Source: Octopus sinensis
Taxonomy: Eukaryota
Assembly (NCBI RefSeq): GCF_006345805.1
Contig: NC_042997.1
Span: 192,510,001 to 192,574,000, forward strand
DNA: 64,000 nucleotides
Direction of reading: 5' to 3'
Both the position numbers and the translations under genes were made by a program. Below, piece by piece: positions 1-64,000 of the stretch. The notes beneath the pieces were generated by a model, which saw only the letters and a program-made list of their open reading frames with translations, did not search any database and was not told the DNA's origin. The first letter of the stretch is position 1, and each line of letters begins with the position of its first letter.

Positions 1-371
1 CAATATCAAAAGCCAATAGTGATATCAGTTAGTTAAAACAACATTATTTTCATTTTGTTTCCCTTTATTTTCTTCTTATCACAAAGACTGCTGCACACTT
101 GAGGCTATCGGAGCACTTCTAGGTTAATGACAAACAGATGTTGATGTTCACTGTCTCCGTCTAAAACAAGACTTTCACCACCCTAATTCAATCTGTTAAC
201 AGTTCTAACCATGGCATTCGTTATCATCTGATAGAAAGAATCAATGTTATTCATGAGTCAAATCCTTTTATTATTATTATCATTATTATTAATAGAAATA
301 TTAAAATAACTAAGTCACCGAAACTAGGTAAATAAAACCATCGAACAGAGATTGTCGGAAGCGACACCTAC

Positions 372-431
372 TGGCTGGCTACGCTGCATTGAAAAGGGGC
401 AATACTCCGAAACGCGTCTGTAGCTGCCGGT
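372..431 (+). ncRNA. Type I hammerhead ribozyme, U3-A8 core variant
   Basis: ggctggc-TAC-gctgca-TTGAAAA-gggg(caata)ctcc-GAAAC-GC-GTC-tgtagc-t-gccggtc; stems I, II and III pair; predicted cleavage after C418. Confidence 0.75.
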
Positions 432-1064
432 CAAGTAGTGTGGAGCGACTGACCTCCCTTGTTCGAAGGTTATATGGATACAGTTTGTGTATCAAATAGC
501 TAACTTAAGGCGATGGCCTCATGGAGCTAATAAGCGGACAGCTTTTTTCTTATTTTTATAAGAATGCCATATTAGTATGGCGATAACTATTATTATCATT
601 ATTATTATTATTGACTTGAGTTACTCAACACACACTGATCGAAATTCTCCGCCATCTTTAATCCAAGTAATACTTCTTCCAGCCTGAATAATATATTTAG
701 CTTCAGTAAGACATTTCATAAAATGCTTTTGATACTAGACAGTTTCCTCAGTGTCAACAAATAGATTAATTCCAGTACAATGTGGTCACCCGATAATTTT
801 TCTGCACAAGGTAATCTAATTTGCAACCAGATGAAGCTGTGTGATGATTGAACAACATTTTAAAGAGAAACTGTATAAGGGACGTTTTACTGTCCTGTAC
901 CACCCTTTCAGCAAAGACATTTGAGAAATGTTCATAAACTGTGAATTTCTAGGTAATTTTTTGCGCCTTCATTCGTCTCAACAAACATTGAAAAAGGCAT
1001 TATTCACACAATGGTGGCCTTATGTAAACAGAGGTATTCATCATTTGCCAGAACACTCCTTTAA

Positions 1065-1206
1065 AAGTTAGCGGTTCAGCAAAAGGGACCAATAGAATAA
1101 GTACTAGGCTTACAAAGAATAAGTCCTGGGGTCAATTTCCTTGACTAAAGGCAGTGCTGCAGCATGGCCACAGTCAAATGACTGAAACAAGTAAAAGAGT
1201 AAAAGA
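1065..1206 (+). mobile_element. tRNA-SINE family B, 3' fragment
   Basis: Matches the tail of family B copies (…gcatggccacagtcaaatgactgaaacaagtaaaagag). Confidence 0.85.
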
Positions 1207-1369
1207 TCTATATAATTATCATAAATAATGTAAATAATTATCATAAATGTAACAATTCACAAAGGGTATCACACTTGGCTACTTTTACACCATCCATCTT
1301 TTACTGGATGGTTCCATACAATAACATCATGCACCCAGATTGATATTTCAGTCTTTAATTAATGTTAAA

Positions 1370-1620
1370 GAGCAGGTGGCTCGCTCGCAAGAAAGTTTCT
1401 AAAAACACTTGAAGAAATCTGGCCACCCAGGTCTTGTCGAGGCATAGGCAACCACTGTAAACAGTGTCTTTGTTGTTGTTCACATCCAACAAAACTACCC
1501 GGAGATGTTGGATCCAAGAAGGTTGTCTGTACCTCGATATCCAAACCCTTCAAAAATAACGTTGTCACCATGTCCCCCGATCTGGGCGACTAAAAGATGT
1601 GTCCACTCGGTCACGTTGAT
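1370..1620 (-). pseudogene. Degenerate L1/Tx1-type APE endonuclease fragment
   Basis: Frameshifted translation VQTTFLDP / VVLLDVNNN / FTVVAYASTRPGWPDFFKC / LETFL resembles Tx1 endonuclease. Confidence 0.45.
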
Positions 1621-3504
1621 GGTTGTTACAACAACAATTTGCTCTTAAAAAAGGATCTGAACTGTATAACTTGTCGTGTTCTCTTGCTATAAAATATATT
1701 AAAATATATTCGATATATATATTCTTTTTTTCTTTTACACTTCAAAAAGAAACAAGATTCTCACTCTAATTGATCAATTGCAAAAGATCAATAAACTTGT
1801 TAATAATACGACAATGATATTTTCAAGTTGGATCTTGTCTAATGATTCAGTTCAAAGAAACCTCGTCCGGCTTGAATTAGCCTTCAAATCACTTCAATCT
1901 TAAAAGAAATAGATACACATTGGATAATCTCCTATCTTCTTAAAGGAAAAATATATAAGATAAAGTAGTCTGGGGTACTTGTTTGTTTGTCTACTTATCC
2001 CCCCTCTGTCTCTGTCTCTCTCTAATGGATACTGATCAAGCGAATATATAATGGAGACAACGTAAGCATTCACTACTTCTGACGGCGTTTCTGGGCCAGC
2101 TTCCTTTCAGCTTATTGCTAGATGAGGCTGGCCATTCTGCTCAAAATGTCTTCCTAGTTACAATTCACCTGAAAGTCTGGACTGAACCAGACCTCAAGCA
2201 GCTTAACTGGTCCATGTCCCCAGTAACCATCAGAAAGTCGCATACATTTATTTGAAATTGAGTAGCGCACATGCACGGCCAAGCCTACTAAACATTGATG
2301 TGTGAATGTATTTCGACATCATGGCTTTGCAATCAGGGTCCATCGGACGGCTTTGGTTCCATTGTGTTTTAGGACTGCGCATTTGCAGCTCTACCATGTT
2401 ATTGTCTGAGTCCTGGAAGATAATCAGTACCTGGAGATCAAACCTTTCTGAGACACCACTGCCACATCGCTTCCCAATACAGACCAACTCTAAAAAGAGA
2501 TGAGAACACCTAGTCTCGCTGATGGCGGCCCAGTGGCGTAGCTAAAGTGTGTGCCGCTCAAGACAGCCCTTGAGTTTACCACCCTAATCTGGTCCCAACA
2601 GGCTGCACAGGCTTACACAGCACACCCAAAAGTACCGCATCCATAAAAAGCCACCCAGACAGAACACCCCACGCCCCCATCCTATCCATGCTCCTGTGGT
2701 TACCATATTTGTAATAGTAACTTGAAGTCGTTAACCTTGCTTCCAGTCGACCTCAGTTCACATTTGTAGTGGCACAAGCAGTCAGCGCCATATTGGATGA
2801 GATCTTGCCAGCAGCTGTTGCCATCTCCGAGACTGGAGCGAGATCTTACCTGCATCCATTTGCCATGCATAAGATCACAACGAGGCTCGCGATGGCAAAC
2901 TGGATATAAGGGCCCAACAAACAGATTCTTTCTCTTCTTCACTGCAAGCGCTTGCTGAACACATATATTTGCTGGCTGGGTCTCCAGGCTAGTCCTGTCT
3001 GCACATCGTATCTCCATAGGAAATGGGCCCGCATTAACGGAGACACAACGAGACGTACACAGCTTGAGATGGTCTACTGAGAGCGACACACATCATTTAT
3101 TCTGTGTAACTATGTAACTAAAACTGGTTGTGAATTCACATTTCCACTTGAGACTTCTTTCCTTGCCTGCTGGAGCCTGAAACAACACAAAGAACAATTT
3201 TAAAGGGAGAAGGCGATATTCATCCGATATCATGAACCTTGCTTCCCATTATACATTCATTAGTGCGACATATTTTACGTTGGTCAGAGAGAGGACCAAG
3301 AGATCACTTGTCTTTGTCTCTTCAGTTTATCTTTGTCTCTTGTGTCTCTTCAGCAGTTTAGGAGACAGAATCACTCCTTCTTTGAAAATCATTTCCAAAA
3401 TGTCTTTCTTGTTTTTGCAGAGATGTCCGGTGTCAAAGGGATATTTTTTTTATTGCTGCTTACAAAAATTATACAAGGTCACTCCCGACCTGAAAAGTCA
3501 AATA

Positions 3505-4784
3505 GGATTTTTTCGGTTTGAACGGCAGGTTTTTCTAGCGGTGTCATATAAAATTGTCACCCATAATTATGACCCTAGTATCGATTTATTGCATTTCAAT
3601 CTGTTATAGAGTTAGGGTTAGGGTTACGGGTGGGGGAAGGGTATCTTTTTTTCTTCAGAAATGTAAATAAACCCAAGATCTTTTCGGTTTGAACGGCAGT
3701 TTTTTAAAATAATTTCCACGTAACTAAACACTTTTAAACTTCGTATACTGGTAGAATGTGTTTATAAAACATCTTTTTCTCTTGGCTTTATTGAGAAAAT
3801 TCTATAGTTTGTAAGATCTTTGTTGTGTTTTTTCTTCAATTTCTGCAATTTCAACTAATCAATGACGTCTATTGAGGTGAAAACATTCTGTGCCGTATGA
3901 ATATGTCCCTCGTTTAAGTAACAGATTGGGTTTAGGATTTTTTCGGTTTGAACGGCAGGTTTTTCTAGCGGTGTCATATAAAATTGTCACCCATAATTAT
4001 GACCCTAGTATCGATTTATTGCATTTCAATCTGTTATAGAGTTAGGGTTAGGGTTACGGGTGGGGGAAGGGTATCTTTTTTTCTTCAGAAATGTAAATAA
4101 ACCCAAGATCTTTTCGGTTTGAACGGCAGTTTTTTAAAATAATTTCCACGTAACTAAACACTTTTAAACTTCGTATACTGGTAGAATGTGTTTATAAAAC
4201 ATCTTTTTCTCTTGGCTTTATTGAGAAAATTCTATAGTTTGTAAGATCTTTGTTGTGTTTTTTCTTCAATTTCTGCAATTTCAACTAATCAATGACGTCT
4301 ATTGAGGTGAAAACATTCTGTGCCGTATGAATATGTCCCTCGTTTAAGTAACAGATTGGGTTTAGGATTTTTTCGGTTTGAACGGCAGTTTTTAACATAA
4401 TTTCTAGGTAACTAAAGAATTTTAAACTTCGTATACTGATAGAATGTGTTTATAAAACATCTTTTTCTCTTGGCTTTATTGAGAAAATTCTATAGTTTGT
4501 AAGATATTTGTTGTTTTTTTCTTCAATTTCTGCAATTTCAACCAATCACTGACGTCTATTGAGGTAAAAAACATTCTGTGCCGTATGAATATGTCCATCG
4601 TTTAAGAAACAGATTGGGTTTATTTACATTTGTGAAGACAAAAAGATACCCTTCCCCCCAACCCTAACTAACCCTAACCCTAAAATAGATTGAAATGCAA
4701 TAGATCGATACTAGGGTCATAATTATGGGTGACAATTTCATATGACACCGCTAGAAAAAACTGCTGTTCAAACCGAAAAGATCC
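3505..4784. mobile_element. Rearranged array of a Merlin-like MITE: two 430-bp half-inverted units plus one full reverse copy
   Basis: TIR motif RGATYTTTTCGGTTTGAACGGCAG starts at 3505, 3676, 3935, 4106 and 4365 and closes in inverted form at 4784; homologous to the intact copy 30159-30598. Confidence 0.9.
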
Positions 4785-4789
4785 AAAAA

Positions 4790-5360
4790 AACTATTTCTT
4801 CAACTCCGACAGACTTGCAGAATTTTAATGGTATTAAAGAAAAATTAACTACAGTTACCCTGCTAGCCCATCCGGTACTAGATGCTCCTCTATCACTGAT
4901 AGTAGATGCATTTGATGTTGGAATCGGTGGAGTACTGCAACAGTTTGTCCGAAATTCTTGGGAAGCTCTTTCTGTTTTTTGAAGTGTTTCAAGCTAGCTG
5001 AAACGAGGTACAATACTTTCGGATGAGAGTTATTGGCAGTTTATTTGTCTGTGAAACATTTTACTGCTTCTTGGAAGGACGAACTTTTAACAATTATACT
5101 CATTATAAACCATTAACTTGTGCATTGCAATCCAAAATGGATAAATACTGCCCAACAGTCTTCAGACGCCATGGTTATATTTCAGTTTACTGTAGACATT
5201 AGTTATATCGAGCATGCTGAAAATTCTGTTTCAGATACATTTATCCAGTGTCTGTATAATTGCTCCGCATTCTGCTGATATAATTGATATGGAGAAGATT
5301 GCTATGAATCAGAAACAATCTGAAGAGTTACTGCAACTCCGAAATTCTGAGTCAGGTATT
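4790..5360 (+). pseudogene. Gypsy LTR-retrotransposon pol fragment (RT connection / RNase H)
   Basis: FNGIKEKLTTVTLLAHPVLDAPLSLIVDAFDVGIGGVLQQ…ETRYNTFG*ELLAVYLSVKHF…FLEGR, with stops and frameshifts. Confidence 0.9.
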
Positions 5361-5407
5361 TCCTGAAGCAAAGACGACAGTTAGACGGTAATATATTATC
5401 AAGGTGA

Positions 5408-5805
5408 GGGCGGTGAGTTGGCAGAAACGTTAGCGCACCGGGCGAAATGCTTAGCGGTATTTCATTTGCCACTACGTTCTGAGTTCAAATTCTGCCGAGG
5501 TCGACTTTGCCTTTCATCCTTTCGGGATCGATAAATTAAGTACCACTTACGCACTGGGGTCGATATAATCGACTTAATCTGTCTGTCTGACCTAGTTTGT
5601 CTCCCCTGTGTTTAGCCCCTTGTGGGTAGTAAAGAAATAGGTATTTCGTCAAGCGTTACCTTCTGAGTTCAAATTCCGCCAAGGTTGACTTTACCTTTCA
5701 TCCTTTCAAGTTACGCCCCTGGGGTCGATGTAATTGACTGAAATCCTTTGTCAGTCCTTGTTTGTCCCCTCTATGTTTAGCCCCCAGTGGGCAATGAAGA
5801 AATAA
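5408..5805 (+). mobile_element. tRNA-SINE family A, dimeric
   Basis: Head ggcggtgagttggcagaaacgttagc, B-box-like gagttcaaattc, core gcctttcatcctttcggg…gataaattaagtacc; body duplicated. Confidence 0.9.
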
Positions 5806-7196
5806 ACATATTATCAAGGTGTTGCAAATGGTAGACTTCTATCCGACCTTTCAAGACAAAATATTTGTGAGACTGGATACTCTGCTTATGGTCTTAGTAA
5901 AAACAGTTAGAAGTTTTACCTGAGTGGGGGTTCCTGTACGAACCCACGATGCCATGCAATGAGACTGAATCCAAAACCATGTGGTTGGGACGCAACCTTC
6001 TTACACTCAGCCACAATATTTTGCCAAATTTCTCATGAATATTTGGCAAGAATATCAACTCTGTCCATTCTTGTAAATATGATTAATGCAGCATGTGAAT
6101 ATTGTGTAGTGGAACTATTTGCCATAACTGCACTCATTTTTGTCATGTGCTCTATTTTTCTTGTTTTGAGTCGGAACGAAAAGAGACTCTGTTCACACAG
6201 CACTTCATTATCACCATTTATTTCGTTAGAAATGTTTATTTTATGCTTGTCACTGAGCATTAGTTTACATTCGCAATATCCCCCTTCATTTTGATGTTTG
6301 CTATTGTTGTTAATTTCAAAATGAAAGCTTTCTAGAACTTTCTCTTAGCAACTACCTCGAACGATATCCGGTATTCAGATCCTGTTTACTTAGTGACAGA
6401 GGAGAAAGGAAAACGTATTGTGTGACGTAGACATATTTTGTTTAGGGGTATTATTGATAAAAGTATATTATGTATTGGGCAATCTTCTTTTGTAAGGGCG
6501 ACTGTGTGGCGTGTAAAAGGAGACATTTCTGTCACCAACTCCTTTACATACGGTCGTTCACTACAATTTAAACTGGTTATGGATACGACAAATTGAAATT
6601 TTACCTGCTGCTTTCCATTAGCACTGTTAAATTTTGAGATTTTCTTTCGTTTGTGTATTATTTATGCAAAGCCAGATTTAGTCCGTGATATTCAAAACGA
6701 AGTTCAAATGCCCAAGAAGAAAAAAAAAAGCTCGTCAAAGTAGAAATTGATATTACGACTCATTGAAAATAAAGAAAAAGAAAAGTAAACAAGAAATCAA
6801 CTCAATATTTCAGCTTCCACAATGAGAAAGGAAAACGATATAGTTGTAGTAAGGTTCGAAACCGATTCGACAGATTACGAAGTTTAAGTCACAACATAGC
6901 ACAAATATCCAAGCTACACTGGATCCTCATACACTGGTAAAGATTAAAAGTTCGGAAAATTTGTTAAAAATCGACTTAAAATGGTTTAACTCAAAACACC
7001 TGGAACGAAGGCAAATATATAGCAGTCTCTTAATTAAGCTTGACTGGTAAACAGTTAAAGTGAACGCGAACTGTTTATATAGGCATGAAATGAGTGGGTT
7101 AGGATGAATTTTTACGAAGGAAAATCTCCCTGATTTTACTGAAAAATCGTGAATATCATTGTATAATATATTTTGCGTGTTCATTTGTATAAGTAA

Positions 7197-7594
7197 TTAG
7201 CAGTGTCGCCCGGCGTTGCTCGGGTTTGTAAGGGAAATAACTATATAAGCATTTTTAGAGAGTTATAGCCAAAAAATAGCAAAAAATGCATTAAAAATGG
7301 AAAAAAAATTATGGTAAATTTTTTTTTAAATCGTTGACTCATCGTAGACATTTTTAGAGAGTTACTTCCCTTATATAATAGCGAAAAAATGCATTGAAAT
7401 GGAAAAAAATTATGGTATATATTTTTTTAAATCGTAGACTCATCGTAGACGCGCGCTTAATACCCAGAAGGGCTCGATATGAATCACGACTATAAGATAC
7501 CCGGTTTTGGTTAAACTGCACCGCAAAATGTGGGAGTAGTTAGGAATCTAAATCGTAGGAGACAGACACACAACTTGACTTTTATATATAAAGA
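7197..7594 (-). mobile_element. Non-autonomous Helitron
   Basis: 5' TC, 3' hairpin cccgagcaacgccggg then CTAA, inserted between A and T; near-identical to 26949-27350. Confidence 0.9.
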
Positions 7595-8093
7595 TAAAAG
7601 AAAACATCTTTAAAATAACATTGGGACTTTATTCTTTCGTAAAGTGGTACAGTGGATCAAAGCTAGGAATATTACAAGTTTTGATGGTTATTGTTCATCC
7701 ATCGTTTTGATAATTCAGCTAGGATCGTGATTGGTTGCCATGGGCTCCATTAAATATCAATTCTTCCCTGGACGGTAAGATCTGCAAGCTCAGCTCAGTG
7801 AAAGCTCTCACTCCTCTAACTCGTAAATAATTTGTTGCACCAATTTATGAAGAAAAAGAGGCTCCAGGAAATATACAGGATTAATCGGTTGAAGCATATT
7901 ACGCTCAGTGTGATTGGACCTTCGATCCAATTCCCGCGCAACACTCAACTAATTACAACACAGGGCTCAATAAATATCCAATAACTTATGATAGGCATTT
8001 TAACCAATCACAACAGATTAGCGTGGTGAGCCTGTATAAATCAAACTTAATATTTCTATGTAAGCAATAATACAAATTGGTCTCGCTACAGAA

Positions 8094-8465
8094 TCTCTCT
8101 CTATATAAACGGCAGTTTGTCTGTGTGTGTTTCTGTGTGTCTGTTACGTTGTACCCTCACCCTGACCACGGCTTTCAACCGATTCTGATGAAACTTGACA
8201 CACACATAGCCCAATGTCATAATTCAAAACTAACGCAGCGAAAATTTTGAAAAGTTCCCCCAGTTCTGAAAAAAATCGATAAATTCGACATGGGGTCGAG
8301 AATCAGAAACACAAACCACAGACTGTCTAGGGGACGCAACTCGACCTTTTTAACTAAAAAAAAAATTTACCATAATTTTTTTTCCATTTTTTGGCTATAA
8401 CTCTCTAAAAATGCTTTATAGTTATTTCCCTTACAAACCCGAGCAACGCCGGGCGATACTGCTAG
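8094..8465 (+). mobile_element. Non-autonomous Helitron (different 5' body, same 3' end)
   Basis: A|TC…cccgagcaacgccgggcgatactgCTAG|T. Confidence 0.9.
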
Positions 8466-9199
8466 TCGTGCATTAAATTGAAATATTTTAATTTGGGCAC
8501 AAAGTGACTGATTGAGGGGTAGTAGTTGATTACGTTGACCCCGTTACTCAACTAGTACTCTTTTTATCAACCCCGAAAGGATGAAAGGTAAAATCGACTT
8601 AGACGGAAATTGAAATTTCGACGTAAAACCGAAAGAAATAACATTATGCATTTTGTCTGGCGTGCTAACGATTCTGTTAGCTCGTCGCCTTTGAATTGAA
8701 TTGAAATATGAAGACTCACATTGAAAATAGGAACTTCAGTTGAATCAATACCTAAAAAAAGTATCGAAACTAACCAGTTATTATTTTTTCAAATTTTGTT
8801 AGAATTGCGAAATGACGCCAAACTTGCATTTTGTCTCTTTTCCCATTTTAAAATATCGATTTCTAACTAAGGCACAAAACAATCTTCATATTTAGAGAAG
8901 GATTAGAGTCGATGAAATCGATCCAAGTAAGATAAAAAGGAAAGTTGACCTTGGCGTGGTTTGAACTCAAAACTTAAGAGCCATAACTTAATACTTGCAA
9001 AGTATTTTCTTGGTTGATGACCCCGACATTTAAAAGATGCTTTTATTATTGCTTATAATAGCTTGATATTCTAAGCAATAGTAAAACCAGCTTGACGCTG
9101 GTTGGGTGCTTAACAGACCAATCACGTGAAACTACTGTCGTAAAGTCATGGTGCATAACCAGTTACCTAGCGGTTCGGTTTCGAATCACCGCTACAAAT

Positions 9200-11043
9200 T
9201 AATTTTGTAAATGGCTCAGATAAATTTCTTGTGACTCCAAATGATGCCATCTGTAGTGCAGCGTTGTATCTCTTACTTTTTACTTGTTTCAGTCATTTGA
9301 CTGTGGCCATGCTGGAGCACCGCCTTTAGTCGAGCAAATCGACCCCGGGACTTATTCATTGTAAGCCCAGTACTTATTCTATCGGTCTCTTTTTGCCGAA
9401 CCGCTAAGTGACGGGGACGTAAACACACCAGCATCGGTTGTCAAGCAATGCTAGGGGGACAAACACAGACACACAAACACACATATATATATATACATAT
9501 ATACGACAGGCTTCTTTCAGTTTCCGTCTACCAAATCCACTCACAAGGCATTGGTCGGCCCGGGGCTATAGCAGAAGACACTTGCTCAAGATGCCACGCA
9601 GTGGGACTGAACCCGGAACCATGTGGTTGGTTAGCAAGCTACTTACCACACAGCCACTCCTACGCCTATCGTCTAATATTGTTTTGAAAGTGCTTGGAAT
9701 TTTGGTCAATTCATGACAACAGTTTCTTCAATGGCTCTGGAAGTTGGGGTATTGCAGGGATTTTAACCTTTCCACCACTGCAGCACAGTGCAGGTGTCTC
9801 TCCAGGCCACTTCTTTGCTTTATAATGTATGCACTCAGCTGTCATTGCACCAATGGAAACTCTAGTGTCGTCTGCATAATGAACTGCTGGATCATAATTG
9901 AAAGCTGCTTCATAGAAGTTGCTTCTCTGAGCTGTTGCAACTGCTCTTCATTCTGTAGTGGAGATCCTATTCCTTGTCAGCCGTGCATATCTCTGTTCAT
10001 CACTTTGAGATGCTCTGGCTTTTGTAGTGCACAGTCTGTTAGTTTCCTGGCATGTTTCCCTTTCTGCAGCTGTCTCTCTTTCCCCGGACAAAGACATTCT
10101 TTTGGCTGACCTTGACATTGTAGACAAATTCGACACTTTCCTTCTAGGCTTGGTTATATACGTATACAGACATACATGGCTACAGAAGATAGTAAACAAT
10201 GAAAATAACTGGGTAAGGGAAATTATGTTTCTTAATACGACGGGCAGAAAATAAATAAGAAATTTTTACGGAATATAAAGAATTGTGCGGGTTGAAGTGA
10301 AATTTGTCACTTAGTGAATCAAAGAGCCAATATCGAAGGAACCAGAAAAAACACAAAACCGTTGCAAAAGTTAATAGGGAAATTAACCAAGTGTACGGAT
10401 AGTAAATTATGAACTTATTTTTACCAGTAATTCTGTCAAAAAAAAAGAAAGAAAAAAAACCAAAATGTTGCAAAAGTAAATAAGAAATTTGTAGGCAAAT
10501 TTAATAAAGTGTACAGATTGAAGTGAAATTTATGAAGTTTCTTCTGTCAGTAAATTATGTATGAAATTACTTTCATCAGTAACTGTGATCTTCTCTCTGT
10601 CAGTAATTTATCGTTGTTGTTTGTAAATAGCGATTGAAAACTTACAGTGAAAACAATAACGATTGAACTGAAAGTGAAAACAATAGAGAGTGAGATATAG
10701 TGAGAAGGGGAGAGAAAGCTAGCTAGTTAGATAAATAAGATAGATATAGGTAAATAAGATATAAACAGATAGATACAGAGACATAGATAGATATAGAGAT
10801 GGATATAGAGATAAAGATAGAGATATATAGACGTTACTGACGCTAGAGAACCGGAAGTAAAAAATTTTCAAACACGTGAAACTAATATAAAAAGCAGTAT
10901 TTTTTAATTTGAAATCAAATGAAGAGCCTAACATGTGTCCGAGGTCAAATTATTCATGCATCACAAGTATGGAAGCAATTGGTGAAGCCGTTTTCGCATG
11001 AAAAGCGAATACGTACACATCTCTATTTTATATATTATATGAG
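9200..11043 (-). mobile_element. Helitron 5' part with RepHel N-terminal zinc-finger pseudogene, interrupted by a SINE
   Basis: EAAFNYDPAVHY…IGAMTAECIHYKAKKWPGETPALCCSGGKVKIP…PEPLKKLL…HFQNNIRR [SINE] YNAALQMASFG; internal stops; outer boundaries approximate. Confidence 0.85.
9271..9667 (-). mobile_element. tRNA-SINE family B, full length
   Basis: tRNA-like head ggcgtaggagtggctgtgtggtaag…gggttcagtccc, internal TA/TG microsatellite, tail gactgaaacaagtaaaaag; TATC on both sides. Confidence 0.92.
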
Positions 11044-11312
11044 ATTGTGATAATTTTTTGACCAATGGATGTAGAGGAGACAATCAATTTCTGAAAGTTA
11101 CTTCGTAAAGAGATATCTCCCTTCTCCACGTAACCCAAGAACGGGTGTTTTCTGCCCCCAGGAGATCCCCGTTGCTCATTAACGGAATCTAAACCATCTC
11201 TGGGACTTAAGTAATATGTGTTCTCAGTTTGGAGAAAATCAGTTGAAAAATACAGCCGTTATAATCTTTTACACACATACGCACACAGATAGAACGGGAT
11301 TTATATTATAGA

Positions 11313-11720
11313 CTAGCAGCTAAGCCCAGTTTCAGCCGGTCTGTTTGGATGATGTGGATGTGATCGTTTTCGATTAGGCATAATCTATAACAGCGTTTGT
11401 CAACCTTATCATTTCGGGTCCCCTGTTTCGATTGGAGCCTCCACTTATATGAAAATTTCCTTACCCCACCCCGTCAGAAAACAGCTTCTAAGCAACTGAT
11501 TGTTTTAATGGCAAAAAGAGGGAAATTCCATTAGAAAAGTTTTAATTGATTTTCTCGGTAAGTATGGGGGTTAGGAAAAAAAATACAAACTGCATTCCAA
11601 TCTATGTACCCGTCTCCACATGTGTGCCATTTTTTCACGCGAATCCACCCAGCCGTTTGGCTGTGAACCTCAAGACAAGAAAGAATACAACGATCGCCCA
11701 TGTCCAATTTATATTATAGA
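11313..11720 (-). mobile_element. Non-autonomous Helitron
   Basis: 5' tctataatataaatt, 3' GC hairpin plus CTAG; abuts the 5' end of another Helitron-like copy at 11312. Confidence 0.7.
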
Positions 11721-11998
11721 TTAAGTCAGCTGATCGGTAGAATCGTTAACAAGTTGAACAAAATTCTTGGCACATTTCTTCTGGTTCATTACGGCCTGAG
11801 GTCAACTTGACATTTCGTCTTTTGGAGCCGATAAATAAGTACCAGTTGAGCACTGAGTCGATATAATTGACTCCTTACTCATCTAAAATTACTGGCTTTA
11901 TGCCAAAAATTGTAATCGTTAAAATTATTACTGGAGTGTTACTCGTCATAACTTTGGAAGTATAGTTTTGCATCTGTAGGTATGGTCTGTGATTCTTT

Positions 11999-12042
<44 letters not shown>

Positions 12043-12077
12043 GTTCATTTACTCATTGCCTGACATGAAGCCTAGTA

Positions 12078-12443
12078 TCTTTTATCTTTTGCTTGTTTCA
12101 GTCATTAGACTGAGGTAACTCTTCGAAGGAATAGACCCCAGTACTAATTTTTTAAAAATCTAGTACTTATTCATTCTATCGATCTTTTTTTGCCGAACTA
12201 CTAAGTAAGGAGACATAAACACACTCTAAAGCGGTAGCAGGGGACAAACACAGTCACAAAGACAAACACACACATGCATACGACGGGCTTCTTTCAGTTT
12301 CCGTCTATCAAATCCACTCACAAGGCTTTGGTTAACCCGAAGCTATAGTAAAATACTCTTGCCCAGGGTACCACTCAGTGGGACTGAACCTGGAACCATG
12401 AGGTTAGGCAGCAAGCTTCTTACCACACGGCCATACCTGCGCC
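12078..12443 (-). mobile_element. tRNA-SINE family B (diverged)
   Basis: Homologous to 9271-9667. Confidence 0.85.
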
Positions 12444-12721
12444 CACCCAAAAAATTCTCAAGTCATCTCTGGCACTCAAGTCCGGCGACGGGCCTGGTTG
12501 TTGCTTAATTTCAGGTCAGCACCGATTGAGTAGACTTATGATGAAAAGCCGTTCCAGCCCTGACCGTCCTTTCACTTTTTTTTTTCCATACCTAGTATAT
12601 CCAGTGGCACGTGATTCAATGCACCCCGTCTTCCTTTTATATGATTTGAGGAAGATTTAGTTGCTATTTATAGCAGGTCGAACGACCGACCTCGTAGTTA
12701 CCGTTTTGTTGGCTCACTAAG

Positions 12722-13474
12722 TATTCATCATCATGATCACCATCATCACCATCATCACCATCACCACCACCATCACCATCATTACCATCACCACCATCAC
12801 CACCACCATCACCATCATTACCATCATCACCATCATCATCACCACCACCATCACCATCATTACCATCATCACCATCATCATCACCACCATCATCATCACC
12901 ATCATCATCATCATCATCATCACCATCATCATCACCACCACCATCACCATCATTACCACCATCACCACCATCCCCACCATCACCATCATCACCATCATCA
13001 TCACCACATCACCACCATCACCACCACCATCACCATCATCCCCACCATCATCACCACCATCATCACCACCATCATCATCATCACCACATCATCATCATCA
13101 TCATCATCATCACCATCACCATCACCACCATCCCCACCATCACCATCATCCCCACCATCATCACCACCATCATCATCCACCATCACCACCACCATCACCA
13201 TCATCCCCACCATCATCACCACCATCATCATCACCACCATCACCACCATTACCACCACCATCACCATCATCCCCACCATCATCACCACCATCATCATCAC
13301 CACCATCACCACCATTACCACCACCATCACCATCGTCCCCACCATCATCACCACCATCATCATCACCACCATCATCATCATCACCATCACCATCACCACC
13401 ATCACCATCACCACCATTACCACCACCATCACCATCATCCCCCACCATCATCACCACCATCATCATCATCATCA
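12722..13474. repeat. Compound (CAT/CAC)n trinucleotide array with local 66-bp higher-order periodicity
   Basis: Direct reading; tcccc markers at 13204, 13270, 13336. Confidence 0.95.
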
Positions 13475-13994
13475 TAGAAAAACTGAAGGTGAACTCTAAT
13501 GGGTTGAATCCAAATTATACCGATAAAAAAAAAATCACGAACGTCACTTTTACAGTCTTTACTACTTCCCAGCCCCCTCCACCACCACCACCACCACCAA
13601 AAACCACCACCACCACAAATAAATAAATAAAAACAAAAGCGTCAAACCTACGTCAGAACAACTTAGGCTTGTGGCAATGGCAATGATGATAACAATATAT
13701 ACTTACAGCAGTACAACAGGAAGAAATAGATCTGGGACATTTGAAAATATTGTCTTAATGTCGAAAACACAGGAAACAGAATTGATTAGCCTTATGTAAA
13801 AAAAAAAAAAAATTCTGAAGAATAATAATAATAAAATATAAAAGATTGGGGTTTTTTTTTCACAGTTTCGCTTAATATGTCACAAATATCGAATATCAGT
13901 TACATTCAAGTTATCCAATAATGTATGGTTACCGTAGACTTCTTACATAATCTGTACCAAAAATTTCTCCCAAAATAAATAGGTTCTCTCTTTG

Positions 13995-14025
<31 letters not shown>

Positions 14026-15306
14026 ACCACTTGCTCTCTCTCTCTCTCTCTCTTAGACAATCAACAATTTGTACAGTATTATAGAATTTAAATAAAAAAA
14101 AAATTATCAAAGACACCGCCCGAACCACGTTATGTAATAATTACGTGAACGGAAGCATTTTTGAAATGTGAGAAATTTTCTTCGAATTTATTTTCTATTT
14201 TTTTTTTCCTTCTCCATGTACAATAGTCTTTTTTTTTTCTTTTTCTCTCTCCGAAATTTACAAACACAATCGTTTAAACTTTTCTGCATTTAACGTAAGA
14301 TTGACTTCAAGACATTCTTCACTCATTAATTTTCTTCCATGTTCCACCCTAGCTAATGCCATTTTCTGTTTTTTTTTTTATGCTTGCATTAATAATCCCT
14401 CTTCCACACTTCCTCAGAGACATTCTCTTCCCACTACATCATCGTTCCTTTTTCTTTTCTTATTTATTTTTTCATTTACTTTTTTTTTTAAATACACTGT
14501 AGTGAGTCATATTGTCGTTCTGCTATTTCAAACATTCTTCTAACTTATTAGCTCTCCATTCACAGTTTCCCGTCGATGCTAAAACACTTCTATACTAAAA
14601 CGTTTATCTCTCTTAATACCGCTCCTTACTTAAAGTAGATCATGCATTACCACTCCTGTCTACACTGTTCTTCCTTCAACCAAAGGAGTTATCTTGTATC
14701 ATTAATACTTCCTAAATGCACACACAGAGCATTTTGTTCACTTATTCTTTTACATTTAAATTGTGGGGGAACATGAACGCCTGGACACCTCCGCTGCCCA
14801 ACTCTCTTATAAATATAATTATTATAAGTTGATATAAGAAATCAGTGTTAATTGTTTAACTATCAAATTTGTACGAGAAATTAAGGCCGCGTAACGTTTC
14901 TGTTTTCCGTTAGCCTGTGTTTGTCAGGTTCAAATGTTGCCAGATGTATAAGGCATAGAGGAAATGAGGAAATATCTCTCAGCTGCTTTAACACTGTACA
15001 CTAAGTTCAAATAAGTTTCGACATACCTGATGTGTTTACGGTTAACACATGCCAGAAATTACAAGCATACAAATGGGTCTCTGATGGAAGATCTTGCTGA
15101 AATTAGGTACAATTAGAAATGGGTTTAACACTGCCAGACTAACTCACTTCCACCTCCTCTTCCTCCACGCTTCCTCGTCCCATCAATATCTCAAGACCAA
15201 GTCTTGCCCATCAATAACCCATCAATAACCAATTCTTTTCCCATCACTTGCTTCCAGATCAAGTGAAGTCTAAACAAGATTTGTGGAACAACTTCTCGTC
15301 CCATCA

Positions 15307-15915
15307 CGAAATGAGACAACTGGGCGCAGCTGTTTAGACGTTGGTGATTTGGCGCGGTTCACCGAACATTCAACCTATATTGGTGACAGGACACTTTGAC
15401 GCCGGAGACATGCACACGCACGCGTGCTGAAATATACACGTGCAAACAGAAAGAGTGTAAGAAAGAGAAAGAGAGAGGGAATATAATTTATTAATTGAAC
15501 ACGATTGGCACCAACACTTACTCCCTCTTGATACACTTAAAATGAAATATGATCACACACATAGCACACACACTCGCGCATTCACACATACACACATGCG
15601 CACGCACACGCACATTTACATACAAACATAGGCGCATACACACACACACACACACACACGGATACACTTATGCATACACGCAAGCACACTCATATTTTCA
15701 CACATGCACGCGCGCACATACACTCACACATACGCATACACACATATACACACGGATACAACAAAAAAGAGGTAAGGGGATGGAGAGTGAGGATGGAGGG
15801 AGGAAGGGAGAGAACGAGAGAAACATCAAAACGTCTGATAATAAATAAGTCAGCGTCGAATCAGCAACGCCAAGTAAGAGGCGCCAAAACAGCTGTGCCA
15901 AAATGTCTCATATCC
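15307..15915. mobile_element. Mutator-like MITE
   Basis: Imperfect TIRs (atgagaca…gcgcagctgttt / aaacagctgtgcc…tgtctcat); 9-bp TSD gtcccatca/gtctcatca. Confidence 0.6.
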
Positions 15916-16262
15916 GTCTCATCAATATCTCGGCACCAAACGCTGTTGCCCCATAAAAACCTCCAAACCTAGCTATCACCACATCAAATAAACTTCCAGA
16001 CCAACTCTCGCCATATCAAAATCTTCAGATTAAAATGTCTTCTCTGTACTTCCAGACAAAACTTATCAATATCTCTGAACTAATTCCAATCACATCAGTA
16101 TTTTCAGATCAAACTTCCTTCCAGTCAGTATATAGGGGGGGAATCTTTTACCCCGCCATTAACTGAAAGTTTAAAAAAAAATTTTTCTACTTTTGTAAAG
16201 GGTCTGTTATTCTTCAGTTTCAGATTCATCGAACTTATCGATTCTGGACAGATGAAAAATTG

Positions 16263-16505
16263 AAGGCGCGCGTCCTTGTGGTTACGGTGTTGCATCGACG
16301 ATCGCAAGATCATATTTTCGATCCCCGGACCGGGTGATGCGTTATGTTTTTGAGTAAAACACCTCGTTTCACGTTGCTCCAGTTAATTAAACTGTAAATG
16401 AATATCCTGCAACCGGCTGGCGTTCTGTTTGGCGATGGAGGGCAGTATGTTGTGGCCTCGGTCATTCATACGCTAATGGAAACGGGGTAACCGGCCTTAT
16501 GAAAT
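16263..16505 (+). mobile_element. tRNA-SINE family C (diverged)
   Basis: Head and core ttgagtaaaacacctcgtttcacgttgctccagt. Confidence 0.75.
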
Positions 16506-16539
16506 CCAGGACTCGAGACAGATATGTCCAGGGGTTGAT

Positions 16540-16676
16540 AATGATGATGATGACGATGATGACGGTGATGATGATGATGATGATGATGACGATGATGATG
16601 ACGGTGGTGGTGATGGTGGTGACGATGGTAATGATGATGATGATGACGACGACGACGATGATGACGATGATGATGA
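16540..16676. repeat. (GAT/GAC)n microsatellite
   Basis: Direct reading. Confidence 0.95.
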
Positions 16677-17862
16677 AAAGCAAAAATCAGTTTCATTGGG
16701 TTTTAAACACTGATCACCGAAACTAAATGCCTTATCGAACAATTCACTAATAATCGGTCAATGATAACTGAAATTTTCCCAGAAGTAAAATCGATGCAGT
16801 ATGAAGAAGTGATATCTAAAACAACAATGGCGACAACGACGATGACAGTTACAGCATTTATAATAGTAATGTTGGGAAGTCAGATTAAGTTTTCTATGTG
16901 ACAATTCAGTCGAATAAATTGATGAATTGATGATGTTATGACAAAGTACAAAGTACTAGAGCGCAGAAAATCGTTCGGTGGTTACCATAGAAACAGACCC
17001 ACGTGAGCTGTTACGATTGAACATGCTTTCAGCTCAGCCGAACTTCGTCAACAAAGTGTTTTGTGTTTGTCTGTCGTAAACATACTCAGTTTTTTTTTCT
17101 GACCCATTGCAAATATATGGCAATATAATTCCTGTAAAATTCTGAGTTTTTTCCCCTATTAAATATTCTTCCCCCAAAAGTGTATGTCATAGGAAGCAGT
17201 TAACTAATATAGTAATATCGTTAGACATATGAAAAATCACAGCTATGAAAAATGAGCGGTTGTTGCTTTGTTTCGTCTCGGGTAGACCAGAACCCTTTTC
17301 ATGAAATACGCGTGGACTTTGCATGGGTTATCGCCGCTTTTTTCTGGTTGTCAAACTGGTCTTAACCTTACCTTAAATGTAACATCACTTTGAATGCAGT
17401 AAAACATACGTATAAAGTAATCGCCCCGTACGCTCTGAGCTCGCCTCCCTTCGCTACTGATTAACTCACCTTCAGACCAACTGAAGACTCATCAGAACTT
17501 ACAGATCAACACTTTCATCATTAAAACATCCAGATCAAACACTTTCCGATCAAAATCTCCTGTCAACTTTTACCCAATCAATACCCACTGAAATTTTTCC
17601 CTCTCTCTCTCTCTTTCTCTCATCAATACCTTCAAACTAGCTCTGAGCTCAATATCTTCTGATCTACTCTCTTTCCTCAATATCTCCATATCAACTCTCT
17701 CTCATCCTTACCTCTTGAACAACTCTTTCATTCCCTCCCCCTCCACCCTCTCTCTTCCTATCAATACCGCCAGATCAATTCTTCCTCGTCTCTCTCCATC
17801 TCTAACCTCCACCTCCCTTCCCCCCCATTCCCGTTATCTATCCCTCGCTCTCCTATCTATCT

Positions 17863-17927
<65 letters not shown>

Positions 17928-17928
<1 letters not shown>

Positions 17929-18078
17929 CAAATTCCGCCGAGGTCGACTTTGCCTTTCATCCTTTCGGGGTCGATAAATTAAGTACCAGTTACGCACTGG
18001 GATCGATGTTATCGACTTAATCCGTTTGTCTGTCCTTGTTTGTCCCCTCTGTGTTTAGCCCCTTGTGGGTAGTAAAGA
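17928..18078 (+). mobile_element. SINE family A, 5'-truncated, inside a (TATC)n array
   Basis: Family A core and tail. Confidence 0.85.
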
Positions 18079-18080
18079 CA

Positions 18081-18150
<70 letters not shown>

Positions 18151-18151
18151 C

Positions 18152-18220
<69 letters not shown>

Positions 18221-18404
18221 CCTCCATATCGACTTTCACCCCCACTCATATACTTCCACACAATCTCTCTTCTTCTCCCTACTCCCCAGACTAACTTTGT
18301 CAACATCAATACTCCTTCCAAACGACTCTAACGTCATAAAAGGCATCTCACCTGCGAACAGTTCCTCTGTGGGTAACTTAGATTATATTACCTAATATAT
18401 TTTA

Positions 18405-19063
18405 GGCACGGAAGTGCCGTCAGTCGAGCATGTCCGAGATGCACGCAGGGCGACGAGACGGTCTTGCATGCTCTCGTCCTGTGCCCGAACATTGCTAACT
18501 TGTGGGTTATGTCGAACATCTGCTGTCGCTTGTGAGACGGATCTGGCTGTCAACTAACGTGAAGATTGCCTCACCACCTTCCTTTAACCGGGAAGGGCAG
18601 GCTGTCTTTATATGCCTGGTGGCCAAAAGCGAAAGAGTATATTTGATCAGTCCCTGAACAACTTTTTCAAATTTCAACTTGAAGAGGAAAATAAGGGTAG
18701 AGAGGGAAATGTTGTCCTCTAGCAAGATTGCTGAACGATGGATGAGAATGGCAAGAATTGTGCGAGTGAACGGACCTGCCCTGAGCATATGCCTGTAATT
18801 GGAGAAAAGGAAATGAGAAAAGGCGCCTGCCCCAGAAGCCAGGGCACCCACGGTTTTATGGGGTTTTTCATGAGCAGCCCTCGAACGTCTCCTCTCTATT
18901 CAGGATCACATATTAATCTTTCTCCTCCTTTCTGTTAAGCTTGCTTGTATGCAAACCCTCACAACGACACACTCGTACACATAAACACATACATTCTTTG
19001 TTTTGTCATGCACTGTCCATAATGGTTTTCTTAATGTAAACCTTTGGTGGTGAATAAAGAAAT
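18405..19063 (+). mobile_element. Tx1/L1-type non-LTR retrotransposon 3' fragment (zinc-knuckle region and 3' UTR)
   Basis: HGSAVSRACPRCTQGDETVLHALVLCPNIANLW (CCHC knuckle), frameshifts, terminal aataaa. Confidence 0.8.
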
Positions 19064-19142
19064 CATTAATATTTTTATAAGGATTGTTGAGCATTGGGGT
19101 TAATGTAATCGAATTGCTGGCCCTGTGCCAAATTCGAAACCA

Positions 19143-19280
19143 TTATTATTATTATTATTATTTTGGTTTGGATCAAGTTCGGTCTTATTCCTAGTAGGAA
19201 TTATGTGGATAACCTTAGGTATCTACACGGTTTCAGCAGTCTTTCAGGTGCTTAGAACCCTCCTGATAATCCTTGCTGTC
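19143..19280 (-). mobile_element. Extremely 5'-truncated Dong/R4-like element
   Basis: TARIIRRVLST* resembles the R4-clade C-terminus (compare GTSHVLRRALSM at 63394); 3' UTR runs into (AAT)n. Confidence 0.6.
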
Positions 19281-19628
19281 TCCTCCTCCTCCTCCTCTTC
19301 TTCTTCATCATCATCATCATTCTCCTCCTCGTCCTCCTCCTCCTCCTCGTCGTCGTCCTCCTCCTCCTCATCATCATCATCCTCCTCATCATCATCATCG
19401 TCCTCCTCCTCCTCCTCGTCCTCCTCGTCCTCCTCGTCCTCCTCCTCGTCCTCCTCCTCATCCTCACCATCCTCCTCGTCCTCCTCCTCCTCATCATCCT
19501 CATCCTCACCATCCTCCTCCTCCTCCGCCTCCTCCTCTTCCTCCTCCTCCTCCTCCTCCTCTTCTTCTTCTTCTCCTCTTTCTTAATAATAATAATAATA
19601 ATAATAATTATAATAATAATAATGATAA

Positions 19629-19720
<92 letters not shown>
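19280..19720. repeat. (CCT/CAT/CGT)n followed by (AAT)n
   Basis: Direct reading. Confidence 0.95.
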
Positions 19721-19721
<1 letters not shown>

Positions 19722-20910
19722 TTTTGCTTTAAATTTGTCAAGATATGATTTGGGTGAGATGTGGCTACAATCAGTAAACCTCTGTCAGAGTCTTTTTACC
19801 TTTATTATTCAGTTTTAAACATGAAAAAGAATCAAATCAGTTATACATAGGGATAACCAGTTCGTTTGCCGAATCGATTAGCACACATTTGATATCTTAG
19901 CTTAGATTTTTACGGACACATAATGGTTCTCCATATAAATTTCAGTCGCAAGTATTTCGTCGATATGCAGCTATGGTAAAAAGACCCACACAAAACGTTA
20001 AGTACAGTGGGTTTGATCCCTGAATTGCGTGATGGTGATATCCAGACGATAGTATCTTGTAAAAAAGCATCCCTGATTAACTAATGTACTTGATTTGTTT
20101 TTCTCTTTGTAACTTATGTTTGCCAGAATATAAGAGGTCTTACAGGCTTTCAATTTCCTGTAATTAAATTAGCTAAGTCTATTAACTATTCTAGTTCAGT
20201 ATTAAACATATAACTGTTTTTGTGTCAGCTTTATGATTCGCCGGTTTGTTTTATTGAGGTACTTAGAAAATTTCCATTTTGACAATTCTGTATTTCCTAT
20301 TCTCCTCTTATCTTTATTTCCTTTTCTGCTCTTATCTCGATAATCTTAAATGATTTTATTAATTTATAAATATTTTCTCATGTATATCGCTCAATTTTAT
20401 ACTATAAAGTTTGCTTGAGGCTTCATTCATACCGCTAATGTCAGATGGTCTTAAAATATCTGTCAGTTACTTAAATAATGATTTGTAATAAAGGCACAAT
20501 GTCATGGAATAGTGGGAGGATATCAGCGATTAAATCGAGCTCTGCACTTAGCTGGCTACTATGGGCTGGCAAAATCGTTAAGTCGTTGGATAAAATGTAT
20601 TTAGTTATGGCTTCCACGTTTTGAGTGCAAATCTTGACCAGCTCAACTTTTCCTTTCAGGATAGATAAATAAAGTAATCGATAAATAAAGTAATAGAACT
20701 GTATATGGGTCGATACTCTTCTTTCATTCTGTCTGTTTATCGGTATATATATATCTCTAATTCTGGAAGAAATCAGTTGTCAAATCTGGAAAGAAATGGG
20801 CTACGCTAGATCTGAAACTGTCCAAGATATATTGTATGTCATGACAGTGTCCCTACAACTTCAGCAAGGGGATCAAGGCATCTAGTAGGGTCGATTTAGT
20901 ATTCCTATAA

Positions 20911-21143
20911 AGGGTGCGAGCGGTCAGAATCGTTAGTAGACCTGGTGAAATGCTTAGCGTTATTTCGTCTGCCGTTACGTTCTGAGTTCAAATTCCGCCG
21001 AGGTCAACTTTGCTTTTCATCCTTTCGGGGTCGATTAAATAAGTACCAGTTACGCACTGGGGTCGATATAATCGATTTAATCCCTTTGTCTGTCCTTGTT
21101 TGTCCCTTCTATGTTTTGGCCCCTATGAGCAATAAAGAAATAA
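20911..21143 (+). mobile_element. SINE family A
   Basis: Full head, core and tail; tattcctataa on both sides. Confidence 0.9.
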
Positions 21144-22428
21144 ATATTCCTATAAAGCATTCTTGATGGTTATCAAATTATAAGAGAAGCGTCCAGATAG
21201 GTAGATAAAAAGTAAATTCACCCATGGCAGGACTTGAACCCGAAATGTAAAAAAAGATATCACTGAATGTAGAAATATATTTTGTCCGATGTTCTACACT
21301 TTTCTTTTCTTTTTACTAATCCTCTCATTTAAACCAGACAATTCTTTTGTGCAGTCTACTTAAATGGAGCCCGTTTCTGGCAAGGGATCAGCTAGAGCTA
21401 AACTATAATACAGCGATCGTTTTGTAAAATGAAACAACAGAAAAGAAAAGTGATGAGTCACGGGAGAAAATATCAGGTTACAAGGAAAAAATGTGCATAA
21501 GTATAAGAGAGAATGTAATAAAAGGAAAGACTTATAGATTGCCAATACTGAAATGCAGAAGATATATGATTGCAGGCTATAAAATAACATTAAATTGTTC
21601 CTTTTATATCAACTGTAAGACGAATGGAACTATTCTTCTGCTAAATACTGTGTTTGGAGAGTAGGTTTTAAAAAGTTAACTGAAAAGAATAAAGTATCAT
21701 TAATCTCGGTCTGTTTTAAAGGAAATTTAATATTTTGCGAACAATTAGTCATACGAGAAAGAACTAATATGTAGGTAGCAAATTCGCTATGTTTTAGCTA
21801 GTGTCATGACAATAATTGATTTTAAAACTACATTTATTGCTTTCACATCGACTTTATTGCCTGCAGCTAAATCATCTAAATCGAATAACTATAGATTCCG
21901 CTTGAAATCTGTTTAGACAACTGATGATGGAACATAAGTAAACCTTTATTATAGGATTAGGAACAGGCGACTTAAGTAGCATCGGCGTTGTAAGGGAAGT
22001 AACTCTTAATTGTAATCCTGGAATTGTTTTCATTTCATCGCCCGAACGTTACCAAAACATTACAATTAAACTGTGTACATTTTCTCGGTATGTTTTACCC
22101 GAGGTAAAATGAGGTCCGTCACTCAATGTAAATCGCATCTCTCTATCTCTCCCTAATACCTATTTCTTTACTACCTACAAGGGGATAAACACAGAAGGGA
22201 CAGACAAGGACTTGTCTACTGTACTGTGCATGCATACATACATACATATATACATACAACTTTCCAGTTTATCATTTAAGTATATATGCGCATGTCTTGA
22301 CATGCAACTATTAATATATGCTTGAGAATACATGCATAAAACAGAACATACAAATCTGCACATGCACTAACACCAAATAGTGCACATATACATACATACA
22401 TACATACATACATACATACATACATACA

Positions 22429-22462
<34 letters not shown>

Positions 22463-22518
22463 CACACATACATACATACATATATACACACATACATACA
22501 TACATAGTAATTGATATA

Positions 22519-22740
22519 TTTTTCTTTACTACCCACAAGGGGCTAAACATAGAGGGGACAAACAAGGACAGACAAAGGGATTAAGTCGATTACATCGACC
22601 CAGTGTGAAACTGGTACTTTATTTATCGACCCCGAAAGGATGAAAAGCAAAGTCGACCTCGGCGGAATTTGAACTCAGAACGTAACGACAGACGAAATAC
22701 CGCTAAGCATTTCGCCCGGCGCGCTAACGCTTCTGCCAGC
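22519..22740 (-). mobile_element. SINE family A
   Basis: Family match; taattgatata on both sides. Confidence 0.9.
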
Positions 22741-22768
22741 TAATTGATATAAAAGTTTTTTTAAACAC

Positions 22769-22970
22769 GGATCATTACCTTTTGACCGACAGTGATTGGT
22801 TGAAATTACCGAAATACTATAACTTTAACGTGAAATAACTTCCTAGGTATAAGCTTTTCTCAAAAACGCTAAGAGTAAAAGATGATTTATATGACACAGT
22901 GTCCGAAGTTTGAAAGTGTTTAGTTATAAAAAAATATTTTAAAAATCTGTCGGTCAGAAGGTAAAGATCC
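22769..22970. mobile_element. Merlin-like MITE, short subfamily
   Basis: TIRs GGATCATTACCTTTTGACCGACAG / CTGTCGGTCAGAAGGTAAAGATCC; perfect 8-bp TSD TTAAACAC; internal similarity to the 30159 element. Confidence 0.85.
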
Positions 22971-23335
22971 TTAAACACTATAAAACCGGCTAAAACCCGA
23001 GGTAAAATGAGGTCCGTCACTCAATGTAAATCACATCTCTCTTCTCTATCCCTCCTTAATACATTCCACAACTTCAACACAGATTCCCCAACCTCTCCAC
23101 TGCATTCTTTATACCCGATTACAGTAGCCCCATTAACTGTCACGGCGCAGGATTCCCAGAATAGCTAGTCTACTGCCTAGCTGCTCATACGGTCATCTAT
23201 CCGGAATACTAAGGGCGACTGAACTGGGTATGTTCAGACAATTGAAGCGGATTACCGTTATGTTGTGCCATTTTTGAGAAAGTAAATATTCTCTCATCTT
23301 TTGATAATGACATTCCTTTTCATACATGTGTGTGC

Positions 23336-23382
<47 letters not shown>

Positions 23383-23492
23383 TATATTCGTTTTGCAAGA
23401 TTCTTGATGTGAAATCGTTTGTTGAAACAGATATTATATTTAGGGACGGTCATTTTGCCGATAAGCACACCGCACTGTTTATTTGATCTTCG

Positions 23493-23530
<38 letters not shown>

Positions 23531-23583
23531 TCTTGTCAAAGTTCTTTCGTCACGCATACACACACACACACACACACACACAC

Positions 23584-23654
<71 letters not shown>

Positions 23655-23750
23655 ATATATATGTATATAATTAATTAAGGGTAGAAATCAATATTTATCA
23701 ATTAAAACCAGTGGTCTAACATATTAAAAAAATCCGAAGATTAAATATTT

Positions 23751-23811
23751 ATATATACCAATTAAGGACTGAACACGAAAAAGTCCACTTTTTCGTGTTC
23801 AGTCCTTAATT

Positions 23812-23820
<9 letters not shown>
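23751..23820. repeat. Perfect 34-bp-arm palindrome next to (TA)n
   Basis: atatataccaattaaggactgaacacgaaaaagt-cc-reverse complement. Confidence 0.95.
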
Positions 23821-23894
<74 letters not shown>

Positions 23895-25055
23895 CATATG
23901 TATATGTAGATTTACACACAAACGCATGAGCCTGCGCACGCATGTACGCACGGACGTCACATACTTTAACTTTAATATAAATATCTCCCCCACCACCAAA
24001 AAAGAAGAAAGAAAAGAAAACTGAGTTATAATTACGGTATACACAGCATACACAATGCATACGAACTTATATATATACAGGCTAGAATAATTTTGAATTT
24101 GTCATATCGCCAACAGAAAAACAAAAAGGTAAATAAAAGTTGTGTTTCCATAATTTTGTCCAACTCCAGTATGTACATCGGGAATTGGAAAGATCAATAT
24201 AATTTTCTTCGTTCAAAGCCTGCTCATTCTTTTCCCTTTTTCTTTTTCATTTTTCAACTACTATTATGTGGACCGTACGCAGCCCATTGTATCAGTTGCG
24301 TTCTCATGCATTATATTCAATGAAAGTCATTGCCAATGAAACAATCGTTTGCAAAACCCGTCTGTTGTTCTGATGAGTCCTCTGCAGTTTATAATCAATT
24401 ACTTCACGTGATTATGCCATATGTGATTGAGGACTTCAATGCCGTGGCTTGAAATTCATTGTTCATTGCTATCTGGTTGTATTGCTGTTTTTGATTTGCT
24501 CAGGCGTAAGTGCAGGTGCATACACGTACATGTATGCACACACTAACTCGACCAAATATTTACAAACCCCCGGAATTTACCTTGACTCAAAAAGTCGTGT
24601 CACTTTGTTAGCGGTCGGCTTGAACTCCATTAAGAACTTAAATCTCAAGCAAAACCATACATACATAACAAATTAATAAATAAAACATATACATAATAAA
24701 TACATATATGTACATACCTACATCTATATGTATATATACATGCATATATGGGTACAGGACACCAAAAAAAAAAAACGTAGAACACAACGAGAAACGAAAA
24801 CATAAAAACAAAAACATGGAAACGGACTTTTTCAAACAACGAAGAAAAACTGAGTACAAGACATACAACACAAGGAACATTCCCCTTCTTCAGCTGCCCT
24901 TGCTTCGACTACTCCGTGTTTCGAAGGTAAGGGCAAGACACGACTTCGCTGAAACAATCCTTCCCGCAAAGCAAATTAAATAAAATTTGGGATTTTTTGC
25001 GGAGGGGTAAAAATAGTGACAAGAACAGGACAATAACATACATACATACATACAT

Positions 25056-25090
<35 letters not shown>

Positions 25091-25287
25091 TACATACATA
25101 CATACATACATACATGCATGCATACATACATACATGCATGCATGCATGCATACATACATACATACATACATACATACATACATACATACTACATACATAC
25201 ATACATACATACATACATACATACATAGAGTGGTTGTATAAGTCAACATAACGTGAGTGGTATCACCGCTATCGGGGACACGCTACC

Positions 25288-25331
25288 CTGGACTGATGAC
25301 GGGCAATACCCAGAAACATGCATGTCTTCAG
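25288..25331 (+). ncRNA. Type I hammerhead ribozyme
   Basis: ctgga-CTGATGA-c-ggg(caata)ccc-a-GAAAC-ATGCAT-GTC-ttcag, preceded by TAC. Confidence 0.8.
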
Positions 25332-25736
25332 ATTGCTAGTCCTAGCTGGTGGGGGTGCTTGCCTCCCCTTTGCAAATATAAGGACACAGGGAATGTGTCA
25401 AAGCCGACATGAAGCCTCGATGCTTCCTAGGGCTATATAGCGGCGGTGTAATTCCCTCTACCGGACTGTCACGTTATATTCATTATATAAATATCTCAAA
25501 AGTATTTTCTGTTACTTGTTTTTTAATATAAATTTACTCGTGTAAAACATCTTAACCCCATACATACATACATACATACATACATACATACATACATACA
25601 TACATACATACAATACATACATACATACATACATACATACATACATACATACATACATACATACATACATACATAGAGTGGTTGTATAAAGTCAACATAA
25701 CGTGAGTGGTATCACCGCTATCGGGGACACGCTACC

Positions 25737-25780
25737 CTGGACTGATGACGGGCAATACCCAGAAACATGCATGTCTTCAG
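25737..25780 (+). ncRNA. Type I hammerhead ribozyme (duplicate)
   Basis: Identical to 25288-25331. Confidence 0.8.
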
Positions 25781-26097
25781 ATTGCTAGTCCTAGCTGGTG
25801 GGGGTGCTTGCCTCCCCTTTGCAAATATAAGGACACAGGGAATGTGTCAAAGCCGACATGAAGCCTCGATGCTTCCTAGGGCTATATAGCGGCGGTGTAA
25901 TTCCCTCTACCGGACTGTCACGTTATATTCATTATATAAATATCTCAAAAGTATTTTCTGTTACTTGTTTTTTAATATAAATTTACTCGTGTAAAACATC
26001 TTAACCCCATACATACATACATACATACATACATACATACATACATACATACATACATACATACATACATACATGCATAAATGCATGCATACATATA

Positions 26098-26488
26098 CTC
26101 TTTTACTTGTTTCAGTCATTTGACTATGGCCATACTGGAGCACCGCCTTTAGTCGAGCAAATCGACTCCAAGACTTATTCTTTGTAAGCCTAGTACTTAT
26201 TCTATCGGTAATTTTTGCCGAACCGCTAAGTTACAGGGACGTAAACACACCAGCATCGGTTGTCAAGCGATGTTGGAGGGACAAACACAGACACACAAAC
26301 ATATACACACACACATATATATATACATATATACGACGGTCTTCTTTCAGCCTCCGTCTACCAAATCCACTCACAAGGCTTTGGTCGGCCCGAGGCTATA
26401 GTAGAAGAAACATGCCCAAGGTGGCACACAGTGGGATTGAACCCGGAACTATGTGGTTGGTAATCAAGCTACTTACCACACAGCCACT
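26098..26488 (-). mobile_element. SINE family B
   Basis: Family match. Confidence 0.9.
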
Positions 26489-26524
26489 CATATATACACG
26501 CGCGCGCGCACACACACACATCCT

Positions 26525-26820
26525 AGCACTCTGTCAATTACGACGACGAAGTTTCCAGTTGATCCGATCAACAGTACAGCCTGCTCATGAAATTAATGTG
26601 CAAGTGGCTGAGCACCCCACAGACACGCGCACCCTCAACATTGTTCTCAAAGAGATAAACGTAACACAGAATGTGTTAAGGGTGGCACTTTGAAATACAG
26701 GTACAACTCATTTTTCCAGCTGAGTGGACTGGAGCAACGTGAAATAAAGTGTCTTGCTCAAGGACACAACGCGCCGCCTGGAACTGAACTCACGACCTTA
26801 CGATCGCGAGCCAAATAACC
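26525..26820 (-). mobile_element. SINE, head C with tail X
   Basis: Head ggcgcatggcttagtggttg, core cttgagcaagacactttatttcacgttgctccagtcc; tail shared with 59084-59280. Confidence 0.85.
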
Positions 26821-26948
26821 CAACCACTAAGCCATGCGCCTTCACACACACACGCACTCATGCACACACGCATGCACGCTCGCACGCACGCACGCACGCA
26901 CGCAAGCACGCACGCACGCAAGCACGCACGTACATTTTAAGAATGTAA

Positions 26949-27350
26949 TCTTCTTTATATATAAAAGTGAGGTTGTGTGCTGTCTGTCTCCCACGATTTA
27001 GATTCCTAACTACTCCCACATTTTGCGGTGCAGTTTAACCAAAACCGGGTATCTTATAGTCGTGATTCATATCGAGCCCTTCTGGGTATTAGCGCGCGTC
27101 TACGATGAGTCTACGATTTTAAAAATAATTTACCATCATTTTTTTCCATTTTAATGCATTTTTCGCTATTATATAAGGGAAGTAACTCTCTAAAAATGTC
27201 TACGATGAGTCAACGACTTTTAAAAAAATTTAACATCATTTCTTTTCCATTTTTAATGCATTTTTTGCTATTTTTTGGCTATAACTCTCTAAAAATGCTT
27301 ATATAGTTATTTCCCTTACAAACCCGAGCAACGCCGGGCGATACTGCTAG
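26949..27350 (+). mobile_element. Non-autonomous Helitron
   Basis: A|TC…hairpin…CTAG|T. Confidence 0.9.
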
Positions 27351-27619
27351 TTCATAATATAGGCAGACGAAGCTCCTCGTTATCAGTTGATGAAGTGGCC
27401 TCCAATGTGGCCTCACTATCTACAAAGGTGTCTTTAGGAGTATCGAGTCCTTAGAGTAAATCCTTTACGTGAGAACTAACAAAATAGCCCCAGGAAATCT
27501 GGTAAAACTAGGTCTAGAAAGGTTCATATGGTTCAATACATTGACATTTACATATCCGTTATGCTTAAGTGAGAAATATTTTATCACGTTTCAAGACAAA
27601 TCAGTTTTAAACTAAATGT

Positions 27620-27974
27620 CTGAACGGTTCTATATTTAAGAAATGAGCAATTATGTACATTATTTACATTATTTACAATTGACGGATATTTGTCCTCAAA
27701 TTGTTTGTTGTTAACAGAACGTTTCGGCTGATATACCCTCCAGCCTTCATTAGGTGTCTTGGGGAAATTTCGAACCTGGGTTCTCGTTCCTAAGGTATTT
27801 TTCGATGTTGCTGTTGTTGTTGTTGTTATTATTATAACCACTACGGCATATGGCGTAGTGGTTAAGAACGCGGGCTACTAACCCCAAGATTCCGAGTTCG
27901 ATTCCAGGCAGTGATCTGAATAACAACAACAACAACAACATCGAAAAATACCTTAGGAATGAGAACCCAGGTTC
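27620..27974. mobile_element. Penelope-like terminal repeat in inverted arrangement, with tRNA-like head (27845-27915 +) and mutated minimal hammerhead (27713-27758 -)
   Basis: A box TGGCGTAGTGG, B box GTTCGATTCC; gacac-CTAATGA-a-ggctg…cagcc-GAAACGTT; same family as 55113-55580. Confidence 0.8.
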
Positions 27975-28952
27975 ATTCCTGAATTATTGAACAGTTGCAG
28001 ACACTCTTGAAAGTTCTTGGTTTGGAGACATCTTCCAATGAACAGATGATTTGCTGAGCCATTCCTCTATACCACAAATTGTTACTATAACAATCATTAT
28101 TATTTGGAATTAGTTGGCCGTTTTCTTGTTTTATTTTCGACCTCTTCGTTCCTTTTTGGTCGTCGAATTCGGCCTTTATATAAACTTCATGTAACGATTT
28201 GTATGTACTCAATAGAAGACTATTAATTGAAAGTTAACATGTCTCTTTGTTTAGTCGTTACAAAATAAGATACAACTTCTTCGAGTTGTTGTACAATTAT
28301 TATCTGCAGTTCTGTTATCCATTCTGTAGGTAGTTAAGTTCATCTTTTGCTGACTGCTAGAAGAACGGATGAACGGAGATAGAAACAGTAAAAGAATTTA
28401 GACAAGCAATGAGGGTAAAAGTTGTGTAATCGCGCGGTAGCAATCTATACGGAACGTGCTCATTGGCCAAGGGCCAAGCGAAAGAGGTAGAATTGCTTTT
28501 GGGTTCCATATTTATGTTGCTTTTTATTTTCTTACTAAATTAGCTCAGGTTAAAAAAAGGATTTTCTATATCTGCCTGAACCCTATTCGACCCCAAAATA
28601 TTAACTCAAACAATAGATCTTAATTAGGTGTGACAGTTGGCTCTCATAAATTTCTAGGTGCAAAAATCGAGAGAAATAAGAAAGAATTCGTAGAATTTTT
28701 TTAATTCTCCGTTTTTCTGTCCTTTTCTATGTACTTCATGTTCTTTTAAACTTTTTAAAACCGTATCTCGTCTGATTACTATTATTGTTCATTGAAGTAT
28801 TGACCAACAAATGTTAACTGTATCTAAATTATAATTGTTTCTAATTCAGATACAAAGCCAGTAATTTTGACAAGAGGAGGTTAGTTCCAGTAGTTTATTT
28901 AATCTAGTTTCAGCGGGATTTGAACTCAAAGTGTGAAGAGCCGGAACAAATA

Positions 28953-29120
28953 CCTATTTCTTTATTACCGACAAGGGGCTAAACACAGAGCGGACAAACA
29001 AGGACAGACATAGATATTAAGTCGATTACAGCGACCCCAGTGCGTAACTGGTACTTAATTCATCGACCCCGAAAGGATGAAAGGCAAAGTCGACCTCGGC
29101 GGAATTTGAACTCACAACGT
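28953..29120 (-). mobile_element. SINE family A, 5'-truncated
   Basis: Family match; gccggaacaaatacc on both sides. Confidence 0.85.
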
Positions 29121-29429
29121 AACGCCGGAACAAATACCGCATGGCAATTTTGTCCAACGCTCTCACGATTCATCCACACCGCCGTTCTACTGCATTTCAG
29201 TTATAATAACAGCCAGTGAATATAAGGTTAAGTATTCGTTTGTTAACTTAATCAGCTTATCGAATTATTTAGACACTACTGTCCCTCGGTCAACTGTTCC
29301 TATTCGGTCACTGGCGCCTGTATGGGAATCTTGAGGAATACTCACTTCTCTTAGCAGTAAATCGTTCCTGTATCTAATACACCAATACACCCTGAGAAAA
29401 TATACCCAAGATTGTCTGATGGAGTTGGG

Positions 29430-29620
29430 GGTCATTTCCTAGAGCCGTCATCATGCGTAGAACCAACCAGATCCACCAGCGCTCTCCATTACTGGCGGTC
29501 CCGTGCCAGCCCCTCTGCATCCTCCCTAGTGATGTCGAGCCTCCGAAGATCCTTCCCAATCACGTCCAGCCATCTGTTGCGAGGCCTGACACGAGGCCCC
29601 TTCTAGCCCGCAACTGCTAC
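29430..29620 (-). pseudogene. RTE-clade LINE C-terminal fragment
   Basis: G*KGPRVRPRNRWLDVIGKDLRRLDITREDAEGLARDRQ*WRALV. Confidence 0.8.
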
Positions 29621-29766
29621 GTGGAATGAGAGTACAATGTACAACAACTCGAAGAAGTATTGAGACCAGTTAATGATATTTTTTCCCCTACAATGAGTTA
29701 TTGAAGTACTAAAAACTGACACGAATAACACGCAGCTGCATTTATACTTCATTATAATTAACTATA

Positions 29767-30022
29767 GTGGAGGCGCGTGCCTTAGTGGTTAGGGTGTCAG
29801 CATCGTGATCGTAAGATTGTGGTTTCGATTCCTGGACCGGGCGACACGTCGTGTTCTTGAGCAAAACACTTCATTTCACGTTGCTCCAGTCCACTCACCT
29901 GGCAAAAATGAGTAACGCTGCAATGGACTGGCGTCCCGTCCAGCTGGGGAACACATACGCCATAGAAACTGGGAAACCGGGCCCATGAGCCTAGCTAGGC
30001 TTTAAAAGGGCGCACTTATTAT
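29767..30022 (+). mobile_element. SINE, head C with tail Z, full length
   Basis: tRNA A/B boxes; 16-bp TSD attataattaactata. Confidence 0.92.
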
Positions 30023-30158
30023 ATTATAATTAACTATATATTTCCTTCGATTTTTGTTTTTGTCTAAATTTTCTGTTTGTCGTTCGTTCTATATAAAGTT
30101 GTTTACAGAAATAAAAACGGCTAAAATCTGATATGCATTTTGATCAATTAAATGTTTC

Positions 30159-30598
30159 AGATCTTTTCGGTTTGAACGGCAGTTTTTTCTAGCGGAGTCA
30201 TATGAAATTGCCACCCATAATTATGATCCTAGTATCGATCTATTGCATTTCAATCTATTTTAGGGTTAGGGTTAGAGTTAGGGTTAGGGTTAGGGTTAGG
30301 GGTGGGGGAAGGGTATCTTTTTTTCTTCAGAAATGTAAATAAACCCAATCTGTTTCTTAAACGAGGGACATATTCATACGGCACAGAATGTTTTCAGCTC
30401 AATAGACGTCATTGATTGGTTGAAATTGCAGAAATTGAAGAAAAAAAACAACAAATATCTTACAAACTATAGAATTTTCTCAATAAAGCCAAGAGAAAAA
30501 GATTTTTTATAAACACATTCTACCAGTATACGAAGTTTAAAAGTATTTTGTTACGTGGAAATTATTGTTAAAAACTGCCGTTCAAACCGAAAAGATCC
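30159..30598. mobile_element. Merlin-like MITE (440 bp) with internal (TTAGGG)n
   Basis: TIRs AGATCTTTTCGGTTTGAACGGCAG / CTGCCGTTCAAACCGAAAAGATCC; telomeric hexamers at ~30259-30301. Confidence 0.9.
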
Positions 30599-31251
30599 TA
30601 ACTATATATTTCCTTCGATATTTTTTAGTCAAAATTTCCTGTTTGTTGTTTGTTCTATATAAAGTTGTTTACAGAAATAAAAACGGCTAAAATCTGATAT
30701 GCATTTTGATCAATTAAATGTTTCTTTTTATTTCAATATTGTTTTATTTTCTTTCACATCATTTCAATGAAACAATATATTACGCATTCAGGATATAAAA
30801 TATCGAGTCACGAAGTGTAGTATACGTTTCCCGTAATTTTTGATTCAGTGTTGTTCGTCCTCTGAGCCGCCTTATGAAGTCACAAGGCTTCTTGGTTTAT
30901 TACCAACGGTAACGTATGGTTGGATGATTACTACGCCTTTTTTTCTGCGTCATTAATGACGCAAGTCAATGGATACAGCAACAGTCAGACACCGGAGAAG
31001 AGAGACAGATTCTGTGATTCTGTTCCCTGTGAAGCTTCTTGTATCAACACGACAGCGGTTGAAAATGATAGCAGAATGTGTGTGTGTTTGTGTGTGTGTG
31101 TGTGTATGTGTGTGTGTGTGTGTGTGTAATTGAAATAGGTTAATAATGCAATCAAGCTTAGTTACACGTCTAAGAAACAAATTATATTGGTTAATTGGCA
31201 GAAAAGCTAAAGATAGGTACAATTAGAAGAAAATGGTATCATTTTATATAT

Positions 31252-32205
31252 GATACATACATACATACATACATACATACATACATACATACATACATAC
31301 GTACGTACGTACGTACGTACATACATACATACATACATGCATGCATACATACATACGTACATACGTACATACATACATACATACATACATACATACATAC
31401 ATACATACAAACATACGTACGTACATGCATTCATACATACATACATCCATACATACATACATGCATACATACGTATATACGTACATACATACATACATAC
31501 ATGCATACATACATACGTACATACATACATACATACGTACGTACGTATGTACGTACGTACATACATACATACATACATACATACGTATATACGTACGTAC
31601 GTACATACATACATGCATTCATACATACATACATCCATACATACATACATACATATATACATACATACATACGTACATACGTACATACATACATACATAC
31701 ATACGTACATACGTACACACGTACATACGTACATACATACATACATACATTCATACGTACGTACATACATACATACATACATACGTACGTACATACGTAC
31801 GTACGTACATACATACATACATACATACATACATACATACATACATGCATACGTACATACATACACATACATACATACGTACATACATACGTACATACAT
31901 ACATACATACATACGTACATACGTACATACATACATACATACATACATACATGCATACATACATACATACGTACATACATATATACATACATACATACAT
32001 ACATACGTATATACGTACGTACGTACATACATACATACATACATACGTACATACGTACATACATACATACATACATACATACATACATGCATGCATACAT
32101 ACATACATACATACGTACGTACGTACATACATACATACATACATACATACATACATACATACATACATACATACGTACGTACGTACGTACGTACGTACGT
32201 ACGTG
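31252..32205. repeat. ~950-bp (TACA/TACG)n tetranucleotide array
   Basis: Direct reading; source of the HTYI/MYVC pseudo-ORFs. Confidence 0.98.
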
Positions 32206-32567
32206 CGTGCGAGCGAGTATGTGATACAATGTCGAATTGTAATAAAAAGTTTTCAACATTAAGCTGAAGGATTACTCAAAACTTTTTGTAGAGTACAGAA
32301 TTAAAAGAAGTGAAAACTGTGCACGCTCAAAATGGTTGCGGACTGCCATAATAAACCTTAAAAAGTAGGAGACTATCATTGTTACTCAAAAATATTGGAA
32401 TCACTATTTGTTGTACATTCTGTGGCATCTTAAAACGAAAAGCGACTCCGGTGTGAATTACGATGTCACGATAATTATTAAACCGAGTTCTTAATATAAA
32501 AATTTGAAAATGTACAAAATATGATCTTTAACTTCGAATAAGTAAATTCCTTATAATACTCGGATCT

Positions 32568-32810
32568 CTTGAGCAAGGCACTTTATTTCACGTTGCTCCA
32601 GTCCACTCAGCTGGAACAATGAGTTGTACATGTATTTCAAAGGACCACCTTTGTCACATTCCGTGTTACGTTGTATCTCTTTGAGAACAATGTTAAAGGT
32701 GCGCCTGTCTGTGGAGTGCTCAGCCACTTGCACATTAATTTCACAAGCAGGCTGTTCTGTTGATTGGATCAACTGGAAACCCCGTCATCGTAACCTCACG
32801 GGATACCAGT
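32568..32810 (+). mobile_element. SINE, C core with tail X, 5'-truncated
   Basis: Homologous to 26525-26760. Confidence 0.8.
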
Positions 32811-33078
32811 TTGAATCATAGTTCTCTAGTACAATAGTCGCATTTATCAATCGATCTCAAACCTTTTAGGTCAAATTTCCTCATTCGCAACCAGTACGGT
32901 TTAACGCCGAAGAAGATAGATAGAACAATTCTCTTCTTTACTTTATTGAATCAATCGAATATGGGATCGATTTGGTAAACGTGATTATTGTCCAAGAGAG
33001 ATATGATTCTAAATCTTTATCGAAAACGCTTGTAAACTAGCTTGAGTAAAAAGTATAGATATCAACTACCCTTGTGCC

Positions 33079-33169
<91 letters not shown>

Positions 33170-33489
33170 ACCTCCATAACCATAACAAAGTAATCACGAA
33201 GAAGTCCTGGTCACCCTCAATTACAAACGATCAGTCCAGAGCCGAGTGTGCTCTGAATCTTATACAATAAATTGTTCAGTGTTGATACTCCAATTAAATA
33301 GAGTGGTCCTTCACTTTTATTTATTTATTTATTTATTTGTTTATTTATTTTCTTAATAGGCTTAACTTGTCATTTTGACACGTTGTAAGATTTACTCAAG
33401 AACTTACAGTTTCGTGTTACTTCTCTTATTAATAAAACCAAACTGCGCTCTCCCACCTCACTCTCTATCGCTCTCTCTCCCGTGTATTC

Positions 33490-33711
33490 TTTTATTCTTA
33501 TACTTGTTGCAGTCATGTGGCTGCGGCCATGCTGGAGCGCCGCATTTAGTCGAACAGATCGAACCCCAGGACTTGCTCTTTGTAAACCTGGTATTTAACC
33601 TGTCGGTCTCTTTTGCGAAACCTCTAAGTTACGGGACGTAAACACACCAGCATCGGTTGTCAAGCGATGGTGGGGGGACAAACGCAGACACACACAAATA
33701 TATACATATAT
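33490..33711 (-). mobile_element. SINE family B, 3' part
   Basis: Family match. Confidence 0.85.
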
Positions 33712-34783
33712 ACGTTACGCCGCAATAATATATGTATAAAAAATATATATAAAAATACAAAATGGGACATGAACGCAAAACACTCAAAGAGACGACACAA
33801 AAAACGGACGGGTCATTCGAAGCCTCTAATCTTCAGTCAAGAACCGGATCATCCTCGCAATTTCGGCTGATAAATCTTGAGATCGCTCCGATCCGGCGAG
33901 CCCCAAGGACTAACTAAGCTACGAGCATTAGATTTCTTGGAAAAAGGATCGAATGTATACGATGTGTCGTCTCTTTGAGTGTTTTGCGTTCTTGTCCCAT
34001 TTTGTATTTTTATACATATATTATTGCGGCGTAACGTATAACTTGTTCTCTTATGTATGTAAGCATTCCACTATTGTACGACTTCTTCACACACTTTCTC
34101 TATACTTCACCAGCCTCTGTCTTTCTCTTTTCTTGCCTCTGATTCTTTGGTCTCCTCTTCCCCCACTCTCTCACATTTCTCTGTCTTTCTCACTTTGCAC
34201 CTCACTGATTCTGTCGCCAAGCCAATCCTTGGCACGCTATCTTTTTTCTCCCCTCTTTAATTCCTTCTTTCTCTCTCTTCTCCCCCCCCTTTGGTGCCTT
34301 TGTCCCTCTTTTTCTCTCTCTCTTTGATTCCTTTGCCCCCTTTTATTCTCTCTCTTCTCTCACGTGACCGCCGGTCAACTAGCCTTTCGGCTTCTGACCA
34401 CCGCCGCGACAACATCGTTTTCTTCGTCTGCCGCAAAGGCATTTTTTTCCAAATACGCCAGTTAAGCTAAGTTGAACTGTCTAAAGTCGTAAGACACCCG
34501 CTGTCTTTGTCCTGTTATTACTATTATTGTTTTTTGTATTTATATTCGTGTGGCATCGTCCGTTTTTCTGTCCTTGTTTCGTATACATTCGATCCTTTTT
34601 CCAAGAAATCTAATGCTCGTAGCTTAGTTTTTCCTTGGGGCTGGCCGGATCGGAGCGATCTCAAGATTAATCAGCCGAAATTGCGAGGATGATCCGGTTC
34701 TTGACTGAAGATTAGAGGCTTCGAATGCCTCGTCCGTTTTTTGTGTCGTCTCTTTGAGTGTTTTGCGTTCATGTCCCATTTTG

Positions 34784-34790
<7 letters not shown>
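33709..34790. mobile_element. Penelope-like insertion: inverted terminal repeat, partial repeat, internal segment, full repeat
   Basis: 33750-33962 is the reverse complement of 34578-34790; 33963-34040 is a partial copy; family also at 52360-52610. Confidence 0.7.
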
Positions 34791-34830
<40 letters not shown>

Positions 34831-34915
34831 AGAATTTACAACAAAAAAAAAGACGAAGACGGGTGTGTAAACAACAAACAGGTGTATTAGTTTAACGCTC
34901 GGGAGGTGATAAAGT

Positions 34916-34951
34916 CTTTTACGTTTCGAGCCTACGCTCTTCGGCAGAAAG
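34916..34951 (-). ncRNA. Minimal hammerhead motif (A6C variant), Penelope type
   Basis: cttt-CTGCCGA-a-GAGC(gtag)GCTC-GAAAC-GTA-aaag. Confidence 0.6.
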
Positions 34952-35040
34952 GAACACAGAAATAAACAGGGAGAGAAAATAGAAAAAGGGTTATTGGCTA
35001 GCGATCTATCATGGCGAATGATATATATATATATATATAT

Positions 35041-35257
35041 CTTTTTATTCACCTGTTTCAGTCATTAAACTGCGGTCATGTTGGGGCACCGTCTTCAAAA
35101 GCTTTTCGCCCCCAGCTCCTATCTTTTTTAAAGCCCGGTGCTTATTTTATCCGTCTCTTTTGCAGAACCGCTTAGACACAGGGACGTAAAACGACCAACA
35201 CTGGTTGCCAAGTGGTGGTGGGGGACAAACACACACACACATACACACACACACACA

Positions 35258-35310
<53 letters not shown>

Positions 35311-35475
35311 CACAACCGGTTTCTTTCAGTTTCCCCTCTGCCAAATCCACTCACAAGGTTTTGGTCGGCCCGAGGCTATAGTAGAAGGCATATGCCCAAG
35401 CTGCCACGCAGTGGTACTGAACCCGGAACCATGTGGCTGGGGAGCAAACCTCTTCCCACACAGCTACGCTTGCGC
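35041..35475 (-). mobile_element. SINE family B with expanded internal (CA)n
   Basis: Family match. Confidence 0.88.
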
Positions 35476-35476
35476 C

Positions 35477-35560
<84 letters not shown>

Positions 35561-36199
35561 CATATACATATTTGTGTGTGTGTTTTAGTTCTAGGTTTAC
35601 CTCTCCCTTCGTCTTTCTCAGCAGATATATAAATGTTTACACGATTTTACTCTGCCAAAATCTTTCATTTAACGCACGTTTTGACCACTTTTAGAATATG
35701 CATTGTAACAGAATTTTTGTTACTTTGTTTATTTCAATTATTCATTATTATATATTTTTTTTTTCATTTGCTCATTTATTTGCCTGTTTGTCTTCTTTCT
35801 TCTTCAACTGTAACGAATCTATTTTGCCCAGCTCAAGCTGGCATTTTAGACTAAGAATCTAATTAAGTCGATTTGGCTTGCAGTGTACGAGCTCATCATT
35901 TGCCAACTTGTCAGCCGGTTCCATTCCTATCACAATAAGCAAAACAACAAAACAGACATCTTCCGTAACGTTTTCTTTGTATAGCTTTTATTCAGAGTTT
36001 TCTTTCTTTCTCTTTCTCTCTGCCTACGCAACAGTGTCTGCTGCTTCGTATCTCATAGCTCCGAGTTCCATTTAAGTTGGGGAGTAAACTTTTAATTTAT
36101 TTTATTGTGGCTAAATTTGACAGTGTTGATTGAGGAAGCTGTCACGAAGATGTAGAATGTTTCCACGATAGACAAAAGACGAAAGGTATGAGGTGCTGA

Positions 36200-36619
36200 A
36201 AGGCGGCGAGCTGGCAGAAACGTTAGCACGCCGGGCGAAATGCGTAGCCGTATTTCGTCTGCCGTTACGTTCTGAGTTCAAATTCCGCCGAGGTCGACTT
36301 TGCCTTTCATCCTTTCGGGGTCGATAAATTAAGTACCAGTTACGCACTGGAGTCGATGTAATCGACTTAATCCGTTTGTCTGTCCTTGTTTGTCCCCTCT
36401 ATGTTTAGCCCCTTGTGGGCAGTAAAGAAATAGGTATTTCGTCTGTCTTTACGTTCTGAGTTCAAATTCCGCCGAGGTCGACTTTGCCTTTCATCCTTTC
36501 AGGGTCAATTAAATAAGTACAAGTTACGCACTGGGGTCGATATAATCGACTTAATTCGTTTATCTGTCCTTGTTTGTCCTCTCTATGTTTAGCCAATTGT
36601 GAGTAATAAAGAAACAGGT
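36200..36619 (+). mobile_element. SINE family A, dimeric
   Basis: Family match; aggtatgaggtg(c/t)tga on both sides. Confidence 0.92.
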
Positions 36620-37140
36620 ATGAGGTGTTGATAGTCAAGTTGAAATCAGACGGCGTATACTGAATGTACAACACCGGTGAACAATTCACAGAATTTTATT
36701 TTACCGCATAAATGATGTTCATTATGTTGGTCATGAATTAGAAATTGCACTAACAAAGTTTACACACTGGAAAGAATATTATGCAGCTCTTACAAATGAT
36801 TGATTTCAAAGGTTATGTAATTAAGCTGCCAAGACAGGGGAAAATATACACACTAGTTTCATGTCGGCAAACTGTAGTGGTATATCCAGGTCGAGTAAGA
36901 GCCATGACAACGACTATTAAAACCAGCAAAATGAGTATGTGATTAGCTTTGCTGCGGGCCGCCACACACTGAAGTAAGAAATGAATTTATCGGTCCCTGC
37001 GCAACATGGTCTGGTGAGAGTGGAGACGCGTTTCGTGCGATCGTCTTCGACGCTCTGCGAGGTTGGCGCTAAAAGTATGCCTATTTATAAGCCTTGTAAG
37101 GAGAATATTCTGAAGTCTTCTAGAATGATCTATTATATAT

Positions 37141-37372
37141 ATTTCTTTACTACCCACAAGGGGCTAAACATAGAGGGGACAAGCAAGGACAGAGAAAGGG
37201 ATTAAGTCGATTACATCGACCCCAGTGCGTAACTGGTGCTTAATTTATCGACCCCGAAATGATGAAAGGCAAAGTCGATCTCGGCGGAATTTGAACTCAG
37301 AACGTAACGGCAGACGAAATACGGCTACGCATTTCACCCGGCGTGCTAACGTTTCTGCCAGCTCGCCGCCTT
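37141..37372 (-). mobile_element. SINE family A
   Basis: Family match; tagaatgatctattatata on both sides. Confidence 0.92.
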
Positions 37373-38397
37373 AGAATGATCTATTATATAATGTCTGGCT
37401 GCTGATTGGTCCATGTCTCGGCCGCTCACATGAAAAAGCTGTTACTAAACCGTGATTTTAACTTGGCAATTCGTCGATTCGGTTTGAATCTTGCTACAAA
37501 GCTATAAATAAAATCTTTTAATGTTACAGTGTCTCACTTCAGGTCAGCCTTGATCGACCACATCTATTATCAAAGGTATTTTAGCCATGACCATGCCGTC
37601 TTTATTTTCGTTTATTAGGCATAGTGACCTTGGACTACATTGCTCAATGTGCTTTAACTCTTACAAGACAAGAGGATTAAAGTTGATAGAGGTGGGCTCT
37701 GAACGTTATCATCAGACTGCCAGGCACGTATTTCAGTATGTTTGTGCATCATCAGTCACAGATAGCTTTCATCGTTCATAGTCCAGTGGAAGCTACCGTT
37801 CCTATACAGTATGCAGGGGAAAATACACTTGTTAGGGTGTGCAAAGCTTTGTCAAGCGGGAATCAATTAGAAGCGTATTAAGCAGTGACAATGGAAATAA
37901 AGCTGTGTGCATTTATATTCATACATTCATATACACTGAAACGTTAAGAGATGTTCATTGTGGTGAATGTCATGGAGTAGATATTCCCCTCATAGACTAT
38001 TTGTATAAAAACTCATCGAGCTCGACTCTGAATAAGTGATGAATGGCTGAAGCTGAATCTGCCATTGATGACACGTAATCACGTAGAAACGTGTGTTTGA
38101 CAGTCCGATGCCATCATTGAAAGACCAGTGCGACGTGTTTTCACACACATAACCTACGAAAAAATTTTAAAAAACTTCTATGAGACATTAATCGTAAAAC
38201 TGGGATACGGGGGTCCATTTAAGCAACTAAGCCGATTCGGCTTATTAATCCGCTGGATTAACCATTAAGCAAAATAAGTACGTGCTTATGACATCAAGGG
38301 AAGCGGGGCACCACAGAAATAGTAAATGGTTTACAACACAAAAGAAATCACTTTAAAACTTGCTAAAATAATATTCGAAGTGGTGCTCATATGATCC

Positions 38398-38815
38398 CTT
38401 TTACTCTTTTACTTGTTTCAGTCATTTGACTGCGGCCATGCTGGAGCACCGCCTTTAGTCGAGGAAATCGACCCCAGGACCTATTCTTTGTAAGCCTAGT
38501 ACTTATTCTATCGGGCACTTTTGCCGAACCGCTAAGTTACGGGGACATAAACACACCAGCATCGGTTGTCAAGCGATGTTGGTGGTGGTAGTGGTGGGGA
38601 ACAAACACAGACACACAAACACACTACACACACACATATATATACATATATACGACGGGCTTCTTTCAGTTTCCGTCTGCCAAATCCACTCACAAGGCTT
38701 TGGTCGGCCCGAGGCTATAGTAGAAGACACTTGCCCAAAGTGCCATGCAGTGAGACAAAACCTGGAACCATGTGGTTGGTAAGCAAGCTACTTACCACAC
38801 AGCCACTCTTGCGCC
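38398..38815 (-). mobile_element. SINE family B, nested in a degenerate hAT-like element (~38246-39087)
   Basis: Family match; outer ends ccgctggattaa / ttaatccggctctg. Confidence 0.85.
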
Positions 38816-39132
38816 TATTTCCTGATCGGAAGTATGATTTCGATGAGTTCATGATGTTACAGTGAGGATTTGATCAAAGACTTTGCGATTAGAAAAAATA
38901 GGAGAAAACTTTTCAAATATAAAAATAAACGTTATAATGTTTGTTATTTTCCCTCTTACTGTTAGCTTTGATTCATTTTTAAAAATAAAAATTTATTTAA
39001 TGGTTTATTATTGTTTATATTTTGAATTACATATATACGGGTGCACCAAAATCTCTATAAGTACCTAGGGTCTTAATCCGGCTCTGCACATAACCTATGA
39101 AGAAAATATCTTCCCTGAGACATTAACCGCAA

Positions 39133-39516
39133 GTGGTGGCGCAATGGACCAGTGGTTAAGGCAGCGGACGCGCGGTTGGAGGATCGCGGTTTCGATTCCC
39201 AGACCGGGCGTTGTGTGTGTTTACTGAGCGAAAACACCTAAAGCTCCACAAGGCTCCAGCAGGGGTTGGTGGCGACCCCTGTTGTACTCTTTCGCGCCAA
39301 CTTTCTCTCACTCTTTCTTCCTGTTTCTTGTTTCCGACTTCCTACGCAACCGCTGAGCCTTGATGCGCATTCATCCATCCGTCGATGCTCTCGGTGTCGG
39401 GGGTTGACCTGCTTTCTCTTCTGCGGGTCTTACGAATAGCAAAGGACCACGTTTCGGGCTTCTCCCATCTTGCAAGCTCTGGGACGAAGACCGTTCGCTC
39501 AACAGCAGTAACAGCA
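39133..39516 (+). mobile_element. SINE, tRNA-Arg-like head D with tail Y
   Basis: ggcgcaatggaccagtggttaaggcagcggac…ggtttcgattccc; 13-bp TSD acattaaccgcaa. Confidence 0.9.
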
Positions 39517-39869
39517 ACATTAACCGCAATACTGGGGTCGATTTGATCAACCAAGCCCACCTCTCAGATTTCAGGACTTGTGTCTATGTAAGAAATTATT
39601 ATCAAACAAGAATCATGGATGACTGAATTTATCGTTGAGCGATATTTTGTTATTTACTTACACATTCTGATTTCAAATCCTTACTTAGGCGACTTTCCAT
39701 TTCGTAAAAATTAGCGAATGATTAAATCGTTTATATTACTCTTTCGCAATTGGCTGTGTGTGTTGCGTTAATGTTAGACAATAATTATTATAATTAGGTG
39801 ACCGACAAACTAGCGTTGCAACCCTAGATATTTCTTATTATCGTCGGAAGTGATGGCGGTAGAGGTATT

Positions 39870-40180
39870 ACTGTTGTTGTTTTTGCCGATATTGCTATTA
39901 TTACTATCGTTGTTGTTGCTGTTGCTGGTGGTGGCGGCGGCGGCGGCGGCGGCGGTGGTGGTGGTGGTGGTGGTGGTGACAGCGGTGATGGTGATCGTGA
40001 TGGTTGTCGTGTTGGTGGTGATGGTAGTAGTGGTGATTGCGATGGTGGTGGTGATGTTAGTGGTGGTAGTGGTGCGGCTGCTGCTGTAATTGCTGTGGTT
40101 GTGACTGTCGTTGTTGGTGGTGGTGCAGTGGTTGTGGCTGTTTTTATTGTTGTCATGGTTGTTGTTGCTGTTGTGTGATG
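39870..40180. repeat. Compound (GTT/GGT/GGC)n array
   Basis: Direct reading. Confidence 0.9.
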
Positions 40181-40388
40181 GCGGCGAGTAAGGGGCGAAG
40201 TCGATTAAATCGAACTCAGTGCTCAAATAGTACTTATTTTATTGACCCCGCCCCCCAAAAAAAGATGTAATTGGACCTCAGCGGAATTTGAACTCAGACG
40301 AAATGCCGCTAATCATTTTGCCCAGTGCGGTAACAATTCTTCCAGGTCTCTGACCTCAATAACTGAAATATTAATTTATATCCTAGAA

Positions 40389-40568
40389 CAGTGCTTTTCT
40401 AAACTTTTTGCTGGAGCGGAACCCCAAGGAAACATTCCACTGGCTCGGGGAACCCCTGTGCAATAATTTAATAGTCTTATGCACACATATCTGCACAGGA
40501 GAATTAAAAATGACTGCCGACTTTAGCAGTTTTGTAACTTCTTGCGGAACCCTGGTTGAAAACCACTG
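40389..40568. mobile_element. hAT (Charlie-like) MITE
   Basis: TIRs CAGTGCTTTTC / GAAAACCACTG; 8-bp TSD tcctagaa/tccgagaa. Confidence 0.85.
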
Positions 40569-40583
40569 TCCGAGAAGAATATA

Positions 40584-41134
40584 TAGTAATTCCTCGACTA
40601 TCGCAGGTGTTACGTTCCGAAACCCCCCGCGATAGGTGAAAATCCGCGAAGTAGAAACAGTACTGTACTGTGTGTATATATATATATATAAAGGGTAAAG
40701 ACCCCCTTCGGTCATGAATGACCATGGGATTGCACCTAGAAAGTTACCCTCCTAGACACAAGTCCGGGCAAGGTTGTTTATGGAAGACCAGCAGTCGCCC
40801 ATGCATACCAGCCTCCCCTCTCCACGCCACCAGTGTTATCCAAGGGAAAGACAAAGGTCGATACAGCTTGGCACCTGTGACGTCGCAACTCATTTCTACA
40901 GCTGAGTGAACTGGAGCAACGTGAAATAAAGTGCCTTGCTCAAGAACACAACACGCAGCCCGGTCCGGGATTCGAGCTCACAACCTCACGATCGTAAGCC
41001 CGACGCTCATATATATAGTAATAATTTGTTTATATTTATTTTATTATAAATACAAAGCAACACCACGGTGGGATCGACATAAGCTTAAATAATAAACCGC
41101 GATAGGTGAACCGCGATATGGCGAAAGATTACTG
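40584..41134. mobile_element. Tc1/mariner (Tigger-like) MITE containing a nested SINE
   Basis: TIRs (c/t)agtaattcctcg / cgaaagattactg, TA flanks, subterminal ccgcgataggtgaa repeats. Confidence 0.75.
40693..41008 (-). mobile_element. SINE, C core with tail W (RTE-5'-like)
   Basis: Same family as 54263-54592; inserted in (TA)n. Confidence 0.85.
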
Positions 41135-41157
41135 TAATATATTCATTAACAATAATA

Positions 41158-41408
41158 AACGCGCCCTTTTAAAGCCTAGCCAGGCTCATGGCCCCGGTTT
41201 CCCGGTTTCAATGGCGTATGTGTTCCCCAGCTAGACGGGACACCAGTCCATCGCAGCTTTACTTATTTTGTTAAGCTGAGTGAACTGGAGCAACGTGAAA
41301 TGAAGTGTTTTGCTCAAGAACAAAACGCGTCGCCCGGTCCAGGAATCGAAACCACAATCTTACGGACATGATGCTGACACGCTAACCACCAAGCCACGCG
41401 CCTCCACA
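41158..41408 (-). mobile_element. SINE, head C with tail Z
   Basis: Homologous to 29767-30022. Confidence 0.9.
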
Positions 41409-41644
41409 ATATATTTATTACTCAGAAAGAAATGTTGATTATTGTCTTGTGTACAGAAATTTCTTCCGGCTAATTGTCAGGTTATGATTTCAAAGAATTT
41501 AAGTGTATTGTAGCGAATGTGAGAGAGAATTAAATTAGCAAATAAGATACAAATGGATAGAAGACAGAATGGCATGTTCTGGAAGTAAATATTTAAAAGC
41601 CATTTCTATGGATTTCTGAATTATTACGCTTATTATTAATATTG

Positions 41645-42115
41645 ATTTCAAATTTTGGCACAAGCCAGCAATTTCGGGGGAGGAAGTCGACTTCAACGTT
41701 CAACTGGTACTTATTTTATCGATCCCGATAGGATGAAAGGCAAAATCAATATCGGCGGAATTTGAACTCAGAAAGTGAAGACAGACGAAATGATGTTAAG
41801 CATTTTCCCCGGCGTGCTAACGATTCTGTCAGCTCGCCGCCTTTGACATATTATTAATATTAGAAACCTTCGTTTGCCGTTACGTTGTGAGTTCAAATTC
41901 CGCCGAGGTCGACTTTGCCTTTCATCCTTTCGGGCGAAATGCGTAGCCGTATTTCGTTTGCCGTTACGTTGTGAGTTCAAATTTCGCCGAGGTCGACTTT
42001 GCCTTTCATCCTTTCGGGGTCGAAAATTAAGTACCAGTGAAACACTGGAATCGATGTTATCGACTTAATCCGTTTGTCCCCTCTGTATTTAGCCCCTTGT
42101 GGGTAATAAAGAAAC
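41645..42115. mobile_element. Two head-to-head SINE family A copies
   Basis: 41645-41843 (-) and 41870-42115 (+, internally duplicated). Confidence 0.85.
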
Positions 42116-42470
42116 AAATATTAGAAACCTAACTAGATATCACAGGGAAAATTTTCCAAACATTTCGTTGTCAGATAAATTCATTCATCTTCTTTCTTTT
42201 TCTTTCCTCGTTACTTCTTCAAAGTTATTTGAATTGACACGAAAAATAATTTTATTAAAGTGTTTTATTTACTATTTTTATCTATTTATTATTTATCTAC
42301 AACTTCTGATTATCGTTTTATAAATTTAACACGAACGAATTTAGCTGACAGACAAATATTTCAACTTCCACTGAGGAAAAAAGCTATGTAAGGGAGATAA
42401 CTCATGCTTTATAGCGATAGATTTACAAGATTTGATATGCAACGTTGCTGAAAAGTTTACAGAAAATGTA

Positions 42471-42476
42471 TTTATT
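42471..42476 (-). promoter_or_regulatory. Candidate polyadenylation signal of the EF-hand gene
   Basis: AATAAA on the minus strand ~200 nt past the stop codon. Confidence 0.5.
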
Positions 42477-42673
42477 AAATGTTACAAGCAATATTATTAT
42501 GGTTGAATCAGGAGTAAATCATAAATAATGATACAAAACATAAGAAATTGTAGAGATTTGTTTGTTTAATTAACAGTTTTTAAAAATTCATAATCGAGAA
42601 ATGTAATAAAATAGTGACGTCGTGTTGATGCTCGGAGTGAACTCCAGTCACTGTTTTTTCCGTAAAACAGTTA

Positions 42674-42875
42674 TTATTGATTTATATACAGGTCCAGAAA
42701 CTTCTCGTAGTCAATTTTCTCTGCGGTTTGGCACTGGTGTATGAGTATGTTACTGATCTTTTCTGTGTCGACATCCAAAGCAATATCCTGGATAGCTTTG
42801 TTTAATTCTTTCATCGTGAGAAAACCACTAGCATCTTTATCGATGGCATTGAACATCTTACGCATACCCATTTCT
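42674..42875 (-). CDS. Calmodulin-like EF-hand calcium-binding protein, last coding exon
   Basis: Polypyrimidine tract then ttacAG acceptor; phase matches the upstream exon; EMGMRKMFNAI-DKDASGFLTMKE-LNKAIQ…KIDYEKFLDLYINQ*. Confidence 0.92.
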
Positions 42876-43176
42876 CTGTAAGAAGAAAAAAAAAAAAAAG
42901 AGAAAGACGATTGTAGAAATTCTTTGATGGAAACGAAAATCAATACATTCGTACACGCATGAATGCATACATGCATACATACATACATACATACATACAT
43001 ACATACATACATACATACATACATACATACACACACACCGTATACACACATATGTATATAAACATGTACACACAGACGTGCACACACACATGTTGTATGT
43101 AGTATGTTGTATGTATGTTGTGTATGTATGTATGTATGTATGTATGTATGTGTATATATATATAATATATATATAT

Positions 43177-43226
<50 letters not shown>

Positions 43227-43671
43227 TACATACATATATATATGCAACAGAATCAATATTAGATTAAAGCAGCTGTCTGTATACCATACTTAATGTAAAT
43301 GCTTCGCGAAAAAATAAATTTACTGCAGTATTCGTCTGGAGATAATATCTCTTATAGACGTGGTGAGTTTAAAAACACAACATATAACGGAAGTAGTCGA
43401 ATATTGTCCAGCAGCACCTGGTAAGTATGTAGATGCACATTTCTGCCTCTCTGGCTATCGTCAGTAGCATGCATTCATAACCAACTTCATGCTAAGACGC
43501 CATCTGTGGCTTTCGATATACGAAAACACTGAATGAGCAATAGCTGGTGTTGCAAACAGCCGCTCGGCTGAATAAAAATCCGTTATATGCAACAAAGGTA
43601 CATATAATAGTCATCTCGGAGAAGATATACGCGGTTTCCATCTCCATTACAGAAGCTATTACACGAATGTG

Positions 43672-43910
43672 AGGAGGCGTGTGGCTTAGTGGTTAGGATT
43701 GTTGGCTTCATGATCGTAGTATTGTGGTTTCAATTCCTGGACCGGGCAACGCTTTGTGTTCTTGGGCAAAACATTTTTTTTTTCTCGTTGCTCCAGTTCA
43801 CTCAGCTGACAAAAGGAAGTATTCTTTCACGGACCGGCGTCTCGTCCAGGTGGGAAACATATACGCTTCGGAAACCTGGAAACTGGACCTATGAGTCTAT
43901 ATGACTTGTG
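43672..43910 (+). mobile_element. SINE family C (diverged)
   Basis: Family match. Confidence 0.8.
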
Positions 43911-44351
43911 CAGGATCTATTGAACGAATGTGCTAGCCTAATTTATGACTAATTGAATGTGTTAACCTAATTTATAAGAACTTAGAATTCTAAAAGTTGA
44001 CTTAGGAAAGGAAACTGGGTACGTCTTCTCTGAGGATCGGTCAATAAATCTGAAACGGTCCATCCTGAGACACCGCAGTCTTTTTTTTCTTGTGCACATC
44101 AAAAGCATAGAAATAATGTTTACAGTCTTCTTAGTTCATCTGCAGTTAGATTTTGTAATCTTTTGCCTTTTATCTTTTATTTGTTTTAATCATTGGACTG
44201 CAGCTGTATCTAGGCGTGGCCAAGAAAGCTTTAGTCGAACGAATCAACCCAGTTCTTATTTTTTTAATTACTGAACCGCTAAGTGGTAATGTAAACAAAC
44301 CAACACCGGCTGTCAGTCGTTTGAAGGGGCAAATACAAAGACGAAATTTGT

Positions 44352-44640
44352 GCACAGTTTGTTCCCGAGGTGCTCAGTGACGAATACAAGGAAATACGCG
44401 TTGGTGACAGCAGGGAGATGGTTGAGCGCATTACCATCACTCCAAGAGTACTTGAGTCTCAGGTGGTCTGTGATGAAAGCTGGATCTATTGTTAAGATCC
44501 AGAGACCAAGAGACAGACTGCCCAATGGAAGTATTCTGGCTCCCCCAGACACAAGAAGACCAGGTAAAGTAAGTCTGCTGGAAAGCTCATGATGATTCAC
44601 TATTTTTGCCGGCAAGGGTAACATCTACAGACACTGGGTC
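44352..44640 (+). pseudogene. mariner transposase fragment
   Basis: FVPEVLSDEYKEIRV…VVCDESWIYC*DPETKRQTAQWKYSGSPRHKKTR*SKSAGKLM. Confidence 0.9.
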
Positions 44641-44820
44641 CTCTTTTCTTCTAACTGACCGACAAGAAGTTGGCCGACATTACGACAATCACTATTTATC
44701 CACGAAAACCACAGCAGCTATATTTTTCTATCAGGCTTCAAGTGAAGCTTCTGAGACTAACAGTCACAGCAAAATGAAATGATTTCATTGGCTGAAGAAT
44801 TGCCGGTCACATAACGTTTC

Positions 44821-45046
44821 TGTTTCTTTACTGCCCACAAGGGGCTACACACAGAGGGGACAAACAAGGACAGAGAAACGGATTAAGTCGATTATATCGA
44901 CCCCAGTGCGTAACTGGTACTTATTTAATTGACCCCAAAAGGATGAAAGGCAAAGTCAACCTCGGTGGAATTTGAACTCAGAACGTAGCGGCAGACGAAA
45001 TACTGCAAAGCATTTCGCCGGGCGTGCTAACGTTTCTGCCAGCTCG
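44821..45046 (-). mobile_element. SINE family A
   Basis: Family match. Confidence 0.9.
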
Positions 45047-45464
45047 TTCCTAAGTTTTCGCTGCTATGTTCGCGTGAACAAGGCCGTACGACAAGTGAAA
45101 TTAGCAAACCAAGATGCTGACACTCTCAGCAAAGATTCAATATAAAATCTGTCAAAAGATCGTGAAATTACTCCGTGTAACAGCCATCACTAATTGTGTG
45201 ATATCATTGCCAGAAGCGTGTCGTGGCCGTTGTTAACAAGAGAAGCTGGATTGCTAGAGTTGGTTCTCACCACCAACAACAGATGCAGAAACAGATGGGA
45301 TAATGTAGAGAGAGTATAACATGCACACAGGCTGCCCCACACTGCCTTGTACCATAAACCGACGGGTGTCGGAAAGTGGGCTGTGATTCTCGGTTAGAGT
45401 GAAATACCGTAATATATCAGAGCTGATCAAGAGCCATATTACCATCACCACCCCACCACCACCA

Positions 45465-45504
<40 letters not shown>

Positions 45505-45569
45505 ACAACAACAACAACGACGACGACGACGACGACAACAACAAAAACAAAAACAAACGATCGACTTAC

Positions 45570-45664
45570 TTGACTTTCTTGTCAGGTATCTTCTTCATAG
45601 CTTCTTCGAATTCTTTACGAGAGATCACGTGATCATTATCAAGATCCAACTCGGTAAAAAGACG
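45570..45664 (-). CDS. Calmodulin-like EF-hand protein, penultimate coding exon (missed by the ORF track)
   Basis: ttttacAG acceptor, GTAAGT donor, 95 nt; RLFTEL-DLDNDHVISRKE-FEEAMKKIPDKKV(K); joins the last exon in frame. Confidence 0.92.
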
Positions 45665-46043
45665 CTGTAAAAGAATAAGAGAATAAAAGAATAAAATTTT
45701 ATAGAATGAATAAAATGCAATTCAATGACATCAGCCATTTTTTTTTTTTTTTTTTGTCGAAATGAAACTCAATTTAGAAAATTCAAAGAAAATTATATGT
45801 GAAAATTTCATATTTATTGATTAGTTGGCAGAAGCGCCAAAAGAAATTTTGCAAGGCGAGACGAACTTGTTTCTGACAAGAGGTGAAAGAAACAAGGGTG
45901 TGTCTGCGGCTCACGGCAAAACAGATATTGCAAGGAAGTTCGTTCCAAAAGCGCTGGTTCTGTTTTTTCTTCTCGCTAAAGTTTGATACTTCGAACGAAA
46001 GTTCTAAAAGCAGACACACACACACACCAACACACACACACAC

Positions 46044-46089
<46 letters not shown>

Positions 46090-46090
<1 letters not shown>

Positions 46091-47380
46091 TACATATGTG
46101 GGAAATTCTCTGTCTGTGGGTGTGTTTGTGGAGTTGTTACCTCACTCCTCACTACATCGTTGTATTGATTTTGATGAACTTGACACGTGATTAGAACTCA
46201 TGTCTGGAAACCTCATGGCATACTTAGATTGTTGAAAAATTCGATAACAGGGCTTCTGGAAGGGATTTTTATATATCTAATATATTTCATTTTAACAGCC
46301 AAGTGAAATAACCTATTCACCCAGATTTTAATAGCCAAGGGAAATAACCCATTCATTTTTCTAAATCATTTGGTATAAATCAAATTGAGTATGCTTATTT
46401 TTTTCTTAGTATTTGAACTGTTAGAGTTATTTTCGCTATTTATCCAGTACAATTTATCCAGTACAATTTATCCAGTACAACCCTTAAACAAGTAAATATT
46501 ATTTTCCTAAACAATAGATCCACTTATTTCGGTTAGTGACTTATTCACGAATATACCAACACTAGCGACGCTGAGGGTAATATTCTCTGGGAACGCACAG
46601 AAGGCCTTTTCAGAGTAATTTACTTTGAATTGTTATTATCTCATATCTGATTAGCCTGTTATTACGCAACATGCTTTACGATTTTAGTATATATACCTTA
46701 TTAGTATTTCCTCCTATGTTCTATATAATCTGGGAACGCACATACATACACACACGCGCAGACATACATCACTTCTATATATATATGATATTCTTTGTCT
46801 GTTCCCTATGCATTCTCAAACGGCTCCACCAAATCAAATCAAATTTTACAAGGTAATAGTATAAGCCTCCGCGAGTGTCAACATGTAATTATTTATTTTC
46901 AACAATCATAACAGATAGTCACAGAGAAGAAAATGTCTTTATTCCAAAATTTTTCTCTCATACCTACAGATGTTCCATTTGAATTTAAGATGTTTCAGTT
47001 TCCAGTCAAACTAAGTTTTGGTATTTCAATTAACAAATCTCAGGGTCAATCCCTCAAGGTTGTTGGACTTCATCTCTCTACTACATGCTCCTCTCACGGC
47101 CAACTCTATGTTGATTGCTCACGAGTTGGAAGCAGCAACAATTTATTCATTTGGACACCAACAAAAAATTACCCAGTGAATATTGTTTACTCTGAGATGC
47201 TTCAAGATTAACAGATTTTCAGTTCTAAATTCTATTACCATAAAATTTGGATATTTTTTTAAAAAACAATATATAGATATTTTGAAATAATTATGAGGAA
47301 AAAATATATCTTCATATTTATTGTTTACTTATCTGAATACGAAACAGTAGTAACCCGGGCAACGCCGTGTAATTCAGCTA

Positions 47381-47381
<1 letters not shown>
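46090..47381 (+). mobile_element. Internally deleted Helitron retaining the Pif1-like helicase C-terminus (46933-47211)
   Basis: PFEFKMFQFPVKLSFGISINKSQGQSLKVVGL…HGQLYVDCSRVGS; 3' hairpin plus CTAG|T. Confidence 0.92.
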
Positions 47382-47446
<65 letters not shown>

Positions 47447-47592
47447 ATATAGCACCACCGTGATCACCGTGACCGACCAGGCTATCAGATGTTGCTACAC
47501 ATCACTGGTCACAATGCGCTTTGCATTGTTTTAGATAGCCTTCAAATGACGCCACCACCCCGGCCCCGGTGCTAGCGAGAAGGCCCGATATA

Positions 47593-47638
<46 letters not shown>

Positions 47639-47643
47639 TATAT

Positions 47644-48173
<530 letters not shown>

Positions 48174-49101
48174 AAAAAATAATATATATATATATATAGA
48201 TATATATATGTTGTATGTATGTATGTAATGTATGTATGTATGTATGTATGTATGTATATGTAATATATTAATAGGAACTGGTCCTTTGTTAAATAGCTTG
48301 TTAAAATATGACCTATAATGATTTCTTACACAGGTTCAAATCCAAAAATTTACTATGAGTGAAGTCCATGATATTAACCCTTTGCTCTTAAATATTTGCT
48401 TAGACGGTTTGTCGATCCATCCGCCCATGATGACGAAAGAGGTAAAGTCAACCTCGGTGAGATTTGAACGTAAAACGTACAGCCCTGTAATTAAATATCT
48501 CATGGCGTTTAATTCCATCATTCAACGAATTTTTTATTTTTCTACCAATGCACCTTCTCTAGAGATGACTAATATCAACAACAGTCATTTATGGCAGCCG
48601 GCAGCAAAGAATTATTTATAATTCCTGGCTGATAGATCTCCATGGAAACAAGCAAGACAGCCAAGCGGACGCCATTAAAGGAATTGAGATAAAATTTTGC
48701 GAGCGAGGAATTTTGCTTTTCACAATCTCTAATCTTATACTTTCTTTAATTTAAACGAAAAGAAATTTTAAGATCTTTCTACAATTCACCTTATCAGTCA
48801 CCTAATAATTTATCTGTTCACTCATTCATTCTATCATTCATTTATTAGAAGATTATAATACGACGAAATCCCAAATATTCTATATAAAGACAACTAGCCG
48901 CAAATCGAGATCGCCCACCTCGCCTCTAAATAATTTATCACATGCTCTGACAGACATAATTATATTTCCCTTTGGGACTCAAAGAGTTGAGTGGGGAAGA
49001 GGTTACGGTTAGGTTTACAGTTTTGGGGATAAGTAATTTCGGAATTATATATATTCCAAATATATATTTTGGGTATGTATGTATGTAGTATGTATGTATG
49101 C

Positions 49102-49140
<39 letters not shown>

Positions 49141-49269
49141 ATTTGGCTCAAAAGCAAATAGCAAGGCCATGTAGGGGGATGTATGTATGTATGTATGCAT
49201 GTATGTATGTATGTATGTATGTATGTATGTATGTATGTATGTATGCATGCATGCATGCATGCATGTATG

Positions 49270-49301
<32 letters not shown>

Positions 49302-49316
49302 TGTATGTATGTATGT

Positions 49317-49765
49317 CATTGTTCAAGATTTTTTCAAGATTTCTTGCCAGTAGAGAAAGAGCCGGTTTCTAACCTAAATTCAAGGCTCCTTCACTGGAAT
49401 TTCAACTTCAACAACAAGGTACTTTTGTTTGTATGCATTTTTGTTTGTTATCCTACCCACGGATTTCATTATAGAGTGCCCGGTAGCTACAGCATCATGT
49501 CTCATCGGTAGATAATACCGTGATGACATTTACGGACAGCTGCTTATGTTGTGGGTAATATCTTCAGTGTTAACTTCACGAGGTCTGCATCGGTTGTTAC
49601 ACTTCACTGCTTTTCCTGCATTTCTGTCCCTTTTGTACATCAGGTATTTGGTTGATATTTCCTGTTCCTGGATTGCAAAAGCATACCCTTCAGTGCGGGA
49701 GGTAGTAATCCGGCTATTGGTCCATGATAGACTGCTTTGATGATCAATGTTACTATCATCTATGC
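49317..49765 (-). mobile_element. Dong/R4-like RLE retrotransposon fragment (second family)
   Basis: IDHQSSLSW…TEGYAFAIQEQEISTKY…CNNRCR…EDITHNISSCP*MSSRYYLPMRHDAVA, plus 3' end abutting (CATA)n. Confidence 0.8.
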
Positions 49766-49993
49766 ATGCATATATATTAAAATACATGCATAATATTTAA
49801 TGTATACATATTTAATATATACATATTTAATATATACATATTTACATACATATTTAATATATATTTAATAAATACATATTTAATATATACATGTATGTAT
49901 GTATGTATGTGTGTATGTATGTATGTATGTATGTATGTATGTATTTATGTATGTATGTATGTATGTATGTATGTATGTATGTATGTATGTATG

Positions 49994-50071
<78 letters not shown>

Positions 50072-50139
50072 TCTTTATATATATGTACATACATACACCA
50101 AAACGAAGTATAAAAGATCATTCCCGAGCCATAAACTAG

Positions 50140-50363
50140 TAAGGCCAGTTTCCCAGATTCTATAGTGTATATATTTCTCTCCCTGGATGGCACACCGGTG
50201 TGTCGCAGGACTGCTCAGTTTTGCCTGGTGAGTGGAGTGGAGCAAGGTGAAATTAAGTGTTTTGTTCAAGTACACAACGCATGACCCGGTCCAGGAATCG
50301 AAACGACAATCTTATGACCATGAGTCTAAAACACTAACCACTAATCACTGAGCCACACGCCCT
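50140..50363 (-). mobile_element. SINE family C (diverged)
   Basis: Family match. Confidence 0.75.
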
Positions 50364-50430
50364 CATCACCAACACACGCACACGCGCACATACTTCCAAA
50401 CGTACATACATACATACATACATACATACA

Positions 50431-50463
<33 letters not shown>

Positions 50464-50470
50464 TATCACA

Positions 50471-50510
50471 ACTGCCCGATGAACGGGGACGCGAACCTCT
50501 GAGTAGCAGT
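50471..50510 (+). ncRNA. Degenerate minimal hammerhead motif (second copy at 51436-51474)
   Basis: actgc-CCGATGA-acg(ggga)cgc-GAAC-CTCTGAG-TA-gcagt; several core substitutions. Confidence 0.5.
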
Positions 50511-50679
50511 CTTTTGTGTTATTTTTGCGAAATCTTTGCAGATTTAATAATTAAGTAATATATTACTCTACCTCTGGTATTCGAGTACTATTTTTTCCCA
50601 CTTTGTTTCACATTCATGTGCTTACTCGGGATCAATATACACACACACACACACACAACACCATATATATTATATATAT

Positions 50680-50741
<62 letters not shown>

Positions 50742-51251
50742 TATTATATATATATATATAATATAAAACATAAACTATTACTTGGAATAATGTATAGCTC
50801 ATACTATAATTGATTCACTAATATATTGTATTGTTGAGGATAATATAGGAAATCTCTGGTGTTTAAAACATAGAAATAGGCAGATATTTAGAACAATTAC
50901 AAATGATAAAAGAATACGTGCAGATGGGTTGCATGTATATATAATATGCACCCATTCGCACGTATTTTTTTAATTGTATTTTGTTCTAAATTCTTGCATT
51001 AGTATATATATATATAATCATGCATATACGTGTCTAAATGCGTGTGTGGTGTGTATGCGTATATACGTGTGTAACGAACATATTTTCTACATGGAAGATC
51101 ATAAAAGATAGCAAAGTATGTGAAGGTTTTATTTGTGAGTTGTTAAGCACTAAAGGATGCATAGCGTTGCAGGTGTGCTTCTCTGAAGGCTGCTGATGGA
51201 ATTTTATTTGAACTGGGTCTTTTGCAGAGATCACTAAGTAGTTCTGTTAAT

Positions 51252-51351
51252 NNNNNNNNNNNNNNNNNNNNNNNNNNNNNNNNNNNNNNNNNNNNNNNNN
51301 NNNNNNNNNNNNNNNNNNNNNNNNNNNNNNNNNNNNNNNNNNNNNNNNNNN
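51252..51351. other. Assembly gap (100 N) with duplicated flanks
   Basis: 50396-51251 is repeated at 51352-52251. Confidence 0.97.
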
Positions 51352-51382
51352 CCAAACGTACATACATACATACATACATACA

Positions 51383-51413
<31 letters not shown>

Positions 51414-51600
51414 CATACATACATATATTATCACAACTGCCCGATGACGGGGACGCGAACCTCTGAGTAGCAGTCTTTTGTGTTATTTTTTGCAGTCTTT
51501 GCAGATTTAATAATTAAGCATATTACTCTACCTCTGGTATTCGAGTACTATTTTTTCCCACTTTGTTTCACATTCATGTGCTTACTCGGGATCCATATAT

Positions 51601-51637
<37 letters not shown>

Positions 51638-51902
51638 GTATTATATATATATATATAATATAAAACATAAACTATTACTTGGAATAAGGTATAGCTCATA
51701 CTATAATTGATTCACTAATATATTGTATTGTTGAGGATAATATAGGAAATCTCTGGTGTTTAAAACATAGAAATAAGGCAAGATATTTAGAACAAGATAC
51801 AACGATAAAAAAAATACGTGCAGATGGGTTGCATGTATATATATATATGCAACCCATTCGCACGTATTTTTTTTATTGTATTTTGTTCTAAATATCTTGC
51901 GT

Positions 51903-51961
<59 letters not shown>

Positions 51962-51968
51962 ATATATA

Positions 51969-52020
<52 letters not shown>

Positions 52021-52359
52021 GTAATCATACTATACGTGTCTAAATGCGTGTGTGGTGTGTATGCGTATATACGTGTGTACGAACATATTTTCCTACAATG
52101 GAAGATCATAAAAGTATGTGAAGGTTTTAGTCTTCAGTTGTTAAGCACTAAAGGAAGCATAGCGTTGCAGGTGTGCTTCTTTGAAGGCTGCTGATGGAAT
52201 TTTATTTGAACTGGGTCTTTTGCCAGAGATCACTGACTAGTAGGTCTGTTACTTCTGCTAAAAAAATTCCTGTATAGCTTTGATAATGTGGAAGGTGAGA
52301 ATCGTACCTTTCCACTGATTTTGTCAATGTGCATTTTGAGTGAATTTGGTACACGGATA

Positions 52360-52610
52360 CTAAGTGGATACAAAAAGGGACTTGAAAATACAAGGACGTG
52401 TCATTCGGCGTTTTCTTTCGTCAGTCGAGTTCCAGATTATCTTTGCAGTTTCGGCTGGTTATACTCGAGACTGCTCCAATCTGGCCAGCCCCAAGGAAAA
52501 GCTAAGCTAAGAGCACTAGATTCCTTGAAAGAAAGCAGCGAATGTATTCGAAAAAACGGGGAAATGGTACATAAATATAAATGTAAACAACAGGACATTA
52601 ACAACATACA
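52360..52610 (-). mobile_element. Penelope-like terminal repeat, diverged homologue of 34578-34790
   Basis: Shared ccttggggctggcc…cagccgaaa…CTGANGA…GAATG. Confidence 0.65.
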
Positions 52611-53111
52611 CACACACACATAGTTTTATATATATATATATATATATAACTCCAAGAAAGTTAGGGGTTGTCTGGGGAAAGGGATAATATCTATCCAATA
52701 TACTGCTGGTATAATACCCAGTTATTAATACACAAGTGTTTTTTTATTGCAATGCAATTAACTTACCTAATGTATTAAATGGGTGAAGGTAAAGAGATAT
52801 TTTACCATTAATTTATATTGCAAATAAGAAAATGGAGGAGTACAATAGTTCGTTCATCAGCTTTAGGACATTAAATATGTTAACTTATTTATTTATTAAA
52901 ACGATAATCATAATAACATACATACATATAGCATATTATTCTATGCATATAAAAAAGAATACAAGTAATTATTAAAAAATGAATATAAATTATTAAAACA
53001 ACTTACAGCTGTTTCAGCCCATGATAATAAATAAATAAGTTACTACTTAACATTTTTAATGTCCTAAAGCTGATGAACCAACTATTGTGCTCCTCCATTT
53101 TCTTATTTGCA

Positions 53112-53170
<59 letters not shown>

Positions 53171-53196
53171 ATATATATATATATATATATATATAT

Positions 53197-53337
53197 TCTT
53201 TTACTTGTTTCAGTCATTTGACTGCAGCCATGCTGGGGCACCGCCTCTAGTCGAGCAAATCGATTCCAGGACTTATTCTTTGTAAACCTAGTACTTATTT
53301 TATCGGTCTCTTTTGCCGAACCGCTAAGTTACAGGGA
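53197..53337 (-). mobile_element. SINE family B, 3' part
   Basis: Family match. Confidence 0.85.
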
Positions 53338-53353
53338 TATATATATATATATA

Positions 53354-53385
<32 letters not shown>

Positions 53386-53807
53386 CATACATACATACAT
53401 ACTTACATATATACATGCATACATACACACGCGCTAACACACACACACACATATTTCAAATATCAATTATAATAATAACAAAGGGTAAAAATCATTAATG
53501 ATTTTTATCAGGTGGTCAGCGCGGGGAATAGAAACCTCATAGGTAACTTTTTACAAATATTTTATAATTATATATAGCTGATGAAGGCAATAGGTAATAT
53601 TTTTTTTACTTTAAGTTGGAAACAGGATCTTGTACGCGGTTAATCGAAACTTTAATTCATTTTCTTTCTTTTGCTAACCTATTATGTGGTGTGTTTTTTC
53701 TCGGAGAATTTATGGTGGTAATAGTGTCTTTTGACGTCTATTTTTAAGTGCGTGGCGAGGCGCAAGCCAAGCCCTTATTATGATTATGCATATAATTATA
53801 AAATATT

Positions 53808-54199
53808 TGTGAAGTATATTTGCCACTTAAATGTGGCTAACCATTAAGGGTGGATGTTACTCTAGCTTGTAGCTCCAGGAGAACATCTTCTCCAGCTGGC
53901 TATTGACACACTTTCTGTGCCCTATCGGTATTTGCAAAGGGAAGTCATCCTTCCCGTCGTCAACCTACGTGATACGCACGGACCCGGGTTTCTGGATATT
54001 GATCCGTCATCAGCGCATGATTCCCTTTGCAAATACCGATAGGGCACAGAAAGTGTGTCAATAGCCAGCTGGAGAAGATGTTCTCCTGGGGCTACAAGCT
54101 ACAGTAACATCCACCCTTAGTGGTTTGCCATATTTAGATGGCAAATATACTTCACATTGTCGTGCAGTTACTGTCTATACCTCGTTCAGAGATTTATTA
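53808..54199. mobile_element. Head-to-head pair of hammerhead-family elements
   Basis: 53808-53943 is inverted at 54021-54156; shared hairpin module. Confidence 0.85.
53975..54019 (-). ncRNA. Type I hammerhead ribozyme
   Basis: catgcg-CTGATGA-c-gga(tcaata)tcc-a-GAAAC-CCGG-GTC-cgtgcg. Confidence 0.75.
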
Positions 54200-54262
54200 T
54201 ATATATATCGCGTTTAAGTTAGTTTATTCAATCAACAAACATTGTAAAGGATAATGAGTAAA

Positions 54263-54592
54263 CACCTCCTTTGGTCATGAATGACCGTGGGATTGCACCT
54301 AGAAAGTTACCATCTGAGGCACAAGTCTGAGCAAGGTTGTTTATGGAAGACCAGCAGTTGCCCATGCATACCAGCCTCCCCTCACCACGCCACCGATGTT
54401 ATCCAAGAGAAAGACAAAGGCCGATACAGTTTGGCACAGTGACGTCGCAACTCATTCCTACAGCTGAGTGAATTGGAGCAACGTGAAATAAAGTGTCTTG
54501 CTCAAGAATACAACACACAACCCGGTCCAAGGATCGAACTCACTACCTCATGTTTGTGAGCCTGACGCTCTCACCACTAAGTCATGCACATT
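54263..54592 (-). mobile_element. SINE, head C with tail W
   Basis: Homologous to 40693-41008. Confidence 0.85.
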
Positions 54593-55112
54593 CGTCAGCA
54601 AACATTAATAGAGTATTATTTTACTATAACAAATATTTATATTTAGATTACTAACTATAATAGCAGCTGTTATTTCCTTTTTGGTGAGGGTTGATACTAT
54701 CCTATAATTAAACATCGGTAGGTAGTGTAAGTAAGTGCTCTTGTAAAAGTATCATTTAATAAGATTTAGTAAAACCTTACAAACTAGTTTGGTGCTAACA
54801 AATACACCAACACTTACAAAAGTACAAGGAGGCACAGTACTTTTACTGCTTCTCGTCTTGCAAAAAAATCTCTCAGATATCTTCAGTCATATGCAGTCGC
54901 TTGTTGATTCGTTTTTATTCACAGCAGCGATCCGATTTCTCTACGTAACTCGTTGTGTCAGTCACAGCGTCTCAAGGCGGCGAGCTGGCAGAAACGTTAG
55001 CACGCCGGGCGAAATGCTCAGCGATATTTCGTCTGTCTTTACATTCTGAGTTCAAATTCCACCGAGGTCGACTTTACCTTTCATCCTTTCGGTGTCGATA
55101 AATTGAATACCA

Positions 55113-55580
55113 CTATTTACATTATTTACTTTCGACGGATATTTGTGCTCGTCTTGTTTGTTGTTAACACAACGTTTCGGCTGATATACCTTCCAGCCGT
55201 CTTCAGGTGTCTTGGGGAAATTTCGAACCTAGGTTCTCATTCCTAAGGTATTTTTCGATTTTATTGTTGTTGTTGATTCAAACTCGGAATCGTGGGGTTA
55301 GTAGCCTGCGATTTTAACCACTACGCCATATGCCCGTGGGCAATTATGGAGTGAATTTTAGGGCTTATAAATCTAATATTCTCCTATCCTTCCTTAATAC
55401 CGGTTCCCATATGCTGCTCATATCTGTACTCGGTCTGCTTTGAAGGTTGTTGTGTCCTAGCATATGTGCTGCTTCTTTTAGTTTTCGTATTTTCCAGGGG
55501 TGTTCTGTCTATCCGTCGAATGTAAATAATGTAAATAATGTAAATAATCTACATAATTCCTCATCTCTTAAATATAGAAC
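55113..55580 (-). mobile_element. 5'-truncated Penelope-like element: GIY-YIG-like C-terminus, tRNA-like segment, hammerhead
   Basis: EHPWKIRKLKEAAHMLGHNNLQSRPSTDMSSIWEPVLRKDRRILDL* (55365-55505); tRNA-like 55275-55334; short inverted terminal copy. Confidence 0.82.
55166..55211 (-). ncRNA. Minimal type I hammerhead ribozyme
   Basis: gacac-CTGAAGA-c-ggctg(gaaggtatat)cagcc-GAAAC-GTT-gtgtt; loopless palindromic stem III. Confidence 0.78.
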
Positions 55581-55736
55581 TAAATTAAGTACCAGTTGCG
55601 TACTAGGGTCGATCTAAATGACTGGGCCCCTCCCCCAAAATTTCGAGTCTCTTGCCTAGAATAGAAAAGGGTCACAGCGTCTCACTGAAGTCATTTACTC
55701 TTCTTCGTACAAATATGAATCCCAATGTTTATCTTT

Positions 55737-56132
55737 CTTTTTAACTTTTACTTGTTTTGGTCATTTGACTGCGGCAAAGCTGGAGCACCGCCTTGAAGAG
55801 TTCGGTCGAACAAATCGCTCCCACTACTTAATTTTAAGGCTGGTACTTATTTTTATCGTTCTCTTTCACCAAGCCGTTGAGTTATAGTGATGTAAACAAA
55901 TCAACGCCGGTTGTCAAGTAATGGAAGGGGAAATGACAAAAATACACACACTTACAGACACACACACACACGTACACACACATATATACGACAGGCTTCC
56001 GTACAGTTTCCGCCTAGTAAATTTACTCACAAACGTTTGTTAGCCTGGAGTTATGGTAGGAGCTAGCAGCGAAACTGAACCTAAAATCACATTGTTGCAA
56101 AGTAAACCTCATAACCGCATAGCCGCGCCTAC
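55737..56132 (-). mobile_element. SINE family B (diverged)
   Basis: Family match. Confidence 0.8.
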
Positions 56133-56150
56133 GTCTATAAAAGTAATATA

Positions 56151-56222
56151 TTCCCAAGCCGGGAATCGAACCCTGGCCGCCTGGGTGAAAGCCAGGAATC
56201 CTAACTACTTGAGCACATGGGA
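56151..56222 (-). tRNA. tRNA-Glu(TTC), probably a pseudogene
   Basis: 72 nt; CCTGG-CT-TTC-AC-CCAGG anticodon arm, GGTTCGATTCC; mismatches in acceptor and T stems; D-loop GG lost. Confidence 0.8.
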
Positions 56223-56245
56223 GAAGTAAAATGTTCCCAATCCGG

Positions 56246-56460
56246 AAGGCGTCGAGATGGCAGAATCGTTAGCACACCGGGCGAAGTGCTTAGCAGTATT
56301 TCGTTCGTCTTTACGCTCTGAGTTCAAATACCACCGAGGTCGACTTTGCCTTTCATCCTTTTGGGATCGATAAAATAAGTACCAGTTGCATACTGAGGTC
56401 GATGTAATCTACTTAGCCCCTCCCCCGCACTTGCTGGTCTTGTGCAAAAATTTGAAACCA
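56246..56460 (+). mobile_element. SINE family A (alternative tail)
   Basis: Family head and core. Confidence 0.85.
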
Positions 56461-56684
56461 AAATGTCTTCTTGAAGGCGTTCATTCTTCCTTATACGTGC
56501 CTTTTCCTTATTTAAGATTCTAGTGGGTGATTTAAGGAACATTTAGTTGCTAATTCTTGGAAGCTGAGCGTTTACTGAAGACATTTTTCATCTGTGTATA
56601 TTATTCATGAATGCTGGGAATCGATTTAAAAAACAAAAAAAAAACAATGGGAATCCAAAGCTGCGACGTAAATATATATGTATG

Positions 56685-56753
<69 letters not shown>

Positions 56754-56958
56754 CAATAATAATTCTCTAAATGAGATATAGACAGTAACTGCTTCATAAC
56801 ATAAGGGACTAAAGCCATCTGAATATGCTAGGGACAGGGCAGGGTGGTGTTACTGTTGCATTTAGCCCAGGCGAACATCAACGTCGCCAGATAGGCTTGA
56901 CACCATCACGGTGTCCTTTATCCTGCAAGGGAGATAATCCCCGATGAAGCGGAAACTA

Positions 56959-57004
56959 CACACGGACCTAGGTTTCAAGGTGTATTGCCTATCATCAACG
57001 TGTG
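56959..57004 (-). ncRNA. Type I hammerhead ribozyme (C3U)
   Basis: cacacg-TTGATGA-t-agg(caataca)cct-t-GAAAC-CTAG-GTC-cgtgtg. Confidence 0.8.
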
Positions 57005-57241
57005 GTAGGCCCCCGCTTCCTCGACGAACAACCCACTCTGCAGGATATTTATATATAGATTTTCAAGCAAAATACATTTGCTGATTTCGAAAATCTGTTC
57101 GACAGCAATAATAATTCTCTAAATGAGATATAGACAGTAACTGCTCCATAACATAAGGGACTAAAGCCATCTGAATATGGCTAGGGACAGGGCAGGGTGG
57201 TGGGGGTGTTACTGTTGTTCGTCGAGGAAGCGGGGGCCTAC

Positions 57242-57287
57242 CACACGTTGATGATAGGCAATACACCTTGAAACCTAGGTCCGTGTG
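57242..57287 (+). ncRNA. Type I hammerhead ribozyme (C3U)
   Basis: Same motif; stem I extends as gaagcgggggcc-TAC / T-ggtttccgcttc. Confidence 0.8.
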
Positions 57288-57599
57288 TGGTTTCCGCTTC
57301 ATCGGGGAATTATCTCCCTTTGCAGGATAAAGGACACCGTGATGGTGTCAAGCCTATCTGGCGACGTTGATGTTCGCCTGGGGCTAAATGCAACAGTAAC
57401 ACCCCCACCACCCTGCCCTGTCCCTAGCCATATTCAGATGGCTTTAGTCCCTTATGTTATATATATATATATATTATATATATATATATAAACATACATA
57501 TACGTTTCCAGGTCATTAACAATTTAGCTGGATTGAAATACTTATATCTCATCGAAACGAGAAATCGAGTTCGGTAATTTTTATCATATACCACTGTTT

Positions 57600-58858
57600 T
57601 ATTTTCTATTCTGCGTTACGTCAATGATTCTTCAATGAAATAAAACTGCTCTAAGTGTCATTACAGCTATTAAAATGTCTGTAAAACCTGTAATGCACTC
57701 ATGACTTTATCACGTTGTTTGCACTGGTTCTCGTCCGATCACCGGAGGTTGAGGAACATCGAAGCTTTTTCGTACTTTAGAAGGGTGATCGCTTGGGAAA
57801 CCGATCATCAACATGATAGAAAACAGCTGGCGCAGTTGACTTGGTGCTCTGCTGACTGTTGCCTGCTTCAGTGTCTGGTCCTAGTGAGCATCGTCCTTCA
57901 GTAGTCCATGTTTGGTACAGGTTTCTCTATAGGTCGTTCAGACTTTCCCATTGTGTCTTCGAAGTTCTGACAGTGTGCAGCAGGAGACGCAGAAAGAAGC
58001 GCTTCTGTTGAGTACACCCACCCGATGGCCCCACTTCTGAAAACAGCAGGTTTTTCCCAGCCCTCAACGCGTGCTCCTTGCTTGCGTCTGTTCCATCTAT
58101 CGTGTACCCAGGTGTAGTACACGGGAGCCTCAACATACAACAGTGTTCGGGCAAACAGATCACATTGGCATAATTTGAAGAAAGCTGTCAAAGGGGTTTC
58201 TCGTGGATTCAGAACTACGTTTCGAGCATTTTCTTCTGTGAAATATACACGCTGGCCATTTTCAAGATGCCTGCCTGACATCGCTCATGGATTTCGAAGC
58301 CCAGAATGCGCCACATTGTCTCGTTAGAGGAAATATACCTGCCCAACTTATATTGCTGAATTTCATCTGTCTGCCTGCCCTCCTGTTCAAGTCCCAAAAC
58401 CGCCATATCTGAGCCCTTATTGATGCATTTACATACATATTTAATACTTTTTATAGAGTTGCATGACTCAATATTAACATGAACCTGCAATGTTTTAGAC
58501 AGCAATGGGTTGCAGGGCACGATCAACCTGTTGTCAATTTCCATCCCTTGACCATTAACTTTGAGCTTGGTAGTGTTTAGGTTGATCAAAGGAAAATGAG
58601 TCGGTTATTTCCCTTGGCTAGGAAAACGAATGGATTATTTCCCTTGGCTGTTAAAGAAAAATATATGGATGCGGACTCCTTCTAGGATCCCTAGCCATCC
58701 AATTATAGATTTTTATTAAACTTCAATGAGCCTAGTAACAAACTGGATGTTACTTTAACATGTCTTCAAAGTTTCACGAAAATTCGTTAACAAGTGTAGA
58801 CAGCAACTGAACACAAACTGACATCCAAACAGACAACTTGCGTCTATATATGTTTAGA
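57600..58858 (-). mobile_element. Internally deleted Helitron with central RepHel fragment
   Basis: DNRLIVPCNPLLSK…SIKSIKYVCKCINKGSD…GRYISSNETMWRILGFEIHER / HLENGQRVYF…TPLTAFFKLCQ; 5' A|TC end. Confidence 0.9.
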
Positions 58859-59083
58859 TATGTGTGTATATATGCATATGTATATACAGCTATATGTATA
58901 TGTAGCTAAGTATGTATGCATGTACATACACATATGTGTACGTGTGTACGTGTGTGTGTGTGCGCACGCAGTATGGTTACGTGGTAAAGAAGTTCTTTTT
59001 ATAACCTCGAGGTTCAAGTTTCGATCCTACTGCGCGGTGTCTTGGGTTTACGGCATTTTCCACAACCCATACCTTGTTAGCGA

Positions 59084-59468
59084 AGTATGGAAGCACTCCG
59101 TCGGTTACGACGACGAGGGTTCCGGTTGATCCGATCAACGGAACAGCCTGCTCGTGAAATTAATGTGTAAGTGGCTGAGCACTCCACAGACACGTGTACC
59201 CTTAACGTAGTTCTCGGGGATATTCAGCGTGACACAGAGAGTGACAAGGCCGGCCCTCTGAAATACAGGTACAACAGAAACAGGAAGAAAGAGTGAGAGA
59301 AAGTTGTGGTGAAAGAGTACAGCAGGGATCACCACCATCCCTGCCGGAGCCTCGCGGAGCTTTAGGTGTTTTCGCTCAATAAACACTCACAACGCCCGGC
59401 CTGGGAATCGAAACCGCGATCCTACGACCGCGAGTCCGCTGCCCTAACCACTGGGCCATTGCGTCTCC
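59084..59468 (-). mobile_element. SINE, head D with tail X
   Basis: tRNA-Arg-like head; ttgttagcga on both sides. Confidence 0.9.
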
Positions 59469-59879
59469 TTGTTAGCGATAGTGGGTAGGCGGAAAACGTA
59501 TATAAGCACGTCAAGTGGATTGTACCTGTTATTGGAAAGATGTAACGATATGAATTTATTACACGCTGTGTCACAGCGAAACTGCTTGAGAATCACGTTA
59601 TGGGTGCACGTGACAGCGGAATGCTCAGCCACTTACACGTCAACTCAGAAGCAAGCATTTCAGTTGCACCATCAACCGAATTATCTGCTTCGCCACCACT
59701 ACAGCCACTATGGGGGGGGGGGGGGGTCGCGCAAAAATGCGCGTGTGCATATATGTGTATGTATGTATATGTGTGTGTGTGTGTGTGTGCGTGCATGTGT
59801 ATAGGTGCACGTATGTGTGTACATGTGCGTATGTATGTGCGTGCGAGTGTTCATGATATTACATAATATATATACTAGA

Positions 59880-60281
59880 AAGGCGGTGAGTTGGCAGAAA
59901 CGTTAGCATGCTGGGCGAAATGCTTAGCAGTATTTCGTCTGCCGCTATGTTCTGAGTTCAAATTCCTCCGAGGTCGACTTTGCCTTTCATCCTTTCGGGG
60001 TCGATAAATTAAGTACCAGTTAATTTATCGCATTGGGGTCGATATAATCGACTTAATACCTATGTCTGTCCTTGTTTGTCCTCTCTGTGTTTAGCCCCTT
60101 GTGGGTAGTAAAGAAATAGGTATTTCGTCTGCCGCTACGTTCTGAGTTCAAATTCCGCTGAGGTCGACTTTGCCTTTCATCCTTCCGGGGGTCGATAAAT
60201 TAAATACCAGTTGCGTACAGGGTTCGAGATAATCATGTGCCCCCCTCCCCAAAATTTCGGGCCTTGTGCCTAGAGTAGAAA
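59880..60281 (+). mobile_element. SINE family A, dimeric with two different tails
   Basis: Family match; atatactaga on both sides. Confidence 0.9.
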
Positions 60282-60330
60282 TGATATTATATACTAGATT
60301 ATATTGGTCTCAAAATTTGGCAGAGCGACT

Positions 60331-60572
60331 GAATAAGTTCCTTCACATTGACTACGCTGCGTTTCGGCTGATTGCTGTTATTCAATATCTGCATTTTTTT
60401 AAAGTGCATTATGAAGTTGTAAAAGCAAAAAGCCTCCTCAGGGCATAATTGACTGATATTTTTCATATCCTAACGGATGGAGAGTTTATTCCGATTGAGT
60501 TGTAGCATGCTACAAACATTGAGCAGCAACAATCAGCCGAAACGCTGCGTAGACAATATGAATGAACTTATT
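60331..60572. repeat. ~55-bp inverted repeat carrying a half-hammerhead
   Basis: cagcc-GAAAC-GCTGC-GTA in both arms (GCAGC in the minus arm). Confidence 0.7.
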
Positions 60573-60619
60573 AATTTGACTAGACTATGTTAATTAAATA
60601 TATATATATATATATATAT

Positions 60620-60684
<65 letters not shown>

Positions 60685-60882
60685 CTATCTTTTATCTTTT
60701 ATTGTTTCTATCATTGCACTGTAGTCATGCTAGCGTTACGCCTTGAAGGGTTTAGTCGAAGAAATTTACTCCAGTACTTTTTTAAGCCTAGTACTTTGTC
60801 TATCAGTGTCTTTCATGCTATGTCAAGGGGATGCAAACAAACCAGCACCATAAACACACGCACACGCACACACAAACACACT

Positions 60883-60934
<52 letters not shown>

Positions 60935-61129
60935 AGTACATAGTTCAAGAACAAGGTGGAGAAAGCAGTACTCGAATGCCAAAGGTGGAATATAATATAT
61001 GTTAATTTATTACATATCATGTATTTCTTATAACTGTATAGAAAGTTTTATCCCATTATAAATTACACTCTATTTTGTAGTATTCTGTGCCTGTTCTTGA
61101 GAAACACTGGACGAGAGTATAGTTGACAG

Positions 61130-61520
61130 CAGTAGCCCAACATGTATACGTAAACAAACAGAAACCATTGATCATATTGCCTTCATGTGCAGCCGTTTTG
61201 CGCCCACAGAGTATCTCAACAGGTATGACAGAACGGCAAAGTATATTCACTGTGTAATCTGCAAGGACCTGGATCTGCCCTTGATAAAAAAAAAAAAAAG
61301 AACGTGATGGGAATACAAACCACCTCCAGTACTTGAAAATGATCACATCTCACTCCTTTGGAACTTTACTGTTCAAATAGACAGAAAGATAGATGCAAAT
61401 AGGCCAGTCATTATACTGAAAGATTTCAGAGAAAAATCATATGACTGTCCCAATCGACATAAATGTATGTCAAGACCTAGCAAAAACTGAGCTAATATAA
61501 AGATCTTGATATTTTCTTAT
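61130..61520 (+). pseudogene. Degenerate Dong/R4-like zinc-knuckle and RLE fragment (third family)
   Basis: TETIDHIAFMCSRFAPTEYLNRYDRTAKYIHCVIC / WEYKPPPVLENDHISLLWNFTVQIDRKIDANRP. Confidence 0.85.
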
Positions 61521-62046
61521 GGTTTGACACACTTTCTAGAACAATACTCAGTACAAAACCATTAACAATATTCAGTACGAATTCCATCAACATTGCCCAT
61601 CTTTAAAATTTGTCCGAGGCTTGGCCCCCGAGCCATCCATCCACTACAGAAATGTTCGTGTCGTATCACAACACTATGACAGAACTATTTCACCTCAATT
61701 GGCTCTGCTTTCTTCAACATCGTGCCAGACACACATAAAGGAGGAACGTGGCTGTGTTATTTTTGTTTTAACCCCGCCAAGGAGGTTATGCTTTTGCCGG
61801 CGCTGGTTTGGGAAATTGGGCGATTGTCAGCATGCATGTATATGGGTGGAAATGAGCTGCTTGGTGGAGGTCTGCGCTCTCAGAGTGCTTTTCTAGTCTT
61901 CATATGAGATCACCATGTCGCGCACATATGCTCGTGATGCATGTGCCCGGTGTACCATTATCAGACGGGTTGTCATGGTGGGTATACTGGGCTTTCTATA
62001 TTTTTCCCCAGTGTCACTTTGATGACATGCACTGCTCTCTCACTCA

Positions 62047-62133
62047 ATAATAATAATAATAATAATAATTATGATGATGATGATGATGATGATGATGATA
62101 ATAATAATAATAACAACAATAATAATAATAATA

Positions 62134-62168
<35 letters not shown>

Positions 62169-62212
62169 AATAATAATAATAACAATAACAACAATAATAA
62201 TAATAATAATAA

Positions 62213-62262
<50 letters not shown>
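62047..62262. repeat. (TAA/TGA)n array
   Basis: Direct reading; continues after the Dong element at 63552-63604. Confidence 0.95.
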
Positions 62263-62265
<3 letters not shown>

Positions 62266-63550
62266 ATCGAAAATACGCAAGCTGCTGAGTTGTAATAGGA
62301 TGCACCACCCAAAGGCAGACGTAGATCGCCTTTACCTTCCCAGAGCCCAAGGAGGTCGAGGCCTGATCCAATTTGAACTAGCTTACAAAACAACCACAAT
62401 TGGACTGGCCAAATATCTCGAAATATCGAATGACTGGATGCTAAAGCTCGTGGAAAATCACGAGAGACGAAAGAAGCTTCATTCTATCATAAAGGAAAGC
62501 AAAAAATTTGCTATTGATCTCGTGCAAGATACCCAAACTGAACAACCCAAGGAAAGTACGGCAACTATTGTTGCAAAGAAGGTGAAAATGATGGCAACGA
62601 AAAAAGCGCACGAGCAATTGGCTGATAGGTGGGAGGAGAAACCTCTGCACGGCAAATATGTGACCCGCAGCAAACAAGCTGATGTTGACCAGAAGCAAAC
62701 CCATCAGTGGCTACGGAGCTCAGGGCTAAAAGCAGAGAGCGAAGGTTTCATCCTGGCTGCTCAAGATCAAAGCCTATTAACCCGGAACTACCAGGCCAAT
62801 GTGATGAAAAATGGAGCAGACCCAAAATGCCGATTCTGCAACGACATGATTGAAACAGTGGACCACCTAATCTCTGGATGTAAAGTCTTAGCACCAGTGG
62901 AGTATAAATTAAGACATGACAGAGTTGGCCAATATCTCCACTGGCTAATAAGTCGGCATTACAATATCAAAACTGCCGACAAGTGGTATAATCACCACCC
63001 TGAGGCTGTAACTGAAGGAGAAAATGTAACCATTCTGTGGGACTTTCCAGTACATACAGACCGAGCCATCAAGGCCAATAAACCAGATATTGTTGTGAAA
63101 GACCAAAACAATAAAGTTTGCTTATTGATCGACATGAGCATCCCCTGTGATCATAATATATCAGCGAAAGAGTTTGACAAGCTCAGAAAATATAAAGACC
63201 TACTCATTGAAATTGAGAAAATGTGGCATCTCAAGGCGGTTACAATACCAGTGATCGTAGGAGCACTAGGAATGATCAAGAAGGGAACCGAAAATTATAT
63301 GAGAATGATCCCTGGCTTACCATCCCTGCAAGAAGTGCAAAAGATTGTCTTAACTGGTACATCACACGTATTGAGAAGAGCATTGTCGATGTGAGAACTG
63401 TTGCTGCTCATGTATTTTAATTTAACTTAAAAAAAAATTAAAAAAATGAACGAACTATTGAGTTTGGTTTAATGGTCTACCAATGTATACTATGAGTTTC
63501 TTTGCCCTAGGAGTCGGGAAGACACTCGGCAAGAAATGGAAGAAAAAAAA
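62263..63550 (+). mobile_element. 5'-truncated Dong/R4-clade non-LTR retrotransposon inserted in (TAA)n
   Basis: Open C-terminal ORF, 3' UTR, short A tail, (TAA)n on both flanks. Confidence 0.92.
62300..63394 (+). CDS. Truncated R4/Dong ORF: RT thumb/linker, CCHC knuckle, restriction-like endonuclease
   Basis: RLYLPRAQGGRGL, LHGKY, CRFC…ETVDHLISGC, RHD, KPDIVV…LIDMSIP…KYKDL, PVIVGALG. Confidence 0.93.
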   Translation: MHHPKADVDRLYLPRAQGGRGLIQFELAYKTTTIGLAKYLEISNDWMLKLVENHERRKKLHSIIKESKKFAIDLVQDTQTEQPKESTATIVAKKVKMMATKKAHEQLADRWEEKPLHGKYVTRSKQADVDQKQTHQWLRSSGLKAESEGFILAAQDQSLLTRNYQANVMKNGADPKCRFCNDMIETVDHLISGCKVLAPVEYKLRHDRVGQYLHWLISRHYNIKTADKWYNHHPEAVTEGENVTILWDFPVHTDRAIKANKPDIVVKDQNNKVCLLIDMSIPCDHNISAKEFDKLRKYKDLLIEIEKMWHLKAVTIPVIVGALGMIKKGTENYMRMIPGLPSLQEVQKIVLTGTSHVLRRALSM

Positions 63551-63605
63551 GTAATAATAATAATAATAATGATAATAATAATGATGATGATGATGATGAT
63601 GATAA

Positions 63606-64000
<395 letters not shown>

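What the first reader, a model, noticed from the sequence alone, without database searches (positions are those of the whole stretch)
3505..4784. MITE array with the geometry of an autointegration inversion circle
Seen: each 430-bp unit is left TIR plus left half ending in TAAACCCA, joined to the tip of the right TIR plus the inverted right half ending in TGGGTTTA, which is joined to the next TIR tip. An 8-bp internal site (9 bp if the junction A is counted) is therefore duplicated in inverted orientation at both TIR junctions. The related MITE at 22769 has an 8-bp TSD. Established: intramolecular transposition of cut-and-paste elements yields inversion circles with TIR tips joined to an internal target. 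Inference: a suicidal autointegration product was reintegrated or amplified as a concatemer.
Basis: partly seen in the sequence, partly recalled or inferred. Interest (0 to 1): 0.7.

Follow-up and report, generated by a model that had tools for sequence, protein, structure and literature searches.

The report
Self-inserted, flipped transposon repeated in place
A short non-coding DNA transposon is split at one internal site and rejoined to its own two ends back-to-front, twice in a row, likely because its ends attacked its own sequence on the chromosome rather than as a free circle, which would make this a natural fossil of a known transposition error.

Summary
The geometry is real in the assembly. 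Two identical 430-bp units (3505-4364) each join both TIR tips of a 422-bp Merlin-like MITE to one internal 8-bp site duplicated in inverted orientation. This is the mark of one transposase strand transfer into the element itself. The rest (4365-4784) is not a third unit but a different, intact copy (about 93% alike), joined by a crossover inside the 24-bp TIR. There is no outer TSD, and the two flanks come from different insertions. The geometry does not prove a circle: hybrid-element insertion (ends from two sister chromatids) gives the same string in one step. A neighbouring family copy (30159) sits between a 128/126-bp tandem duplication, a known mark of such alternative transposition. Two public runs confirm the left flank-to-tip junction. 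None of the rows shown confirms the internal junctions, and their contigs run past the point where the repeat junction should break them. Tip-to-internal junctions at other sites are common in this very abundant family, some at tens of times single-copy depth. Odds: in-place hybrid insertion 0.45, circle copied back in 0.3. A known kind of error in a little-studied superfamily; modest interest.

The parts
3505..3675 (+). X1: left TIR (tip carries a private C>T at position 5) plus left arm, ending in the 8-bp internal target (3668-3675); sits on unique chromosomal flank
   Evidence: alignment; flank-to-tip junction held without difference in runs X1 (3194-3539) and X4 (3213-3539)
3676..3934 (-). 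Y1: right TIR tip (first base A instead of G) and inverted right arm, ending in the reverse complement of the 8-bp target (3927-3934)
3935..4105 (+). X2: identical second copy of X1
   Evidence: 430/430 identity of units
4106..4364 (-). Y2: identical second copy of Y1
4365..4388 (+). 24-bp shared TIR core in which the array crosses over into another copy: position 5 follows X, position 25 onward follows the right arm
4365..4784 (-). E2: intact 420-bp family copy in reverse orientation, 10 substitutions from X and 14 from Y; a separate insertion
4785..5300 (+). Right flank: decayed Ty3/gypsy pol fragment (RT RNase H-like), starting at the E2 tip; its upstream RT part is not in the left flank. 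End coordinate approximate
   Evidence: PF17919 E 2.7e-9; tblastn; frameshift-aware test
30159..30598 (+). E3: intact 440-bp family copy without TSD, at the junction of a tandem direct duplication
30031..30158 (+). First copy (128 bp) of the duplication flanking E3
   Evidence: 93.75% identical to 30599-30724
30599..30724 (+). Second copy (126 bp) of the duplication flanking E3, starting at the first base after the TIR
22769..22970 (-). Related 202-bp MITE with GG-starting TIRs and exact 8-bp TSD (22761-22768, 22971-22978); about 70% identical to the right arm

Best explanation
The array holds two identical copies of a 422-bp MITE whose two ends are joined back-to-front to one internal 8-bp site, likely made in place when a Merlin-type transposase paired the right end of one sister chromatid with the left end of the other and inserted both into the element itself (hybrid element insertion). 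Shown: the junctions, the unit identity, the TIR crossover into a different copy, the missing TSD and the unrelated flanks. Inferred: step 1 gives flank, X, Y, then an intact element; step 2, unequal exchange between the identical X arms (or an assembly doubling), adds the second unit; step 3, recombination between the third left TIR and the right TIR of a neighbouring reversed copy deletes what lay between. The structure is inert debris; no function is claimed.
For: Hybrid insertion with the target on the sister gives the observed order in one step (symbolic test). All three left-type tips share a variant absent from the other 5 TIR matches in the window, as expected for sister copies. The first left tip sits on unique chromosomal flank, and that junction is held without difference in two public runs of different studies. 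A second family copy lies exactly at the junction of a 128/126-bp tandem duplication without TSD; TE-at-junction duplications are a described product of alternative transposition (PMC3744419, passages and Discussion), and hybrid element insertion between sister chromatids is defined in PMC2775673 (passages). The left flank is not the upstream part of the gypsy fragment on the right (score 21.5; 13 of 60 random stretches score as high; positive control 73.5), which fits a later deletion. Autointegration of SB and PB rises with size and SB avoided its IRs (PMC3952818, passages), which makes a 422-bp free circle less expected.
Against: It needs three events, whereas copying round a circle explains two units, a third tip and the exit at the TIR in one repair event. 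The donor TSD that should enclose the product is absent (3 of 8), so the donor-site claim rests on one flank. The product of a circle recombined into its own donor copy is letter for letter the same. The right end still has to bend back 259 bp to its target. The 30159 duplication shows no excision footprint and could have another cause. The internal junctions are not confirmed by reads. The right tip at the internal junction begins with A, not the conserved G.
Confidence: 0.45

Rival explanations
1. Autointegration circle copied back in. The excised MITE attacked itself, the 430-bp inversion circle was repaired, and during repair of the donor site (or by crossover with the sister copy) synthesis ran twice round the circle and left through the 24-bp TIR into the neighbouring copy.
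For: Unit length equals element plus target (171+259 = 422+8). Units are identical and the period runs 2.06 turns, ending inside a TIR. One repair event would explain doubling, third tip and deletion. Inversion circles are established products (PMC3952818, PMC3544897, passages). Rolling-circle concatemers are a proposed route to TE tandems with the circularisation step stated as unclear (PMC5932611, passages).
Against: Needs loops of 171 and 259 bp in a 422-bp fragment, host repair of two gaps, and re-entry by homology, since all TIRs on the circle point one way. The array starts in register with a left arm on chromosomal flank that two other runs also hold. No circle can be seen with these tools, and a circle-free route gives the same string.
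Confidence: 0.3
2. Ordinary nested insertion of another family copy in inverted orientation, then a flip by recombination between the inverted right arms, then tandem doubling.
For: Gives the observed order. The family is very abundant and tip-to-internal junctions at other sites are common (3603, 3618, 3630, 3707, 3804, 3817, 3822, 3869, 3915 joined to the tip). Inverted nested insertions with both junctions are reported in Drosophila (PMC5932611, passages).
Against: The second and third left tips should come from a different copy, about 5-6% diverged as other copies are, yet X2 equals X1 and the third tip shares its private variant. It works only if the inserted copy was a fresh daughter of the host or was later homogenised.
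Confidence: 0.1
3. Part or all of the array is an assembly product: the exact doubling, the identity of the units (polishing), or the join to E2 through the shared TIR.
For: In runs X1 and X4 the flank contig runs to 3539, past the 31-mer at 3503-3533 that has two different predecessors in the window; a real unit-to-unit junction should break it at 3532. No listed piece (24 shown of 66,627) bridges 3675/3676. The window holds another near-perfect doubling, 332 of 333 columns identical (25228-25559 vs 25676-26008). Flanks are unrelated and lack a TSD.
Against: Misassembly joins at shared sequence and would not create two tip-exact junctions with an 8-bp inverted overlap (chance about 0.6%). Logan contigs come after SPAdes-like graph simplification (bioRxiv 10.1101/2024.07.30.605881, passages), which can drop short single-copy links beside very deep repeats, and the runs may be other individuals with an unrearranged allele.
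Confidence: 0.15

Closest known systems
Hybrid element insertion (Drosophila P element) and sister chromatid / reversed-ends transposition (maize Ac/Ds)
   Same: Two ends from different copies inserted at one target with a normal-length target duplication; flanking tandem duplications with the element at the junction, as at 30159 (PMC3744419, PMC2775673, passages).
   Different: Here the inferred target lies inside the element itself, the element is a 422-bp MITE, and the superfamily is likely Merlin; the maize cases use two nearby elements and host targets.
Autointegration inversion circles of Sleeping Beauty, piggyBac and Hsmar1
   Same: Both ends joined to one internal site, target duplicated in inverted orientation, full element length retained (PMC3952818, PMC3544897, passages).
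   Different: Those are free, assay-recovered or in vitro products of kilobase elements; this is chromosomal, doubled, attached to unique flank and fused to another copy.
Merlin superfamily MITE
   Same: TIR core of 24 bp starting GG, 8-bp target duplication (definition in PMC8101967, passages); Merlin is reported as abundant in Octopus bimaculoides there.
   Different: No transposase partner found; two tips read AG; no outer TSD on either family insertion in the window. hAT and P elements also make 8-bp TSDs (PMC3744419, PMC5932611), so the label rests on the GG ends.
Mu killer and Ac composite insertions (inverted duplications of a transposon's own sequence)
   Same: Self-derived inverted repeat: 3935-4105 pairs with 4614-4784 in a long stem (fold -200.9 kcal/mol, z -25).
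   Different: Those are transcribed and silence autonomous elements (bioRxiv 10.1101/2020.01.07.897926, passages); here the stem is about 170 bp of non-coding arm from two copies, and transcription was not tested.
TE-derived tandem arrays and satellites
   Same: Tail-to-internal and inversion junctions, low-copy tandems as seeds of satellites (PMC5932611, PMC12628747, passages).
   Different: Only two units; the repeat unit is a permuted, half-inverted element, not a head-to-tail copy.

Membership tests
Merlin superfamily | TIRs of 24-462 bp | tested here: met
   24-bp shared core, about 29-30 bp with mismatches; range from PMC8101967
Merlin superfamily | Terminal 5'-GG-3' | tested here: met
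   5 of 8 TIR matches start GG; 3 start AG (3676 and its copy 4106, and 30159); both tips of the 22769 relative start GG; public joints show G before 3677
Merlin superfamily | 8- or 9-bp TSD | tested here: inconclusive
   Internal duplication is 8 (or 9) bp and the 70% relative has an 8-bp TSD, but 0 of 2 family loci in the window have an outer TSD
Merlin superfamily | Autonomous partner with DDE_Tnp_IS1595 domain sharing the TIRs | not testable with these tools
   No genome held; no long transposase-like frame seen in the 77 ORFs of the window, of which only 4 stretches were scanned with Pfam; TIR absent from metagenome and genome collections
MITE | Short, non-coding, TIR-bounded, high copy number | tested here: met
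   420-440 bp; 12,454-30,388 contigs laid per run, summed depth 0.5-6 million against 14-59 for single-copy flank (not a copy number)
Autointegration inversion circle | Both ends joined to one internal target, duplicated in inverted orientation; length = element + target | tested here: met
Autointegration inversion circle | Both ends come from one excised molecule that exists as a free circle | not testable with these tools
   Needs eccDNA data; the chromosomal string is the same under hybrid insertion
Circle concatemer inserted at a new site by transposase | Outer ends enclosed by a TSD and contiguous flanks | tested here: not met
   3 of 8 letters match; left flank is not the continuation of the gypsy fragment on the right
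Hybrid element insertion product | Participating copies identical (sister chromatids) and first end still on chromosomal flank | tested here: met
   X1 = X2, private tip variant in all three left tips; flank junction in runs X1 and X4
Hybrid element insertion product | Donor TSD retained around the rearranged element | tested here: not met
   No outer TSD; explained only by a later deletion through the TIR crossover, so the locus is not filed as a proven member
Hybrid element insertion product | Family shows adjacent duplications or deletions ending at TIR tips | tested here: inconclusive
   One case, 30031-30158 / 30599-30724 around 30159-30598; n = 1, no genome census possible

The most novel reading that the evidence does not exclude
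A 'suicidal' autointegration circle of a Merlin MITE was rescued: donor-site repair ran twice round it and fixed a permuted, half-inverted unit in the germline. Self-insertion junctions of this family are then amplified to tens of copies, giving a transposase-driven route from MITE to satellite and supplying the circularisation step that rolling-circle models of TE tandems lack.
Probability: 0.25. Interest if true: 0.6.

Novelty: new variant of a known kind. Interest (0 to 1): 0.32.

Why it matters
Either route shows that the transposase of this family makes a coupled two-end strand transfer with an 8-bp stagger into its own element and that the product reaches the germline. Merlin chemistry is little studied (recalled), so a family this abundant is a ready test set: a genome census of paired junctions would count in-place hybrid insertions against circles, and would test whether self-insertion seeds tandem repeats. 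If the circle route holds, autointegration is not always a dead end. As a single two-unit locus without read support for its inner junctions it changes little by itself.

Tried and rejected
Own genome: none held, so no census of copies or TSDs. TIR pattern in metagenome contigs and genome contigs: 0 matches. A shorter 16-mer gave 119 loci, all chance: longest alignment to the MITE 30 bp at 83%. The search for homologous proteins on the right-flank peptide found nothing; the HMMER scan did. Idea that both flanks are one gypsy element interrupted by the array: rejected. Idea that E2 was the resident copy and a circle crossed over into its TIR: rejected, because the TSD and the gypsy upstream part should then remain on the left. 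Simple nested insertion alone, direct or inverted: does not give the order. Raw-read run X21: only 5 reads laid, all 90-95% alike, from about 3% of the run; uninformative. Run X16 has no cover over 3288-3455 (76% read), which proves nothing. Reads were laid on 2700-3934 only, so the junctions at 4364/4365 and 4784/4785 were not examined. Earlier findings of the scan: 4 look-ups, nothing. Literature searches (listings only) showed no natural chromosomal inversion-circle product of a MITE; most subscription papers are not held, and Preston 1996 and Gray 1996 were seen as reference titles only. No supplements were read; those of PMC8101967 and PMC13282606 may list this family.

Full report
Setting. 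The window is AT-rich, microsatellite-rich eukaryotic DNA with one 100-N gap. Its dispersed repeats look like octopus SINEs; that label is recalled and was not tested. No genome is held.

Anatomy. Two intact copies define the element: 30159-30598 (440 bp, forward) and 4365-4784 (420 bp, reversed). Write it L a t b R, with t the single 8-mer TAAACCCA. Alignment shows 3505-3675 = L a t (X, 171 bp) and 3676-3934 = R' b' t' (Y, 259 bp). X and Y overlap by 8 letters, or 9 if the A at 3676 is counted as target and the tip as one base short. The parent element would be 422 bp. The unit is repeated with 430 of 430 letters identical, and the perfect period runs 3503-4388. What follows is not a third unit. 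4365-4784 differs from X by 10 substitutions and 5 gap columns and from Y by 14 and 3. Its first 24 bases are the shared TIR core: position 5 carries the T private to X, and from position 25 it follows the right arm. So the array passes into another copy by a crossover or template switch inside the TIR.

More than chance. All 8 TIR matches in the window belong to these two loci; 100 shuffles gave none. Two independent internal breaks would overlap by 8 or 9 bp in about 2 of 362 cases, and both junctions fall at TIR tips. One staggered strand transfer into one internal target is the economical reading.

Family. TIRs of 24 bp or more starting GG with 8- or 9-bp TSDs define Merlin, and Merlin is reported as abundant in Octopus bimaculoides (PMC8101967, passages). 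A repeat annotation of O. vulgaris lists 2 recently active Merlin families (PMC13282606, part 1 of 3). 5 of 8 tips start GG and 3 start AG. No transposase partner was found, so 'Merlin-like' is the limit.

Outer ends. The 8 bases left of 3505 and right of 4784 match at 3 of 8 places; 34% of random pairs do as well. The right flank is a decayed Ty3/gypsy RT RNase H-like fragment (PF17919, E 2.7e-9). The RT stretch that precedes it in relatives is not in the left flank: mean score 21.5 over 12 of 42 usable relatives, against a null of 20.1 (sd 2.3; 13 of 60 as high) and a positive control of 73.5 (tblastn one search agrees). The flanks therefore belong to two insertions, and the DNA between them is likely lost. 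This rules out a concatemer inserted by transposase at a new site, and a circle crossed into the TIR of the reversed copy.

Geometry does not pick the route. Of 7 geometries written out, simple nested insertion in either orientation fails. Three give flank, X, Y, L: an inversion circle recombined into a resident copy; hybrid element insertion, where the right end of one sister chromatid and the left end of the other attack t; and nested inverted insertion followed by a flip. The first two give the same string. The third should leave a different copy's left arm in second place, but X2 equals X1 and the third tip shares its variant.

A second locus bears on the choice. The copy at 30159 has no TSD but lies exactly between two direct copies of host sequence, 128 and 126 bp, 93.75% identical, found nowhere else in the window. 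Duplications bounded precisely by a transposon are a described product of alternative transposition in maize (PMC3744419, passages and Discussion); hybrid element insertion is the sister-chromatid or homologue form (PMC2775673, passages). That P elements give element-at-junction duplications is recalled; I saw only the title of Preston 1996. This is one case and shows no footprint. Autointegration in SB and PB grows with size, and SB avoided its IRs, attributed to physical constraint (PMC3952818, passages). That counts mildly against a 422-bp circle, though hybrid insertion also needs a 259-bp loop. For the circle: 2.06 identical turns ending in a TIR are what one round of repair synthesis on a circle would leave, and rolling-circle origin of TE tandems is proposed with the circularisation step unclear (PMC5932611, passages and one section).

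Public reads. 20 of 24 listed runs hold part of 2900-5400, from 9 studies. Four were laid on 2700-3934. For: the flank-to-tip junction is held without difference in X1 (3194-3539, depth 43.4) and X4 (3213-3539, depth 18.9), two studies. Against or open: none of 24 listed pieces (of 66,627) bridges 3675/3676, and no 3934-to-3505 joint is among the 15 of 22 and 12 of 74 joint rows shown. The flank contigs run to 3539, although the 31-mer at 3503-3533 has two predecessors in the window and should break them at 3532. So the unit-to-unit junction is absent from those two graphs, either pruned by simplification (bioRxiv 10.1101/2024.07.30.605881, passages), or because those individuals carry an unrearranged allele, which would favour an in-place origin, or because the assembly is wrong. 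The window holds another 332/333 doubling. X16 lacks cover of the flank, and the raw run X21 gave 5 reads. The same call shows a very abundant family (12,454-30,388 contigs laid; summed depth 0.5-6 million, not a copy number) and other tip-to-internal joints: 3603, 3618 and 3630 at single-copy depth; 3707, 3804, 3817, 3822, 3869 and 3915 at depths of 170-4,275 against 14-59 for flank. Whether those tips are left or right is unknown. Self-targeting is thus common here, and some junctions are amplified.

Verdict. Shown: the junctions in the assembly, the chimeric right end, the lack of TSD, the left junction in two runs. Inferred: the transposase origin, the route, the order of steps. In-place hybrid insertion 0.45; circle copied back 0.3; nested plus flip 0.1; assembly product in whole or part 0.15. 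It works like alternative transposition or autointegration, both known; the variant is a self-targeted event in a Merlin-like MITE fixed in a chromosome. Five literature searches (listings only) showed no such natural case, but the library lacks most subscription papers. Interest 0.32; 0.6 if the circle route were shown.

Noticed in passing
window 30031-30724: Family copy without TSD exactly at the junction of a 128/126-bp tandem direct duplication of host sequence; likely an adjacent duplication made by alternative transposition.
   Followed up: partly
window 3804-3822 joined to 3677 in runs X1, X4, X16: Tip-to-internal junctions at far above single-copy depth (3817 joint: 4,275 in X1, 794 in X4; 3804 joint: 1,040 in X1). 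Amplified composite elements or tandem arrays of this MITE exist elsewhere in the genome.
   Followed up: no
window 25228-26008: Tandem doubling between (CATA)n tracts, 332 of 333 columns identical, one homopolymer indel; very recent slippage or an assembly doubling.
   Followed up: partly
window 3612-3626, 4669-4683, 30260-30301: The MITE's left arm carries a TTAGGG-type repeat tract whose length varies between copies (about 7 units at 30260).
   Followed up: no
window 4785-5300: Decayed Ty3/gypsy pol fragment with stops and frameshifts, beginning at the tip of the reversed copy; upstream RT part missing from the window.
   Followed up: yes
window 3400-3504: Acceptor-like AG after a pyrimidine tract, then ATG and a hydrophobic run of about 19 codons reaching the MITE tip; could be a signal-peptide exon or chance.
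   Followed up: no
window 62213-63394: Open frame of 393 codons with a weak zf-RVT match (E 6.8e-4, below cut-off); likely the 3' part of a non-LTR retrotransposon.
   Followed up: partly
window 57898-58604: Two minus-strand frames resemble Helitron Rep/helicase protein (recalled, not scanned).
   Followed up: no
window 3935-4784: X2 and the left arm of the reversed copy form an inverted repeat of about 170 bp (fold z -25); would give double-stranded RNA if read through.
   Followed up: partly
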